From IMG/VR virus record IMGVR_UViG_3300042261_002385, positions 248,001 to 312,000 of that record: a DNA stretch of 64,000 nucleotides, one strand, 5' to 3'. The notes beneath the pieces were generated by a model, which saw only the letters and a program-made list of their open reading frames with translations, searched no databases and was not told where the DNA came from. The position numbers and the translations under genes are program-made. How positions within the stretch are numbered: position 1 is the first letter of the stretch; each line of letters begins with the position of its first letter. Below, piece by piece: positions 1 to 64,000 of this stretch.

Positions 1-2
1 TG

Positions 3-1292
3 ACTTACTTACGACTGAATTCTCATAAATTATATGAACACGGACTTACAAAAGAAGACGTTCTTAAGATATGTCAAGAAAGATGGGGCTCAAAAACAAA
101 AATAGAAATTGGTTGGAATTCTGATTTACAGAAGGATATTTTGCATATTTTCAATAATGAAAATTGCTCTGATGAAGAGGTGAAAAGACTGACAATTGAA
201 GACAACAGAGGGTTTGAAGTTCCAATAAGAACATTAGCTGACGTTACGACTTGGAAAGAAGAAGCAATAAAAGATATTGGTGGAGAAGACGCTTTCAATC
301 AAGAGTATGGACTAAGATTTATCAATGCATCCAAATCACTTTTGAATGAAGCAATTATTGATGAACTACTCAAAAGTAAGAAAAACTATGTTTTTGAAGA
401 AATATCAGAATTTGATAAAAAGATTAAATTTAGTTACTCTGATTTAAAATTTGTCGATGATGATGAAATATTTATACCACTAAAAAGAAAAGAATACAAA
501 ATTGTTGTTTCTATTGATATTGCTGAAGGATTAGGACAGGATTATTCCGTTATTAATATTTTTAGAATAAGTAATAAACCTAAAGAGGTTATTGAAAGTC
601 AAAAAAATAACTACAAATCACTAGTTGACTTCTTTAGACTCGAACAAATAGGTATTTTCAGAAATAACATGATTTCAATTAAACAACTAGCTGAGATCCT
701 TTATTTAATTTGCTTTGAATATTTCAATCCAGAGAATGTCAAAGTTGTATTAGAGTTGAATAATTATGGAAATACTTTACTGGCTGAAATGCCACACGTA
801 TTTGACGGAAAAAACGACTATGGTTCATCCATCTTTGTAAGATACAAACACAGAGTAGATTCTACAGAAGAAAAAGTAGGTCTGAAAGTAGGAGAAAACA
901 AAAATCTTTTAGTAAAAGATTATCAAGATCTTATGTATTCTAGAGGATTTGCTATTAATAATGAAGACACAATTAGAGAAATAACAACCTTTGTGAAGCA
1001 TATTACTTCAGCCGGTAACACTAGATACGCAGCTGACGTCGGGCATGATGATTGTGTAATGACTATTGTGAATACAACTTCAATCTTTCAAAAAACAGAA
1101 TTTAAAGAGATGATTGATGAGTGGTCAAGCAAACACACAGATAAGGAAATGCTACAATTTATTAATCAGTGTATGAATAGTATTGATTTTGTAGAAGGTG
1201 TTGATTACGGTTCATTTTTAAGAGCAAAAAATTTAGCAAAACCTAAAACTGGAAAAACTGGCTTGGGAAATAATTGGTTTGGTATAGGTTAA
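3..1292 (+). CDS. terL: Terminase large subunit, C-terminal nuclease half (5'-truncated by the window edge)
   Basis: Frame is open from nt 3. It has WKEE..FNQEY, the RNase H-fold DIAEGLGQDYSV and the C-terminal GHDDCVM motifs of T4 gp17-like terminases. Confidence 0.9.
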   Translation, partial: TYLRLNSHKLYEHGLTKEDVLKICQERWGSKTKIEIGWNSDLQKDILHIFNNENCSDEEVKRLTIEDNRGFEVPIRTLADVTTWKEEAIKDIGGEDAFNQEYGLRFINASKSLLNEAIIDELLKSKKNYVFEEISEFDKKIKFSYSDLKFVDDDEIFIPLKRKEYKIVVSIDIAEGLGQDYSVINIFRISNKPKEVIESQKNNYKSLVDFFRLEQIGIFRNNMISIKQLAEILYLICFEYFNPENVKVVLELNNYGNTLLAEMPHVFDGKNDYGSSIFVRYKHRVDSTEEKVGLKVGENKNLLVKDYQDLMYSRGFAINNEDTIREITTFVKHITSAGNTRYAADVGHDDCVMTIVNTTSIFQKTEFKEMIDEWSSKHTDKEMLQFINQCMNSIDFVEGVDYGSFLRAKNLAKPKTGKTGLGNNWFGIG

Positions 1293-1573
1293 GAATTCTC
1301 TTCCATGGTAACTGACAGACCAGCATTCTGAAGTTTTTCCTTCATAGTAGAAATAGTCTCGAAATCACCATACTTGACGTCACATTTTCCTTTAAAGTGA
1401 ACAATATGTGCACACTGATTAGCTTGTTCATATTCATGCCCGCAAACTTTCATCAAACAAGAGATAACCCAGTCAAAGGAGTTGAAATCATCATTATGTA
1501 AATCCAATCTATAAGGTTTTGAAAGAATTTCTTTTGCTTTACTTTGTGTTTTCTTTTTTGTAATAGTCGCCAT
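1289..1573 (-). CDS. clpS: ATP-dependent Clp protease adaptor ClpS
   Basis: LHNDDFNSFDWVISCLMKVCGH..QANQCAHIVHFKGKCDVK is the ClpS core, in the Bacteroidota-like style. Confidence 0.9.
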   Translation of the reverse strand: MATITKKKTQSKAKEILSKPYRLDLHNDDFNSFDWVISCLMKVCGHEYEQANQCAHIVHFKGKCDVKYGDFETISTMKEKLQNAGLSVTMEENS

Positions 1574-1577
1574 ATAA

Positions 1578-1606
1578 CTTATATTTTATTTTAATTAGAA
1601 AGTTTT
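1578..1606 (-). promoter_or_regulatory. Class II promoter AAAACT-N17-TATAAG, 4 nt upstream of the clpS ATG
   Basis: Read directly from the sequence. The same architecture recurs before 8 other genes. Confidence 0.55.
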
Positions 1607-2110
1607 TAAAGTCTTGTTTACTACATCAACAACAGTTACGGCACAGGATTGATTTTTTGCCCACTCTTCGAAATGTGGAAGATGGTCTTTTCTATCATCA
1701 TACATAACAAAATGTCTACAACCTGTTTTAATTATCATTTTCTCAAATAATTGTGTTTTAAATTTAAAAGTATCTCCTCCCCAGTTTAGATAGATTTCAT
1801 CAAATTCAAATCCATAATTTTTGAGAATTTTAATTACACCATCTCTCATACCTGGAACTGTATCTAACCTACCAGTGGCCAATATCAAATAACCAGTGGG
1901 GTCAGATTTTGCATCAATATATTTTTTATAAGTCCATTCGTTTTTAGGAGTATCAAATATGTTCATATCTAAAGTTTCTACTTTAGACCACCAACCTCTG
2001 TAAGGCCAAGGTTTTCCAGTTTTTTCTTCCCAAATTTTCATACCTGGTTCAGGTAACATAGTGTGTATAAGTGTATCGTCAAAGTCAAAACAATATAGAG
2101 TTTGGTGCAT
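1595..2110 (-). CDS. HAD-superfamily phosphatase, Swiss-Army-Knife RNA-repair/PNKP-like
   Basis: DFDDTL (DxD), GWW, LATGR, FK and YDDR..H motifs match HAD motifs I-IV. Confidence 0.7.
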   Translation of the reverse strand: MHQTLYCFDFDDTLIHTMLPEPGMKIWEEKTGKPWPYRGWWSKVETLDMNIFDTPKNEWTYKKYIDAKSDPTGYLILATGRLDTVPGMRDGVIKILKNYGFEFDEIYLNWGGDTFKFKTQLFEKMIIKTGCRHFVMYDDRKDHLPHFEEWAKNQSCAVTVVDVVNKTLKTF

Positions 2111-2199
2111 TGCAAATTTTATTTTTACAAATATATATAAAAAAAATTAATGTTAATAAGATTTAAAAAATTATATATAATTAAAAATTACACAATAAA

Positions 2200-2616
2200 A
2201 TGAATTTCAAAATTAATCTTCAAACAATCATAATGTTTATATTGTTAGGCTTTTCAATTTTATTCTTTTCTATGTGGTTTCTAAAAGGAACTGGATATAA
2301 AAAGGAATACAAAAAATTAGAACAAGAATTTCAAAAAATTCAGAAAATCAGAGACTCTCTACAAAAATTAAATATCAAATTGAAAGATGACTTTGATAAA
2401 AGAGAAATAGAAATAAAAAAGAGAGACAGTCTAATTAGGCTAGTCGAAAAAGAATTAATTAGAACTAAGCAAGAACTCAAAGAGGCGAAAAAGGATGTAG
2501 CAAAATGGCAATCCGACTATCAAAATACTAAGAAAAAGATTGAACAACTAAAAAAAGATCCTATAAAAAGAGAAGACGAAGAGTTAATGAAGTCTTTATC
2601 CGAAAAATTAAAATAA
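2200..2616 (+). CDS. Membrane-anchored coiled-coil protein (i-spanin-like)
   Basis: A single N-terminal hydrophobic helix is followed by a Lys/Glu heptad coiled coil. Confidence 0.45.
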   Translation: MNFKINLQTIIMFILLGFSILFFSMWFLKGTGYKKEYKKLEQEFQKIQKIRDSLQKLNIKLKDDFDKREIEIKKRDSLIRLVEKELIRTKQELKEAKKDVAKWQSDYQNTKKKIEQLKKDPIKREDEELMKSLSEKLK

Positions 2617-2619
2617 TAT

Positions 2620-3117
2620 ATGAAATCAATTATCCTAACAACATTATTTATGTTACTCTCAATTGTCTGTATTGGACAGAATTATCCAAGAATTGAAAAA
2701 GACTCACTTGGTAACAAATTTGTAATCATGACATATGATCAGGCACAAAAAATAGATAATGCATTTGAACTTGTAGCTTTATTAGAAAAAGCAGGAGCCG
2801 AGTGTGATAGTCTAAGTCTTTCATACGTAAAAGTTATCAGTAAACTTGAAAAACAAGTCTCTCAGTTAGAAACCGATTTAAAACTTTACAAAGGACAAGT
2901 CATTGATAAAGACAATCAAATAGAGAATTTAACACAAAGACTTAAAAACACCGAAGATGATGCCAAACTTTGTAACGACCAAATATCAATTAGAGATAAA
3001 CAAATAGTATTGCTAAATGATGAAATTAAAAGCCTGAAAACGAAAAGAAATATAGCTTACGGAGTTGGTATAGGTGGAACAATATTAGGAATTTTAGTTG
3101 CTATATTAGTTCATTAA
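2620..3117 (+). CDS. Signal peptide + coiled coil + C-terminal TM protein (spanin-like partner)
   Basis: MKSIILTTLFMLLSIVCIG|Q signal, coiled coil, and C-terminal TM IAYGVGIGGTILGILVAILV. Confidence 0.4.
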   Translation: MKSIILTTLFMLLSIVCIGQNYPRIEKDSLGNKFVIMTYDQAQKIDNAFELVALLEKAGAECDSLSLSYVKVISKLEKQVSQLETDLKLYKGQVIDKDNQIENLTQRLKNTEDDAKLCNDQISIRDKQIVLLNDEIKSLKTKRNIAYGVGIGGTILGILVAILVH

Positions 3118-3174
3118 TGAAAAAAGTCATTTTTTTAATATAATATATACTTTACAAAAAAATCATAATTGAAA

Positions 3175-3816
3175 ATGAAACACATTAGAACATTTGAAAG
3201 TTATCGTATTAGAAAGAATAGAGAAGAAATTATCAAAGAATCTGTTCTTCAAGTAAACGATATCTATAAAGTTAAGACAATGATTGATATTCCACAGTCA
3301 TTAATCAATGCTTATGTGAAAAAAGTGAAAGATACTACAGGTAAAAATCTACGTCAATTTTTTGGTGATGTTGACATCGCTGAAGAAATTGTCAAATTCA
3401 TAAATATGAACAACTTAGACGTTGAGAAACTACCAGGAAACGCACTTATGGGTGGAGCACAAGGTCAAGGACAAAGTCAAGGACAAGCACAGGTTCAAAC
3501 TGACGCTGAAGCTCAGACACAATCACAAGGTCAAGAAGAAGGACAAGCACAAGGACAAGGTCAGGGACAAGCTCAGGGTCAGGGACAAGCACAAGGACAA
3601 GCTCAGGGTCAAGGACAAGCTCAGGGTCAAGGACAAGCTCAGGGTCAAGGACAAGCTCAGGGTCAAGGTCAAGCTCAGGGTCAAGGTCAAGCACAAGGAC
3701 AAGCTCAAGGACAAGCTAAAGAAGAAGAGTTTGAAGAACCACAAGGTCAAGCACAAGGTCAAGCACAAGCCCAGGGTGAAGAAGAAAAACTTCCAGAAGA
3801 AGAGGAAGAAGCTTAA
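3175..3816 (+). CDS. Putative internal head protein with a Gly/Gln low-complexity tail
   Basis: ATG at 3175 gives [10 protein letters not shown], then a ~90 aa globular part, GQAQGQ repeats and an acidic end. Confidence 0.6.
3540..3714 (+). repeat. 18-bp coding tandem repeat (GQAQGQ)n
   Basis: Tandem units of the type cagggtcaaggacaagct. Confidence 0.9.
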
Positions 3817-3837
3817 AAATTACTACAGATATACTTC

Positions 3838-3865
3838 AAAACCCATCAGAAATGATGGGTTTTTT
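3838..3865 (+). terminator. Intrinsic terminator
   Basis: ACCCATCA-GAAA-TGATGGGT followed by a T-run. Confidence 0.85.
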
Positions 3866-3881
3866 ATTTAATATATAATTT

Positions 3882-4496
3882 ATGAGATTTATTAAAACAT
3901 TTGAGGCATACAACGAAGATACTCTTATAATAGTAGATGTGCAAAAATCATTTAGGAAGTTTTTTTCAGAGATGTATCTTAATGAATTAAAAAAATACTC
4001 TAAAAACTTCAATAACGTTTATCAAATATGGGACAATCACATTGATGGAAAAAACGTAGATAAAGAATACCTTTATGATATAAATCCAACAATTCCTATT
4101 CACGATGACCTGTTTTATTTTCCCAACCAAAAAGATATAATTGAAAAACGATACAATTATAAAGTCGATGCGGATTTCTACAAAAAGATTTTAGATTCTG
4201 ATATTTACGAAGAGATTAGTAAAAAAGAAGAAGAGAAAACTCTTAAAAAGGGTGATGTCTTTCCAACAAAAGAAGGAACAATTATAACATTTATCAACAA
4301 TAATCATGTTTGGTTTCATTGCCCAAAGAAGTTATATGAACTACTCATAGAATTGAAAGGAAGAGATGTCGTAATAGTAGGTGGTGCAGATTCAGAATGT
4401 TTAGAAGATATAGTTACTACAGCCGAAAGTTTAGATGTTAAGATAAAAAGAAATTATAAATTTATTTACACAGCTTCAAGTTGTCCTATAAAATAG
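3882..4496 (+). CDS. Isochorismatase/cysteine-hydrolase-like protein
   Basis: LIIVDVQKSF near the N-terminus and VVIVGGADSECL near the C-terminus. Begins MRFIKTFEAY. Confidence 0.55.
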   Translation: MRFIKTFEAYNEDTLIIVDVQKSFRKFFSEMYLNELKKYSKNFNNVYQIWDNHIDGKNVDKEYLYDINPTIPIHDDLFYFPNQKDIIEKRYNYKVDADFYKKILDSDIYEEISKKEEEKTLKKGDVFPTKEGTIITFINNNHVWFHCPKKLYELLIELKGRDVVIVGGADSECLEDIVTTAESLDVKIKRNYKFIYTASSCPIK

Positions 4497-4497
4497 A

Positions 4498-4872
4498 TTA
4501 AAATATAGCGGCATTCACTTCATACCCAGCTATAGTAAAATCAACGGTCATAAACTCTTCATGTTTCTCAGGGTGGTCAAAAAAATTAACCTCAACTGTA
4601 TACTCTATACCTTGAATTTCAGGTATGAATCGATTTATCTGTGATATGATATCAGATTGAACTGATTCAGCCGATAGACGAGTTTCATGAAGTAATTCAT
4701 ATAAATCAGCACCAAGACTTGGCTCTCCAAAAACTTCACCTTTGTTGGTAAAAATTATCATCTCGTATTTCTGAATGATTACTCTAATCACGTCATCCTC
4801 TATGAGATCTAAGTCTCTAAATCTTGGATGACCTGGATAACCTATATAAAAATCTATGAAACTATTTGCCAT
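4498..4872 (-). CDS. gp25: Baseplate wedge protein, gp25-like
   Basis: TNKGEVFGEPSLGADLYELLHE motif, 124 aa. Confidence 0.75.
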   Translation of the reverse strand: MANSFIDFYIGYPGHPRFRDLDLIEDDVIRVIIQKYEMIIFTNKGEVFGEPSLGADLYELLHETRLSAESVQSDIISQINRFIPEIQGIEYTVEVNFFDHPEKHEEFMTVDFTIAGYEVNAAIF

Positions 4873-4883
4873 AGACTTATATA

Positions 4884-5849
4884 TTATATTAAATTATCTC
4901 TATATTTACCAATGACAGTCATAGCTAAGATGAGTGGGTCTGAAACTGATTCTAATTTTGAAGAATAGTCGGAAAGTATATAGTTGCACAAAAATAACTT
5001 TTCAATATCCTTACCATTTTCAATAGACCAATCTACAAAAGGCTTACCTAATAATTTAAATAAAACATCTATTTTCTCAGGTCCAAATATATTGTTTGTG
5101 AAGTGCCAAACTCTTTCATAGTCATAGCTATCATCATATAACATCTCATATAGTTCAGATTTGACTTTATTAGAAACAGAGGTATATTGACTTGATAAAT
5201 GTCCAGTAGATAAGAAATTTTGTAATTCTACCATGATACTTCTAAAATCTGGAAATTTTTTAGTAATTATCGATACTAAATCTTCCTTCGTAACACTAGC
5301 GTTTTCTGAAGTAAGAATTACATTTTTAATTCTTTTGAACATCTCTTGTTTTAGATATCTCTCTTCACTAGTGTCCAAACAATCAAAATTTATTTGAGGA
5401 ATTCGTGATTTTATACCATCTGATATTTTGTTGATATGATTGGTAGTAATTATAAATCTTACATTTTTGTTATACTTTTCAATAAAGGCTTTAAAGGCAT
5501 CTTGGAATTGAGCGGAAACTCTTTCAAACTCATCTAAGAAAATATACTTTACATCAGATTCAGTCTCCATCATAGGTGTATATTTACAAAAATCTTCAAT
5601 TTGGGTTCTTAATATATCAATAGAGGTGAAGAGGGATGAATTTAACTCAAGAAACGGCTTATCTTTTGTATACTTACCTATCAATATTCTAGCTAAACTT
5701 GTTTTTCCTGTTCCATAGTGGCCATAAAATATATAATTACCAGTAACTCCATTTTCAAAATGTTTTCTTATTCTAGGTAAGAGAACTATGTCATCTATAG
5801 ACTTTGGCCTCCATTTTTCCCATAAAAGTAATTGATTGATTGAACTCAT
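4884..5849 (-). CDS. gp44: Sliding-clamp loader AAA+ subunit (gp44/RFC-like)
   Basis: LWEKWRPKSIDDIVL, GHYGTGKTS, FLDEFE and SR motifs. The true start is likely the ATG at 5849. Confidence 0.92.
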   Translation of the reverse strand: MSSINQLLLWEKWRPKSIDDIVLLPRIRKHFENGVTGNYIFYGHYGTGKTSLARILIGKYTKDKPFLELNSSLFTSIDILRTQIEDFCKYTPMMETESDVKYIFLDEFERVSAQFQDAFKAFIEKYNKNVRFIITTNHINKISDGIKSRIPQINFDCLDTSEERYLKQEMFKRIKNVILTSENASVTKEDLVSIITKKFPDFRSIMVELQNFLSTGHLSSQYTSVSNKVKSELYEMLYDDSYDYERVWHFTNNIFGPEKIDVLFKLLGKPFVDWSIENGKDIEKLFLCNYILSDYSSKLESVSDPLILAMTVIGKYRDNLI

Positions 5850-5853
5850 AAAA

Positions 5854-5882
5854 CTTATATCAAAAAAAGTCAACAAAGTTAA
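5854..5882 (-). promoter_or_regulatory. Class II promoter TTAACT-N17-TATAAG, 4 nt upstream of the ATG
   Basis: Read directly. Spacing is identical to the clpS promoter. Confidence 0.55.
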
Positions 5883-5918
5883 AAATAAATGTAAGAGATG
5901 ACTTTTTATATATAATTT

Positions 5919-7112
5919 ATGATAGGAGAAAGATTTAATTTTGAAGATGTCTTCTTTAGAGATTTGACAGTTTGTGTTTTAGACACATTCGAGGGTCAAG
6001 TCAGATGGACAAATAGATTTTCATCAGGAGATGTTCCTGTAAACGTTCCATTCTACTACTCATTAACTGGTGATGAAAGGTTTTTACTTGATTCATTTGC
6101 TGATGATGTAGTTTCTGAGAATAGATTTGTCGAGCTAAACACTGATGAAATTCCAAGAGGTCACTTAACAATGACAGGATTCAACATCAAATCAGATGAA
6201 TTTGCTAATCCAAATGTTTGGCTGAGAATGGTCGTTGAAAACGAAATTGAAATCAGAAAAGTTTTAGCTAAAGTCAGAGCAATTCCAATAACTGTAAATT
6301 ACGAATTAACAATACTACTTTCAAGTGAAATTGATACATTTAAGTGCGCACAAGCAATAATGGATACAATGTGGATTTACAAGTTCATGTATTTTGAACA
6401 CAACTTCATGAATATCGACGCTGTTATCTTGATGCCAGATACTAATCAAATTGAAATGAGCAGAGAAAAAAATCTAACATCTGATAATAATATTAAATTA
6501 AAGGCATCATTTGAAGTTAGCACTTACTATCCAGCATTTAGAAAAGATAGAATAAGTATGACTGGTTATCCAAGACAATACGGAACAGGTATGTCTGATT
6601 TGAACGGATTTCCAGTTGACGGCGGTTTCAGTGACTTATTTCCACAACCAGGTATTCCGAGAGACAGGCCAGGTGCTGAGCCATGGAATTTTCCAAGTCC
6701 CTCATCTTTAGGAGCAGCAGGCAGTGTCGGCGGAACAGAAACAACAGATCAAGGAGGAGTAAGGACTTCTCCAGAGACTTCAGATGGAACAGATCCAAAC
6801 TATCCGGAAAATACAGGACCTGTATTTCCTGGGGCTCCGGTTCCACCAGGATATCCAATTGGAGCTACAACAAGTAGTTTCTTTGGCAGAAGCACAACTC
6901 TAGGTTCAGATCCATCTCAGAGAATAATTAATGGATCCTTTGCTAATGATCCAGACTATTATCTAATAGCCCCTAAAAGGACTAGATGGTTTAATAATAT
7001 TTTACAAGCTAGACAAAAGGCAGCCACTCCACCGAGTAATCCAAATGCTGGCAATCCTGCTCCTGGTAATAATGGCGGGTCTAACCCACCTACAAATCCC
7101 AATCCAATCTAA
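5919..7112 (+). CDS. gp15: Tail terminator/sheath stabiliser, gp15-like, with a Pro/Gly-rich C-terminal extension
   Basis: VPFYY, IPRGHL and PITVNYELTI follow the T4 gp15 pattern. The last ~190 aa are low-complexity. Confidence 0.65.
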   Translation: MIGERFNFEDVFFRDLTVCVLDTFEGQVRWTNRFSSGDVPVNVPFYYSLTGDERFLLDSFADDVVSENRFVELNTDEIPRGHLTMTGFNIKSDEFANPNVWLRMVVENEIEIRKVLAKVRAIPITVNYELTILLSSEIDTFKCAQAIMDTMWIYKFMYFEHNFMNIDAVILMPDTNQIEMSREKNLTSDNNIKLKASFEVSTYYPAFRKDRISMTGYPRQYGTGMSDLNGFPVDGGFSDLFPQPGIPRDRPGAEPWNFPSPSSLGAAGSVGGTETTDQGGVRTSPETSDGTDPNYPENTGPVFPGAPVPPGYPIGATTSSFFGRSTTLGSDPSQRIINGSFANDPDYYLIAPKRTRWFNNILQARQKAATPPSNPNAGNPAPGNNGGSNPPTNPNPI

Positions 7113-7183
7113 AAATAAAATGGTAAAAATTGACTTTTTTGTCTTAATATATAGTTTAATAAAGAAAAAAAAATATCATAAAT

Positions 7184-8467
7184 ATGAAGAATCTTAAACT
7201 CGAGTTGTTTAATTTCAGAAAGAATCTCTCCCTTGATCAAGAAGAGATTTCTACTATAGTAGAAGGTCACATGAATGCTTGCAACGATCATTCTGAAAAG
7301 ACTATCATCAATTCTCTTAATGAGAAACTTAAAGCCTATACATACGATAAGACTGTAAAATCTCTTTTAGAGTCATTAAATGATGATATGTCTAACTATG
7401 AGTTACTGTATGAATTGAAAAATCTATATAACGTATTAAACTCAAAAAATCAGGGTGAACTTTATCGCCAACCAATCAACGTTCTTCTACAAACAATTAA
7501 TTTAGAGAACGATCAAGATAGAATGTCTAAAGTTTTGAACGAATTAGCGGTTTATGACTGGGTTCCTGAAATTAAATTGTTTGTTCATAATTTAACTACA
7601 ACTCCTGAAAAAAGATCTAATCTTTTAAGTGGTGGTAAAGGTGAGTCAGTTTATTCACTTGTAGAATCTGTTGAAGACGGACACATTGCTTTGATTAGAG
7701 ATTCATGGTTTCTTTTAACTGAGAACTCAATTGAAAAAACTCTTCTTGAAACTCACGTAAAGGATGAAGAGGAACTTCTTAGCTTAAGAACTTTAGAAAC
7801 AGCTATGAAATACGCTTCAATCTCCGAAGATAGAATTAATTTCAGAATATCTGAATATTTAACTCTAGGTCTTTCAGTAGCTAAAAAAGGTGGAATATAC
7901 ATCAACGATGATGAGTTAAATGATGAGACAACCTTAGAGTCTTTATTTTCTTCTCCAATCGTTCCAATTGTAAACAAAAACTTTTATCCTGTTTTATTAG
8001 AAGTATCTAAAAATTTGGATAAATTCGTAGAGTTAGATGTTGTTAAAAGAATTGGAAATTTGATAAACCCTTATTTAGAGTGTTATGCATTCAATTACAA
8101 AAACAACACTTACTTATACAGATGTGATGAAAGATATGGTAACTCATTCTTTAAGTATGAATCAGCATTGGAATTAGTAAATGAAGTTAGAAACGAATTA
8201 AATTATGACCTAACTTATTTCTATGAGAATAAACTTTCAAAAGAATTAGTAGTTAAGAGAAAATTAGAGGATAAAGAAAGAGAAATTACTTTAAAACTTG
8301 AAGATGTAAACTTCAACATAGATAAAGTAAACGGTTCAATTCAATTAATAGGTGAATCAGAAGTCTTAACAACAGCTCTAAAAAATCTAAAGAAAAGAGC
8401 TAAAGTTCTTACAGCTGAATTAGATGGTGTAAAAGAACTTCAGTATAAAGAAAGAATTAAATTGTAA
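7184..8467 (+). CDS. Hypothetical helical protein, possibly head-associated
   Basis: Long ORF with a late-type promoter and a terminator. Several LxE/LxES sites. No family recognised. Confidence 0.5.
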   Translation: MKNLKLELFNFRKNLSLDQEEISTIVEGHMNACNDHSEKTIINSLNEKLKAYTYDKTVKSLLESLNDDMSNYELLYELKNLYNVLNSKNQGELYRQPINVLLQTINLENDQDRMSKVLNELAVYDWVPEIKLFVHNLTTTPEKRSNLLSGGKGESVYSLVESVEDGHIALIRDSWFLLTENSIEKTLLETHVKDEEELLSLRTLETAMKYASISEDRINFRISEYLTLGLSVAKKGGIYINDDELNDETTLESLFSSPIVPIVNKNFYPVLLEVSKNLDKFVELDVVKRIGNLINPYLECYAFNYKNNTYLYRCDERYGNSFFKYESALELVNEVRNELNYDLTYFYENKLSKELVVKRKLEDKEREITLKLEDVNFNIDKVNGSIQLIGESEVLTTALKNLKKRAKVLTAELDGVKELQYKERIKL

Positions 8468-8485
8468 ATACAATTTTTATAACAG

Positions 8486-8512
8486 AAACCCTCTTAATTA
8501 AGAGGGTTTTTT
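8486..8512 (+). terminator. Intrinsic terminator
   Basis: Perfect 24-bp palindrome AAACCCTCTTAATTAAGAGGGTTT followed by Ts. Confidence 0.85.
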
Positions 8513-8518
8513 AATTTA

Positions 8519-8547
8519 TAAACTTTTTTAGTAAATTAATATATAAC
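8519..8547 (+). promoter_or_regulatory. Class II promoter TAAACT-N17-TATAAC overlapping a late-type ATATATA, upstream of the sigma gene
   Basis: Read directly from the sequence. Confidence 0.55.
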
Positions 8548-8598
8548 ATGAAAGTTAATAGCTTCAGAGTTTTACTCTCAAAAAAATAAGCTATATGA

Positions 8599-8964
8599 AT
8601 GTATTTAAATAACAAAGACCTCTACGTAGAGATAATCGTATCAAAAGCGCAAGGAAAACTAACAAGAAACGCAGAAAAAATGCTAGAGCTACTAGCTAAG
8701 AAAACAATCAAAAAAATGAGATACTGGTCAAACGACGATAAACTAGACTGCTATCAATCAGGTCTACTAGATATGTTCCAAAATTGGTATAATTTCAATG
8801 AAGAAAAATCAGTAAACGCCTTCGCTTACTTTACAGAGGTATTTAAAAGAGGAATAGCTAAGGGATTCAATGAATTATATAAGAAAAAGGGAGACAATGA
8901 TAATTTAATTAAACTATTATCAATAGAAGGAAGCAACGACGGCCAAGGACTCCATTCAATCTAA
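8599..8964 (+). CDS. gp55: Late-transcription sigma factor, gp55-like
   Basis: YLNNKDL, DCYQSG and NFNEEKSVNAFAYFT parallel T4 gp55 YVNNKEL...NFDETK..NPHAYIT. Confidence 0.85.
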   Translation: MYLNNKDLYVEIIVSKAQGKLTRNAEKMLELLAKKTIKKMRYWSNDDKLDCYQSGLLDMFQNWYNFNEEKSVNAFAYFTEVFKRGIAKGFNELYKKKGDNDNLIKLLSIEGSNDGQGLHSI

Positions 8965-8980
8965 AATATAAAATAAATAA

Positions 8981-9008
8981 AAAAACCACTCTTATGAGTG
9001 GTTTTTTT
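8981..9008. terminator. Bidirectional terminator between the convergent gp55 and glnII genes
   Basis: AAAAACCACTC-TTAT-GAGTGGTTTTT. Confidence 0.85.
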
Positions 9009-9022
9009 ATTAAGTAGGAATA

Positions 9023-10102
9023 CTAAACTGTTTCTTCTACAAGAACGGTGGTCAACATTCTATTAGAAACTAAATATGGATCACAATTGGAAGCTGGTCT
9101 TCTATCTTCAAAATAACCTCTACCATCAACTTGTGCTTGTGCTGGAATTCTAATAGAAGTATCTCGTGTGCTGTGACCATAGCTAAAATCATTAATTCCG
9201 GATGTTTCATGTGCACCGGTCAGTCTTTCTTCATTATGCAATCCATAGACTTCAATGTGTTGGATATGGTTGTTTTGTAATTTTTCCATAGATTTCATTA
9301 TTACATCAATACCACCAGATTGCCTCATATCTTTAGTTGAGAAATTTACGTGACAACCTGTGCCATTCCAATCACCTTTAATTGGCTTAGGATGTAAAGA
9401 TACATTCACATTGTGTCTTTCAGCGACTCTTCCTAAGATATATCTTGACATCCAAAGTTGGTCTGAACCATTTAGTGAAGTAACTGGACCAATTTGATAT
9501 TCCCATTGTCCCAATAATACTTCAGCATTTATACCTGAAATATCAAGTCCTATCTCAATACACTTATCCATGTGTTCTTCAACGATTTCACGTCCAATAA
9601 CTGTATCAGCTCCGATTCCACAATAATAGTCTCCTTGTGGACGAGGAACTATACCAGGTTCAAATCCTAGTGGTAAACCAATACCTTCACCAAAAGGTGT
9701 TAGTGGTTTGTGCGTAAGAGTATACTCTTGTTCCCAACCAAACCACGGAGAATCTGTCTTTGACAAACTATCAATTCCGAGTGATTTGACCGTCTCTTGT
9801 AGTTTTCTTCTGTTATTCGATTTGTGTGGTGTTCCATCTGGATTCAATACCTCACAAAGAACTAATTTATTAGGAATTCCTCTAAATGGATCATCACAAA
9901 CAAAGACAGGTTTCAGAAGACAATCTGTATTCTCGCCTTTACCTGCTTTAGCCTGTAAAGTTGAACTACCATCAAAAGACCACATTGAGTAATTTTCAAC
10001 ATTGTTATCTAATGAAGTCTCTTCAGAGACAATTTTTGTTTTACTTCTGAGTTGTTGGGGCTCAGACCCATCTAACCAAATATACTCTTGTTTAATTTTC
10101 AT
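9023..10102 (-). CDS. glnII: Glutamine synthetase type II
   Basis: EYIWLDG, LRSKT, WSFDGSST, EQEY, INAEV..GQWEYQ, HPKP..GDWNGTGCH, RLTGAHET and YFEDRRPASNCDPY. Confidence 0.95.
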   Translation of the reverse strand: MKIKQEYIWLDGSEPQQLRSKTKIVSEETSLDNNVENYSMWSFDGSSTLQAKAGKGENTDCLLKPVFVCDDPFRGIPNKLVLCEVLNPDGTPHKSNNRRKLQETVKSLGIDSLSKTDSPWFGWEQEYTLTHKPLTPFGEGIGLPLGFEPGIVPRPQGDYYCGIGADTVIGREIVEEHMDKCIEIGLDISGINAEVLLGQWEYQIGPVTSLNGSDQLWMSRYILGRVAERHNVNVSLHPKPIKGDWNGTGCHVNFSTKDMRQSGGIDVIMKSMEKLQNNHIQHIEVYGLHNEERLTGAHETSGINDFSYGHSTRDTSIRIPAQAQVDGRGYFEDRRPASNCDPYLVSNRMLTTVLVEETV

Positions 10103-10120
10103 AAAGTGTTTTTTTTATTT

Positions 10121-10160
10121 TATATATTTTTGAAACAAAGTTGAGTTTGTTCCATATATT
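10121..10160. promoter_or_regulatory. Overlapping divergent class II promoters
   Basis: Minus strand: CAAACT-N17-TATATA (10149-10121). Plus strand: GAAACA-N17-TATATT (10132-10160). Confidence 0.55.
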
Positions 10161-10176
10161 TGTAATAACAAAAATT

Positions 10177-10437
10177 ATGAACTTAGCACTAATACAACTT
10201 TGGGAAAACTTTGAAGACAACTCTCATCAATCTGATGGTTGTTCACTACATATTGATTTAACACATAGAGATAATTTCATTAAAAACGAAACTGATACTG
10301 AACTACCAGTTGGTCTTCCTTCAGAAGTTCACTTATCAGACTCACTCTGGAATATCCTACAGAATCAAGGTAGCATTAGATTATCCGAAATAGAAATGAA
10401 TAATTTAACTGGATTAACTGACATTACTTCATTATGA
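10177..10437 (+). CDS. Hypothetical protein
   Basis: The ATG at 10177 lies downstream of a promoter motif. No family recognised. Confidence 0.55.
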   Translation: MNLALIQLWENFEDNSHQSDGCSLHIDLTHRDNFIKNETDTELPVGLPSEVHLSDSLWNILQNQGSIRLSEIEMNNLTGLTDITSL

Positions 10438-10754
10438 TTCTAAAAATACTGTCGTTGTTTTTTTTACTAAACAATTTATACTACATCTTCAACTACAAAA
10501 GGTTAGACGAGCCTTTCAAAATGAGAGATGAGAATAAAAAATTAGATTTACTTCATTACATTCTTAAGGTTTTATATTTAGTATGGTTGTGTATACTAGT
10601 CTTTATACAACAATCTTTACTAATTTGGATACTAATCTCTATAATCACTTTAAGAATACCAATCTATTATACAAATAAACGGTCGTCAATTGTATATCAC
10701 AGATTAGTTCCAATACTAAACATTATTATTCTGATTCTTTATCTTTTTTCTTAA
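10434..10754 (+). CDS. Small polytopic membrane protein
   Basis: Three to four hydrophobic segments. ATGA overlap with the upstream gene. Confidence 0.55.
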   Translation: MILKILSLFFLLNNLYYIFNYKRLDEPFKMRDENKKLDLLHYILKVLYLVWLCILVFIQQSLLIWILISIITLRIPIYYTNKRSSIVYHRLVPILNIIILILYLFS

Positions 10755-11278
10755 AGATTGAATTTTTTTAGATGGTCTTCTGTTATGATTATAAACTCAT
10801 ATCCCTTTAAACTACACCAATTTATCATAGTTTCCCACTTTTGCTTATTCTTATAAGCCATTTTTAAATCATATTCAAAGTTTTTGAGTTTTTTTCCTTT
10901 ATTCTCAGGAACTGTTAGTCTTCCTTCATTCAAAGCCAGAACCATATTATACTCTTTCATAGGTTTGACTTCGACTACGACTTGTTTTAAAACACCAGAC
11001 TCTAATCTCATCTCATAATAGAAATCAGGATAGTAACAGTGCTCTTTAACTTTAGTATCACCTTTATCAAAGTGTGTCATTTGATAAGGTATTCTCATAC
11101 ACTCAGCTCCCCATCTAGATATCTTTTCGTTATGGTCTAACCAAGTCATTATTTTCTTTTCCCAAGAACTTCTAAAATAAACTCCGCCATTACTGTTCAG
11201 TTTTAGAACTTTATCTTTATTTTTCGGAATATAATTACCTTGATTATAATTGCTGTTATTTGGTTTAGAATTCAACAT
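10751..11278 (-). CDS. gp4: Head completion nuclease, gp4-like (TnsA-type PD-(D/E)xK)
   Basis: FRSSWE, W..E...IPY, YYPDF, VEVKP, NK.KW and FIIITEDHL motifs. Confidence 0.9.
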   Translation of the reverse strand: MLNSKPNNSNYNQGNYIPKNKDKVLKLNSNGGVYFRSSWEKKIMTWLDHNEKISRWGAECMRIPYQMTHFDKGDTKVKEHCYYPDFYYEMRLESGVLKQVVVEVKPMKEYNMVLALNEGRLTVPENKGKKLKNFEYDLKMAYKNKQKWETMINWCSLKGYEFIIITEDHLKKFNL

Positions 11279-11296
11279 AATACATAATATGATTTA

Positions 11297-11310
11297 TTTT
11301 ATATATAAAA
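11297..11310. promoter_or_regulatory. Palindromic bidirectional late-type promoter TTTTATATATAAAA
   Basis: Perfect 14-bp palindrome between the divergent starts at 11278 (-) and 11325 (+). Confidence 0.55.
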
Positions 11311-11324
11311 TAAATCAGAATCTT

Positions 11325-12041
11325 ATGGGGGAACTATACGAAAGACTTAAACTTAACAAACTTGTAAAAGCAAATGATATTCCAAACTATTTTAAACAAA
11401 ATTGTTTAGAATTTTATCAAAGATACTTCAAAACAGATGATTATGTAAAACTAACTCCTTTAAAAAATATAATTAAAGGTCAATTCTTTTTTTTTCACTA
11501 CTTAGATGATTCGAATTGGGTTAAATGGTCTCCTGTTTTCGTAGCAGATGTGAAACAATACGGAACTCAGACTATATTACTTTGTGTTAATTTTAATTTT
11601 TTACCACTTGAAGTAAGAGTTGCTATTTTTGACAAATATATTACAGAACAAGATTTTGAAAAGTGTGAAAGACTAAAAGGAAAACACTTCATCAAAGTTA
11701 AATTCGAACCAATGTATAATGAGTTAAAGAGGATGAGACTTGAATATTGTCTTATGGAATATAACGCTATTCAAATCGTCAAAGCTCATAGAATACATTT
11801 TTCACTTCTTCCACAATTCTTATATTCACAACATCCGAAAAATAAATATGATCCAAAAAAATTGATTCAAATTTGGAAAAAGAAGGCAGAAACGTCTGAA
11901 CAAAGAGACAACGAAATGTCACAGCTGACAATTGATGATTTGTATGATTTTAATAAAGATTTTACTCAAAAGTTTTCGGTCTTAGAAGGACATATAAAAA
12001 GAATTAGAGCAAGTATTGAAAAATACGGAGGTGGTCAATAA
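11325..12041 (+). CDS. gp2: DNA end-protector protein, gp2-like
   Basis: GQFFFFHY..WSPVFV..LCVNFNFLPLEVR resembles gp2 GRIYAFAY..FPLII..GLNLHYIPPKAR. It is adjacent to gp4. Confidence 0.6.
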   Translation: MGELYERLKLNKLVKANDIPNYFKQNCLEFYQRYFKTDDYVKLTPLKNIIKGQFFFFHYLDDSNWVKWSPVFVADVKQYGTQTILLCVNFNFLPLEVRVAIFDKYITEQDFEKCERLKGKHFIKVKFEPMYNELKRMRLEYCLMEYNAIQIVKAHRIHFSLLPQFLYSQHPKNKYDPKKLIQIWKKKAETSEQRDNEMSQLTIDDLYDFNKDFTQKFSVLEGHIKRIRASIEKYGGGQ

Positions 12042-12391
12042 AATAAGTTATCTAAATTTAAATCTCTATAGACTCTGCTAGTAATATCACCAAGATTTGA
12101 GTCTTGTAATTTATCTAAATTTTTAGAATTTGAATCAATTTCAAAGTCTTTCAAGTTATCTAAATTTTTGTTATACCACGAGTAGAAAAAGTCACAAGCA
12201 GTTTCAATAACTTCTTCATAAGAAACAGAGTCGGATAGGTGATAATTACAAAATAAAATCTTGATATCAAACGGAAATTGATTGTTAATACCATCATATT
12301 GTTGTATATCAAAATTTATCTCAAAGGATTTATTCCAGTTCAATATCGGATTAAAACCTAATTTTTCAATTCTATCTAAATGATCAATCAT
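12035..12391 (-). CDS. Hypothetical protein
   Basis: ORF in an operon. Ends RDLNLDNLFY. Confidence 0.55.
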   Translation of the reverse strand: MIDHLDRIEKLGFNPILNWNKSFEINFDIQQYDGINNQFPFDIKILFCNYHLSDSVSYEEVIETACDFFYSWYNKNLDNLKDFEIDSNSKNLDKLQDSNLGDITSRVYRDLNLDNLFY

Positions 12392-12639
12392 TTTTTAAAT
12401 ATTTTATTAAGCTTATACTCTCTTCTATCTTCTACTGTAGTTGGTTCAATGAGAAACTCACCATCACAAATTTTTATATTCCATTTGTTGCCAGTAATAC
12501 TATCACGTATAACAAGTTTCTCAACTACAACAGAACCATCAGACTCTACAACAAGTGAATTAGAACCAGCCGCAGATACTTTAAATAGATCGTCATCTAC
12601 AGAATAGATTACTGAATTATTTTTATATTTTGATGCCAT
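12388..12639 (-). CDS. Hypothetical protein
   Basis: ORF in an operon. Ends RREYKLNKIFKK. Confidence 0.55.
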   Translation of the reverse strand: MASKYKNNSVIYSVDDDLFKVSAAGSNSLVVESDGSVVVEKLVIRDSITGNKWNIKICDGEFLIEPTTVEDRREYKLNKIFKK

Positions 12640-13567
12640 TGTCAGGATTATAATTCATAATTAGTAATTCTACACCTTTAGCTTGTTCTGTTTTCAAATC
12701 AGAATTATTTCCACCTTGAGCAGAACTTCTAAAAACTTCTTTTTCAGTCCATACGTATTTATCTTTAGGTAATAACTCTTCTAAAAGTGGAAAATAATAG
12801 TATGAAAGTGACCAACGACACTTAGTCGTTTTAAGTAGCTCAAGTAATCTTCTGTGAGAAGCAGGTCCAAAAACTCCATCTTTATCAGCTCCATACCAGA
12901 ATAATCTCTTCGCATCATCTTCACCTTTAGCCTCATCAAATCGAGCATAAGGTGGGTCTAAATATAGATAAGTATCTTCAGAATCATATTTATTGATTAA
13001 TTCTTCAAAATCAATATTTAAAAATTCAGTTATAGATTGAAGCTTTTGAGTATATTTGTTTTTCTTTAGTTTGTCAATAAGAACCTCTAATTTTAAACGG
13101 TCTTTATCTTTTTTATAACCATTAAAACCAGCTCCTCTTGGATATACAGAATTATGAGCTGATGTAATGAGAAAAGCATAAATAGCAGCTTTTTCAAAAT
13201 CTCCAATTTCAAAATTCATATCGTCTAGAAAGTCATTCTTTTGGTAATCTTTATAAATTCCTTTATAAAAATCCCATTTTTTAAGAGGATCTGTATCAGT
13301 TGTGAACAGCAATGTATTTTTAAGATTTTCTAAGTAAGGCAAGAATTTTTCAGGTTCAGACGCACACTTATATAAGTTCACCTGGTGACGATTTTTGTCA
13401 TTGTAAATGACTGTATCAAATTTTAGTCGATCGTCATCCATATACGTTCCCATTGAACCAGAGAAGGGTTCTAAATATGTTTTGATTCCTGTTTTAGGAA
13501 TTTTAGTATTGATTAATTCTTGAAACACTGAAGAACTTTTTCCTCCAAAATAACTTATTACTGCCAT
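12623..13567 (-). CDS. dam: D12-class N6-adenine DNA methyltransferase
   Basis: SYFGGKS, YLEPFSGS, YND and the catalytic LDPPY. Confidence 0.92.
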   Translation of the reverse strand: MAVISYFGGKSSSVFQELINTKIPKTGIKTYLEPFSGSMGTYMDDDRLKFDTVIYNDKNRHQVNLYKCASEPEKFLPYLENLKNTLLFTTDTDPLKKWDFYKGIYKDYQKNDFLDDMNFEIGDFEKAAIYAFLITSAHNSVYPRGAGFNGYKKDKDRLKLEVLIDKLKKNKYTQKLQSITEFLNIDFEELINKYDSEDTYLYLDPPYARFDEAKGEDDAKRLFWYGADKDGVFGPASHRRLLELLKTTKCRWSLSYYYFPLLEELLPKDKYVWTEKEVFRSSAQGGNNSDLKTEQAKGVELLIMNYNPDNGIKI

Positions 13568-13573
13568 AGTATT

Positions 13574-14092
13574 TTATTTTAATTTATTTTTAATTTCTTC
13601 TTCTATAGAAGGTTTTACGTTTTGTTGAGAAAGTTCTGTTCTAATTCTCATTAGAATCTTACCTAAGTAATTTAATCCACCATTACCACACTTTGGACAA
13701 GAGCAAGAACCCCAGAAATTATCATGCCAATTATTACCTTCAATTAGTTGTAATTCGCCAGTTTCTAAGAGGTCTTGTGCCAGTTTTTGATTTTTAAACT
13801 TTTCTCTAATTCCCCACTCCATAAATCCAAGTTTTTTCTCTTCCCAATCACTTCTGACCTTAACGACTTTACCGACCTTTTTAGCATCTGACGGATCTTT
13901 GATTCTAGCGACTAATTCTCTAAAATCAGGCGCAGTATAATAAACACCATCGATAAACTGCATTCCAGTGACTTTTAGAGCAACGTAGTAGTGCTCAACA
14001 CTCGGATATGTAATACCTTTATGTTCTATTTCACAGGGATAAAAATTACTTAAGAAAACATATCGACCACGAAATGAATTGATATAACTCAT
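13574..14092 (-). CDS. NADAR (YbiA-like) hydrolase
   Basis: FLSNFY, YPSVEHYY, KF..LL.TG..LIE..D.FWG and N.LGKILM.IR motifs. Confidence 0.9.
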   Translation of the reverse strand: MSYINSFRGRYVFLSNFYPCEIEHKGITYPSVEHYYVALKVTGMQFIDGVYYTAPDFRELVARIKDPSDAKKVGKVVKVRSDWEEKKLGFMEWGIREKFKNQKLAQDLLETGELQLIEGNNWHDNFWGSCSCPKCGNGGLNYLGKILMRIRTELSQQNVKPSIEEEIKNKLK

Positions 14093-14096
14093 ACTA

Positions 14097-14124
14097 AATA
14101 TATCAAAGTATATTTAAAAGTTTA
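14097..14124 (-). promoter_or_regulatory. Class II promoter TAAACT-N16-TATATT, 4 nt upstream of the NADAR ATG
   Basis: Read directly from the sequence. Confidence 0.5.
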
Positions 14125-14319
14125 ATAAATCTTCCAATCAGTGATGTGATAAACTCCTCTTTCATCTTGATAAACTTTATTATCATTTTCAAAGAAATCT
14201 GTTTTCAAAACATCATCAACTGTCTTATCAGAAGTTTCTGTCTCAAAATCTAATTCTGGTTCTAATATTTCTTGTTCATATTTGAAATCTTCATATAGCT
14301 TTATCCATTTCATAGTCAA
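14122..14319 (-). CDS. Small acidic protein with the KWIKLYEDF N-terminal tag
   Basis: 65 aa, carries the shared N-terminal motif. Confidence 0.6.
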   Translation of the reverse strand: MTMKWIKLYEDFKYEQEILEPELDFETETSDKTVDDVLKTDFFENDNKVYQDERGVYHITDWKIY

Positions 14320-14321
14320 TA

Positions 14322-15068
14322 TTAATTTTTAAGTATAGGAATTACAACTTCTTCTACAAATTGTTTCATATCTTCAACCGATATTGTATCTAAAGTGTCT
14401 TTTGGAGTATGACAGTTAAATAATAGTTTGAAATCTAAGTAGGTATTATCATCCCATTTGACAATTGATTCTTCTTTATTCTGAGTAGGAGGTAGTGGAT
14501 TTATAACAACCGAGTCTATACCATTTCTTCTGAAAGTAACGGAGTCGTTAAATGGTGTTTTAACAATTGGACAATCAAAAATAGATTTGATATGATTAGT
14601 TAGATTTCCAGGATAATCACCTATGAAAAAGTATTTTCCTCCTTTACCAGTAAGTTCTAAATTTAATACCCATTCGATATTTCCGAAAAATCCATCATTT
14701 ATCAATTCAGAACATCTTTGAGACCCTAAACCACCAACTTCTTCACCATCTAATAAAACAACTGTAATCTCAGGCATCAATTTTTTTATCATAATAGCAT
14801 TAATAACAGACGCTGAGTTATCATTTGCATTATCTATATCAGGATTCACGATATCATGATGAGCAACTACCATTCTACTTGAGTTACCACGTAAGACTAT
14901 ATTAAAACAATTTGATTTACCAGATTGAAATGTGTCTAATTTCCATTCTATTCCAATAGAGTCAAGTAAATTAGTAATGTATTGAACTCTTGGAGTAGGT
15001 TCTAAACCATTTTTATAAACATTACCGATATTTCTAATGGAGCAGAACTCATATATCTTATCATACAT
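14322..15068 (-). CDS. M28-family zinc peptidase
   Basis: AHHD, ANDNSAS, DGEE.G..GS, NLE and CHT..DT motifs. The real start is the ATG at 15068, because the longer ORF call overlaps the tmRNA. Confidence 0.85.
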   Translation of the reverse strand: MYDKIYEFCSIRNIGNVYKNGLEPTPRVQYITNLLDSIGIEWKLDTFQSGKSNCFNIVLRGNSSRMVVAHHDIVNPDIDNANDNSASVINAIMIKKLMPEITVVLLDGEEVGGLGSQRCSELINDGFFGNIEWVLNLELTGKGGKYFFIGDYPGNLTNHIKSIFDCPIVKTPFNDSVTFRRNGIDSVVINPLPPTQNKEESIVKWDDNTYLDFKLLFNCHTPKDTLDTISVEDMKQFVEEVVIPILKN

Positions 15069-15079
15069 AGTGTATATAT

Positions 15080-15105
15080 AAAAAAACCCACTTAAAAAGT
15101 GGGTT
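15080..15105 (-). terminator. Intrinsic terminator after the tmRNA
   Basis: AACCCACT-TTTTA-AGTGGGTT followed by a T-run on the minus strand. Confidence 0.85.
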
Positions 15106-15113
15106 AATCTTTG

Positions 15114-15488
15114 TGGAGATGACGATGTACTGCCCATCGTGTCTTCCCTAGCTAACAATAATTATTCATTCACAGGCTTAGAAAGTTTCTCTAAACTTAC
15201 AAAGTAGTTAGTTGAACAACCCATCACTCTAACAATTCTGGTTTCACATTTTAAACTGTGTGATTCAGCTGGAGAATTTTTGCGATAAGCTTAAAAGATT
15301 AAACTACTGCTAGCTCTTCTACCTTAAGCATGTTGTTTTGTAGCGCCGCTACTAAATCTTCACGGGATGCTACTTCATTTGTTTTGCCATTTACGACTTT
15401 TGCCATCTAATTTATTAGTCGGTTACTTGACCATCCGACACCTGCATAATTACCACTACTCTATGAATCTATACTAAAAAACATCCCC
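15114..15488 (-). ncRNA. ssrA: tmRNA (one-piece, ~375 nt)
   Basis: GGGGAUG/CAUCUCC-A acceptor stem with G3.U70, T-arm ACGAUG-GGCAGUA-CAUCGU, P2 GCAGGU/GCCUGU with an AAGCCUGUGAA motif, and a tag frame UAAAU|GGC...UAA (15388-15299). CCA is not encoded. Confidence 0.9.
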
Positions 15489-15539
15489 ATAGTTTTATAA
15501 TTACAAATGTATATATAATATTTGAAAATATAAAAAAGT

Positions 15540-15806
15540 TTAGAAATTTTCAGAACCTTCTTCGAGTTCATACTCATCAGAATCTAAAGAATTTATAATA
15601 TTCTCAGCCTCTTCATAGGAATCATAATTAATCCAAAGAGAACCTTTACCAAATAATTCCTCAGCGTCAACCGCATCTTTATATGTTAAACCATCAGACA
15701 TCATTTTTGGTGTGAGAGCAAATATTCTAAAAGAATCACCAACTCTGTTTATAAAATATTTAACTTTATCGTTACTAAAATCTTCAAATAATTTAATGTA
15801 TTTCAT
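15540..15806 (-). CDS. Small protein with the MKYIKLFEDF N-terminal tag
   Basis: 88 aa, carries the shared N-terminal motif. Confidence 0.65.
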   Translation of the reverse strand: MKYIKLFEDFSNDKVKYFINRVGDSFRIFALTPKMMSDGLTYKDAVDAEELFGKGSLWINYDSYEEAENIINSLDSDEYELEEGSENF

Positions 15807-15820
15807 ATTAGTTCTTTTTT

Positions 15821-16402
15821 TTAGAAAGGCATGTTATCATCATCTAATCCTTCATCTAAAGTAAAACCAAAAGTAAGGATTCCTCTATTATCTTTTGACT
15901 GCCACATTTCAAATTCTGAATCATATTGAGCCAATATATCTCTTTTTAATTTGTTAGCGACTTCAAAAACTTTAATTACATTTCTAAGAGTTTCTTTTTT
16001 ACCCATGTAAACCTCTATTAAAATTTCATCATTTTTACGAGCGGTCACTCTTACATCTGAAACTCCAGCATTTCTAAACATCTGTCTTAAAAGATAAGTT
16101 AAATGTTCGATATCATCATCTTGTTCATCTTCATATATGTCATATTCATCGTCATCATCGTCATCATCAAATTTAGGATTTGAAGATTTTCTGCCATATT
16201 TGTTATTATCATCATCGTCATCATACCAATCATCAAAATCTCCATAATCTTTAGTAGAGTCATCAGCATAATCATAATCATCATCATCATCAGGCCATCT
16301 AGCTTCGTTTTTCTTATTAGCCGGTAAATTATCATTAAGATGACTTAAGTCATCTTTTCTAATATTTTCTTTAAGATAGTCTAAAAAATTATTTATGTTC
16401 AT
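15821..16402 (-). CDS. Acidic low-complexity protein with a small C-terminal alpha/beta domain
   Basis: Poly-Asp tracts in the N-terminal half. Confidence 0.6.
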   Translation of the reverse strand: MNINNFLDYLKENIRKDDLSHLNDNLPANKKNEARWPDDDDDYDYADDSTKDYGDFDDWYDDDDDNNKYGRKSSNPKFDDDDDDDEYDIYEDEQDDDIEHLTYLLRQMFRNAGVSDVRVTARKNDEILIEVYMGKKETLRNVIKVFEVANKLKRDILAQYDSEFEMWQSKDNRGILTFGFTLDEGLDDDNMPF

Positions 16403-17934
16403 TATCTCAATTCTATTTTTAAGTAAGTTTCACTAAAGAAACAATCATCCGCTATTTTATATTTTGCTAAGATTGTTTGAACTCTTATCAATGCATCATA
16501 TATTTCAGCCATATCAGACTCTTCTAAGTCTAAACTTACAAATATTCTATCGTCACTACCAACTACTTTAACATCTATACCAAAAACATTTTTCTTAACT
16601 TCATTAATTAGTTCTTTGTGTTTTGCAAACAACTCTTGATTGTATCCGACTTTTCTTTTGACTGGAAGATTATTCCAATCAACTTTTATAGAAGCTTCGG
16701 CTAATTTTTTCAAATAAGTTATATTCTGCATTTCAGTTCCTCTATGTTCATTATAATATCCAACAGATATGTTCGTGCACTCAGCTATATCTTCCATTAG
16801 AGATGCTGAATCAGTATAAACTCCAGTCGTATCTAAAGAAAGATTTAAACCATTTTTGTTATATTCATCACAAAGAGCTTGTGCAAAATCATTTGAACAA
16901 CATTGTCTACCTAATTGGTGAGTAATAACTGACGTGGTTCTTCTTCTATCAAAAGAAACACAATATTTAACATCTGTCAAATAGTCACATTTATCATATA
17001 CAGATGAAAGTGCATTTGAACCAATTCCTCCTCTTTCTTCTCCAATGAAGAAGTAGTAGATACCAGGAACATTGTTAGCCATCATATAAAGCATTACTGT
17101 AGTTCCAGCTTTATCATCGGCTCCAAGTATACTTGAACCATCTGTATAAATTATTTCATCACCTGAACCAGTCTTGATTAGTCTAAATGAATATCCCTCT
17201 TCCTCAACCCTTCCATTTGCTTGAAATAAACGAGTTGTTTTTTGTTCTCTGTCTGCAGTGTCTAAGTGACAAGTAAACATTACCTTTTGTTTATCATTAC
17301 CAATAATCTTATAATAATTACCGACTCTATCTTGTTTTAAATCAGGTAAGAATTTAAGCACTTCTTTTTCATGTCTACAATCAGAAAAATGTGGGTAAGT
17401 TTTAGTAGTAAGTGAAAGAAAAGTTGCTTTAACATCCTTCGGATTGTAACTAAATTCAGGAACAACTATTCTTTGAGCGGACGTGGTATCTTCTTCACCA
17501 ATATTATCAGCTACGATTGCGTTATATTGATGGATAAATGATTTAATCTCATCTTCTGTTAGTAGACCGGGCCAGTAATATCTAAAAAATTTACCAATCT
17601 TCATATCATACTTTTTATCAGCTATTTTCACTTCAAAACAGTATGGTTTTTTTGAAATAGTGACATCACTAATTCCCAATCCATTAAAATATTTAGAACC
17701 CTCTTCTCCTAACCAAAGCATTTCAAAGGCAAGATAGTTGTCATTATCTTCCATATTTTTTAATACTTTACAGAGGTCTTTTGATAATTTTATTTTGATA
17801 CCAGTATCTTTTGTAGATGACTTTGTGTCAAAAATTTCTTCTTTTGATTTATAACCACCACCTGTGTAATTACGTTCACCTGGGAAAGATTGAGTTCCAG
17901 CTTCAAATAGTTGATTATATTTAAATAATTCCAT
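16402..17934 (-). CDS. Zinc peptidase (M28/M20/M42 clan) with an unknown N-terminal domain
   Basis: CHLDT, LGADDKAG, GEERGGIGS, SFDRR, YTDS, NISVGYYNEH..E motifs. Confidence 0.85.
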   Translation of the reverse strand: MELFKYNQLFEAGTQSFPGERNYTGGGYKSKEEIFDTKSSTKDTGIKIKLSKDLCKVLKNMEDNDNYLAFEMLWLGEEGSKYFNGLGISDVTISKKPYCFEVKIADKKYDMKIGKFFRYYWPGLLTEDEIKSFIHQYNAIVADNIGEEDTTSAQRIVVPEFSYNPKDVKATFLSLTTKTYPHFSDCRHEKEVLKFLPDLKQDRVGNYYKIIGNDKQKVMFTCHLDTADREQKTTRLFQANGRVEEEGYSFRLIKTGSGDEIIYTDGSSILGADDKAGTTVMLYMMANNVPGIYYFFIGEERGGIGSNALSSVYDKCDYLTDVKYCVSFDRRRTTSVITHQLGRQCCSNDFAQALCDEYNKNGLNLSLDTTGVYTDSASLMEDIAECTNISVGYYNEHRGTEMQNITYLKKLAEASIKVDWNNLPVKRKVGYNQELFAKHKELINEVKKNVFGIDVKVVGSDDRIFVSLDLEESDMAEIYDALIRVQTILAKYKIADDCFFSETYLKIELR

Positions 17935-17950
17935 AGAGTATATATTAAAT

Positions 17951-18520
17951 TTAAATATGTATTATATTTCTATCTTTATTCTCTATGAATGCTCTACCCA
18001 CGGTCGGTTGATGAGATTCAATAAAAGCATCTTCTTCTTTGGTTCTATAACTTTTATTTTTTAGTTCTTTTATTTTATTTTCAACTTCGATTGGTGGATT
18101 AATACTCACCCTATCTTTGTAACACCAAACTATCTCAGCGAAATTGTTATCTTTGGCTTTGCTGTTCTTTTTAGCAATCTCTGCTGCTTTTTTTAGAATG
18201 TGGTCTGGAATAATATCATCTTTAATTGCTTTAACTAAAACGTGACTTCCCGGATATCCGGATGCATGTAACCAAATGTCCTGAACACTCGAAGCAACTC
18301 CTCCGATAGATTTAGCATATTTACCACAAAAATTACTAGTCAAAAAATGATTTGACTCTTTATTTCTACCCCAGTAAACATCATATGAATTATCAAGATT
18401 CAAATCGTCTATGATTTTTTTATGTTTTATATCAACACCACTCTTACTGAACTCTTTTAATTGACTGTTTATGAGATTTTCTTTTAATACAAAATCACTG
18501 TAATTTCTAGTTATCTTCAT
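17951..18520 (-). CDS. Stand-alone NFACT-R (RqcH/Rqc2 C-terminal RNA-binding) domain protein
   Basis: YWGRNKESNHFLT, DIWLHASGYPGSHVLVK and AAEIAKKNSKAK match RqcH VGKNN.QN..LT, DIWLH.K.IPGSHV and AA..AA..SKAK. Start is the ATG at 18520. Confidence 0.85.
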   Translation of the reverse strand: MKITRNYSDFVLKENLINSQLKEFSKSGVDIKHKKIIDDLNLDNSYDVYWGRNKESNHFLTSNFCGKYAKSIGGVASSVQDIWLHASGYPGSHVLVKAIKDDIIPDHILKKAAEIAKKNSKAKDNNFAEIVWCYKDRVSINPPIEVENKIKELKNKSYRTKEEDAFIESHQPTVGRAFIENKDRNIIHI

Positions 18521-18547
18521 AACATATATATAAATTATCTTAAACAA

Positions 18548-18571
18548 AAAACCCTCTAAAAAGAGGGTTTT
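18548..18571 (-). terminator. Intrinsic terminator
   Basis: AAAACCCTCT-AAAA-AGAGGGTTTT on the plus strand, with a T-run on the minus strand. Confidence 0.8.
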
Positions 18572-18592
18572 ATCTATTTAAGACTTTAAATA

Positions 18593-19321
18593 TTAACTCA
18601 AATTGAATACAAAACTTTCAAGTTGACCGAAGTTAGTAGCACTAACAGGAACAGTAATAGTCGTTACACCACCAGACCAAGTTCCACTATAATATGCAGT
18701 TGAATGTGTCCAAGCATTTGAAGGTGTGCCTGAACCTGAAGGTAGAATCTTTGCAATTTGGTTATTGTAGTAAGCTCCAGTTGAAGCGGGTGCTTGTATA
18801 ATAAGTGAATTACCACTTGTTGTTGCTGTAGCTCCAGTAGGTAATGCAACAATGTTAGCCGCTAAAGTAGCAACGGCAGTTTCTGCACTTTGAGTAGCTG
18901 AAAAAGTATATCCAAATGGTCCAAAAATATTCCAGTTTGATGCTGTTACAGAACCAGTACCGTGTGATCCCCAGACTTGTATTTTGACGTTTGTTGCGTG
19001 AGCTAGAAGAGCTCCTGAACCTCCTGTAGCTGTTCCACCGAATGTAAAAGTAGCGGTCGCTGGTGAAAAAGTAGGTGCTACACCATTCGCTCCAGTAAGG
19101 TTATTAGATGATGTTCCATTAACATTCGCTGAAAATGTAAAATTACCACTATCTTCAGTTAAAAATCGTCCATCTGTCAAAGATATAGTTCTAGATTCCG
19201 TGAATCCAGCAACTGTAAGAGATGTTTCACCTCTTAGTCTCAAAGCTGTAACATCAAAAGTGATGACATCAGTTGTGCTGTTATAACTAGCAGAGTTAAT
19301 GTTTATGTAAGGTCTTGACAT
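18593..19321 (-). CDS. Ser/Thr/Gly-rich beta protein downstream of the capsid gene, candidate decoration protein
   Basis: Structural-protein composition, its own late-type promoter, and its position next to the capsid gene. Confidence 0.45.
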   Translation of the reverse strand: MSRPYININSASYNSTTDVITFDVTALRLRGETSLTVAGFTESRTISLTDGRFLTEDSGNFTFSANVNGTSSNNLTGANGVAPTFSPATATFTFGGTATGGSGALLAHATNVKIQVWGSHGTGSVTASNWNIFGPFGYTFSATQSAETAVATLAANIVALPTGATATTSGNSLIIQAPASTGAYYNNQIAKILPSGSGTPSNAWTHSTAYYSGTWSGGVTTITVPVSATNFGQLESFVFNLS

Positions 19322-19387
19322 AATATTTATTTTTTCTTTTATATATTTAGTTTCAAAAGTGATTTTTTTCTATTCTGAAAAGTTTTA

Positions 19388-19415
19388 TAAAAAAAAAGAG
19401 TCCCAATTGGAACTC
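19388..19415 (-). terminator. Terminator after the major capsid gene
   Basis: GAGTTCC-AATT-GGGACTC followed by a long T-run. Confidence 0.8.
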
Positions 19416-19435
19416 TTTTTTCAGAACTTATTCTA

Positions 19436-21208
19436 TTAGTTCAAGTATTGATTACCATCAACAACTTTAATAGTCATAAATTGTTTTTGTGGATACCAAC
19501 CAACTTCAGTTACTGCATATCTAGATCTTAGTAACATTCTTGGTGCGAATGTTGCCTCAGAAATGATAGAGATTGATTGAGCCATCAAATAAGGAACGAA
19601 AATGATACCTGGTTGGTCAGGATTGTTCTTTCTACCAAGAACGATTCTGTTATCGTTATATCTCATATATGGGTCAACATAGATAGAAATATCACCGATA
19701 GAACCTACTGGGTAAAGTTGACCAGAAGCATTCATTTTAGCTTTAACTGGATTAATAGTATAACCAGAGATATCAGAAAGAGCTGCAGCAAGACCCCCGT
19801 TTGTGATAAGGTATTGAGCTGGACCTACACGACCTTCAGTAGCGATGTAGTTAGAAGCGTGAGCAATCTTAGTGATAAGTTTTCTTTGAACAGCGTGAGT
19901 TGTCTCACCACCGATACCACCACCTGCAGTTACATATGATGTATCTAAGTCAAAGATTGTTGGACTAGTAACTCCTGTGTAAGCAGCAGGACCAGAGTAA
20001 AGTGGAGCTGTAGTTCTGTTCAAATCACCCAATTCAAAGATTTTAGCAACGATTTGCTTAGAAATTGTTTGAGATAATTCGTTAACAAGAATTGATTCCA
20101 TTTTTTGAACGATATCCATACCTGTGTTAGCTTTGATATCTTCGATTTCAGTTCTTCTAAGAGCTGAAGATACTTCAATAGTACCTACTGCTACTGACTT
20201 AGAAGAAATTTTAGGACCGATAACTCCAGCATAACTGTTATCATCTGTGTCTCTATCCATTGGATAGTTACCATTGAAACCATCACCACCTTGAGTCCAG
20301 TTTGCAGAGAAACCAGGGATGTGATCTTCAAGAGCTGAAATCAACTCAATTGAAGCGAATCCACTGTTAATTGTAATTCCAGCTACACTTGTGATTTGAG
20401 AAATCATTGATTGTGTAGGGTTGAATGAGTTTCTATTTTGGTCAAAACTCCACATCGCAAGTGTTCCTGTAGTAGAAGTGTAAGGATTTGTTCCTGTATG
20501 AGCAGTGTTAGCTTGTCTGTAAGCTTTGAACATAGGGAAACCATCGATACGAGAGAAACCTAAGAACTCAACAATACCTTGTTTAGAAGCTGTTCCATTC
20601 AATGTAGTTGAAATAGTTGAACCTAAGTTATTTTGTCCTGTAGTTCCTAATGAGAAAAAGAATTGTCCATTTTGTAAACCACCAGAAGACTGAAGGATAG
20701 TAGCTCCGTTTCCAGTTTGCATAGCAGTTGCTAACGTAGATGATGTAGCACCAGCGTTTAATTTAAATACTTGTGGTCTTTCATCAGCGTCACCAGATTT
20801 AGTGTCGTCATAACGGAAATCTACATAAAGTAAATCGATTTTCGGACCTGGAGATGGCTTAACAGCAACAAGGTCAAGTCCGATAGTTTGAGCTGCGATT
20901 TTCATTGCAACTGGTAATAAGTTTTGACCAACATCACCAGAACCAGCAACACCACCTGAACCATATGAGAATGATGTAGCAGAGTTACCGTAAGGTGAAG
21001 TTTGACCAGCAAGTGTAGATGGTTGTGGAGATACAACACTACCCATACCTGATACGTTAGAAGCGTTAACGTAAGCGTTCTCGTTGATTGAGTGGAATTC
21101 AGCATATTCAGCCATCCATTCCATTCTATCACCAGTAACACCCATGTTTTCCAAAACTGGAGACCACTTCTTAATAGCTTTTGATTTGTCTATTCTAATG
21201 TGTGACAT
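19436..21208 (-). CDS. gp23: Major capsid protein, T4 gp23-like
   Basis: KKWSPVLE, AAQTIGLDLVAVKP, EDIKANTGMD, ELSQTISKQI, VGSIG..YVDPY and FVPY..PRMLLRSRY motifs. Confidence 0.95.
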   Translation of the reverse strand: MSHIRIDKSKAIKKWSPVLENMGVTGDRMEWMAEYAEFHSINENAYVNASNVSGMGSVVSPQPSTLAGQTSPYGNSATSFSYGSGGVAGSGDVGQNLLPVAMKIAAQTIGLDLVAVKPSPGPKIDLLYVDFRYDDTKSGDADERPQVFKLNAGATSSTLATAMQTGNGATILQSSGGLQNGQFFFSLGTTGQNNLGSTISTTLNGTASKQGIVEFLGFSRIDGFPMFKAYRQANTAHTGTNPYTSTTGTLAMWSFDQNRNSFNPTQSMISQITSVAGITINSGFASIELISALEDHIPGFSANWTQGGDGFNGNYPMDRDTDDNSYAGVIGPKISSKSVAVGTIEVSSALRRTEIEDIKANTGMDIVQKMESILVNELSQTISKQIVAKIFELGDLNRTTAPLYSGPAAYTGVTSPTIFDLDTSYVTAGGGIGGETTHAVQRKLITKIAHASNYIATEGRVGPAQYLITNGGLAAALSDISGYTINPVKAKMNASGQLYPVGSIGDISIYVDPYMRYNDNRIVLGRKNNPDQPGIIFVPYLMAQSISIISEATFAPRMLLRSRYAVTEVGWYPQKQFMTIKVVDGNQYLN

Positions 21209-21235
21209 AGTTTAATTTTATTTTTTTTTGTTATC

Positions 21236-21242
21236 TATATAT
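21236..21242 (-). promoter_or_regulatory. Late-type ATATATA promoter of the major capsid gene
   Basis: One of ~27 intergenic ATATATA sites upstream of gene starts. Confidence 0.55.
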
Positions 21243-21287
21243 AACCCTTTATTTGCCTTATTTTTAAAGGTGTGGATTTTTTATAGA

Positions 21288-23387
21288 TTAAATGTTTTTG
21301 AATCTTTCTAAAATTGCTTGAGCTTCTTTATCAGAAAGTTTATCCTCTTGGATAAGAGCTTCGTGAGAAACTAATTTTTTAGTAACAGATTCATTCTTTT
21401 TGAGATTTCTAGTCAACCAGAAATGCTCAACTTGTGATTCAGTCTTCAATACATCTTCTGGATAAAGTCTAGCTTGTGACAAGATAGATTTTTTAGAAGT
21501 GTCGTTCAACTGTTCCCAGATTGGCTTAACGTTTTCAGGCATCAATCTGATTACTCTTTCTTCAAGAGATTCATTCTTTGTAGACAGTGCTTCAGCAATC
21601 AATGTAAGAACTTCCTTCTGTGTAAAATAACTTCTTTCGTTTATGTGAAGTTTAACAGTTTCTTGTTCATCGTTAGATAATGCATAAAAGCTATCAACTT
21701 GTGACTTGTTTAAGAATTTTAAGAAATTCAAGTCAGTTGTTTCAGAAACTTTACGTTTTTTAGCTTCTTCAATTAATTTATTAATAGACTCAGATAATTC
21801 AGAATCATCGTGACCATGAACCTCATGAGATTCGTGTCCATATTTTTCTTCGTTGTCATCATCATTGTTTTCGTGAGAATAAGCTTCTTCGTCATGTGAA
21901 GCAGGAACTCCGTGATAATTTTCTTCATTATCATCATCGTTGTTGTGATTCTCTTCTTCGTGATTTTCAAAACCATAAGCTGATAGCGAAGCGAAAGCCT
22001 CTTCATCATGGTTTTCAAATAATTTACCACCTTTAGAATTTAATTTTTCAACAATCATTCCTTGATAAGAAATTGATCTATCAAGATTTTCAGCGATATA
22101 CTCAGAGTAGGCGATGTTATCATCTAAATGCTCCGCGATATACTCAGAGTAAGCGATGTTACCTTCAACATGCTCAGCTAAGTATTCAGAATACGCGATA
22201 GAGTTATCAACGTGCTCAGCTAAGTATTCAGAGTAAGCGATGTTTTTATCAAGATTCTCAGCAATATACTCAGAGTAAGCGATGTTTTTATCAAGATTCT
22301 CAGCAATATACTCAGAGTAAGCGATGTTCTTATCAAGGTTTTCTGCTAAGTATTCTGAGTAAGAAATGTTTTTGTCTAAGTTTTCAGCGATATACTCAGA
22401 ATAAGAGATATTCTTATCTAAGTTTTCAGCTAGATACTCAGAATATTCAATATTCTTATCTAAATTTTCAGCAACATACTCAGTATAGTTAATTGCTTTT
22501 TCAAGATTTTCTGCTAAATAGTCATTATGTTTAGCAAGTTTTTCAGTTGTGTTTCTAAGAGATTTGTTCTCATTAACAACAACTTGGATTTTTTCAGCTA
22601 AGTAGTCAAGATATTTAACTACTTGTGAATTAGTTGAGTTCAATTCTTCGTAGTATTCAAGTAATTGCTCTAATTTCTTAGGAGCCATATTACCTTTAGA
22701 AATTGCACTCTTAACTTCTTTTTTAGTTGAAGCAATCTCGTTTACTAAATACTTTGAATAATCAGTCAACTGTTTCTTAGTAACAAAGTCGTTTCTGTTC
22801 ATGTTGAATAATTCATTTATTTTTGACTCGTCGGACATTTCATATATCCTAAAGTTAGATTTTGGGTTTGTATAACCTAAAGACTCATTAAGTGTTTTTA
22901 CTGACATTTTTGCTGAAGCAAAACCTGGATCAGCTACAATGTCATATGTGAATAATTTTTTCAATGAAACAGATCCGTCAGATTCAGTGATACCAGCCGC
23001 TCTAGAAGAAACGAATACCGGACAACCATCATCAACTAATGCTTTCGCTTCTTTACCCCAATAAGTGCTAAGAAGTCTAATTTCACCAGCAACAATGTTT
23101 TGTTCTTTAAGATAGTTTGCTTTAGTGATAATGTGTGATGCTCTTGCTAAAGAAGTGTCAAAAACATCTGGGTGATCAAACTCACCATAAACAGCTCCTA
23201 AACTGTTCATTCTTTCATTCAACTCATCCAACGCTGGTAAGAATCTGTCTGCTGTATAGATACGTTCATTACGGTTTTTCACTCCAAATTCAGTGAAAGT
23301 TCCACCTAAAACGTAATCTTTTTTACCAGATGCATTTTCTCGTATTAGAGCATTCGTTGAATTTTCTACGATTAATACTGATTTCAT
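21288..23387 (-). CDS. gp21: Prohead protease (gp21-like) fused to a scaffold/core protein
   Basis: KNRNERIY, GEFDHP, SHII, VSSRAAG and TYDIVADPGF in the N-terminal ~170 aa, followed by a long coiled-coil region. Confidence 0.92.
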   Translation of the reverse strand: MKSVLIVENSTNALIRENASGKKDYVLGGTFTEFGVKNRNERIYTADRFLPALDELNERMNSLGAVYGEFDHPDVFDTSLARASHIITKANYLKEQNIVAGEIRLLSTYWGKEAKALVDDGCPVFVSSRAAGITESDGSVSLKKLFTYDIVADPGFASAKMSVKTLNESLGYTNPKSNFRIYEMSDESKINELFNMNRNDFVTKKQLTDYSKYLVNEIASTKKEVKSAISKGNMAPKKLEQLLEYYEELNSTNSQVVKYLDYLAEKIQVVVNENKSLRNTTEKLAKHNDYLAENLEKAINYTEYVAENLDKNIEYSEYLAENLDKNISYSEYIAENLDKNISYSEYLAENLDKNIAYSEYIAENLDKNIAYSEYIAENLDKNIAYSEYLAEHVDNSIAYSEYLAEHVEGNIAYSEYIAEHLDDNIAYSEYIAENLDRSISYQGMIVEKLNSKGGKLFENHDEEAFASLSAYGFENHEEENHNNDDDNEENYHGVPASHDEEAYSHENNDDDNEEKYGHESHEVHGHDDSELSESINKLIEEAKKRKVSETTDLNFLKFLNKSQVDSFYALSNDEQETVKLHINERSYFTQKEVLTLIAEALSTKNESLEERVIRLMPENVKPIWEQLNDTSKKSILSQARLYPEDVLKTESQVEHFWLTRNLKKNESVTKKLVSHEALIQEDKLSDKEAQAILERFKNI
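22065..22526 (-). repeat. Eleven tandem 42-bp (14-aa) repeats of the type SEY(I/L)AENLDKNIAY
   Basis: 462 bp = 11 x 42, read from the protein and the DNA. Confidence 0.92.
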
Positions 23388-23435
23388 TCAAAAATAATTA
23401 TTTTTTACCTTTTACAGTTGGATTATATATTACAT

Positions 23436-23469
23436 AAAAAACCACCTAATTTACAAAGGTGGATTTTTT
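23436..23469. terminator. Hairpin terminator upstream of the protease promoter
   Basis: CCACCT-N9-AGGTGG flanked by A- and T-runs. Confidence 0.7.
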
Positions 23470-23564
23470 ATAGTCGATTAAAACCTTTATCAATAATAAG
23501 TCATGTAGAATTAAGAGGAAGAGCTGGTTTTTTAATAAATAACCTAAAAAATAAGTGGTTTTTT

Positions 23565-23966
23565 ATGATTCTCACTAGAGAAATATCTATCAAAATAACA
23601 GAGTCCAATATGCAATACTATGAGGACTTAGGATATGACGTTTCAATTGGTGAAAATTTATTAATTCCAGTCGAACTAATGTCAAGAGGGTCTCATTACA
23701 AAATAAAATGTAAGTGTGATAGTTGTTCAATTGAGAAAGATGTGATTTTTAAAAATTATGTAAAATACGACAATGACTGGGGACAATACTACTGTAGAAA
23801 ATGTTCTGAGAAGAAAAGAAAGGATACTCTTCAGAGAAATTACGGAGTAGACTATCCTATTCAGAATAAAAAAGTTATGTCTAAAATGAAAAAAACACTT
23901 ATGAAAAAATATGGAGTAGACAATATCTCTAAGAGAGATATTAAACAAAACAATTCTCCTGAATAA
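23565..23966 (+). CDS. Zinc-ribbon/YGV-repeat protein resembling a homing-endonuclease DNA-binding N-terminus without a nuclease domain
   Basis: CxCDxC...CxxC plus T..(K/N)YGV repeats. Likely start is the ATG at 23565. Confidence 0.5.
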   Translation: MILTREISIKITESNMQYYEDLGYDVSIGENLLIPVELMSRGSHYKIKCKCDSCSIEKDVIFKNYVKYDNDWGQYYCRKCSEKKRKDTLQRNYGVDYPIQNKKVMSKMKKTLMKKYGVDNISKRDIKQNNSPE

Positions 23967-23973
23967 AATTCCT

Positions 23974-25851
23974 ATGATACAAATATTAGAAGGAGAAAGA
24001 CACATCGGTCAGATTGATTTCTCCACAAATGGCCACGCGACTATCGTGGTTGGTGAAAAAAATCTTTTCATACATAAAAAGAATACTTTGAACGCATTAC
24101 ACTTAGATAAAGTAAAAATTGAAATATTTAAAGCAGAAAAAAAATTAGAAGCAAAAGTAATTGAAGTTATTTCAAGATTCAGAACAGAATTTGTTGGTAG
24201 AGTTCAAGTTGGAAAAAAGTCCACTTTTGTTATACCTGATAGTAACAAAATATCAGTAGACTTTTATATAAAAGGTGGATTAGTTGCCAATGATGGTCAA
24301 AAAGTTTTAGTTGAACTTACAAAATGGGAAGATTCAAAATCCCCTCAAGGTAAAATAAATAAAATTCTTGGTGATTCAGGTGAAAACGAAACAGAAATGA
24401 ACTCAATAATGTATGAGTATAATTTACCTGTTGAGTTTCCACAAGAAGTAATTAATGAATCCGAATTAATATCAGAAGTAATAACTGAAAAAGAAATCCA
24501 GAAAAGAAAAGATTTAAGAGATATAGTGACACTTACTATAGACCCAGTAGACGCTAGAGATTTTGATGATGCTCTTTCAATAAAATTAATTAACGAAAAT
24601 AAGATAGAAGTAGGCGTTCATATAGCAGATGTAAGTCACTACGTAAAAATCGGAACTAAACTAGATGACGAAGCTCTTAAAAGAGCAACATCAGTATATC
24701 TTGTTGATAGATGTGTCCCAATGTTACCAGAAAGATTAAGTAACGGAATATGCTCACTTAAACCAAATGAGGACAGATTAGCATTTTCTGTAATTTTTAC
24801 GTTAGATAAAGATGGTAGAGTCATAGAAGAATGGCATGGAAAAACAATTATTCATTCTAATAGAAGATTCACGTATGAAGAAGCTCAAGAAATAATTGAA
24901 GGTTCTGAAGGTGAATACAAAAGTGAAATTCTAACACTAAATCAGTTAGCTAAAAAAATAAGAAAAAAGAGAATAGGTGAAGGTTCAATAGAAATGGGTG
25001 GCATCGAAGTCCGTTTCAAATTAGCAGAGGATAATAAAAAACCAATCGGAGTCTACTTCAAGGAACAAAAAGAATCAAATAAACTTATTGAAGAGTTTAT
25101 GTTACTAGCTAACAAATCCGTGGCTAAACTACTCTCTAAAAATCAATGGCACAATGTATATAGAGTTCATGATACTCCAAACTACGATAAACTTCAACAA
25201 TTAGTGAATGTTTGTAATAACTTCGGATACAATGTAGAAGTAGAAGGTGAACCTGAAGACATTAAAAAGTCTCTTAATCAACTACTAAGAGACATCAAAG
25301 AAACTCCAGAAGAAAATATGATTCAAACATTAGTAACAAGATGTATGGCAAAAGCGACATATACAATTAACAATATAGGTCATTATGGACTTGGGTTCAC
25401 ACATTACTCTCATTTCACTAGTCCAATAAGGAGATACCCCGATTTAATCACACACAGGATTCTTTTTGATTTTCTAAACAAGGGAAAACAAGGTAATCCA
25501 ATAAAAATCGAAAAACAATCTAAATGGTGTTCTTCAAGAGAATTAATTGCAGCAAAAGCTCAAAGAGATTCTATTAAATATAAGCAAGCTGAATATCTGA
25601 TTGATAAAATCGGCCAAGTTTTTGATGGTGTAATTTCAGGAGTGACAGACTGGGGTATCTATGTTGAACTCTTAGAATCAAAGTGTGAAGGTATGATTAG
25701 ATTCAATTCTATCGGTAAGGTAAAAGTAGATTTAGAACAGTTTTTGGTGACTGATGAATTAGGTAACAAATTAAGACTTGGAGATTCAATAAAAATAGTT
25801 GTAAACTCAGTCGATTTAGAGAAAAAACAAATTGACTTTATTCCGTTCTAA
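23974..25851 (+). CDS. rnr: Ribonuclease R
   Basis: Cold-shock domains, RNB motifs TIDP.DARDFDDA, VHIADV, LIEEFMLLAN, GHYGL..YSHFTSPIRRYPD and an S1 domain. It lacks the N-terminal HTH. Confidence 0.96.
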   Translation: MIQILEGERHIGQIDFSTNGHATIVVGEKNLFIHKKNTLNALHLDKVKIEIFKAEKKLEAKVIEVISRFRTEFVGRVQVGKKSTFVIPDSNKISVDFYIKGGLVANDGQKVLVELTKWEDSKSPQGKINKILGDSGENETEMNSIMYEYNLPVEFPQEVINESELISEVITEKEIQKRKDLRDIVTLTIDPVDARDFDDALSIKLINENKIEVGVHIADVSHYVKIGTKLDDEALKRATSVYLVDRCVPMLPERLSNGICSLKPNEDRLAFSVIFTLDKDGRVIEEWHGKTIIHSNRRFTYEEAQEIIEGSEGEYKSEILTLNQLAKKIRKKRIGEGSIEMGGIEVRFKLAEDNKKPIGVYFKEQKESNKLIEEFMLLANKSVAKLLSKNQWHNVYRVHDTPNYDKLQQLVNVCNNFGYNVEVEGEPEDIKKSLNQLLRDIKETPEENMIQTLVTRCMAKATYTINNIGHYGLGFTHYSHFTSPIRRYPDLITHRILFDFLNKGKQGNPIKIEKQSKWCSSRELIAAKAQRDSIKYKQAEYLIDKIGQVFDGVISGVTDWGIYVELLESKCEGMIRFNSIGKVKVDLEQFLVTDELGNKLRLGDSIKIVVNSVDLEKKQIDFIPF

Positions 25852-26279
25852 TGTCAAATGTATTTGAAATAGATTCATTAAATTCCAGAATAGATAACTA
25901 TGAAGATATTCTATCAAAATTTAGCAATTGGAAAAAGTATAAAAGAGAAATTAATCTAAGTCTTCTTTTAGAAGAAGGTAAAAAAATTCAATTTGACGTC
26001 GAAATAACAAATCAACAAAATGTATTTTATGTAAGTGTAATCGAAGATGACATATCATCTCTAAACAATGTGTGCGCAACAATCAACAAGTTTACTTTTA
26101 TAATTTGTAATAACAATGTCATCAAATTAAACGTATTGATAACCACGATAGATACTAAATGGGGCAAAATAATAAGAAATTTAATTGATTCTGGTATTGA
26201 ATTGAAACTAAACCAAAGTAAAAATATAAAAAATCAAGTAGATAAATTTTATTTTGAAATTCCAAAAGTAGCAGCATGA
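25851..26279 (+). CDS. Hypothetical protein
   Basis: Translationally coupled to rnr. Contains an internal KREINLSLLL motif. Confidence 0.55.
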   Translation: MSNVFEIDSLNSRIDNYEDILSKFSNWKKYKREINLSLLLEEGKKIQFDVEITNQQNVFYVSVIEDDISSLNNVCATINKFTFIICNNNVIKLNVLITTIDTKWGKIIRNLIDSGIELKLNQSKNIKNQVDKFYFEIPKVAA

Positions 26280-26710
26280 AATTTTATAATTTAATTACAG
26301 AACACAATCAAGCTGAAATAGACAGACTAATAAGTAAAATGTCAAATACCGAGCTAGAAATAGTAAACTCAATCTATCGAGAATTTTCTTCTGTTGAATA
26401 CACAAACGAATTAGGTCTAGAATGTATGTTCGCTATACTAGATGAACATTTAGTAGATAAGATATCAACACTTTATAATTCATATAACTTAAAATTTAAA
26501 CTTTTAGACTTCACAGATAAAGTCAAATATGATGACCACTTCAAAATTGACTTTATAAATGAAAAAGGAAGGTCAGTGAAAAAAGATATTTTAGATTTAG
26601 TCAAGAAGTATAAATCAGACTGGATTTCAAAAGATGATGTGTTGGATAAAATTATTGAAAAGGGTATAGACTCCTTAACAGACTTCGATTTAGATATACT
26701 AAGCTCTTAG
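26276..26710 (+). CDS. Hypothetical protein with a C-terminal DUF6576-like helical motif
   Basis: DDVLDKIIEKGIDSLTDFDLDIL resembles the 'ILDKI...G..SLT..E..FL' motif. Confidence 0.5.
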   Translation: MKFYNLITEHNQAEIDRLISKMSNTELEIVNSIYREFSSVEYTNELGLECMFAILDEHLVDKISTLYNSYNLKFKLLDFTDKVKYDDHFKIDFINEKGRSVKKDILDLVKKYKSDWISKDDVLDKIIEKGIDSLTDFDLDILSS

Positions 26711-28371
26711 AACTCAAACTCACCTCCACCTTCAGCAGGAGCTTCTCCACCACCTTCAGCAGGAGCTTCGGCAGCTGGTGCCTCTTCAGCAGGAGCTTCT
26801 CCACCTTCAGCAGGAGCTTCTCCACCTTCAGCAGGAGCACCACCTTCAGCAGGAGCACCAGCCGCGGCCTGAGCCGCATCTTTAGCCCAATACTTTTGAT
26901 TTTCTGACTTTTCCTCAGGTGTAAGCTTGAAGACATGATCCATAATCCACTCAATGTGAAAGTAAGGCTTCTCACCATTCATAATACCAGTAAGTGTAGT
27001 AATTGCTTCTGCTCTTTTAGCCAAAGTATTAATCTTTTTCCACTCTTCGAAAATCTGGTTTGTGTAAAAGATAATGTCTACCGAGTTAATGAATACTTCA
27101 TCGTCTTTCAACTCAGGAAATTCAATTAACATCTGTAGTTTTAGTGGCTTAACGACCAACTCTTTGAAATTGGTTCTTAGTCTCATAATGAAATTATGAA
27201 ACTTGATCTCATCTCTGGTCATTTCAGCTGAATCTTGAATAAGATTACCACCACCAGATTCACCCTCAAAACGAGTAAGTGGAATTTTAGAGGCTCTTTT
27301 TAATGCTTGGTGAAACCACTTCAACATAGACTCTTCATTCAAGTCATGACCCTGTGGTCCAACTAGCTCCATTTGTGGAGTTCCGGCATCACCTTCTGGA
27401 AACCATATTTGTTTATTATAAGGTAAGTGCTTAGAACCATTAATTGATAAAGTTCCCAATGTATCATCCCATTCAACTTCTTCTGAGTAATCCTGAATCA
27501 ATTGACCAATTTGTTCCTCAGCTCTTTGACGAGATAAACCTTTTACAGGAATGACGAATTTCTGATAAATTGTAGCGTTAATAACGTTATACATAATTCT
27601 TGTTTGCTCAAGAATTTTTAATTGATTATATGGTTTAATCAAACCCTCAACATATGAAGTTTCTGAAAAATCATTTTGAGTTGAATAGGAAATAAATACA
27701 ATCTGTGAATCTAAGAATATTCTTCTTAACTGTGGATCCTCAGGAAATTGAATCCAAAGATGTCCAACGTTTGGCTCATAAGCTGGAACTAATGTTTCCG
27801 GACGCAATCTATTGAATCCTATGATGTTTTTCTTTTTATCATCATAGATAATCTCAACAGCAACGAATCCATCAACTAAAAAATCTTTCATCATTGACCA
27901 AGCAGTGATGTTGTCTGAAAATCCAAATTTATTATAAATCTTTTCAAAATATTCTTGATATTTATCTTGAATTTCTTGTGAATAATCATTTGGCAACGGT
28001 CTTGGTGAACAAAAGTCTCTTTCATCGTTGTATACAACACACTCATCAGATACAGAACTAACAAAATCTCTGATTTCATCTTTAATAGAATATTCTCTTA
28101 ATATTCTTCTTTTATCAGCGTAGGCTTTATCTAAATAGGGTATAGATTTTCTATTTAAAACAGAAGCAACAGCTCTTGATGAAAAGAAATCATACATTGA
28201 ACTACCTCTCGCTGAATATGGATCCTCGTTAATACCAACCCCAACTTGATTTCTTATGATCATATCATCATAATTCATCCCATAATTTGAAAGAGTTCTA
28301 AGAATTCTACTAAATAATCCTCTATTTTCTATTGCTGAGTTAAGACCAAGATTATTATTATTTTCAGCCAT
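26707..28371 (-). CDS. gp20: Portal protein, T4 gp20-like
   Basis: RILREYS, FLVDG..EI, SYVEGLIKPYNQLKILE, IWFPEGDAG and RASKIP.TRF motifs, with a GGEAPAE-repeat tail. Confidence 0.93.
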   Translation of the reverse strand: MAENNNNLGLNSAIENRGLFSRILRTLSNYGMNYDDMIIRNQVGVGINEDPYSARGSSMYDFFSSRAVASVLNRKSIPYLDKAYADKRRILREYSIKDEIRDFVSSVSDECVVYNDERDFCSPRPLPNDYSQEIQDKYQEYFEKIYNKFGFSDNITAWSMMKDFLVDGFVAVEIIYDDKKKNIIGFNRLRPETLVPAYEPNVGHLWIQFPEDPQLRRIFLDSQIVFISYSTQNDFSETSYVEGLIKPYNQLKILEQTRIMYNVINATIYQKFVIPVKGLSRQRAEEQIGQLIQDYSEEVEWDDTLGTLSINGSKHLPYNKQIWFPEGDAGTPQMELVGPQGHDLNEESMLKWFHQALKRASKIPLTRFEGESGGGNLIQDSAEMTRDEIKFHNFIMRLRTNFKELVVKPLKLQMLIEFPELKDDEVFINSVDIIFYTNQIFEEWKKINTLAKRAEAITTLTGIMNGEKPYFHIEWIMDHVFKLTPEEKSENQKYWAKDAAQAAAGAPAEGGAPAEGGEAPAEGGEAPAEEAPAAEAPAEGGGEAPAEGGGEFEF

Positions 28372-28423
28372 TTTTTAGTTCAATTTGATTTTATATATTA
28401 AATTTTAGATATTCCTCCAGAAT

Positions 28424-29071
28424 TTACTTTTTAAGAGCGATTGTAATCTCAGCTTGCTTATCACCATATCTATCCTCGGTTATATTTTTTTTGACATTGA
28501 AGTCAGAAAAATCTATACCTCTAAAAAGACCATTCCATTTTCTATCCGTGTAAGAACCATCTCCATACCCATTACAATTTACTGTAATTTTTAACTCTTC
28601 TTTATTTAGTTTTTTAACCATACCATTGACGAAGTCACTCTTTGCAGCAGATGTTCTTTTAGTCATTTCATTATATAACTTTTGAATCTTAAATAAATCA
28701 CCTTCTACTTTTGCATTTTGAATAAAACTAACTACAATATTATATTTAAATGACTGAGCAATTGATACTTGAACACTCTCTAATCTGTTTTTAAACGCAA
28801 TAAGTTCGTCTAAAAATTCCCAAAATCTTTCATCAATTATCATTTCGGTATAACCACCCATTGGTCCGGTTTTAAAATTACTTCTAAAAACAATGTTCAT
28901 TGAAGTAAAACCCTCATATTCACCTTCCGTGATTGTTCTTGGTTCTGTAAAAGAGTATTCTATTTCTAAATCTTTTATCGGAAGTAACATCTCATCTAAC
29001 TCTTCTTTAGAAAGGTCTGTGATGTCTTGAGATTCGTTAAGATGATGTAAAAACTTATGTAGATACTTCAT
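28424..29071 (-). CDS. Hypothetical protein (starts MKYLHKFLHHLNES)
   Basis: ORF in an operon upstream of the portal gene. Confidence 0.6.
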   Translation of the reverse strand: MKYLHKFLHHLNESQDITDLSKEELDEMLLPIKDLEIEYSFTEPRTITEGEYEGFTSMNIVFRSNFKTGPMGGYTEMIIDERFWEFLDELIAFKNRLESVQVSIAQSFKYNIVVSFIQNAKVEGDLFKIQKLYNEMTKRTSAAKSDFVNGMVKKLNKEELKITVNCNGYGDGSYTDRKWNGLFRGIDFSDFNVKKNITEDRYGDKQAEITIALKK

Positions 29072-29769
29072 TATTTGTTCTTAAGTTTTTTATCCAAAAC
29101 TTTTGCTATGTGGTCTCCGATGAAGAAGTGCATGTTTTTGAGTGTATCCGTTTCAAAAGTCTCAATATCATCCATAAATCTGAATTGATATTTATAAGTG
29201 TCTACTTCTTCTTTGTCGTGTTTATCTATTTTCCAGATAGATAACTCCATATCATAATTGTTATTAATATTTAATTTAAAATCAAATGTAGTTTTATCAC
29301 AAGGTGTAGTTTTAAACTTAGGTTGATACTCTACCTCAAAAACTGAATAGTCTGTAATTTTTGCCCGTCTCATATAATAGTTTAAGAACATCGAAGGTGC
29401 TTCGATAAAGTCAGATAGTATCTGTAAGTCTTGACCAAAGTTATTAGATTCAATAATATCTTCTATTTTAGTTTTTAGGTCTAAAACATTATCAAATTCC
29501 ATTTTATGATAGACACAATTTATATCAAATAGATAAATAAACGTATCTTCAATCAAATTCTTTTTTTCTAAATCGACTTTGAAAATGAATTTAGTGTGGA
29601 TAATAGATATATCTTCGGTCTCTAATCCCTGTATTGAGATTACCATTTTATAAAACTTCTCATCTGTTGAAAGTTCGTAAACAGTTTCAACAGATGAAGC
29701 CATTCCTTCATCTTCATCTTCAAATAATCCTTTAAAAACTTCTTGTATGTCTGAAATTTTAGTTTCCAT
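29071..29769 (-). CDS. Hypothetical protein
   Basis: ORF in an operon. No family recognised. Confidence 0.6.
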   Translation of the reverse strand: METKISDIQEVFKGLFEDEDEGMASSVETVYELSTDEKFYKMVISIQGLETEDISIIHTKFIFKVDLEKKNLIEDTFIYLFDINCVYHKMEFDNVLDLKTKIEDIIESNNFGQDLQILSDFIEAPSMFLNYYMRRAKITDYSVFEVEYQPKFKTTPCDKTTFDFKLNINNNYDMELSIWKIDKHDKEEVDTYKYQFRFMDDIETFETDTLKNMHFFIGDHIAKVLDKKLKNK

Positions 29770-29770
29770 A

Positions 29771-30535
29771 TTATTTAAATTGTTTATCGTATAGATTTCT
29801 CTTTAGTTCCATAACTTTACTTATGTAACCATTTCTTCTAAGGAGTTTAAATACTAAATTTCCAATAGAAAATTCACCACTTTCGGATTCTAAACCACTT
29901 TTTCTATAGTTTTTAATTTTCTGCCAAACCTTTTTGATTTTTGGTTCTAACTCATCATAGTCTTTTTCTTTTGATTCATCAATGATATCATCAATTACCA
30001 TAATTATTGTTTTGGATTTCTCTTTAATCATTCTTTCATCCGGTTTGAAGTCAACTTTTACTGGTTTCTTAACCCATTTATCATTTAGTAGAGAGTAAAC
30101 ACCTCCCATTTTACCATCTTTGATTTCTTCATGCATTATTTCATCATCTTGTATACATACTTCAACTTCATATCCTTTAATCTTAATATCATGTTGTTCG
30201 TTCCAGACTTTTTTTGCATAATCACAAAGTTTTTCGACTAAATCGTAGTCCTCATCAACTTCTTTAAAATCTATTGTGATGTGTAGGTCATAATCTGAAT
30301 ACTTCTCAGACCAATTGTAGTTACAAAGTGAACCACAAAGAACAATATCTTTGACTTCTGCTTGAATTTCAGTTCCATTGAAAAAATCTTGACCAATTTG
30401 TAACAGTTGCTCTCTGACTTCTTTGTCTAATTCAAAATTATCCCACAACTTCTCATTCAATTCTTTTTGAATCTTAAATGATTTAATTGGGGTGAATGTT
30501 CCTCTTCTAAACTCAAAAAATTTTTCCATTTTCAT
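29771..30535 (-). CDS. Pol-beta-superfamily nucleotidyltransferase
   Basis: hGS-x-DhDh signature (LCGSLCNYNWSEKYSDYDLH) and a third acid in YEVEVCIQD. Start is the ATG at 30535. Confidence 0.7.
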   Translation of the reverse strand: MKMEKFFEFRRGTFTPIKSFKIQKELNEKLWDNFELDKEVREQLLQIGQDFFNGTEIQAEVKDIVLCGSLCNYNWSEKYSDYDLHITIDFKEVDEDYDLVEKLCDYAKKVWNEQHDIKIKGYEVEVCIQDDEIMHEEIKDGKMGGVYSLLNDKWVKKPVKVDFKPDERMIKEKSKTIIMVIDDIIDESKEKDYDELEPKIKKVWQKIKNYRKSGLESESGEFSIGNLVFKLLRRNGYISKVMELKRNLYDKQFK

Positions 30536-30552
30536 AATAAGTAAAGTATATA

Positions 30553-32865
30553 TTAAAAACTCCACTCATTATTTGTTTCATATTGATTAAGAATACCAGA
30601 CTTTTCTATCTGTGAAATAACCATTTCAGCCGTTATTGATTTTGTGCATTCAAACTGTCTTTGAGTTCCTTTATGTGTAGGACACCAATTCCAATCTCCT
30701 GGATCCAATCTAAAGTCATTAAAGCAACCTGAACATTTTCCTTCTGAAGCATTTATTCTAATTACGCCATTTTGTGGCTCAGTATAGTTATAACTAAATC
30801 CTGAAATTAAAACAGTAGGTGTTTTTGTTGCCCAACTTAACCAACTTAATCCAGACCCTATACCAATAAATAAAGTAGACCTTTGCATATATTTAATGAC
30901 TTCTTCAATAGAAGATGTGTTGGCCTTTTTTGCTCCTTTAGGATGTTTGTTACCCATATAATCATCACCTTCTTTCGAAAGAATGATGACTTCATATCCC
31001 TGAGAAATAAAGTGATCAGTAATCTTTTGCCATCCATCTGGATTATTCCAATACTTAGTCTGTGCGGTTCCGTGTATACCAATTGTGATAATTTTCTCTC
31101 TTGTAATATTAGTATCTAAATTTAGTTTTGGTTTTATTTCAGTAAAATCTAATCCCAATATATCAGTAGCCGTTTTTTGCATCGGTTGAAGTCTAAAATT
31201 ATTCTTATGATGTGTAATTCTTACTTGTTCACCATCATAGAACCAACCTATTCTATAGACTCCTAAAACGTTTGGAACAGATTGTCCGGGTTTTATAAAA
31301 TTAATCTCTGGATAGCTATTTTCAAATAAATTATTCCAGAAAGTAGAGCAGAATACTTGACAATTCCACCTTTTTCTAAACTCATCAACGTAAGGTATCC
31401 AAGCTAGTGTGTCTCCAAGTGCCGATGATTCAAACGTTATCAAAACCCTTTGTCCAGTAAAATCCAACTCGTATTCAAATTTATCCTCGTCATTTTCCGC
31501 GACTATCTTCCAATGAACAAAATACTGCAAACTAGTTTTGGCCCACGAGTTGTTTTGTAGTTTTAAATCATAAACTATATTTTCGGTCGATTTATCGATA
31601 AACTTGACATCGTAGTCTTTTAGTGTGTTCCTCACTTCTAAAAAGGCGCCATCATGAAACAATACTGAAAAGTTTGGTTTTAATTTTTTGATTGATTTTT
31701 TGTTATCAATATTTTTATAGAAATTAATTAACTTATCTTTGAATGTATTTTCATTATTCTTTTTACAATCATTCATTTCAATTATTTGATTTATGTTGTC
31801 AGCAATATCAGACTCTTTGACACAATGAAAGAACAAAATATCATTTTTATCAAACGGAATGTGTGATTGACTATAGTGTCCCAATTTCCAATCATTCATA
31901 TCTAATAAAAAATCTCCGGTCAAATTTGGATGTTGATAGAAGAAATTTACATCTTTTTCATTTCTAACATTAAGTCCAACTGTAATTAAATTAGGTGGCA
32001 TTTGATTTTTCCACAACAAACAGTTAAGTAAAAGTTCGTCATGTAGAAATTCAGTTTTACGTATTGTTTGTATTTCATCAGAGAAACATACTTTCTTCCA
32101 CTCTTTAAACAATTCTAAATGTGAGGAATTGAAAATTACTAAAAAGGTTATGCCGTTAGGATATGGTTGTTTAAAATTATCAATATCAAACCCCATAAAA
32201 TTCGAAACTTGAGGACCGGGTATGTATATACCATTCGCGATTACGTAATCCCACCTTTGTTTCTGAATAATTGGACCCGGTGTGATTTGAGGTATATCGA
32301 ATAACTCATCTATATTAGGTCTAACTTGAATATCCGAATCTAAAAAGACAGCATTTTGAATTCCTCTTTCAATGACATCTATGAATACAGGTGCTTTCAT
32401 AAATTGCATATATTGTTGGTCTGAATCACCAGGAACATCGAATCTTATATTTGTCAAATTTTTATAATTTAACTTAGATTCATAATTGATGCTGTAATGT
32501 AAAATAGGTATATTTGAGTATTTTTGCAGACCATCTAATAACTTTGATGTTATTTCTTCATATTTATCGTTAGATATCAAAATAAAAGCCCTCTCGATAT
32601 TAGTAGACACAAAGTCATCCACAACTTTAATACCATTCTCATAAATTCTCAGCGTCATTTTGTGTGACATATCAACTTCATGAAAAGGAGATATCATCAT
32701 ACCAAATATCTTTTCTTCAAATGGTTCAAACTTAGCTTCTGTATCAATGATACATTGATAACTTACTCCAAAAAGTAAAATTTTAGTTGATACTTTTCTA
32801 TTTTCTAAATTTTTTATAGATAAAAAACCATCTTTTATGATATAGTTAAACAATCCTTTCTGCAT
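30553..32865 (-). CDS. Bifunctional glycosyltransferase: GT-A (GT8-like) + TibC/Aah-type protein O-glycosyltransferase
   Basis: FLDSD (DxD) domain. The C-terminal half has the TibC-like beta region, ALGDTLAWIPY, FIG.GSGLSWL.WA, PTVLISGF and an iron-finger CSGC..WCPTHKGTQRQFECT. Confidence 0.85.
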   Translation of the reverse strand: MQKGLFNYIIKDGFLSIKNLENRKVSTKILLFGVSYQCIIDTEAKFEPFEEKIFGMMISPFHEVDMSHKMTLRIYENGIKVVDDFVSTNIERAFILISNDKYEEITSKLLDGLQKYSNIPILHYSINYESKLNYKNLTNIRFDVPGDSDQQYMQFMKAPVFIDVIERGIQNAVFLDSDIQVRPNIDELFDIPQITPGPIIQKQRWDYVIANGIYIPGPQVSNFMGFDIDNFKQPYPNGITFLVIFNSSHLELFKEWKKVCFSDEIQTIRKTEFLHDELLLNCLLWKNQMPPNLITVGLNVRNEKDVNFFYQHPNLTGDFLLDMNDWKLGHYSQSHIPFDKNDILFFHCVKESDIADNINQIIEMNDCKKNNENTFKDKLINFYKNIDNKKSIKKLKPNFSVLFHDGAFLEVRNTLKDYDVKFIDKSTENIVYDLKLQNNSWAKTSLQYFVHWKIVAENDEDKFEYELDFTGQRVLITFESSALGDTLAWIPYVDEFRKRWNCQVFCSTFWNNLFENSYPEINFIKPGQSVPNVLGVYRIGWFYDGEQVRITHHKNNFRLQPMQKTATDILGLDFTEIKPKLNLDTNITREKIITIGIHGTAQTKYWNNPDGWQKITDHFISQGYEVIILSKEGDDYMGNKHPKGAKKANTSSIEEVIKYMQRSTLFIGIGSGLSWLSWATKTPTVLISGFSYNYTEPQNGVIRINASEGKCSGCFNDFRLDPGDWNWCPTHKGTQRQFECTKSITAEMVISQIEKSGILNQYETNNEWSF

Positions 32866-34420
32866 AAATTATTCCCATTTTATTTTGTATTACATAATCT
32901 CCACATTTATCAGTCCACTTTGATAATTTGAATTTAAAATTATTTTTAGTCAATTTTTTTATTATTGACATTGCTTTGATACCATCATTATTATGAAATT
33001 CAATTATAAATCTTTTAATTTTTTTTAAATTATTATCGGTTATAGTTTCAAAGAAATCATATTCAGCTCCTTCTATGTCAACTTTCATTAAATCAATAAA
33101 TTCTTCGTCAATATAACTCTCTACTAAAGTATTAGGTGTTATAGACTCTACTGTAATTTTAGATCTTTGTATACTATTTCCATTTGCGTCTATTTCATAT
33201 AAAGAAGAAACAACTGAACCCTGACCAGGAGTTATCCAAAAGTCAACAGTTCCATCAGATGTGGTGATTGCCTTATCAATTATCTTAATCAGTGAGTTGC
33301 TATCCCACATTCTTTTAATTATTTTTGTATTATCAACATCAGCTTCTATCAGATAAGTTTTTATATCTCTTTCAATAAATGAAACAGCCGCCATACCATA
33401 ACAGGAACCGACGTCAACAAAATTTTTAATTTTAGTAATATCGAAATCAAATATACTATACATACTAAGGTCATTAAAGTCGGAAAATTCGTTGAATTTA
33501 ACTTCAGTGTCTTTGATTAATTTGAATTTTTTAGATAGTTTATATTTATAATCAAAATCTTTTACTAAAATATTTTTGACTATTGTTCTATCTTCTAAGT
33601 AAACCTCTAGATAAAAACCATTTATAGCCTTTTGAATATTATCTGGGTATGGTGGAAGTATCCAAAAAGTTACACCATCACTTAAGTTGAAAGATTGATT
33701 AATATAAATACATAAATCGGTATAGTAGTCAAAAATTCTCAAATGAACTTGCTTGTCTAAATTTGACTTTATATAAAATTTGTTATCGTCAAATGAATAC
33801 CAGAATTCAATCTGATTATAATCATAGAAAAGTTTATCAATTTTGTTAACTCCATAAAAGGTTTGCTTATCAGCGAACGCAAAGGTTTTGTGTAGTAAAT
33901 TTTTAGTCTTTAAATCATGCTCCCAACAATTTTCTAACACGGTATTTACAGAAAACATCTCATCAATAGTTCTATAAAAAGTAATATTCTCAAGTAGAAA
34001 ATTCACATTTGAATAAAAAGAATTTGTGCATATTACATTATTACCCCAATTACAAGAAACAAATTCATAATCTTTGATAATCCATTTTTTAAATTCTGAA
34101 ACATCAGATATTTCAATATCATATGAAACTTTGTAAGTAGAACCAATTTTTTGGTCTTTAAGGTGTTTTAGCGAAATTTCAATTAAATTACTTTCAGCCA
34201 CTCCATGAGAATACTTTCTATCATCTACTATATTTTTAGACTGATAGAAATAATAGTCACATAATTTTTGAAAATTACTATCAAGTGGCGAGTGAGATGC
34301 TAGTATCAAGTAGTAATCTTCTCTCGACAAAATCCTTAAGTTTTCTCGTAGTAGTTCTAATCCTTCACTTGAGTTGTGAAAGTAAGTTATAATAAATCCT
34401 ATTTTAGTATCTTTCTTCAT
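32846..34420 (-). CDS. Glycosyltransferase-like N-terminal domain fused to an FkbM-family methyltransferase
   Basis: C-terminal DVGSCYG, IEAD, KVDIEGAE and IIEFH motifs. The N-terminal assignment is weaker. Confidence 0.75.
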   Translation of the reverse strand: MKKDTKIGFIITYFHNSSEGLELLRENLRILSREDYYLILASHSPLDSNFQKLCDYYFYQSKNIVDDRKYSHGVAESNLIEISLKHLKDQKIGSTYKVSYDIEISDVSEFKKWIIKDYEFVSCNWGNNVICTNSFYSNVNFLLENITFYRTIDEMFSVNTVLENCWEHDLKTKNLLHKTFAFADKQTFYGVNKIDKLFYDYNQIEFWYSFDDNKFYIKSNLDKQVHLRIFDYYTDLCIYINQSFNLSDGVTFWILPPYPDNIQKAINGFYLEVYLEDRTIVKNILVKDFDYKYKLSKKFKLIKDTEVKFNEFSDFNDLSMYSIFDFDITKIKNFVDVGSCYGMAAVSFIERDIKTYLIEADVDNTKIIKRMWDSNSLIKIIDKAITTSDGTVDFWITPGQGSVVSSLYEIDANGNSIQRSKITVESITPNTLVESYIDEEFIDLMKVDIEGAEYDFFETITDNNLKKIKRFIIEFHNNDGIKAMSIIKKLTKNNFKFKLSKWTDKCGDYVIQNKMGIIYAERIV

Positions 34421-36053
34421 GGTAAACTTTATCTAAAATTGAAAGACCAGCTGCTTGTTTAGTAATTGGTTTTTCAAATATTCCTGTTTTATACATATCT
34501 AACTTCTCAGCGAAAAGTAAATCTGTTACGTTCCACTTGCAACTTTGATACATTTTATCAATTATGTCGAATGAACGTCTTGGCACTAAATAAGCATGAG
34601 CTCCATAGAACTTATTTACTACCCAATATCCTTCTTTTTTATCTACAATATTAGTATTGTTGTGATATCCAAATGAAAACATTAATAAATTTTCGTTTTT
34701 ATTTAGAATATCAATTGCAAAATTCATTTTATCTATAAATTCTTGATAACTTACGTCTAAAATAGCATCACATTCGAATATCATAATGAAATCACTTTCA
34801 GAATTAACTCCTTGATAAAATGCTGACTTGTGAGCTAAATAACATCCATAATGACCAGGAGTCAACTTTCCGCCTGGTTCCATAGATATTTTGTCAGGAT
34901 ATTCACAGTTATCTGAAGGTGGTAATTCGGTATATCTTTTGTTAATACAGGTATTATATTCTATACCCCAATCAGGAAGTTTTGAAAGAGATATTAAAGA
35001 AGAAATTTCTCTATCAGAGTCAATATCAGTCAGCATATGATAAGCTGAAATTTTATGTTCTGGTATTTTACTAAAACTCTCTAAGACTACACTTTTAGTT
35101 TTCTCAACTACTGACATTTGTTTATTTTTATATGAGGTTGATAGAATCTGTTTAATTTTGTCGACATTTTCTTGTTTATCATCAGACATAAAACTGACAT
35201 TTTCATAAGTGAAGATGTCAGAATAGTTTGGTAACCACTTCATAAGAACAGGCAACTTGTAATTTAAAGCCTCACTTATACAAAGTGGTTTATTTTCTAA
35301 ATTTGATGTGAACAGAAACAAATCACATACAGTGTAGAACTTATAAACGTCACTTCTTTCACCCCAAACTTGACAGTTTTTAGGTTTAGTTTCCATTAGT
35401 GGTTTCCAATAATACTCAAAGTTTCCTGCTTGATTACCTAAAAAATGAAATTGATAATCATCACTAAACTCTTTAGCAATTTCAAATATTTCACTTTGAT
35501 TTTTTCCTTGTGTAAAAAGGCCAACATTCAATATGTGTTTTTTTGATGGATCTAAACCGAGCTCTGTTTGATAGATTTTCTTTAATTCATCACTATTAAT
35601 TGGATATTCGATTAAGTCAAAATCTGATTTTGGATTAAAATACTGAGAAAGATTATACTTAGAGACAAAATGTAGTTTATCTGGTGTTGTCAATTTTTCG
35701 AGAGGATTGAATAGAGTGCCGTGTGTGGTTTCACAAATCTTATAATTTGAATTATATAATTTTATCAATGAGTCATATGGAATAAATGTCTCTGGAAATT
35801 CTTCAAAGTGAATAACATCAGGATTAATTTCATCAACGATAGAAATAAATTTATCCTTATCATTAAGAGTAATTAGTTTATGACCAAGAAAGCTTTCTAT
35901 TTTATTTCTTTGAACAACAAGTTGACCTCCTGTTATATTATCCCACTCAATACACCAAATATCAAATTCGTCAATTAAAACTTCTATTTTTTTTAACAAA
36001 AATTGTGGTAAACCACCTGTTGATAAATGTGGAGTAATAAATAATAATCTCAT
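34404..36053 (-). CDS. GT4 glycosyltransferase fused to a GT25-like domain
   Basis: PHLSTGG, NVG..KNQ, DLFLFTS.LE.KP..SEAL (GT4), then GHYGCYLAH, FECD and GAHAYLV (GT25-like). Confidence 0.8.
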   Translation of the reverse strand: MRLLFITPHLSTGGLPQFLLKKIEVLIDEFDIWCIEWDNITGGQLVVQRNKIESFLGHKLITLNDKDKFISIVDEINPDVIHFEEFPETFIPYDSLIKLYNSNYKICETTHGTLFNPLEKLTTPDKLHFVSKYNLSQYFNPKSDFDLIEYPINSDELKKIYQTELGLDPSKKHILNVGLFTQGKNQSEIFEIAKEFSDDYQFHFLGNQAGNFEYYWKPLMETKPKNCQVWGERSDVYKFYTVCDLFLFTSNLENKPLCISEALNYKLPVLMKWLPNYSDIFTYENVSFMSDDKQENVDKIKQILSTSYKNKQMSVVEKTKSVVLESFSKIPEHKISAYHMLTDIDSDREISSLISLSKLPDWGIEYNTCINKRYTELPPSDNCEYPDKISMEPGGKLTPGHYGCYLAHKSAFYQGVNSESDFIMIFECDAILDVSYQEFIDKMNFAIDILNKNENLLMFSFGYHNNTNIVDKKEGYWVVNKFYGAHAYLVPRRSFDIIDKMYQSCKWNVTDLLFAEKLDMYKTGIFEKPITKQAAGLSILDKVYHEERY

Positions 36054-36068
36054 TAGTGAGTTTTATTT

Positions 36069-36097
36069 ATTATAAATAAAAAAATTGACTTTGTTTA
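36069..36097 (-). promoter_or_regulatory. Class II promoter TAAACA-N17-TATAAT driving the glycosyltransferase operon
   Basis: Read directly from the sequence. Confidence 0.6.
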
Positions 36098-36103
36098 ATT
36101 AAA

Positions 36104-36763
36104 TTAACTGACTGGTGTTCCATCACCTTCTGCTTTACCAGAGACCTTAATCCACTCACATCTTATTGGCGAAGAACCGACATTTGCGGTATATCCAGCA
36201 ATTATAATTCTATGGTCTTCACCACCCCAATTCGGAGAAGTGGTGGAAATTTCAGACATCGCTCCTGTGCTTGTGCTGTATGTTCCATTCTGACCAATTC
36301 TATTATATGTGAAAGGTTCTCCAAGATTACCATAGGCATAATGGTCATGTGTGGAAGCAGTCCCGTTTGCAAATCTCCAATCATAGTCAAAAACTTTTGT
36401 TCCGTCTCCAGAACCATCTGTTTCAACAATATGTAGCCTTCTAAGAATAAAAGAGTATGTAAGACTACTATTATCCGGTTTATTATTCATGCAATAACCA
36501 ATCAATTTGGCAGAATTTAAACTTGCAGATGTGTTTATAAACATACCTAAGTACCAAGGATCTACTGTTCCCGATTTTGTGCAAACTGATTCAACAGTGA
36601 CAACATCTCCACTTAAAAAAAATCCAGTTGGAACTAAAACAGAACCCAAAATAACCCATTCACCAGTGACTGATGATTGTGTCTGAGACGTTCCGGGACC
36701 GACATAATTGAAATACTGATATGATTCTCCTACACCAAAAGAGTTTAATACGTTAAATGACAT
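36104..36763 (-). CDS. Beta-rich virion accessory protein, paralogue 1 of 3
   Basis: Shares the F..(G)D.V.V....K.GT..N.....RR(L/I).I..W..II.G pattern with its two neighbours. Confidence 0.55.
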   Translation of the reverse strand: MSFNVLNSFGVGESYQYFNYVGPGTSQTQSSVTGEWVILGSVLVPTGFFLSGDVVTVESVCTKSGTVDPWYLGMFINTSASLNSAKLIGYCMNNKPDNSSLTYSFILRRLHIVETDGSGDGTKVFDYDWRFANGTASTHDHYAYGNLGEPFTYNRIGQNGTYSTSTGAMSEISTTSPNWGGEDHRIIIAGYTANVGSSPIRCEWIKVSGKAEGDGTPVS

Positions 36764-36766
36764 GAC

Positions 36767-37276
36767 TTACTTTCTATTTACATATATATATTGACCTCTA
36801 TCCCCCGTAACACCACCTCTTACAAAAAAATAACCAGCCACTGTCCAATCAATATTTACTGTTACTAATGCATTTATCATTTCAGAACCACTATTGTTTA
36901 GACTACTCATCTGAGTCAAATATGATTGAGCAGTAGCTCCTACAAATGACTGTGTAGGCGAAGCAATGTGTATAAATCTTGTTACGGGTTGAAATCCTGA
37001 ATTGCTTGTGCTTGAAGCATAATAAGCAACTACTACAGCGTTTGTAACACTTGTAGTTCCCGCATTCCAGTAACAAAATTTAGTACCAACACTATTCGTA
37101 TTTGCATCAGTTACTAAAAAAGATAACTCAACTGTATCTCCAACTCTAAACAAGTTTGGTGGAATATAAACTGAAATATATTCTATAGTAGTTCCACTAG
37201 CGGTGGTTCCTGGACTGGTTTGGACAGATACAGGATAAGAATAGGTAGCAAAGGTGTATGTGTTTACTCTTGACAT
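36767..37276 (-). CDS. Beta-rich virion accessory protein, paralogue 2 of 3
   Basis: FRVGDTVEL, YWNA, RFIHI and IDWTVAGY segments. Confidence 0.55.
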   Translation of the reverse strand: MSRVNTYTFATYSYPVSVQTSPGTTASGTTIEYISVYIPPNLFRVGDTVELSFLVTDANTNSVGTKFCYWNAGTTSVTNAVVVAYYASSTSNSGFQPVTRFIHIASPTQSFVGATAQSYLTQMSSLNNSGSEMINALVTVNIDWTVAGYFFVRGGVTGDRGQYIYVNRK

Positions 37277-37277
37277 A

Positions 37278-37832
37278 TTAATTTGAAATTTGTAGAGAAA
37301 TAGATCTTAAAAAATCTGAAGAGGACGAGTTTTGACCACCAAGTATGATGTAACCGGTAGTAGTCCAGTTAACTGCTGTGTAAAATACTCCTCTTCCAGT
37401 AGCTCCGTGACCCTCTATAAGACCACCATTCAATGAAGGAACCATATCATTTAGAGCATTGACAGCTGGATTAAGTGTCATAGTTCCATTACCGCCGCCT
37501 GTGATGTTACTAATTGCAAGTCTTCTTTGAAATAAGAATGTAACAGCATTAGAACTTGTCGATCTGAAAAATCCAAGACTAGTCGGTGTGTCTAAATCAT
37601 CAGTATTATTCCAGTAAAGTTGCAAACTACAAGTTCCGTTAGTTCCTGTTTTTGTAGTCATTGCTGTGACAGTAAGGATCTCAGATGCTGTAAACACATT
37701 ATCAACCCTGACACTTGACAATTTATAAAAAGCGGTCGAACTGTTTGTAGCTCCGTTGACCGAAGCAGTTGCAACTACCTTTTTAACTTTCAATCTATCT
37801 GGAAATTTTTGTCCATTTATTCTATTTGGCAT
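37278..37832 (-). CDS. Beta-rich virion accessory protein, paralogue 3 of 3
   Basis: TKTGTNG, YWNN, QRRLAI and VNWTTTGYIILGG segments. Confidence 0.55.
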   Translation of the reverse strand: MPNRINGQKFPDRLKVKKVVATASVNGATNSSTAFYKLSSVRVDNVFTASEILTVTAMTTKTGTNGTCSLQLYWNNTDDLDTPTSLGFFRSTSSNAVTFLFQRRLAISNITGGGNGTMTLNPAVNALNDMVPSLNGGLIEGHGATGRGVFYTAVNWTTTGYIILGGQNSSSSDFLRSISLQISN

Positions 37833-37847
37833 TTTATTTCTTAAATT

Positions 37848-40800
37848 TTAAATTTCTATCCAAGTATTATCAGGACAGAAGTATATAGTATTACTAGATA
37901 TCGCAAAACCAACTATTCTAATTATATCAAGTGTTGCAGTAGGAGCAGATTGTGTCATCGAACCAGCGACTGTGGATAAGTAAATTGCTCCTCCAACAGT
38001 CCAAGACCAAGAAGTATTTTCTACATAACCTCTAAGTAGCATACCAGAACTAGGTGTAGCACCTAAAGCTAACGATATAAGACCAGTTGCCGAAGACGCC
38101 GCATCGGCATCCGTAGCAGCCCAAGTAGAAGTAGATGTAAAATAGTAGGTGCTAAATGTCGCAATCGAAGTAGCAGCATTACCAAATGTTACAATGTCAC
38201 CATAACCACCATTAGCACTTAATACTGTTAATGGATTGTGTGTGAACCTATATCCACCGGATACACTTACTGTTCCTGTTACACCAAGTGTATTACCATC
38301 AAATGTTAAATTCGATTCAACTGTTGCGTTAGGAGCAGTAGAATCTAAAGTTATAAGACCATTATTAGTAGTCCCGGTCAGTGATAATAATCCACTAGTT
38401 CCAGAGGTTCCATTGGCACCATTAACTACCCATGATAAAGTATATGTTCTTCCACTTGTCAGTGAGCCATTACCACTTACATATGTTACAGAAATATCAA
38501 AATAAGTTGTGTTATTTTGCATATTAGAAATTCGAAAATGACCAATAACACTATTACTTCCAACTTCAGTTATCTGTAAAGTAGTTCTGGTAACGTATGA
38601 ACTAGTAATAAGTAAATTCCACCAAGCATTATAATTAGTAGTGTTTGAGTAATCTGTTTGGTGCACTGAAACCTTAATAATAGAAGATATAGTACTGGAA
38701 TCAGTTCTAAAGTATGTAGCTCCTGGGTCAGACCAAGCGAGAGTTGAGTCATAAAACCATCTACCACTATTTGAACCGTCATTTCCAGTTCCGGAAGTTC
38801 CTGATGTTCCAGCGCCTGATGTTCCTGATGTTCCGGTGGTTCCGGAAGAACCGGAAGTTCCTGATGTTCCTGATGTTCCAGTGGTTCCGGAAGAACCGGA
38901 AGTTCCTGATGTTCCAGTGGTTCCGGAAGAACCGGAAGTTCCTGATGTTCCTGATGTTCCAGTGGTTCCGGAAGAACCGGAAGTTCCTGATGTTCCAGTG
39001 GTTCCGGAAGAACCGGAAGTTCCTGATGTTCCTGATGTTCCAGTGGTTCCGGAAGAACCGGAAGTTCCAGTTGTGCCAGAAGTTCCTCTTGTCCCAGAAG
39101 ATCCACTAGTGCCGGAAGATCCACTAGTGCCGGAAGATCCACTTGAACCAGAAGATCCACTTGAACCAGAAGATCCACTTGAACCAGAAGATCCACTTGA
39201 ACCTGAAGATCCACTTGTGCCGGATGTTCCAGCAGCTGAGTTAATTGTTAATATATTTCCATTTGAGTCAAATCCAAGAGCTCCAAGCGCGGAACCTGGG
39301 AAATTACTTACATTATTATAACTTGGTAGTTGTAATTGACCAGTGATGTGATTTATTTGTAAATCCACAGCACTTGAAGTTGTATCAGATCCTTTTAATA
39401 TTCTAAAAGAATTCTGATAATTATCAATAGAAGATGCAGTGTTATAAACACCACCTCCAGACTGAAGTGTGATTTGACCTCCCTCACCAGAACCTGATCT
39501 TGCTCCTAAAAATAAATTTGCTTCAGTAGATGTCGTAGTTGTTCCAATAGCGACTGAGATTGAATTCTGAGTCGAAGACTGAGTAACTGTCAAATATGTC
39601 GCACCAACAGCAGAGTTTACCGAACCGTCAGATAACAGGACACGAAGGTTTCCAGGATTCGAAATTGTGTTAAAACCAGTTCCAGATGTACCACTTGTAC
39701 CCGAGCTACCACTTGAACCAGAGCTACCACTTGAACCTGAAGATCCACTTGAACCAGAGCTACCACTTGTACCCGAGCTACCACTTGAACCAGAGCTACC
39801 ACTTGAACCTGAAGATCCACTTGAACCAGAGCTACCACTAGTGCCGGAAGTTCCACTTGTGCCAGAAGATCCACTTGAACCTGAAGATCCACTTGAACCA
39901 GAGCTACCACTAGTGCCGGAAGTTCCACTTGTGCCAGAAGATCCACTTGAACCTGAAGATCCACTTGAACCAGAGCTACCACTAGTCCCGGAAGTTCCAG
40001 AACTACCAGAAGTTCCAGATGAACCACTAGTGCCGGATGTTCCGGGAACTGAAGCTGTCCAGAATGCCAAACCTGTCGCATCGGACATTAATATGTAGTT
40101 TGCCTGAGCTCCGGTAGTTAACTTAATTTGAGAGGCTGTAATTCCATTAACTCTCAAATTAGAATAAGACGAAATAGTAATATCACCCTGAGTCGTTGCA
40201 GAATTATTAGTTGAAACAGCAGCAAACTCATCAGCTGATTCATCCCAAATAAATGCTTGAGTTGCTCCAGTTCCTCGATTCACCATAAATCCAGAGTCTA
40301 ATGTTGGTGACCCAGATTGAGTTGATGCTAAAAGTATCAACGGATCTTGAACAGTAAGATTTGTTGTGTTGACTGTTGTAGCCGTTCCACTTATAGTCAA
40401 ATTACCAGAGACAGTGACGTTACCAGTTACCGCTAGTGTTGTGCCATCAAAGGTTAGATTAGATTCAACAGTAGCGTTTGGAGCTGATCCATCTAAAGTT
40501 ATAACTCCATTATTTGTTGTTCCAGTTAGTGATAATAAACCGCTAGAACCGGAGGTTCCTCTTGTACCTGAGGATCCAGAGGAACCACTAGAACCGGATG
40601 TTCCAGAAGATCCACTAGAACCTGATGAACCGGAAGAACCACTTGAACCTGATGTTCCACTTGTTGCGGAAGTTCCAGATGAACCAGAAGAACCACTAGA
40701 ACCAGAAGTTCCAGAGGAACCACTAGAACCAGAAGATCCACTAGAACCGGATGTCCCAGAGGAACCACTAGAACCAGAAGATCCGCTAGAACCGGATGTC

Positions 40801-42935
40801 CCAGAGGAACCTGAGGTGCCAGAAGTACCATTTGGACCAGCCACATTAAAACTAACAAAACATAAATCGTTGTTAGTAAAATTCGCATCACTAATAACAT
40901 TATTTAGTGTAATAGTCCACCAACCAGTGTTATCAGTAGTAGCACTGAACTCATAAGTTTGAAACCAAGTCAGGTCTGTCTGTTTAGTTATCTTAATGAA
41001 TCCTCTTCTAGAAACAGAACCGTAGTTTGATAATGAATTAAAAAATCCTTGTAAATCATTACTGAAACTATCAAATCGATCAATATATAGTGACGTAGCA
41101 CTACCCATCGTCAAGTTGTTTAATCTAAATATACCAACTCCTGGATCCCCAGCAGTCGTTGTAGTGCTATAAGTATATTCGAAACTAGCGGAGTCTATAC
41201 CATTAGCACCAGAGCTTCCAGATGTGCCAGATGAACCAGATGTTCCTCTCGAACCAGAAGTGCCAGAAGAACCAGAAGTGCCAGAGGTACCGGAAGTTCC
41301 TGAAGAACCTGAGGTGCCGGATGATCCACTCGAACCAGAAGTTCCTGAAGAACCTGAGGTGCCGGAAGTTCCAGAGGTGCCGGAAGTTCCGGATGAACCA
41401 GAGGAACCACTTGATCCAGAAGAACCTGAAGATCCAGAAGAACCACTTGATCCAGAAGAACCTGAAGATCCAGAAGAACCACTTGATCCAGAGGTGCCAG
41501 AGGTGCCTGATGTTCCCGAGGAACCAGAGGTGCCGCTAGAACCCGAGGTACCTGATGATCCACTCGAACCAGAAGTGCCAGAAGAGCCTGAGGTGCCGCT
41601 AGAACCTGAAGTGCCACTAGTACCAGAAGATCCACTAGAGCCAGAGGAACCACTCGAACCGGAAGTTCCTGATGTTCCGGAAGTTCCGCTAGAACCAGAA
41701 GATCCAGAGGTCCCGGATGTTCCAGGGATAGAAGCTGTCCAAAATGCTAATCCTGTTGCATCAGACATTAGTATGTAGTTTGCTTGAGCACCAGTAGTTA
41801 TCTTTATTTGAGATGTTGTTATACCAGCAGCTCTGAAATTAGAATAAGCAGTTATAGTAACGTCGCCCTGTGTTGTCGCTGAATTGTTAGTAGTTATTAC
41901 AGAAAACTCATCAGCTGATTCATCCCAAATAAATGCTTGAGTTGCCCCGGTTCCTCGATTTATCATGAACCCAGAGTCCAATGTGGGTGCTCCTGATTGT
42001 GTAGATGCTAATAATATTATAGGGTCCTGAACTGTTAAATTAGTTGTGTTGACTGTTGTTGCCGTTCCACTTATAGTTAAATTACCAGAGACAGTGACGT
42101 TACCAGTTACCGCTAATGTCGAACCATCGAAAGTCAGATTCGACTCAACAGTAGCATTAGGAGCCGAACCATCTAAGGTTATTACACCATTATTAGTTGT
42201 TCCTGTCAAACTTAGAGATCCACTGGATCCAGATGTGCCACTAGATCCAGAAGAGCCGGAAGAACCAGATGTTCCAGAAGACCCGGAAGTTCCAGATGTA
42301 CCACTTGTGCCTGATGAACCGGATGTACCACTTGTTCCAGAAGACCCACTAGATCCAGAAGACCCGCTAGATCCTGAGGAACCACTTGTGCCTGATGAAC
42401 CACTTGTGCCTGATGAACCACTTGTGCCTGATGAACCGGATGTGCCACTTGAACCAGATGACCCAGTTGTACCACTTGTTCCAGAAGACCCGCTAGATCC
42501 TGAGGAACCACTTGTGCCTGATGAACCGGATGTACCGCTTGAACCAGATGATCCAGATGAGCCACTTGAACCTGATGATCCGGATGTACCACTAGTTCCA
42601 CTAATACCAGATACAACTGATAAAACCCAATTGGTTCCATTACTTTCTAATGTTATTGATTGATACTGTGTGAGAGTTTGTGTTAAAGATCCATCTATTG
42701 TTTGAGAAAGAACTGTATTTACCGTTATTGTGCCGGATCCGCTGTTTTTTACAACATATATTTTACCGGCTATACTAACAGCAGATGGCAACGTAACTGT
42801 AAAAGTTCCAGAGCAGTCAATAAAATAATCAGTATCGATTATAGTATATGTAGATGTCTTACTTACATATGGAAAAGTTATTCCACCTAAAGATACGAGA
42901 CCTCTTCTGGTCACAAATTCGTTTGTTCCTGCCAT
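37848..42935 (-). CDS. 1695-aa fibre protein with Gly-[Ser/Thr]-Ser tracts and repeated beta modules
   Basis: Five G-X-Y tracts, two full and one truncated LSLTGTTNNG...AFWTAS modules, and a phage fibre-like C-terminus. Confidence 0.8.
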   Translation of the reverse strand: MAGTNEFVTRRGLVSLGGITFPYVSKTSTYTIIDTDYFIDCSGTFTVTLPSAVSIAGKIYVVKNSGSGTITVNTVLSQTIDGSLTQTLTQYQSITLESNGTNWVLSVVSGISGTSGTSGSSGSSGSSGSSGSSGTSGSSGTSGSSGSSGSSGTSGTTGSSGSSGTSGSSGTSGSSGTSGSSGTSGSSGSSGSSGSSGSSGTSGTSGSSGTSGTSGTSGSSGTSGSSGSSGSSGTSGSSGSLSLTGTTNNGVITLDGSAPNATVESNLTFDGSTLAVTGNVTVSGNLTISGTATTVNTTNLTVQDPIILLASTQSGAPTLDSGFMINRGTGATQAFIWDESADEFSVITTNNSATTQGDVTITAYSNFRAAGITTSQIKITTGAQANYILMSDATGLAFWTASIPGTSGTSGSSGSSGTSGTSGTSGSSGSSGSSGSSGTSGTSGSSGTSGSSGTSGSSGSSGTSGSSGTSGSSGTSGTSGTSGSSGSSGSSGSSGSSGSSGSSGSSGSSGSSGSSGTSGTSGTSGTSGSSGTSGSSGSSGTSGSSGTSGTSGTSGSSGTSGSRGTSGSSGTSGSSGANGIDSASFEYTYSTTTTAGDPGVGIFRLNNLTMGSATSLYIDRFDSFSNDLQGFFNSLSNYGSVSRRGFIKITKQTDLTWFQTYEFSATTDNTGWWTITLNNVISDANFTNNDLCFVSFNVAGPNGTSGTSGSSGTSGSSGSSGSSGSSGTSGSSGSSGSSGSSGTSGSSGSSGSSGTSATSGTSGSSGSSGSSGSSGSSGTSGSSGSSGSSGTRGTSGSSGLLSLTGTTNNGVITLDGSAPNATVESNLTFDGTTLAVTGNVTVSGNLTISGTATTVNTTNLTVQDPLILLASTQSGSPTLDSGFMVNRGTGATQAFIWDESADEFAAVSTNNSATTQGDITISSYSNLRVNGITASQIKLTTGAQANYILMSDATGLAFWTASVPGTSGTSGSSGTSGSSGTSGTSGSSGSSGSSGSSGSSGTSGTSGTSGSSGSSGSSGSSGSSGTSGTSGTSGSSGSSGSSGSSGSSGSSGSSGTSGSSGSSGSSGSSGSSGSSGSSGTSGTSGTGFNTISNPGNLRVLLSDGSVNSAVGATYLTVTQSSTQNSISVAIGTTTTSTEANLFLGARSGSGEGGQITLQSGGGVYNTASSIDNYQNSFRILKGSDTTSSAVDLQINHITGQLQLPSYNNVSNFPGSALGALGFDSNGNILTINSAAGTSGTSGSSGSSGSSGSSGSSGSSGSSGSSGSSGTSGSSGTSGSSGTRGTSGTTGTSGSSGTTGTSGTSGTSGSSGTTGTSGTSGSSGTTGTSGTSGTSGSSGTTGTSGTSGSSGTTGTSGTSGTSGSSGTTGTSGTSGAGTSGTSGTGNDGSNSGRWFYDSTLAWSDPGATYFRTDSSTISSIIKVSVHQTDYSNTTNYNAWWNLLITSSYVTRTTLQITEVGSNSVIGHFRISNMQNNTTYFDISVTYVSGNGSLTSGRTYTLSWVVNGANGTSGTSGLLSLTGTTNNGLITLDSTAPNATVESNLTFDGNTLGVTGTVSVSGGYRFTHNPLTVLSANGGYGDIVTFGNAATSIATFSTYYFTSTSTWAATDADAASSATGLISLALGATPSSGMLLRGYVENTSWSWTVGGAIYLSTVAGSMTQSAPTATLDIIRIVGFAISSNTIYFCPDNTWIEI
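38836..39067 (-). repeat. Exact alternating 45/36-bp (81-bp period) tandem repeat inside a G-X-Y tract
   Basis: Units start at 38836, 38881, 38917, 38962, 38998 and 39043. Confidence 0.9.
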
Positions 42936-43032
42936 TTATACAATTCTTTTTTCACTTTCCAAAAGAAATCAACATTATATATTAATTTAGTAAGACCTAA
43001 AAAGACTTATATTAATTTTTTCTGATCAAATA

Positions 43033-46000
43033 TTAAATACTTCTTAGAATTGTTTTGACTATCCAACCAGATGCATCGGCTGATGCTTGTAAAACCGCAT
43101 AAGTTCCTGAAATAATAAACGAGAATGTCACACCATTAGTTGTGCCAATATCTAATGTTGAATTATCAGTGAATTTCAAGTTGCTGCCATTCCATATCGC
43201 CATCAAATTTCCAGATCTGGCATTTCCTCCACTTGATAAGGTGTAATCCACAAAGGCTCCTGTATACGAAGCTGTCGCGAAAGAATAAATTGAATTGTTA
43301 CCAGAACTAAGTGTTACTTTTTTAGTTGTGTAAAGAGAAGGAACTTGCGAGTCACCAATCAAAGTAACGTCTCCAATGGAAAACACTTGTCCTGCTGGTG
43401 TATTTATTGTAAGAGAATTACCACTTGGAGTTCCAGATATAGTCATAGAACCAGTCAAACTCAACAATTGAGTATTAGGATTAAAAGTAAAATTAGGCTG
43501 AGCAACTGCTGAATTTGTAGAAGATCCAGTAGCTGTCAATATTCTAAAGTCAAGTGGTTGTAGTATAGTATTAAATCCTGTTCCAGAGGAACCACTTGTA
43601 CCGGATGTTCCACTAGAACCAGAAGATCCACTAGAACCGGATGTTCCACTAGAACCAGAAGATCCACTCGTTCCGGAACTACCAGATGTTCCACTTGTGC
43701 CGGATGTTCCACTAGAACCAGAAGATCCACTAGAACCGGATGTTCCACTAGAACCAGAAGATCCACTCGTTCCGGAACTACCAGATGTTCCACTTGTGCC
43801 GGATGTTCCACTAGAACCAGAAGATCCACTAGTCCCGGAAGTTCCAGGAACTGAGGCTGTCCAGAATGCCAACCCTGTCGCATCGGACATCAATATGTAG
43901 TTTGCTTGAGCTCCGGTTGTTATCTTAATCTGGGATGCGGTCAGGCCATTCACTTGTAAATTTGAATAACTACTTATATTTACAACATTTGTAGTAGAAG
44001 AGTCATTTGTGCTTACAACTGCAAAAGATTTTGCTGATTCATCCCAGATAAATGCTTGAGTTGCTCCTGTTCCTCGATTTATCATAAAACCTGAATCTAA
44101 GGTAGGAGCACCAGATTGAGTTGAAGCTAACAAAATCAGTGAGTCTTCAACTGTCAAATTGGTTGTATTTACAGTTGTTGATGTTCCACTAATAGTCAAA
44201 TTACCAGAGACCGTAACATCACCAGTAACTGCTAGTGTTGAACCGTCAAATGTTAGATTAGTTTCAACCGTAGCATTTGGAGCTGATCCGTCTAAGGTTA
44301 TTACACCATTATTTGTTGTTCCAGTGAGTGATAATAAACCACTTGAACCCGAGGTTCCAGAAGAACCGGAAGTTCCGCCTGTACCAGAAGAGCCGGATGT
44401 TCCAGAAGAACCAGAAGTTCCAGAAGTTCCTGAAGAACCGGATGTTCCGGATGAACCGGATGTTCCGGATGAACCGGATGTTCCTGATGTGCCGGATGTT
44501 CCCGAAGAACCGGATGTGCCGGATGATCCTGAGGATCCACTTGAACCTGATGTTCCACGAGTTCCAGAGCTACCAGCGGTTCCAGCCGAACCACTTGTTC
44601 CGTCAACTCCACTAAATCCACTTGTTCCGGATGTTCCTGTTGTGCCAGAAGAACCGGTGGTTCCTGAAGAACCTGACGAACCACTTGAACCAGAAGTTCC
44701 GGACGAACCAGAAGTTCCTGATGTTCCCGAAGATCCACTTGAACCACTAGAACCTGAAGTTCCAGATGAACCAGAAGTTCCTGATGTTCCCGAAGATCCA
44801 CTTGAGCCAGATGACCCTGAAGTCCCAGATGAACCCGAAGTTCCACTTGAGCCAGATGAGCCTGAAGTTCCTGAGGATCCACTAGTCCCGGTAGAACCAG
44901 AAGTGCCTGAGGATCCACTTGAACCTGATGTTCCTGATGTTCCACTAGAACCAGAGGATCCACTTGTTCCAGAGGTGCCACTTGTTCCAGAGCTGCCCGC
45001 TGATCCACTTGTTCCAGTAGAACCAGAGGTGCCACTTGAACCAGAAGTTCCAGAACTACCAGAAGTTCCAGAAGATCCACTAGTGCCGGATGTTCCGGGA
45101 ACTGAAGCTGTCCAGAATGCCAAACCTGTCGCATCGGACATTAATATGTAGTTTGCCTGAGCCCCGGTTGTTATCTTAATCTGGGATGCAGTCAGACCAT
45201 TCACTTGTAAATTTGAATAACCAGAAATAGTAATTGGACTAGATGTTGAATTGTCATTTGTAGAAACAGCGGCAAAGGACTGAGCTGATTCATCCCAGAT
45301 GAAGGCTTGTGTCAAACCAGTTCCCCTTCTAACCATGAAACCAGAGTCTAACGTTGGTGAACCAGATTGAGTTGACGCCAACAAAATTATTGGATCCTCT
45401 ACAGTCAAGTTGACAGTATCTATTGTTGTAGTTGTCCCACTTATAGTTAAATCTCCAGTTGCAACAATATTACCAGTAACAGTTAGTGTCGAACCATCAA
45501 ATGTTAGATTAGATTCAACCGTAGCATTTGGAGCTGAACCATCTAAGGTTATTACACCATTATTTGTTGTTCCCGTAAGTGATAATAGACCACTTGAACC
45601 CGAGGTCCCTCTTGTTCCAGAAGTACCTGAGGATCCACTAGTGCCGGTAGATCCAGAAGTACCTGACGATCCACTAGAGCCGGACGAACCACTAGAGCCG
45701 GATGTTCCAGAAGTGCCTGAGGTGCCACTAGAACCGGATGTGCCTGAGGTGCCACTAGAACCGGATGTGCCTGAGGTGCCACTAGAACCGGATGTGCCTG
45801 AGGTGCCACTAGAACCAGACGTTCCAGATGAGCCACTAGAACCAGAAGTTCCAGAACTACCAGAACTACCAGAAGTTCCTGATGATCCACTGGAACCAGA
45901 GGATCCACTTGAACCACTAGATCCAGAAGTTCCAGTAGAACCACTAGAACCAGAAGTTCCGCTTGAACCAGAAGATCCACTAGATCCAGAAGTACCGGAG

Positions 46001-49000
46001 GTTCCGTTTGTCCCTGAAGTTCCGGACGTTCCTGAAGAACCAGAGCTACCAGAAGTTCCTGAGGTGCCACTTGTACCCGTAGATCCAGATGTTCCACTAC
46101 TACCTGCGGATCCGGATGTTCCAAAAGTTCCAGATGTTCCATCAACTCCACTAAGACCACTAGTTCCTGATGATCCACTCGTTCCAGTAGATCCACTCGT
46201 TCCAGCAGATCCACTTGTTCCTGAAGTTCCTGATGTTCCACGAGTCCCGGATGAACCGGAAGTTCCACTAGAACCAGATGTGCCGCTTGTTCCAGAAGTC
46301 CCGGCTGAACCGGAAGTTCCACTAGAACCAGATGATCCACTCGTTCCAGAGGTTCCAGGAACAGAAGATGTCCAAAATCCTAATCCGGTCGAGTCAGACA
46401 TTAATATGTAGTTTGCTTGAGCTCCAGTAGTAATTTTTATTTGAGATGTAGTCAATCCACCAACTTGTAAATTTGAATAATTTAAAATACTAAGGGTTGT
46501 ATTTGTTGAACTATCATTCGTAGAAATAGCGACAAAAGATTTTGCTGATTCATCCCAGATAAATGCTTGAGTCGCTCCTGTTCCGCGATTTATCATAAAT
46601 CCAGAGTCTAGTGTTGGTGTTCCAGATTGAGTTGATGCTAAAAGTATCAACGGATCTTGAACTGTCAAATTAGTAGTATTAACTGTTGTAGAGGTTCCTG
46701 ATATAATTAAATTACCAGAGACAGTAACGTCTCCTGTCACAGCTAGTGTATTACCATCAAATGTTAGATTAGATTCGACAGTTGCATTAGGAGCCGAACC
46801 ATCTAAAGTTATTACACCGTTGTTAGTTGTTCCGGTAAGTGATAGTAAACCACTTGAACCAGATGTGCCGCTAGATCCCGATGTTCCTGTTGTTCCAGAT
46901 GAACCAGAAGATCCGGACGAACCGGAAGATCCACTTGAACCAGATGAACCAGAAGATCCACTAGTTCCAGAAGATCCACTAGTTCCAGCCGAACCTGATG
47001 TCCCATCAACACCACTAAAACCACTTGAGCCCGAAGTGCCTGAACTTCCCGAGGTTCCAGTAGAACCGGAGGTTCCTCTTGTTCCTGATGTTCCACTAGA
47101 TCCTGATGTGCCACTAGATCCAGATGTGCCACTAGATCCAGAAAAGCCAGATGTTCCAGAAGTGCCAGCTGTTCCAGAAGTGCCTGTAGTTCCAGATGAT
47201 CCTGAAGATCCACTTGAACCAGAAGATCCACTGGTTCCCGAGCTACCGGTTGAACCTGACGTTCCAGATGATCCACTAGTTGCGGAAGTTCCACTGGTGC
47301 CTGAAGATCCAGATGACCCGCTAGTTCCGGATGATCCACTTGAACCTGATGTGCCAGAACTTCCCGAGGTTCCAGAAGATCCAGATGTTCCGCTAGTTCC
47401 AGAAGAACCAGATGTTCCACTAGATCCAGAAGAACCAGATGTTCCGCTAGTTCCAGATGAGCCGGATGTTCCACTTGAACCGGATGATCCAGAAGTTCCT
47501 GATGATCCGCTAGATCCGGACGTTCCACTAGAACCAGATGCTCCACTGGTTCCCGAGGTTCCACTAGAACCAGACGACCCACTAGAACCAGAGCTACCTG
47601 ATGAGCCAGATGTTCCAGTTGTTCCACTAGAACCGGATGTTCCACTAGTACCTGATGAACCAGATGTTCCACTGGTTCCAGGAGTTGAAGATGTCCAGAA
47701 TGCTAATCCTGTTGAATCAGACATAAGTATGTATCCAGACTGAGCACCGGTTGTCAGTTTAAGTTGGGAAGCGGTGAGACCATTTAGTCTCAAATTAGAG
47801 TAAGAAGAAATATTCACATTTCCATTTACTGTGTGGTCATCATTTGTTGAAATTAGAGCGAATGTGTCATCAGATTCATCCCAAATAAAGGCTTGTGTCA
47901 CTCCAGTGCCACGAACAAACATGAAACCTTCATCTAGGCTTGGTGATCCACTTTGACTGTGCCCCAATGCTATTATCGGATCACTTACTACTAAACTACT
48001 TGTGTTTACAACTGAGGCCGAACCTAATACTGAGAAAGAACCAGTAACTACTAAATTTCCACTAATATTTAAAGTTGAACCATCAAATGTCAAATTAGAC
48101 TCAGCATTAGCAGCATTGACTGTCCCATCGGAAGTAAGTATTCTATTATCACCAGGGTTAGAAACTGTATTGAATCCAGTTCCACTAGAACCAGATGTCC
48201 CACTTGAACCTGATGATCCACTAGATCCAGAAGTTCCAGATGATCCTATCGGCGCTGGCATAACTTGCCAGTAAGCACCGGATGCTGACCATCCTAAGTA
48301 AGACATATCACTAATACTAGAAGTAGCATAATTTAATACATCATGTAATTCACTTAACTCATATCCTGTTTCTGGTCTTATAAAAATTGAACCCACTGAC
48401 GCATGAACTCTTACTACCCAACCGACTAAATTAGAGTGTAAAGGAGCATCTAATGGATTTTGAGTATAAGTTCCCGGAGTCGTGGATAAGTAGATTGGTA
48501 AACCGGCGGTTAGTCCAATTGTATTTAAGTTATTTACTATTCCGAAGTCTGTAACAAAACCTTCATTACCAGCTGGTATTGTTTCAGTTACCATTCCTAA
48601 AACATTTTGAGTCGATTCATTAGAAGCCGATGCTAGTTTCACTGATGGTCTATTACCTTGTGCTCCACTTATATAAACTAAATCACCATCATTCAGAGTT
48701 GTTCCGGAATCGTTATAAACTAAAACAACATTTTCAGAACCTATCTGTAAATTAACATTTCCTCCTTTAAGCACGACAGATGGAACACCATTACCATCAT
48801 CCCATCTTATTTCACCAGCAACTTGAGCAGGAACCCCACTATAAGTAAATCCAGTATCGAATTTTATAGACCCGGTTATACCTAATTGACTATATTGGTT
48901 AAATGTAAGATTTGTTTGTGCAACTGCCGAATTAGTAGAAGAACCTGTTGCGGTCAATATTCTATAGTCGGCTGGTTGTAATATTGTATTAAAACCAGTT

Positions 49001-52000
49001 CCACTTGAGCCTGAGGTTCCACTAGTTCCACTAGAACCTGAAGAGCCTGAAGTTCCACTTGTGCCAGAAGAGCCTGAAGTTCCACTTGTGCCAGAAGATC
49101 CACTTGTGCCACTAGTTCCAGAAGATCCACTTGTGCCACTTGAACCGGACGAACCAGATGTTCCACTCGATCCAGATGATCCACTGCTTCCCGATGTTCC
49201 TGAAGTTCCACTTGAACCGGATGAACCAGAAGTTCCAGAGGAACCAGAGCTACCGGAAGTTCCACTAGAACCAGAAGAACCGGAAGTTCCACTAGAACCA
49301 GAAGTTCCAGAGGAACCAGAGCTACCGGAAGTTCCACTTGTTCCAAAAGAGCCTGAGGTTCCAGATGATCCACTAGAACCAGAAGTGCCGGACGAACCAC
49401 TTGATCCACTAGAACCAGATGATCCGGAGGAACCACTTGAACCAGATGTTCCACTAGAACCAGATGTTCCAGATGAACCTGAGGTTCCAGAATTCCCAGA
49501 AGATCCAGATGTTCCACTCTCACCAGAAGTTCCAGATACTCCCGAAATACCAGAAGATCCAGATGTTCCAAAAGAACCTGAGGTTCCTGACGATCCACTA
49601 GAACCAGAAGTGCCGGACGAACCGCTTGTTCCACTAGAACCAGATGATCCAGAGGAACCACTAGTTCCGCTAGAACCAGATGATCCACTAGAACCAGAAG
49701 TTCCACTTGTGCCTGGAATTGAAGAGGTCCAACTTGCTAAACCATTCGAATCAGATACCAGTATATAACCATTCTGAGCACCATCTGTTATTTTTATTTG
49801 AGATGTAGTCAAACCACCAACTTGTAGATTTGAATAGCCATTTATACTCACAATACCAGAAACATCCGAATCGTTCGTGCTAACGGCAGCGAATGACTTT
49901 GCAGATTCATCCCATATGAACGCCTGTGTCAAACCGGTTCCTCTTTTGACCATAAAACCTGAATCAAGAGTTGGAGAACCAGACTGAGTTGATGCTAGTA
50001 ATATAATAGAATCCTCAACTGTTAGGTTTACTGTGTTTACAGTAGTTGAAGTTCCACTTATCGTTAGATTACCAGACACAGTTAAATCCCCAGTGACTGA
50101 TAGTGTATTTCCATCAAATGTCAAATTTGATTCTACTGTAGCATTCGGAGCAGAACCATTCAAAGTTATCACTCCATTATCTGTTGTGCCACTAAGTGAC
50201 AACAAACCACTAGAACCAGAAGTTCCAGATGAACCACTTGAGCCAGATGAACCACTTGTTCCAGTAGAGCCGGACGAACCACTTGTTCCAGAAGATCCAG
50301 AAGATCCACTAGTCCCAGAGCTACCTGATGATCCACTTGTTCCAGAAGATCCAGAGGATCCGGATGTTCCACTTGAGCCAGAAGAACCACTTGAGCCAGA
50401 AGAACCACTTGTTCCAGCAGTTCCGGAAGTTCCACTAGAACCACTAGATCCAGAAGAACCACTAGATCCAGAGGATCCAGAGGATCCGGATGTTCCACTA
50501 GATCCAGATGATCCTGACGTTCCTGAACTTCCACTAGTTCCTGAACTACCGGATGTTCCACTAGTTCCGGAACTACCAGATGAACCACTAGTTCCGGATG
50601 TTCCACTAGTTCCGGAACTACCAGATGAACCACTAGATCCAGATGATCCAGATGATCCACTAGATCCAGATGATCCAGATGATCCACTAGATCCATCAAC
50701 TCCATCAATACCTGATAGACCTGAGGTTCCGCTTGAACCAGAGGTGCCTGAGCTACCAGAAGTACCACTAGATCCAGATGTGCCTCTAGTGCCCGATGAA
50801 CCGGATGTTCCGGAACTACCGGATGAACCACTTGTGCCTGATGAGCCGGATGTTCCACTTGTTCCGGAACTACCAGATGAACCGGATGTTCCACTAGAAC
50901 CAGAAGAACCACTTGTTCCGGAAGTTCCAGGAACTGAGGCTGTCCAGAATGCTAAACCTGTCGCATCGGACATTAATATGTAGTTTGCCTGAGCACCAGT
51001 CGTTATCTTAATTTGTGAGGTAGTCAAACCACCTACTTGTAAATTAGAGTAAGAGGATATATTAATAGAGTTAGCAGTAGCTGGATCATTCGTAGATACA
51101 GCAGCAAAGGACTGAGCTGATTCATCCCAAATAAAAGCCTGTGTGGATCCAGTGCCTCTTCTAACCATGAAACCCGAATCCAGTGTAGGAGAACCAGACT
51201 GTGTTGAAGCTAATAAAATTATTGGATCTTCAACCGTAAGGTTAATCGTATCAATAGTTGTAGTTGTTCCACTAATAGTCAAATTACCAGATACTGTAAC
51301 ATCACCAGTAACCGCTAGTGTTGATCCATCAAAGGTTAGATTAGATTCAACAGTAGCATTTGGAGCAGTCCCATCTAAGGTTATTACACCGTTGTTAGTT
51401 GTTCCAGTGAGTGATAATAAACCACTTGAACCCGAGGTTCCGGATGAACCACTTGTGCCTGAGCTACCACTAGAACCGCTTGTTCCAGAAGATCCACTTG
51501 AACCAGAAGAACCGGATGTGCCACTAGATCCAGATGTGCCAGATGTCCCGCTAGAACCCGAAGTTCCACTAGAACCGGATGTTCCACTTGTTCCAGATGT
51601 TCCTGAAGTTCCTTCAGTTCCTGAAGTGCCACTAGAACCGGAAGATCCACTAGAACCGGATGTTCCACTAGAACCGGAAGATCCACTAAGACCGGATGTT
51701 CCACTAGATCCAGAGGTTCCTTCAGTTCCTGACGTGCCACTAGATCCGGATGTTCCTGAAGATCCACTTGTTCCTGATGTGCCAGTCGAACCAGATGTTC
51801 CTGAAGATCCACTTGTTCCCGCGGTTCCACTTGTACCTGATGAACCTGAAGATCCAGAAGTTCCAGAAGTTCCGCTCTCTCCAGAAGTTCCAGACACACC
51901 AGATATACCGGACGTGCCTGATGAACCTGAAGATCCACTTGTTCCAGACGAACCTGAAGTTCCAGATGTGCTTGGAATTGAGGCCGTCCAACTTGCGTTA

Positions 52001-52200
52001 CCAACAAGGTCAGAAACTAAATAGTATCCATACTGTTGATTTCCGTCAATATATTGAAAAGTTCCGTTAACTACTAACTTTTGATTTGCATTATCCCAAC
52101 GTAAATTATTAAAATTCTCACTAACAACACTATTGGTGCCAAGAAAAAGAATCGAACCTTGCGAGGCACCTCGTATTTGTTTAATATTCATTTGAGCCAT
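43033..52200 (-). CDS. 3055-aa giant fibre protein with eight Gly-[Ser/Thr]-Ser tracts and six ~160-aa beta modules
   Basis: The GNLTISGT.TTV.T.NLTV.D.II.L..G..RG....WDES module is typical of T4-like phage fibres, with Gly at every third residue between modules. Confidence 0.85.
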   Translation of the reverse strand: MAQMNIKQIRGASQGSILFLGTNSVVSENFNNLRWDNANQKLVVNGTFQYIDGNQQYGYYLVSDLVGNASWTASIPSTSGTSGSSGTSGSSGSSGTSGISGVSGTSGESGTSGTSGSSGSSGTSGTAGTSGSSGTSGSTGTSGTSGSSGTSGSSGTSGTEGTSGSSGTSGLSGSSGSSGTSGSSGSSGSSGTSGTEGTSGTSGTSGTSGSSGTSGSSGTSGTSGSSGTSGSSGSSGSSGTSGSSGSSGTSGSSGTSGSSGLLSLTGTTNNGVITLDGTAPNATVESNLTFDGSTLAVTGDVTVSGNLTISGTTTTIDTINLTVEDPIILLASTQSGSPTLDSGFMVRRGTGSTQAFIWDESAQSFAAVSTNDPATANSINISSYSNLQVGGLTTSQIKITTGAQANYILMSDATGLAFWTASVPGTSGTSGSSGSSGTSGSSGSSGTSGTSGSSGTSGSSGSSGTSGSSGTRGTSGSSGTSGSSGTSGSSGTSGLSGIDGVDGSSGSSGSSGSSGSSGSSGSSGSSGSSGTSGTSGTSGSSGSSGTSGTSGSSGTSGSSGTSGSSGSSGTSGSSGSSGSSGSSGSSGSSGTSGTAGTSGSSGSSGSSGSSGTSGSSGSSGTSGSSGSSGTSGSSGSSGTSGSSGSTGTSGSSGSSGSSGTSGSSGLLSLSGTTDNGVITLNGSAPNATVESNLTFDGNTLSVTGDLTVSGNLTISGTSTTVNTVNLTVEDSIILLASTQSGSPTLDSGFMVKRGTGLTQAFIWDESAKSFAAVSTNDSDVSGIVSINGYSNLQVGGLTTSQIKITDGAQNGYILVSDSNGLASWTSSIPGTSGTSGSSGSSGSSGTSGSSGSSGSSGTSGSSGTSGSSGSSGTSGSFGTSGSSGISGVSGTSGESGTSGSSGNSGTSGSSGTSGSSGTSGSSGSSGSSGSSGSSGSSGTSGSSGSSGTSGSFGTSGTSGSSGSSGTSGSSGTSGSSGSSGTSGSSGSSGTSGSSGSSGTSGTSGSSGSSGSSGTSGSSGSSGTSGSSGTSGTSGSSGTSGTSGSSGTSGTSGSSGSSGTSGTSGSSGTGFNTILQPADYRILTATGSSTNSAVAQTNLTFNQYSQLGITGSIKFDTGFTYSGVPAQVAGEIRWDDGNGVPSVVLKGGNVNLQIGSENVVLVYNDSGTTLNDGDLVYISGAQGNRPSVKLASASNESTQNVLGMVTETIPAGNEGFVTDFGIVNNLNTIGLTAGLPIYLSTTPGTYTQNPLDAPLHSNLVGWVVRVHASVGSIFIRPETGYELSELHDVLNYATSSISDMSYLGWSASGAYWQVMPAPIGSSGTSGSSGSSGSSGTSGSSGTGFNTVSNPGDNRILTSDGTVNAANAESNLTFDGSTLNISGNLVVTGSFSVLGSASVVNTSSLVVSDPIIALGHSQSGSPSLDEGFMFVRGTGVTQAFIWDESDDTFALISTNDDHTVNGNVNISSYSNLRLNGLTASQLKLTTGAQSGYILMSDSTGLAFWTSSTPGTSGTSGSSGTSGTSGSSGTTGTSGSSGSSGSSGSSGSSGTSGTSGASGSSGTSGSSGSSGTSGSSGSSGTSGSSGTSGTSGSSGSSGTSGSSGTSGTSGSSGTSGSSGTSGSSGSSGTSGSSGSSGTSGTSATSGSSGTSGSTGSSGTSGSSGSSGSSGSSGTTGTSGTAGTSGTSGFSGSSGTSGSSGTSGSSGTSGTRGTSGSTGTSGSSGTSGSSGFSGVDGTSGSAGTSGSSGTSGSSGSSGSSGSSGSSGSSGSSGTTGTSGSSGTSGSSGLLSLTGTTNNGVITLDGSAPNATVESNLTFDGNTLAVTGDVTVSGNLIISGTSTTVNTTNLTVQDPLILLASTQSGTPTLDSGFMINRGTGATQAFIWDESAKSFVAISTNDSSTNTTLSILNYSNLQVGGLTTSQIKITTGAQANYILMSDSTGLGFWTSSVPGTSGTSGSSGSSGTSGSAGTSGTSGTSGSSGTSGSSGTRGTSGTSGTSGSAGTSGSTGTSGSSGTSGLSGVDGTSGTFGTSGSAGSSGTSGSTGTSGTSGTSGSSGSSGTSGTSGTNGTSGTSGSSGSSGSSGTSGSSGSTGTSGSSGSSGSSGSSGSSGTSGSSGSSGTSGSSGSSGTSGSSGTSGTSGSSGTSGTSGSSGTSGTSGSSGTSGTSGTSGSSGSSGSSGSSGTSGSTGTSGSSGTSGTRGTSGSSGLLSLTGTTNNGVITLDGSAPNATVESNLTFDGSTLTVTGNIVATGDLTISGTTTTIDTVNLTVEDPIILLASTQSGSPTLDSGFMVRRGTGLTQAFIWDESAQSFAAVSTNDNSTSSPITISGYSNLQVNGLTASQIKITTGAQANYILMSDATGLAFWTASVPGTSGTSGSSGTSGSSGTSGSSGTSGSTGTSGSAGSSGTSGTSGTSGSSGSSGTSGTSGSSGSSGTSGSTGTSGSSGTSGSSGSSGTSGSSGTSGSSGSSGSSGTSGTSGSSGTSGSSGSSGSSGTSGTSGSSGTSGSSGSSGSSGTTGSSGTTGTSGTSGFSGVDGTSGSAGTAGSSGTRGTSGSSGSSGSSGTSGSSGTSGTSGTSGSSGTSGSSGTSGSSGTSGTSGSSGTSGSSGTGGTSGSSGTSGSSGLLSLTGTTNNGVITLDGSAPNATVETNLTFDGSTLAVTGDVTVSGNLTISGTSTTVNTTNLTVEDSLILLASTQSGAPTLDSGFMINRGTGATQAFIWDESAKSFAVVSTNDSSTTNVVNISSYSNLQVNGLTASQIKITTGAQANYILMSDATGLAFWTASVPGTSGTSGSSGSSGTSGTSGTSGSSGTSGSSGSSGTSGSSGSSGSSGTSGTSGTSGSSGTSGSSGSSGTSGSSGSSGSSGTSGTSGSSGTGFNTILQPLDFRILTATGSSTNSAVAQPNFTFNPNTQLLSLTGSMTISGTPSGNSLTINTPAGQVFSIGDVTLIGDSQVPSLYTTKKVTLSSGNNSIYSFATASYTGAFVDYTLSSGGNARSGNLMAIWNGSNLKFTDNSTLDIGTTNGVTFSFIISGTYAVLQASADASGWIVKTILRSI
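43611..43810 (-). repeat. Exact 99-bp tandem duplication
   Basis: The sequence at 43611 recurs at 43710. Confidence 0.88.
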
Positions 52201-52308
52201 TAATGACTATATCTTTTTTACTTACTATATATAAAAAAAAGATTGTCTAAAATAATGGAGACTAGTCAAAACAAAATTATTTTGAACAAAAAAATTAGTC
52301 AATAAATT

Positions 52309-53733
52309 TTAATTTTCATAGACTATGATAACCTCATCATTGTTATCCAACTCGAATTTAGCTGTAAAACCATTCCAATATAGAGTATTGCCAGATGAAA
52401 CACTCCCTAAAACAAGAGCCGAAAGACCACCGTCGTTTGAGAAATAACAGTCTACATTTGAAAATGTGCCATCTCCTAACTTCTGTAACTGACCATTGAT
52501 AAAGACTTGAATTCTTGAATATTGATTGGGAGTTGATGTTATGGCTAAACCAGTTGTAGAATTATTACCCACAGTCACAGATGAGGTTCCATATTGGGAA
52601 ACTGGTGTTCCATTTATACCTAAAATATCTACACTAATTTGATTTCCATTGTGAGTTAAACCAGTTCCAACTATTGAATTGAAATCTAAAGAAACAGTAG
52701 GTCCAGATTTAGTGAGACCTAAACCAGCATTCAGAAGAATGTCTACCTCTGAACCAGAAAGACCTGCTGTCCACGTATCTGTTGATTCATTCCATATAAG
52801 TGCCGCTGTTGGTTGATTACCCCTAATCACTTCAATACCAGCATTCAAAAATGGAGAACCAGAAAACGTTGCATTTAAAGTTATGATATTATCCTCAATT
52901 AGTAGAGTTTCAGTTTGGATATACGATACGGTTCCGTTTACAATCAAACTACCATTTACTGTTAAAGAGTCTTGAAAAATTCGGTCTCCATCTATTGTAT
53001 CTTTTAATCTTAATAAATCATTTGAAATCTCTAATGAGTCAGAATTGACATTTACATCCAAACTATAACCGTTCGCGGTAAGACCGTTTCCAGGAATAAT
53101 GGTATTATCTATGATAATTTCATCTCCAGAGAAAGTAAGTCCACTATTCACACCTAAATTAACATCTAAAGTAATATAGTTTGCGGTTCCTCCTCCGGAT
53201 AAGCCATTTCCAGCTGTCACACCAGCTATAGTTCCACTTGAAGTAGAAACCCCTTTTGAACCAAGATATTTGTAAAATGAAATTTTAGGAGGTAAAACAC
53301 TTGTGACTCCAGATGGTAAAGTTCCATAAAATGTCAATAATCCAGCAGCAGTATCAACTAACCAATCACCATCACCAAAAGCAATTGATGTAGTTCCATC
53401 ATTCTTATATAAAGAGTAATTGTAAGTTCCATCACCGAAATTAAATGATATAGCATCAATTAAATTGGCACTGAAATAAGCTCGATTGTTAGAACCAGCC
53501 AAGTGAGTAAGGGTTTGTTTCTCAAAATATTGAACAACGCCAGACGAAGCACCCGAAACTAATGACGGTGCCGTAGTCGGTATTAAAGAACTTTCAGACC
53601 AAATTTGGTCACTAAAAATAATTTCTCTTCCAAGTTTCGGCTCTTCGAAGAAATCCCTAGATGTCAAAGTTTCTCCAGCTCCAAATGACTTTTTGAATAA
53701 TCTACTTGCTTGTTGTGACGCTGTTAATGCCAT
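52309..53733 (-). CDS. Tail/fibre-associated structural protein
   Basis: VTAGNGLSGGG and GLGLT repeats, plus one diverged copy of the fibre module (GSLIVNGT..IEDNIITLN..RG..WNES). Confidence 0.7.
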   Translation of the reverse strand: MALTASQQASRLFKKSFGAGETLTSRDFFEEPKLGREIIFSDQIWSESSLIPTTAPSLVSGASSGVVQYFEKQTLTHLAGSNNRAYFSANLIDAISFNFGDGTYNYSLYKNDGTTSIAFGDGDWLVDTAAGLLTFYGTLPSGVTSVLPPKISFYKYLGSKGVSTSSGTIAGVTAGNGLSGGGTANYITLDVNLGVNSGLTFSGDEIIIDNTIIPGNGLTANGYSLDVNVNSDSLEISNDLLRLKDTIDGDRIFQDSLTVNGSLIVNGTVSYIQTETLLIEDNIITLNATFSGSPFLNAGIEVIRGNQPTAALIWNESTDTWTAGLSGSEVDILLNAGLGLTKSGPTVSLDFNSIVGTGLTHNGNQISVDILGINGTPVSQYGTSSVTVGNNSTTGLAITSTPNQYSRIQVFINGQLQKLGDGTFSNVDCYFSNDGGLSALVLGSVSSGNTLYWNGFTAKFELDNNDEVIIVYEN

Positions 53734-53749
53734 TTATTTCTTCTTTTTT

Positions 53750-56700
53750 TTAAACTATACTTGTCGCTGTTATCGAACTAAATTGTATTCCAGTTCCACT
53801 TCCAGTAATTCCTATTCTAACTATTATCGATCCAGAGTGCGTCACAGCTCCAAAAGTAATCCTTCTAGCTGTTGCAGTTGATGAAGCTACAACTACTGAT
53901 GCCACACCGTTACTCGTTGAACCTGGATTTCCTACTCCTGAGTAAGCACTATCACCATCAACCCAATAAGATGAACCTTCTATTTTGACCTCAACTAACA
54001 AATTTGTCACTCCGGTTGAAGTTGAAATACCAGAAGAACTGACAAAATTGAGAGTAAATGCACTATTGTTAGTGAATGTTCCAACGTTGAAAGTTGCCCA
54101 TCTTGTGCCAGATGCTGAAGAGTAATCCGGTCCACCAACAGAAGTGTAATTAACCGTTGGATATAAGTATATGCCGTTTCTTAATTGTAACTCCTCTGTA
54201 TAAGTTCCTACCAGAGATTGTGAAGAATCATATGATGCCGTGTAACCAGTAGCTGGATAACTACCTGATCCAGAGGTCTTTCTTGACGTTTCATTAGAAA
54301 CTGTATCTACTCTATGAGAGGTGCTTGTAAATGTTGTGTTAGAACCATAAGTTCCAATCGAGTTTCTACCTCTAACCGTGAAAAAGAACGATAAGTCGCT
54401 AAACTGACTCGCCTGAATTGCTCCAGATTTTCCAGTTACACTTCCAGTCTGACCATATGATGTAGGTATTGAATCAGGATCCCCAGTGGAACCAGCGATA
54501 TGACCAGCGTTAATTTGGTATACCGATGTAGCCGCGTAAAAGTAACTACTAACATTACTAACACTGAAACCTATAGATGTGACTGTTTGAGAAGTTGTTA
54601 ATGTAGGAACACCTGAAATATAAGATGTCATTGAAGGAACACTTGCTGTTATTGATGTAATAGATACAGTAAGTGGTGAATCAATATAATAACTGAATGT
54701 TTCTGGTGAGTCATTTCCTGGGTGAAACAATTGTAGTGTCCTCTGAGTGGAAGACGGTGTTATTGTTGGAAGTGTTCCAGCCAATGAGAAATCGATAATG
54801 CCTGTCCAGAAACCAGCTTGTCCTGATATTCCAGTATACGGATCCGTGCTAGCACTGTGTCTTATATTTCCTGTATTTTTAAGTGTAGTCGCTGTTCCAG
54901 CTAATGTGACAGTCTCTATTGTAACACTTTGATCTATTAAAGAGAACGTCAAACCTGAGGTATCAACTCTTGCACTTGAACCAGTAGAAACCGAATCAAC
55001 ATCTGTCAATGTAGGAGTTGTTGATGTATACATATTTGTAACTGTCGAACCTGAAGTCAGAGCTCGTGGTGAATATGAAGTATTTGTAAATGAAATAGAT
55101 GTAATTGCATTATTCCAGTTTGAAGGTGGTGTTGGAGCCAACAACAAAAACATTTCATTAAATCTATCAATAGCTGTTCCTATTGGTGTAGTTGGTGTGA
55201 AATCAGTAAATATTCCATCCGTATATGAGCCATCTTCTGCGTCTCCAATAACTCCTATACCACCAAGTGATATAGTTCCAACATCTGTTAAACGACCCTG
55301 TGAGTCGACTGTAAAGAAAGGAATAGATTGGGAATTACCATATGAACCAGCTGTCACTCCTGTGTTTGTCAATGTCACAGCATCTGAAGAAATCGTAATA
55401 CCTGTTCCTACATTAACATCCAATGTTATATAAGATGAAGTTCCACCACCTATTAATCCATCACCGGCTGTTACTCCAATTAAGTTTCCAGAACCCAAAC
55501 CACCAATTAATAAATCTACATAATTCTTATCAATTAAGGAATGGGTTACAAATCCAGCTGAGTAATCAGCCATATATACTAATCCTCTTCCATCAGCAAT
55601 AGCAACCAGACTAGTTGTTCCTAAAAGTGATAACTGACCTGAAGCAGATAAAGTTAGATCATTATCCGTTAATATTTGAGCAGATGTTGTCGAGTCAATA
55701 CTAAAAAAACCACTCAATACATCAAATACGGAAGAGGTAATAGTTATATTATCATAACCGGTAAGGGTTAAATCATAATTGTTACCAGATAAATCTAAAT
55801 TTTGACTTAGCGTTCCACCTATCTGAACATAATCAGAAACTATTTCCAAACCATTACCAACATTTATATCTAAAACTCCACCATTTTGAGTCAAACCATT
55901 TCCAGCACCAGCCACTGAATTAGACCACACAAATTTACCAGAGGAATCAACTGAAAGAAAGTATCCGGCTGTTGCTCCACCATTTGTTCCAGAATCTAAT
56001 TTAGAAGCAGTCAGAGATCCATCTTTCACAATAGCCGACACAGAAAGTCCATAAATTGTATTCTGAGTTGTAAAATCGATTGTTGATGAATCATTATAAG
56101 AAGAAGTTGCACCACCTCCTCCAGACAAACTGACTAAAGCTAAACTACCATAGTTTGAAAAGGTTCCACCTGTCAATAAAACCGAGCCATTAGCTATGAT
56201 CACTTGACCATAATTCACAAGAGTCCCAGAAATAGTCAAATCAGCATAGACCCAATATTGATAGTTCTGTGGTACTACAATATAATCCGTTGGTTCAATG
56301 ATATATTTAACATTAAATAAATCCTCATTTACAAAAGACCTATTCAGTTGAAAAAAGGTTCCGTCATAAACCATATTATACACTATACCAACTTCAATAT
56401 CAAAAGGATTAAAGTTTGTGAGTCCGGACACACTTGGTTTTTTTAACAGAACTGGACCGACTCCATTAATATTGACAGAAACCGTATTACCAATATTGGT
56501 TGAAGAGAACTTGGTCAGAAATATCATATCACTAACATAAGTGGAGAAAACCGGAGTTGAAGAACCGGAAAATGTAGCTCCATTAGATGTTCCTAATGTA
56601 ATATCTCTTATCTGACCTATTCTTTCTTTTGTCCAAGTTCCATAAGGAAATGGATAAGTCCCACCTTGTGTTTCATACCTGTATATTGCTCCATCTTCAT

Positions 56701-57181
56701 TATCAACTACCAATGACATACCATCAGTCGGAGTCGTAGAGTCCCATTGAGTGAGAACTGAGTTCCATTGAACTATTAAACCACTGTTTAGAGCAGACCA
56801 AGCACCCGCAGGACTACTCCCTACAATATACCTATCACCAGATGTAGGAGAACCAGGAGGAGAATTTTGAATAGAAATAACAGAATCAACCCACTCGTTA
56901 CCAGAACCACCACCAGAACCACTGAATTCAACCCAGTTGTTATTGTCCATAATCGATGTTGATGAATAATTATAAGTCAACTGATACGTTTTATCTTGAT
57001 TGATTACATAACACATCATACCCCACTCTCTTCTTTCGAATATGATGGCGTTTCTAGCTGTATTATCAGCCGCTGTATGTAATCCACCTTTGATTTCCTT
57101 CGCGTAAGCAGAGGCAATTGGATCATTTGTATCCACTGGTCTTATCGCTGATGAAACTAAAGTTCCTACATTTTTACTCAT
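53750..57181 (-). CDS. Large tail/fibre protein with a DUF2793-like segment
   Basis: RREWGMMCYV N-terminal module, PPGSPTSGDRYIVG..GAW..W..P.DG segment and AGNGL repeats. Confidence 0.7.
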   Translation of the reverse strand: MSKNVGTLVSSAIRPVDTNDPIASAYAKEIKGGLHTAADNTARNAIIFERREWGMMCYVINQDKTYQLTYNYSSTSIMDNNNWVEFSGSGGGSGNEWVDSVISIQNSPPGSPTSGDRYIVGSSPAGAWSALNSGLIVQWNSVLTQWDSTTPTDGMSLVVDNEDGAIYRYETQGGTYPFPYGTWTKERIGQIRDITLGTSNGATFSGSSTPVFSTYVSDMIFLTKFSSTNIGNTVSVNINGVGPVLLKKPSVSGLTNFNPFDIEVGIVYNMVYDGTFFQLNRSFVNEDLFNVKYIIEPTDYIVVPQNYQYWVYADLTISGTLVNYGQVIIANGSVLLTGGTFSNYGSLALVSLSGGGGATSSYNDSSTIDFTTQNTIYGLSVSAIVKDGSLTASKLDSGTNGGATAGYFLSVDSSGKFVWSNSVAGAGNGLTQNGGVLDINVGNGLEIVSDYVQIGGTLSQNLDLSGNNYDLTLTGYDNITITSSVFDVLSGFFSIDSTTSAQILTDNDLTLSASGQLSLLGTTSLVAIADGRGLVYMADYSAGFVTHSLIDKNYVDLLIGGLGSGNLIGVTAGDGLIGGGTSSYITLDVNVGTGITISSDAVTLTNTGVTAGSYGNSQSIPFFTVDSQGRLTDVGTISLGGIGVIGDAEDGSYTDGIFTDFTPTTPIGTAIDRFNEMFLLLAPTPPSNWNNAITSISFTNTSYSPRALTSGSTVTNMYTSTTPTLTDVDSVSTGSSARVDTSGLTFSLIDQSVTIETVTLAGTATTLKNTGNIRHSASTDPYTGISGQAGFWTGIIDFSLAGTLPTITPSSTQRTLQLFHPGNDSPETFSYYIDSPLTVSITSITASVPSMTSYISGVPTLTTSQTVTSIGFSVSNVSSYFYAATSVYQINAGHIAGSTGDPDSIPTSYGQTGSVTGKSGAIQASQFSDLSFFFTVRGRNSIGTYGSNTTFTSTSHRVDTVSNETSRKTSGSGSYPATGYTASYDSSQSLVGTYTEELQLRNGIYLYPTVNYTSVGGPDYSSASGTRWATFNVGTFTNNSAFTLNFVSSSGISTSTGVTNLLVEVKIEGSSYWVDGDSAYSGVGNPGSTSNGVASVVVASSTATARRITFGAVTHSGSIIVRIGITGSGTGIQFSSITATSIV

Positions 57182-57185
57182 TCAT

Positions 57186-58199
57186 TTATCTTATTTCTAT
57201 ATCAACAGGTGAAAAATACCTGGTATTGCTCACCCAAACTTCATAATCTGTTCCACTAAAACCATAAACATTAGCCATTGGAGATGCGGTTCTCACATTC
57301 GAAAATGCAGTGCTGATGTTTCCATTTACTCTAAACACAGGAGAAGTAGCATCAGGTACTGTGCTTGGCCAAGCAAACAACAAATACTGACCCTGACCAT
57401 CAATATCTTTATAAATCTTCTCTTTAGTTACAGACAATTCATTCCCATACATCAAACCATTAGCACCAGCTCCATTCAACGATAAAATTGCACCATCTGT
57501 GCAAAGTGTAGCGACAGATGCAATTGAGCCAGGACTCTCAGTTAAATTTGGATTACTTATAGCCGTCAAATTGATTCGACCCCAGTAAATTCTATTCAAC
57601 CAGTAAAAAGACTGAGTAAAAGTGACAACATTACTACCATCATTCACACTGATAACAAAAGAACTACTCTGTGACACAGTCAACGGAGACACACTATGAG
57701 TAGAAGTCGTCGATTGAACGCCGGAGTAGGGAGGAAATATTTTAGGAACACCTGCTACTACTAGGGTCGCCGGAATCAACGAATCAGACCCAAGAGTAAC
57801 ACTATAATTAAGAGAAACCGACAACGGTGCACCAAACTCTCGATTCGACAAAGAGTTAATAAACGGAGATGGTGCTACATATGGGTAAAAAATCCGATCC
57901 AAGACATTTTGAATACTACCAGAGAAAGTAGAACCACTAGTAACCCCACCCACAGGTGTTTGATTAGTAGACGGAGTAGCGGAAGAATACTCTGTAGCAG
58001 CAGTGCCAGAAACAGCCAAACTAGCAGATAATCCATCGATTCGTTCCCATACTGTATAGGCCACATTTCTGACGTCAATAGCCTTAATACTACCAGAGGT
58101 ATTATCCAACAAACCTAACAAAAGTTCATCTAGAGTAGAGAATTCATAACTCAAAGAAGATGAAGCACCAGAAATACTATATGAACTTACCGTAGCCAT
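57186..58199 (-). CDS. Virion structural protein at the head of the fibre operon
   Basis: VGGV.SGSTF..LDRIFYPYVAP and YWG..YLLFAWP segments, with its own late-type promoter. Confidence 0.6.
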   Translation of the reverse strand: MATVSSYSISGASSSLSYEFSTLDELLLGLLDNTSGSIKAIDVRNVAYTVWERIDGLSASLAVSGTAATEYSSATPSTNQTPVGGVTSGSTFSGSIQNVLDRIFYPYVAPSPFINSLSNREFGAPLSVSLNYSVTLGSDSLIPATLVVAGVPKIFPPYSGVQSTTSTHSVSPLTVSQSSSFVISVNDGSNVVTFTQSFYWLNRIYWGRINLTAISNPNLTESPGSIASVATLCTDGAILSLNGAGANGLMYGNELSVTKEKIYKDIDGQGQYLLFAWPSTVPDATSPVFRVNGNISTAFSNVRTASPMANVYGFSGTDYEVWVSNTRYFSPVDIEIR

Positions 58200-58273
58200 T
58201 TAAAATATAATTTAGTTATATATTAAATCCGAACGGCCAAAACTTAAGAAATTATATCATGATGTTTCATGAA

Positions 58274-58984
58274 TTAACAAACCCAAATGTGGTAACCTTT
58301 ATATTCCGTTTCAAATGACCAATCCTCACCCAAGCACTCACATATTAATTCATTTACCTTTTCTTGAACCAATAGTTTAGAAGAACTTAATCGAAATTTA
58401 TCTTCGTCAATCAACTTTTCTAATTTCAATTTCATCTCACCAGGTAATTCTATTTCCTTATTGGAAATTTCTTCAAACAAATAGTCTACTAAATTTTCTT
58501 TTATTATTTCTATTTCTTCTTCAGAGTAGATTACTATTTTCCAGTCGTCATTTTTCCAATCTTCTATTCTAAATTTGTGTTTATCTGAGTCAATAACATC
58601 AATTGCTCCAAGATTTATATCGAAATAGTCTGCTAATATTTTTTCCATTTTAATATCAGCCTTTTCGATACCTTTATATATACATTCTCTGATATTTGAG
58701 ATTTTCCACTCTGTAGACTCATACATTTTAAAAGACTCAAAAGTTATCACTCCATCTCTCTCCATATGCACTCTATCTTCGATTACATCTCTTAAAATTC
58801 TCTCAGAACCAACTATATCTTTAAGTTTATTTCTTTCTAAAAATTTATTAAATCTTTGGCCTCCGGGTTTCAAATATTCGATTAATCTTGAAGGTCTGAT
58901 TTTGTGACCATCAATATACTCATCAACTAATTGGTTAACTAGTTTGTAATATTGGTTAGCTTCTTCGCTATTAGTAATTGACAT
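58274..58984 (-). CDS. Hypothetical protein
   Basis: ORF with an internal ITFESF motif. No family recognised. Confidence 0.55.
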   Translation of the reverse strand: MSITNSEEANQYYKLVNQLVDEYIDGHKIRPSRLIEYLKPGGQRFNKFLERNKLKDIVGSERILRDVIEDRVHMERDGVITFESFKMYESTEWKISNIRECIYKGIEKADIKMEKILADYFDINLGAIDVIDSDKHKFRIEDWKNDDWKIVIYSEEEIEIIKENLVDYLFEEISNKEIELPGEMKLKLEKLIDEDKFRLSSSKLLVQEKVNELICECLGEDWSFETEYKGYHIWVC

Positions 58985-58985
58985 C

Positions 58986-59294
58986 TTAATTAATTGAATT
59001 TTTATTCAAAGTATGAAGGTCTAAAAAATCGTCCTCTTCTATTTCTCTTTCTACGCTTAAGCCTTCTATTTCATCATCATCTAAACGGTCCCCTACAGTT
59101 TCATACCATTCATCTTTGCTCAATTCTTCAATTGTTGAACTTTTACAGAATTTACAGTTATCAACCTCGTTGTTTAGAACTTTCCATAGAGCATCACAAT
59201 CATCACAGTGATAATATAGTGTCAAATCTGCTTTAGATGCTAATGGCAAAGTCTGGCTAAAATCAAAAGTCTCAAATTTCTTAATCCATCTCAT
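58986..59294 (-). CDS. Small zinc-ribbon protein with the MRWIKKFETF tag
   Basis: CxxC...CxxC. Confidence 0.65.
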   Translation of the reverse strand: MRWIKKFETFDFSQTLPLASKADLTLYYHCDDCDALWKVLNNEVDNCKFCKSSTIEELSKDEWYETVGDRLDDDEIEGLSVEREIEEDDFLDLHTLNKNSIN

Positions 59295-59366
59295 ACACTC
59301 TATATATAAAAATTAGTAATTCATTTTATTTTCAAAATTAGAGTTGACCTGATTAATATATACTTT

Positions 59367-60269
59367 ATGAATCTAAAACAACTAAAAGATTTCTACAATA
59401 AGAAGCCTGTTGAATTTGTTATTAAAGAACACTACGACTTAATTGAAGACAATGAGTATATTCCAAGATTTTCACTTAAGAATGTAAAAGATATTTCTAA
59501 TATTCCTATTAACAAACCGATTAAGTATTCCGATGATATAATGGCAAAAGCTATAAAATTTGGAATGATATTCTTAATCAACTATAAAGGTGAAGATGAT
59601 AAACATTTTGCTGGTCATGAGCGCGTAATTTACCCAATGGTTTTAGGTAGGAGTTCAAAAGGTAAAACTCTCTTAAGAGCTTGGCACTTAAACGGATGGT
59701 CTGTTTCACAAAAAAGACACATCAATAAGATTTGGAGACTATTTAGAACAGACAGAATTCTATCTATGACTTTCACTGGTTCGTTTTATAGACTTCCTCC
59801 TTCAGGTTATAATATGAATGATAAAGGTATGAGAGGTGGTTTTATAGCTAAGGCAGACTTTAATGAGATTAGAAGAAATCAACAGAACTTAGTTAATCAA
59901 AATAAGATTCAAAATAGAGAAGAAGTTACTATGGGTGACCAAGATAGGAAATTTGTTTCTATAAAAGTCAGTGAAACATCTACTATCTTAGATTTAACAA
60001 AAGCTATGGATAATGCCTATATCAACAATATAAAAGATATGGCTAACGTAAGATTATCTTTTCTTCGCAGCATCTATGGAAACAAATACATTGCTATATT
60101 AGGAGCCTTAGGGCAACCAGGCAACACCGTTAAAGTTTTCACAGATAAAGGAGTTCAAGTTGGTGTTTTTAAAGTATTAGATTCAATAACTGGTCAAGTG
60201 TTGAGAAGTATAAAGAACGTTAAAGGAAACACAATATACGACCTATACTTATTTGACTCTAAGGTATAA
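59367..60269 (+). CDS. WYL-like domain protein
   Basis: INY..ERVIYPMVLG..LLRAWH..WRLFRTDRILSM follows the WYL strand pattern. Confidence 0.65.
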   Translation: MNLKQLKDFYNKKPVEFVIKEHYDLIEDNEYIPRFSLKNVKDISNIPINKPIKYSDDIMAKAIKFGMIFLINYKGEDDKHFAGHERVIYPMVLGRSSKGKTLLRAWHLNGWSVSQKRHINKIWRLFRTDRILSMTFTGSFYRLPPSGYNMNDKGMRGGFIAKADFNEIRRNQQNLVNQNKIQNREEVTMGDQDRKFVSIKVSETSTILDLTKAMDNAYINNIKDMANVRLSFLRSIYGNKYIAILGALGQPGNTVKVFTDKGVQVGVFKVLDSITGQVLRSIKNVKGNTIYDLYLFDSKV

Positions 60270-60270
60270 A

Positions 60271-60296
60271 AAAACCTCTCAATCTTGAGAGGTTTT
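60271..60296. terminator. Bidirectional terminator
   Basis: AAAACCTCTCA-ATCT-TGAGAGGTTTT between convergent genes. Confidence 0.85.
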
Positions 60297-60313
60297 ATTT
60301 TTTTTATATCATA

Positions 60314-60913
60314 TTATTTAATATCACTAGACTCAATAAGTGTGTATGTGAACGAGTTTCCGTGAATATCTCTAGCTTTTCTACAGATTTTCATTAACGC
60401 TTCAAAGTCTGCTGATTTCTTGAAAACTTGACACCCTTCAGACCAGTTTTCAACATACGTTGAATCAGCACCAGCTTTATGTATATTAATACCAAAAACA
60501 CCTTCAGCAATTTTATTCTCATCATAATTCAAATCTTTGTTAGCATCCCTATAAACCTTAACATTTTTTAATTGTCTTAGAGCCTCATATTTACCTTGAT
60601 GCAAACCAATTCCATGTGAACCCCTATATTGACCTTCAACAAGTCTTGCAACACCAGCCGCATTGTGATATTCTAGAACTCCCTTTTTACCAGGATCAGT
60701 TGTTGCTGGCCAGCAGTGAAATTTCCACTCACCATTTTCTTTGTAAGATAAAGTAATACAATCATCAAAAGCATTTGTTACTTTTTGACCTGTTGATGAA
60801 TTTCTAATACCAATAATATTAACATCAAAACCCTTATTATTTATATCTTCAAAGTAGACATATCCTTTTGATTTGACCGCTACCTCAACTTGTTCTCTTG
60901 TATAACAACTCAT
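60314..60913 (-). CDS. L,D-transpeptidase-like (His/Cys) protein, candidate endolysin
   Basis: ATTDPG, VYRD and GINIH-x-WSEGCQV motifs. No signal peptide. Confidence 0.55.
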   Translation of the reverse strand: MSCYTREQVEVAVKSKGYVYFEDINNKGFDVNIIGIRNSSTGQKVTNAFDDCITLSYKENGEWKFHCWPATTDPGKKGVLEYHNAAGVARLVEGQYRGSHGIGLHQGKYEALRQLKNVKVYRDANKDLNYDENKIAEGVFGINIHKAGADSTYVENWSEGCQVFKKSADFEALMKICRKARDIHGNSFTYTLIESSDIK

Positions 60914-60923
60914 ATTTTATAAT

Positions 60924-61637
60924 TTATTTTTTGAAATCTACGAAACTTTTTATTCCTCTCATCTCATCTTCTAAATCTTTGTTAGCTAAATGACCTTCAG
61001 TTTCTTCATGAGATGGCTCTTCATAATGTGTGTAATTGAGGTCTTCACTTGGAACATCGTGACCTGCAACAAAGTTAAAAACATGTTCAATGTTCTCAGC
61101 TGCTACAGAGATGTGGTCTGAAGCCCAATCGTGCTCAGACAACATGTTATCTAAAGTGTGCTCATCCATTTCTAGCATTTCATCTACTAATCTTTTGATA
61201 GTCTCTAAATTTGAGAAAAACATATAATTTTGAGTTTCTTGATGTTCTCTAAGTCTTTTAACTGTTCTAGATCTCTTGTAGTTTCTAGACTCACTTAGTA
61301 ATGCTTCATCGTTATTATAAGCATCCTGTTCCTCGTGATCCTTACACATAAGTCTCAATTCTTCATCTGAACACATCTCTAATTCATCTTCTGAGTAACC
61401 ACATCTGCAAAGGTAGTTACACATTGATTCTCTGTCCATAGAATTCATATTTTCGTTATGTGAATTCATATGAGAGTGATCATCGTGACTATCAGCCATA
61501 GTTCTACACATCATTTCTAACTCATCATCAGACTTGTCATGTAATTCATGCATGCTACAACCACATACATTACATAAGTATTTACACATCTCTTCTCTAT
61601 CTTGAGAATAAGATTCAAATTTTTTAATTAACCTCAT
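60924..61637 (-). CDS. Cys/Met/His-rich protein with an internal duplication and the MRLIKKFESY tag
   Basis: Two DRExMCxYLC..C..EL...SDxEL.MC repeats and a C-terminal HDWASDHI domain. Confidence 0.6.
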   Translation of the reverse strand: MRLIKKFESYSQDREEMCKYLCNVCGCSMHELHDKSDDELEMMCRTMADSHDDHSHMNSHNENMNSMDRESMCNYLCRCGYSEDELEMCSDEELRLMCKDHEEQDAYNNDEALLSESRNYKRSRTVKRLREHQETQNYMFFSNLETIKRLVDEMLEMDEHTLDNMLSEHDWASDHISVAAENIEHVFNFVAGHDVPSEDLNYTHYEEPSHEETEGHLANKDLEDEMRGIKSFVDFKK

Positions 61638-61669
61638 ATTAAGTGTTATTTTTTAGTATATATTAAATT

Positions 61670-62815
61670 TTAAAATAAAATATTGACCACCTCAGGATAG
61701 TATTTTGTCATCTCAATATTTCTATCTTCGTATTTAATAACCGACAAAACATATCTCATAGCATTTAGTCTACCTATTTTTTTATCATTTGAATTTATTA
61801 TGACCCAAGGTGACAAAGCCGAAGAAGTTTGTTGAAACATTTGTCTTTTAAAGTTACCTATGATTTCCCATTTGTCTAAAACCTTAGCGTCGTTCGGAGA
61901 AAACTTCCAATATTTTAATGGGGATTTTTGTCTTAACTCAAATCTCTTTATTTGTTTATCCTGAGTAATAGAAAACCAAAACTTAATTAAAATAACACCA
62001 CTTCTTATTAGCTTTTCTTCCCAATCTACAACATTGTCCATAAAGTCTTCATACTGTTCTTCACTACAATATCCCATAGCTGGTTCTACTACTGCTCTAT
62101 TATACCAACTTCTATCAAAGAAAACAATTTCGCCAGATTTCGGTAAATGTTTTTCATATCTTTTGAACCAATTATTTTTTTCTTCTTCAGTTGGAACCCC
62201 AAGAGCGACAACTCTAAAACCATTTGGATTGAGATACTCAACAAACCTTTTTATTGTCGAACCTTTACCAGCAGCATCTCTACCCTCAAAAACTATCGCT
62301 ACCTTTTGACCGGTTTTTTTAACCCATTCTTGTAGTTTTAGTAATTCAACTTGTAGCTGATATTTCTCTGACTCATATTGTCTTCTACCAATTATTGATC
62401 CTTCACCTTCAAATTCATCAAAGTGGTCTTCTTTCTTACCCTGTTTGTGTATCTGGTCAATTCTCACACCAATAGAAACGTAGTAATCATCAAAAGCTTC
62501 TCTAACTTTTCTTTTAGTATTTCTTTTCTTTAGTTCTAAAAGTTGATTAATTTTACGAAGAAAAGCTTCAATATTCAATTCAGAGACAACTTCTTCAGTA
62601 AATTCATTAGTAAGTTCTCTAATAACAACTTTGACATCAATTGAGTCGAAATTCCTATACTCAACTTTGTTTGTTTCAAAATTATATATGATATTGGCTA
62701 AGATGTATGTTCTATATTCACCGAGTCTAAATATCAGATTTTGTTTCAAAGTCTCTAATGACTTCTCATCCATATCTTCAATCCAAATCTCCTCTAAAAT
62801 CTTTTTATAATTCAT
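61670..62815 (-). CDS. ppk2: Polyphosphate kinase 2 with a ~120-aa N-terminal extension
   Basis: FEGRDAAGKG, FDRSWYNRA..E..MG, KFWFSI, KYWKFSP.D and PWVII.SNDKK motifs. Confidence 0.95.
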   Translation of the reverse strand: MNYKKILEEIWIEDMDEKSLETLKQNLIFRLGEYRTYILANIIYNFETNKVEYRNFDSIDVKVVIRELTNEFTEEVVSELNIEAFLRKINQLLELKKRNTKRKVREAFDDYYVSIGVRIDQIHKQGKKEDHFDEFEGEGSIIGRRQYESEKYQLQVELLKLQEWVKKTGQKVAIVFEGRDAAGKGSTIKRFVEYLNPNGFRVVALGVPTEEEKNNWFKRYEKHLPKSGEIVFFDRSWYNRAVVEPAMGYCSEEQYEDFMDNVVDWEEKLIRSGVILIKFWFSITQDKQIKRFELRQKSPLKYWKFSPNDAKVLDKWEIIGNFKRQMFQQTSSALSPWVIINSNDKKIGRLNAMRYVLSVIKYEDRNIEMTKYYPEVVNILF

Positions 62816-62913
62816 AAATAGATAAAAATGTTTATTTATATATTATTTTCAACAGTTGAAAAATGATAATAAAGACATTGACTTATTAATTTTCTGCTAA
62901 TTAAAAATTGACC

Positions 62914-62942
62914 TAAACAAATTATGTCATATCCGATAAAAT
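62914..62942 (+). promoter_or_regulatory. Class II promoter TAAACA-N17-TAAAAT upstream of the uvsY operon
   Basis: Read directly from the sequence. Confidence 0.55.
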
Positions 62943-62984
62943 ATAAATGAAACTTTGCGTTTCAATACTAAATTAAACAACGTA

Positions 62985-63407
62985 ATGAACAAAGTAGATA
63001 AATTTCTAGAATTCTTCTTAGAACACATAGATGACCCAAGAATCTCAGTTTTCAAGAAAATGAAATATGGTCACAGATACTACTATATCAATTTTTATGT
63101 TGACGAAGACCCAACTTCTCAGAATAAACAAGCAGGAATTTTTCAATATAGAGACAATATGGAAATTGTCTTTGACAATAGAAATAATTGCATTGAGGTA
63201 TTCGGTGGTGAAGACAGTAACTCACTAATTATTGAGGATTTAGAATTACTTAAAAAGTGGTCTAATATATTAGAAGAAATAGTTTCTAAAAACCTGGAAG
63301 ATAGAGTAATAAATGTTTTTGAAAAAACTTTGAGCGAATGTTTTAATAAAAATCTACATAGAGAATTACAAATGAAAAAAATATTCAAACAAGATGAACG
63401 CTTATAA
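62985..63407 (+). CDS. Hypothetical protein
   Basis: Likely ATG at 62985. Ends RELQMKKIFKQDERL. Confidence 0.55.
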   Translation: MNKVDKFLEFFLEHIDDPRISVFKKMKYGHRYYYINFYVDEDPTSQNKQAGIFQYRDNMEIVFDNRNNCIEVFGGEDSNSLIIEDLELLKKWSNILEEIVSKNLEDRVINVFEKTLSECFNKNLHRELQMKKIFKQDERL

Positions 63408-63888
63408 TCAGGAAGAAATTGATAGAATCAATAAAGTTAAAGATACTAATGATAAATTAGAAGAGTTTTTCAACGATAAAAGAGCAGAGTGGAATAAAAA
63501 TGTTGAGCCACTTTTCAAAATTATTCGTGTAGACTTGACAAATCCAACTTCTGCTAAAGACATTATGGAAGCTCAATCTTTAGCACTTTCCTATAGACAA
63601 GGTATTAACGAACAAATTAATTTCTTCTTAAATAAAAGAAGTAAAGAAACTACTAAAATTAAAAAACTAAGACAAGATAAGTTTATTTTTTACGCAACAG
63701 GATTCGGAGTCAAAACTAATTTAGGGGAAAAAGGAATTCTAATTGACGGACATTTGGCCGAAAATGACAGAAGTTTAGAACTCATCGAATCTTATATTGA
63801 ATTTCTAAGAGACACCGTTAAGAATTTAGAAAGCTTAAGTTACTCAATCAAAAATATGATTGAACTAATGAACTACTTAGGTCGTTAA
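63394..63888 (+). CDS. uvsY: UvsY-like recombination mediator
   Basis: K..FY..G..EK.ILID..SL..IEFL...L.S.SYSIKNMIE parallels the T4 UvsY C-terminal half. Confidence 0.7.
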   Translation: MNAYNQEEIDRINKVKDTNDKLEEFFNDKRAEWNKNVEPLFKIIRVDLTNPTSAKDIMEAQSLALSYRQGINEQINFFLNKRSKETTKIKKLRQDKFIFYATGFGVKTNLGEKGILIDGHLAENDRSLELIESYIEFLRDTVKNLESLSYSIKNMIELMNYLGR

Positions 63889-63998
63889 TCAATCTTTTTA
63901 TTCCATTTAGTTTCGATTCCCATGTTTCTGAGAACTTGGTGACCACGAGAACAATCCATACATAACTGTTTATCACCATCGTAATCTTTAATAAGAAT
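63885..63998 (-). CDS. 3' end of a gene truncated by the window edge
   Basis: Open frame ILIKDYDGDKQLCMDCSRGHQVLRNMGIETKWNKKID* whose stop overlaps the uvsY stop. Confidence 0.45.
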   Translation of the reverse strand: MLIKDYDGDKQLCMDCSRGHQVLRNMGIETKWNKKID

Positions 63999-64000
63999 AT

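Follow-up and report, generated by a model that had tools for sequence, protein, structure and literature searches.

Which structure is adopted by Gly-X-Y tracts that run for hundreds of residues almost without proline, and what the transferase genes next to them contribute, are the questions raised by a fibre-gene cluster of a 436-kb freshwater phage that holds two proteins of the G-[S/T]-S type, P0001 and P0002. The cluster was analysed within a window of 64,000 nucleotides (positions 248,001 to 312,000 of the IMG/VR record), to which all coordinates refer. In the best reading of the evidence, to which we give about an even chance of being right, the two proteins form segmented, trimeric, O-glycosylated collagen-like fibres.

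Two putative fibre genes and their glycine-triplet tracts

43033..52200, minus strand: coding sequence of P0001, putative fibre protein of 3055 aa (ORF call)
37848..42935, minus strand: coding sequence of P0002, putative fibre protein of 1695 aa (ORF call)
52309..57181, minus strand: P0153 and P0154, two fibre-type genes upstream of P0001

P0001 is composed of an N-terminal anchor-like domain, eight G-[S/T]-S tracts, six copies of a 163-aa module, one different domain of 249 aa and a C-terminal domain of 180 aa. Its N- and C-terminal domains are common to the shorter orthologues P0005, L017 and L020, and the orthologue in LR756502 has only the N-terminal domain in common; a sequence search with the middle and C-terminal domains found no relatives among PDB sequences. 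P0002 comprises an N-terminal beta-sandwich-like domain, five tracts, two module copies, two other inter-tract domains and a C-terminal domain of 319 aa, and its C-terminus weakly matches the 'neck fiber gp82N' in the PDB (8keg, E 0.0024). Upstream, P0153 (474 aa) contains the module core in a divergent copy and P0154 (1143 aa) carries DUF2793 together with a weak tail-fibre PHROG match, while in the huge phages LR756502 and LR745206 the orthologues are multi-repeat fibre proteins. Such neighbours and orthologues indicate a fibre context for P0001 and P0002, which are probably virion fibre proteins, most likely of the tail or neck.

The tracts, measured by regex on the translations of both proteins, and the modules are located as follows:

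51415..51963, minus strand: P0001 tract 1, aa 80-262, 61 triplets (183 aa)
50929..51414, minus strand: P0001 module copy 1, aa 263-424
50200..50928, minus strand: P0001 tract 2, aa 425-667, 81 triplets (243 aa)
48994..49713, minus strand: P0001 tract 3, aa 830-1069, 80 triplets (240 aa)
48175..48246, minus strand: P0001 short tract, aa 1319-1342, 8 triplets (24 aa)
46843..47679, minus strand: P0001 tract 4, aa 1508-1786, 93 triplets (279 aa), one in-register Gly-to-Ala triplet 'ATS'
45583..46356, minus strand: P0001 tract 5, aa 1949-2206, 86 triplets (258 aa)
44332..45096, minus strand: P0001 tract 6, aa 2369-2623, 85 triplets (255 aa)
43576..43845, minus strand: P0001 tract 7, aa 2786-2875, 30 triplets (90 aa)
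49714-50199, 47680-48174, 46357-46842, 45097-45582 and 43846-44331, minus strand: the other P0001 module copies
38808..42608, minus strand: span of the five P0002 tracts
42213-42608, 41193-41723, 40533-40838, 39675-40043 and 38808-39230, minus strand: P0002 tracts (132, 177, 102, 123 and 141 aa)
41724-42212 and 40044-40532, minus strand: P0002 module copies

A sequence-only reading had estimated five central tracts of about 240-275 residues in the 3055-aa protein and about 1,500 Gly-X-Y residues, which agrees well with the 240-279 aa measured and with a total of 1569 aa in P0001 by itself; the P0002 tracts add up to 672 aa. The 279-aa tract consists of 132 aa, one ATS triplet and 144 aa, and the 102-aa tract of P0002 (40533-40838) is likewise built from 57 aa, one ATS triplet and 42 aa. 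The near-constant length claimed by the same reading turned out to be peculiar to P0001, as the P0002 tracts range from 34 to 59 triplets and P0001 orthologues with the same N- and C-terminal domains differ widely, carrying 0, 13-14 or 87 triplets in total, which rules out constant length as a conserved feature. A recent duplication as the source of the constant length is also ruled out, since the tracts are not colinear at the DNA level. Recent tandem duplications are found inside P0001 tract 7 (99-nt x 2.6, 97% matches) and the P0002 tract at 38808-39230 (81-nt x 3.3, 96% matches). In related loci single tracts of 389 and 560 triplets occur, with up to 1,740 tract residues per ORF, and one related contig has a collagen-like ORF of 4,772 aa.

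The description of the tracts as proline-free is exact for P0001 (0 of 1569 residues) and fails by one residue for P0002 (1 of 672). In P0001 the X position is occupied by Ser (260), Thr (239) or other residues (24), the Y position by Ser in 473 triplets (90%), and charged residues are rare. A residue other than Gly opens the triplet only once in 524 cases in P0001 and once in 224 in P0002, both times Ala in register. Each tract holds a single register over its whole length between the flanking modules, with no shift in any of the 13, so that both proteins show the uninterrupted (Gly-X-Y)n expected of collagens over 8-93 triplets, and Pfam Collagen (PF01391) matches the tracts with E 2.9e-195. 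The residues that stabilise collagens (Pro/Hyp, charged pairs or, in bacterial collagens, Thr or Gln at Y) are not a feature of the P0001 tracts.

At the DNA level the tracts are highly diverse. All four Gly codons (GGA 275, GGT 166, GGC 67, GGG 15) and all six Ser codons are in use, synonymous sites are near saturation, and the tandem-repeat units reported by TRF match only 60-80%. Paralogous tracts are no closer to each other than 9-nt-block shuffles (z mostly <2.5), and the modules are 62-81% identical in the same comparison. Codons this diverse point to constraint at the protein level rather than to a fresh microsatellite. Since the TRF periods are multiples of 9 nt in all but one case, slippage by itself keeps the register through indels, and the evidence for selection is therefore the near absence of Gly substitutions rather than the register. 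The proposed triplet constraint beyond low complexity is thus upheld, Gly standing at all but 2 of ~750 triplet starts despite the diverse codons. In close relatives Ala replaces Gly at a larger share of positions, 16-20% in L015 and 10% in L020, which argues against a canonical, tightly packed collagen helix at least in those proteins.

Unitigs from two different studies agree with the window with 0 differences (e.g. over 46633-49069); as assembler unitigs stop inside tracts, this agreement confirms sequence identity and does not extend to whole tract lengths or length variants. Sequencing runs of at least 15 metagenome studies, among them freshwater, lake and estuarine ones, contain the stretch, and the repeat-coding DNA draws very high unitig depth. 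Proteins of the G-[S/T]-S type are common in freshwater metagenomes, and host finding may depend on very long, fast-evolving fibres. They also present an annotation hazard, since gene calling at the repeats easily picks the wrong strand, an error present in the GenBank entry for the Microcystis phage Mel-JY01.

The inter-tract module and its predicted trimer

The eight module copies (six in P0001, two in P0002) are 58-89% identical and have the conserved core NLTFDG...DPIILLA..QSG.P.LDSGF..RG.G.TQAFIWDES..F. With 10,319 representative proteins matching it at E<=1e-3, the module is very common in uncultured phages, and the same architecture was found in 76 of 79 related loci.

Complex prediction with three copies of P0001 residues 620-880 gave an ipSAE of 0.90, compared to 0.09 for the best of three controls, and the confident interface covers residues 665-824, that is, the module. 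In a calibration with two copies, 21 of 30 proteins solved as one-chain pairs and 0 of 23 solved as single chains attained this mark, while the P0001 job was run on three. The prediction supports binding and suggests that the module trimerises. The Gly-X-Y flanks of the module were not confidently placed by the predictor, which is silent for or against a triple helix.

The monomer model of the module (AF2, pLDDT 83.7) has no Foldseek match in the PDB better than E 0.6, the low-ranked matches being phage fibre stalks with TM <0.3, and neither a profile search against PDB sequences nor a Pfam search of the module returned a match. In Atlas features the module resembles Mtd_N-bearing phage protein clusters, which serves as a lead only. 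A PDB search with the tract found no solved structure containing G-S/T-S tracts; it matched animal collagens and, in 8zxl, a placeholder GAPGSQ chain, matches that reflect nothing but Gly periodicity and carry no information.

Transferase genes and their association with the tracts

30553..32865, minus strand: bifunctional glycosyltransferase of 770 aa (BAHT domain and GT-A domain)
32846..34420, minus strand: 524-aa protein with a C-terminal FkbM-family methyltransferase domain (Pfam PF05050 E 5.7e-9, TIGR01444 E 1.8e-15)
34404..36053, minus strand: two-domain glycosyltransferase of 549 aa (Pfam, both domains above cut-off)
36104..37832, minus strand: three small ORFs of 219, 169 and 184 aa, separating the fibre genes from the transferases

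One of the adjacent transferases can be assigned by homology, and this assignment is new here: residues 403-755 of the 770-aa protein (window 30601-31659) appear to constitute a TibC/Aah-type protein serine O-heptosyltransferase (BAHT) domain. The protein matches TIGR04414 with E 4e-81 and 272.9 bits, above the curated equivalog cut-off of 200, and a second BAHT copy elsewhere in the same genome reaches 307.1 bits. In phmmer it matches the TibC structures 4RB4/4RAP with E 1e-54 over TibC residues 28-385. The catalytic D110 of TibC and the iron-finger cysteines C339, C342, C358 and C370 (PMC4358343) all align to identical residues in the phage protein, which has Asp at position 110, where 4RB4 is a D110A mutant.

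Residues 1-400 of the same protein form a beta-rich subdomain and a GT-A fold with an invariant D176-x-D178 in 'FLDADIQV'. The model of this N-terminal part (AF2, pLDDT 85.2) is matched by Foldseek to the UGGT catalytic domain, glycogenin, BoGT6a and alpha-3-GalT (E 6e-8 to 7e-7, TM(target) 0.5-0.59), and by sequence it matches glycogenin weakly (E 0.07). Modelled fold and DxD motif together suggest a retaining enzyme resembling GT8, GT24 and GT6. The 549-aa protein combines Glycos_transf_1 (GT-B, aa 163-313, E 2.5e-12) with Glyco_transf_25 (aa 393-457, E 7.8e-7). The three small ORFs have no family match, and two of them keep synteny in L019/L020. The phage genome contains no gmhA of the ADP-heptose pathway, and no autotransporter was seen in the window or in the second collagen locus.

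The association between enzyme and tract depends on the side from which it is viewed. Among BAHT loci in IMG/VR, 38 of 80 have a Gly-X-Y ORF with 8 or more triplets no further than 10 kb away, and of the 74 loci that served as control, chosen around a nuclease gene in related phages, 0 have one (Fisher p 6e-14, the loci not being independent). Most of these ORFs abound in Ser/Thr at the X position and in Ser at Y; in 20 of the 38, the nearest ORF has S/T at X in at least 70% and Ser at Y in at least 60% of triplets. In 15 of the 38 the ORF starts no more than 100 nt downstream of the BAHT on the same strand. As the BAHT-adjacent ORFs mostly lack the 163-aa module, the feature in common is the tract. 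Viewed from the fibres, a homologue of the window's enzymes lies within 10 kb in only 3 of 79 loci with module and G-[S/T]-S tract, and in G005, G006 and G007 the glycosyltransferase genes are at least 40 kb from the fibre loci, so that adjacency of transferases and fibres was rejected as a rule for such loci. The contigs that carry P0005 and P0041 are too short to inform on gene context. At the genome level, this phage has two BAHTs and four G-[S/T]-S ORFs, and both features are present in G002, G003, G005, the complete 274-kb G006 and LR756501; LR745206 has neither, and LR756502 has only GATGSQGIQ-type collagen and no BAHT. The association thus holds from the enzyme side and at the genome level. 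The link between tracts and adjacent transferases is far stronger than the sequence-only reading could know, through the BAHT homology as well as the repeated occurrence of this enzyme family beside G-[S/T]-S ORFs on unrelated contigs of phages.

The same gene triad is found in the cultured phage Mel-JY01, where the BAHT is fused to FkbM; its 'cytidylyltransferase-like' gene is unlike HldE and has no homologue here. A literature search of incomplete coverage, and hence weak as evidence, found no paper linking huge phages, BAHTs and collagen-like proteins and no mention of Mel-JY01.

Proposed segmented collagen-like fibres, rival readings and known systems

In the favoured reading, P0001 and P0002 would each be a homotrimer resembling beads on a string, in which trimers of the 163-aa modules and of the remaining globular domains clamp three chains in register at the tract ends. 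The tracts would form extended three-stranded collagen (polyproline-II) rods with Gly, rarely Ala, towards the common axis. At ~0.29 nm per residue a single rod would measure ~70-80 nm in P0001, whose fibre would contain ~0.45 um of rod in all, and 30-50 nm in P0002, with ~0.2 um in all; the length arithmetic of the sequence-only reading is sound for P0001, with ~0.45 um and a knob spacing of 70-81 nm, provided that the tracts are triple-helical. In the host-guest collagen peptides of Persikov et al. from 2000, Ser at X or Y and Thr at X reportedly had low propensity. Rods made of S/T-only triplets with such a low intrinsic helix propensity would need stabilisers, namely the terminal trimer clamps, hydration through hydroxyl-water networks and probably dense O-glycosylation of Ser. 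The adjacent protein O-heptosyltransferase domain of TibC/Aah type might attach the first sugar, and the GT-A domain fused to it might elongate and cap the glycan together with the GT-B/GT25 protein and the FkbM methyltransferase; we infer both acceptor and donor from the gene neighbourhood. Slippage in 9-nt multiples could change tract length quickly, and tract length might in this way serve to tune fibre reach.

That close relatives carry Ala in place of 10-20% of the Gly counts against a canonical collagen helix, which should tolerate Ala poorly at such a level, and keeps alive a rival that we consider unlikely but take seriously. The tracts would then be mucin-like spacers, extended PPII 'bottle-brush' chains that are densely O-glycosylated and lie side by side between trimeric nodes with no triple helix, and the small residue at every third position, instead of building a collagen core, would help the glycosyltransferase through the spacing or accessibility of acceptors, or allow loose packing between neighbouring chains. 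The low helix propensity of S/T-only triplets, the S+T content and the link to a hyperglycosylating enzyme family agree with such chains, as do the tracts left unplaced by the complex predictor and a tract length that is as plastic in evolution as that of linkers, up to the single tracts of 389 and 560 triplets. However, a linker or mucin needs no Gly, whereas position 1 is only Gly or Ala over hundreds of triplets and is kept so although the third codon position is near saturation. Moreover, typical mucin domains are Pro-rich while the P0001 tracts have no Pro, and predicted trimer nodes at both tract ends favour strand association.

A further reading, which appears rather improbable, accepts the collagen-like rods and leaves their tracts unglycosylated, with stability coming only from terminal clamps, hydration and low habitat temperature and the transferases acting elsewhere, such as on the beta-rich modules, on a different virion protein or on glycans of the host surface. 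BAHTs act on strand-loop-strand motifs of beta-helices (NCBIfam name; PMC4358343), and since this known acceptor motif is not a PPII or collagen structure, the beta-rich modules could be the true acceptors. This reading also accounts for the many module and tract loci with no enzyme within 10 kb, for the Pro-poor collagen-like proteins of LR756502, which has no BAHT, and for the missing gmhA. Against it stand 15 loci, devoid of the module, in which a G-[S/T]-S ORF directly adjoins the enzyme gene on the same strand, as well as the empty control loci and the genome-level co-occurrence where adjacency fails.

A polyglycine-II bundle, offered as the alternative in the sequence-only reading, fits poorly and seems very improbable. 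In this case the tract would fold back as antiparallel PPII helices, as in snow-flea antifreeze protein or the adhesin tip of T-even-type gp38, with which it has in common a three-residue periodicity with one small position, at which relatives tolerate Ala. Known bundles of this kind have ~45% Gly, with Gly on two faces, and short PPII segments joined by regular turns. Here, neither the Gly content nor the turn architecture is of that kind: Gly makes up one third of the residues (33.5%) and X and Y are almost never Gly, so that only one helix face packs closely, the runs of 80-93 triplets (up to 560 elsewhere) are free of Cys, Pro and regularly spaced turn or loop motifs, and tract length varies freely in single-triplet steps, unlike that of fixed-length hairpins. 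Finally, it is hardly credible that the tracts arose as an artefact of assembly or as a repeat running away neutrally in a gene under decay, as short-read unitigs ending inside tracts and recent local tandem duplications might suggest, given the intact frames over 3055 and 1695 aa, the identical unitigs in two studies and occurrence in at least 15, the domains conserved in orthologues, the strong purifying constraint on Gly and the recurrence of the architecture in 76 of 79 related loci.

Taking the favoured reading of glycosylated collagen-like fibres further, we tentatively propose, as a possibility rather than a probability, that TibC-type hyper-O-glycosylation in phages makes proline-free (Gly-Ser/Thr-Ser)n sugar-stabilised triple helices, widespread in freshwater phages, that build rapidly retunable fibres of 0.2-0.5 um and represent a new class of BAHT substrate. 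If true, collagen stability would have a third chemical basis in addition to hydroxyproline and charge or hydration networks, and the TibC/Aah heptosyltransferases, known from E. coli virulence autotransporters, would enter phage virion assembly with a new type of acceptor. Triple-helical tracts would be the most extreme imino-acid-free collagens so far and a natural test of whether O-glycans alone hold the helix, with a bearing on collagen design. The cultured Mel-JY01 with its gene triad makes these ideas directly testable.

The concept of a Hyp-poor triple helix rescued by O-glycosylated hydroxy-amino acids has precedents. Riftia cuticle collagen has Thr at Y carrying galactose and Pro at X, and in work by Bann and Bachinger from 2000 O-glycosylation is said to rescue the Hyp-poor triple helix of (Gly-Pro-Thr)n peptides. 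The comparison with Riftia made in the sequence-only reading therefore stands as a concept and is inexact in detail, as the likely acceptor here is mostly Ser, Pro is absent and the enzyme family is unrelated. Mimivirus glycosylation is hydroxylysine-linked. Mimivirus resembles the present case in that it is reported to encode collagen-like fibril proteins together with glycosylation machinery for its surface fibrils (PMC9614988), and differs in being a eukaryotic virus with other chemistry and other sequences.

Collagen-like sequences in phages are themselves familiar ('Bacteriophage collagen', Smith et al., 1998, as cited in PMC1079782). In orf028 of the cyanomyovirus P-SSM2, Gly-X-Y makes up 49%, and Pro, Ser or Thr frequently fill X and Y (PMC1079782); a 'tail collagen protein' is described for the Microcystis phage MaMV-DH01 (PMC9927357). 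Both are S/T-rich collagen-like candidates for structural or fibre proteins of aquatic phages, so that the compositional type has been seen before; they were noted as sequence features only, the likeness rests on descriptions rather than sequence comparison, and the searchable papers report no link to a protein O-glycosyltransferase. The side-tail protein EPclA of an E. coli O157 prophage, a trimer with a collagen stalk and a dumbbell or beaded shape (PMC3368898), likewise has Gly-X-Y tracts between globular trimerising domains, which here are predicted. Its tracts are short, with Pro at 48% of X positions, and rich in charged residues (PMC3368898), whereas P0001 has no Pro, almost no charge, S/T at X and Ser at Y, in tracts of 80-93 triplets, with up to 8 repeats and 1569 residues per chain.

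For sugar-assisted stability, the best functional analogue is BclA of the Bacillus anthracis/cereus exosporium with its O-glycosylated GPT-type collagen-like region (PMC8968730), also a Hyp-free microbial collagen-like filament with O-glycans on hydroxy-amino acids, as presumed here, and dedicated transferases. It differs in having Pro where the phage tracts have S/T at X and Thr where they have Ser at Y, in its enzymes and in its far shorter tracts. On the enzyme side, the closest counterparts are the autotransporter heptosyltransferase pairs TibC-TibA and Aah-AIDA-I (PMC4358343; PDB 4RAP/4RB4), in which the enzyme gene also adjoins the gene of a highly repetitive Ser-rich presumed substrate and whose known job is to hyperglycosylate many Ser in one repetitive protein. 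Their substrates are beta-helical autotransporter passengers of pathogenic E. coli, while the candidate substrate here is a phage collagen-like fibre, and the enzyme is fused to a GT-A domain here and to FkbM in Mel-JY01.

Sequence pattern of the Gly-X-Y tracts

The tracts are carried by two giant fibre ORFs:

43033-52200, minus strand: P0001 CDS, 3055 aa
37848-42935, minus strand: P0002 CDS, 1695 aa

The tracts of P0001 comprise 61, 81, 80, 8, 93, 86, 85 and 30 triplets (1569 residues in total, none of them proline), those of P0002 44, 59, 34, 41 and 47 triplets (672 residues with one proline). Ser and Thr are about equally frequent at X, while Y is Ser in 90% of the triplets, and in each tract one register covers every residue that separates a globular domain from the next. 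The sequence-only observation of collagen-like Gly-X-Y tracts is confirmed in all 13 of them, where the first position of the triplet is Gly in all but 2 of about 750 cases, both of them Ala (ATS) in register. It had also taken the kept register as the sign of a triplet constraint, an argument that holds only in part. The tandem-repeat periods are, with one exception, multiples of 9 nt, so that indels preserve the register mechanically and the register itself is no proof; selection on Gly is instead argued by the near absence of replacements at this residue, set against a third codon position that approaches saturation.

The tracts are not a young microsatellite, since all four Gly and all six Ser codons are in use, the tandem-repeat units match at only 60-80%, and paralogous tracts do not exceed block-shuffled controls in DNA similarity, the intervening modules being 62-81% identical. 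The codon AGT occurs 148 times at Y vs 14 times at X, which suggests that an 18-nt unit, GGT TCT AGT GGA ACT TCT, was the ancestor. Over the tracts, other frames and the plus strand contain more than 25 ORFs (100-330 aa; window 38570-52070; for example 44159-45151, 45410-46411 and 50033-50983, all plus strand). The absence of stop codons from the repeat in those frames is the sole cause of these ORFs, which gene callers could mistake for genes. Across window 46300-52250, two runs from lagoon and fresh water give unitig depths that reach 10^4-10^5 on the tracts and stay at about 0-30 on the modules, and hence similar repeat-coding DNA of many other genomes cross-maps here; G-[S/T]-S coding repeats (Gly, Ser or Thr, Ser) are very abundant in those waters.

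Structure of the tracts and of the domains between them

The 163-aa module that separates tracts is present in eight copies, six in P0001 and two in P0002, which are 58-89% identical to one another. A profile search among 1.84 billion proteins returned 10,319 representative matches at E<=1e-3, so that the module counts as a common component of fibres in uncultured phages; by tblastn a copy was detectable in only two phage genome records. For three copies of P0001:620-880 the predicted trimer reached an ipSAE of 0.90 vs 0.09 for the best of three controls, a mark attained by 21 of 30 solved one-chain pairs and 0 of 23 solved single chains in a calibration that used two copies where three are used here. 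The prediction supports binding of the modules as trimers. Its confident interface, residues 665-824, corresponds to the module, and the Gly-X-Y flanks were not placed in it. The monomer model of the module, though confident (pLDDT 83.7), matched no solved fold, a common outcome for extended, intertwined fibre segments.

Two further domains lie between tracts:

48247-48993, minus strand: inter-tract domain, P0001 aa 1070-1318, no Pfam or PDB match
40839-41192, minus strand: inter-tract domain of 118 aa, P0002 aa 582-699, no Pfam or PDB match

The 118-aa domain also stands between tracts at 16 other viral loci, some of its copies in ORFs devoid of the 163-aa module; it may act as another type of trimer node. 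The N-terminal aa 1-109 of P0002 (window 42609-42935) match Pfam Phage_depo_C (E 0.007) and phrog_37034 (E 8e-10) and resemble the small beta-sandwich domains usual at the C-terminal tips of fibre and depolymerase proteins; the protein P0019 ends in the same kind of domain. The orientation of the P0002 fibre may be unusual.

For the tracts themselves a collagen-type rod of three strands is the preferred reading. Each third residue is Gly or Ala and nothing else, every tract is held at its two ends by predicted trimers, and just one helix face is small, which would allow packing on a single common axis and not in a multi-helix bundle. Collagen stalks in phage side-tail proteins provide a precedent (PMC3368898). 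At a rise of 0.29 nm per residue (PMC8968730), the rod in P0001 would total about 455 nm, in segments of 70-81 nm, and that in P0002 about 195 nm. Against such a rod it counts that the predictor was silent on the tracts and that a PDB search found a triple helix for no such sequence. S/T triplets also have a low propensity in host-guest peptides. Furthermore, 16-20% of the Gly positions hold Ala in L015 (2-9875), a close relative whose module is 81% identical to that of the window, as do 10% in L020 (12270-15596), another close relative; 'ATS' stands for 'GTS' always in register, and Gly is replaced by Ala alone. Gly-to-Ala is reportedly the mildest collagen substitution in the 1CAG peptide work, but a density of 10-20% should badly strain a canonical helix, and canonical collagen would leave this much Ala unaccounted for. 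The main rival to the rod is a mucin-like chain, stiffened by glycans without a tight triple helix. A polyglycine-II bundle, the alternative raised from sequence alone, is unlikely, as Gly makes up exactly one third of the residues and the tracts are without turn motifs.

Fibres of such length that change it fast could give the phage a wider radius of capture in dilute lake water or, alternatively, reach through thick envelopes or mucilage, and glycans might shield the Ser-rich rods from proteases. The fibres may attach to tail, neck or head; the only hints come from tail-fibre-type neighbours and from the C-terminus of P0002, which weakly matches a 'neck fiber' chain.

Glycosyltransferases and their pairing with the tracts

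TibC and Aah add many heptoses to serines of one repetitive protein, whose gene adjoins theirs. The window encodes a homologue, the 770-aa bifunctional enzyme P0155 (30553-32865), whose aa 403-755 match NCBIfam TIGR04414, 'autotransporter strand-loop-strand O-heptosyltransferase' (Aah/TibC), with E 4e-81 and 272.9 bits at a curated cut-off of 200. Residues 28-385 of TibC (PDB 4RB4/4RAP) align with E 1e-54, and the catalytic Asp (D110) and the iron-finger cysteines C339, C342, C358 and C370, assigned to these roles in TibC (PMC4358343), are all conserved. The N-terminal part (aa 1-400) is a conserved family of 51 homologues with an invariant DxD motif, modelled as a GT-A glycosyltransferase fold like glycogenin and the UGGT catalytic domain. 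With the adjoining FkbM-type methyltransferase and Glycos_transf_1/GT25 fusion, the locus would provide a putative transferase to start glycosylation on protein Ser, three domains that might extend the glycan and a methyl group to cap it. The same genome encodes a second, stand-alone BAHT (TibC/Aah-type transferase) of 398 aa (TIGR04414, 307 bits; G000:C1:160171-161367, L179 7171-8367), which adjoins a Nudix-like ORF about 18 kb from a second G-[S/T]-S ORF pair of about 910 and 544 aa (G000:C1:138105-142482, L180 10103-14480) with more Glu, Arg and Asn at X/Y.

Relatives of the enzyme number at least 163 in IMG/VR. Among the best 80 loci (46-85% identity), 38 have a Gly-X-Y ORF with 8 or more triplets no further than 10 kb away, compared with 0 of 74 equally sized loci around a nuclease gene in related phages, taken as controls (Fisher p 6e-14, overstated because the loci are related). 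Most ORFs at the 38 loci have abundant Ser/Thr at X and abundant Ser at Y, the nearest ORF having S/T at >=70% of X and S at >=60% of Y in 20, and in 15 the ORF begins <=100 nt downstream of the enzyme on the same strand. Since these ORFs are mostly without the 163-aa module, the tract is the shared element. Of five large enzyme contigs lacking a nearby tract, four carry big collagen-like ORFs elsewhere. At the genome level BAHT and G-[S/T]-S tracts are both present in G005, G006 and LR756501 and both absent from LR745206, and LR756502 (642 kb) has GATGSQGIQ-type collagen only and no BAHT homologue. The latter encodes two Pro-poor collagen-like proteins with Thr/Gln at Y (L094, 124000-131000; L095, 556000-564000), one joined to a large beta-helix-like region. 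From the fibre side, adjacency to the enzyme is rare (3 of 79 loci), so the link is one of genome-level co-occurrence with frequent, non-obligatory adjacency.

The same triad of collagen-like ORF, fibre protein and FkbM-BAHT fusion occurs in the cultured Microcystis phage Mel-JY01. In its record (PP395634.1, L176) a G-[T/S]-S frame of at least 1016 aa (1-3052, plus strand) runs off the start, and behind it come a 'structural protein' of fibre type and an FkbM + BAHT fusion of 1226 aa. GenBank annotates antisense PVPE-rich 'hypothetical proteins' there (1-651 and 739-2298, minus strand), probably a wrong-strand annotation. The sequence-only interpretation stands in part and is now sharper.

Tract length, genomic setting and known phage fibres

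The near-constant tract length seen within P0001 is not a conserved property, as orthologues have 0, 13-14 or 87 triplets. P0005 and L017, with the N-/C-terminal domains of P0001, are about 765 aa long with one module and 13-14 triplets, and L020, with the same domains, has 1218 aa and 87; a 1080-aa protein of LR756502 shares the N-terminal domain and module and has none. Since orthologues with the same terminal domains have far less tract, P0001 is a four-fold expanded form that arose via [tract + module] duplication and tract growth. Three young tandem duplications lie inside old tracts (81 nt x 3.3, 38821-39086, 96%; 99 nt x 2.6, 43592-43846, 97%; 27 nt x 4.9, 45713-45843, 94%), and their periods, all multiples of 9 nt, indicate that slippage or unequal exchange is still altering tract length. 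In P0001 the five central tracts (80-93 triplets) are alike in length though their sequences are scrambled, a weak hint of stabilising selection within this protein (n=5).

The window spans bases 248001-312000 of a source record with 436,265 bp, 31% G+C and 95% completeness (CheckV), and its stretch was found in runs of 15 or more metagenome studies of fresh water, lakes and estuaries. The nearest named relatives by DNA are the 'uncultured phage' genomes LR745206 and LR756501-4 (630-735 kb). Major-capsid, protease and portal genes also lie within the window, as do fibre-like genes upstream of P0001 (P0153, P0154, ORFs at 57186 and 58274), and the whole window reads cleanly with table 11, so that no other genetic code is needed. 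A protein identical to P0155 is also recorded from a 522,324-bp contig, by which the 436-kb record may be a shorter or partial version of a larger genome; its IMG/VR 'provirus' class looks doubtful for a huge lytic-type phage.

G-[S/T]-S tracts are present in 76 of the 79 IMG/VR loci found via the module, among them a complete 274-kb phage, many with 900-1150 tract residues per ORF. Related viral contigs contain single uninterrupted tracts of 560 (L163 3-6056) and 389 triplets (L121 1-4092), and a further related contig a 4,772-aa collagen-like ORF with about 100 Collagen-model matches (G009:C1:~169400-183700). S/T-rich Gly-X-Y ORFs were noted in the cyanomyovirus P-SSM2 in 2005 (PMC1079782); hence the compositional type is not new and P0001 is not the largest. 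Among the papers that could be searched, none describes a BAHT paired with a phage collagen-like fibre. The fibre thus belongs to a kind already known, the phage collagen-like fibre, and what appears to be new is its recurrent pairing with a homologue of the TibC/Aah-type protein O-glycosyltransferases.
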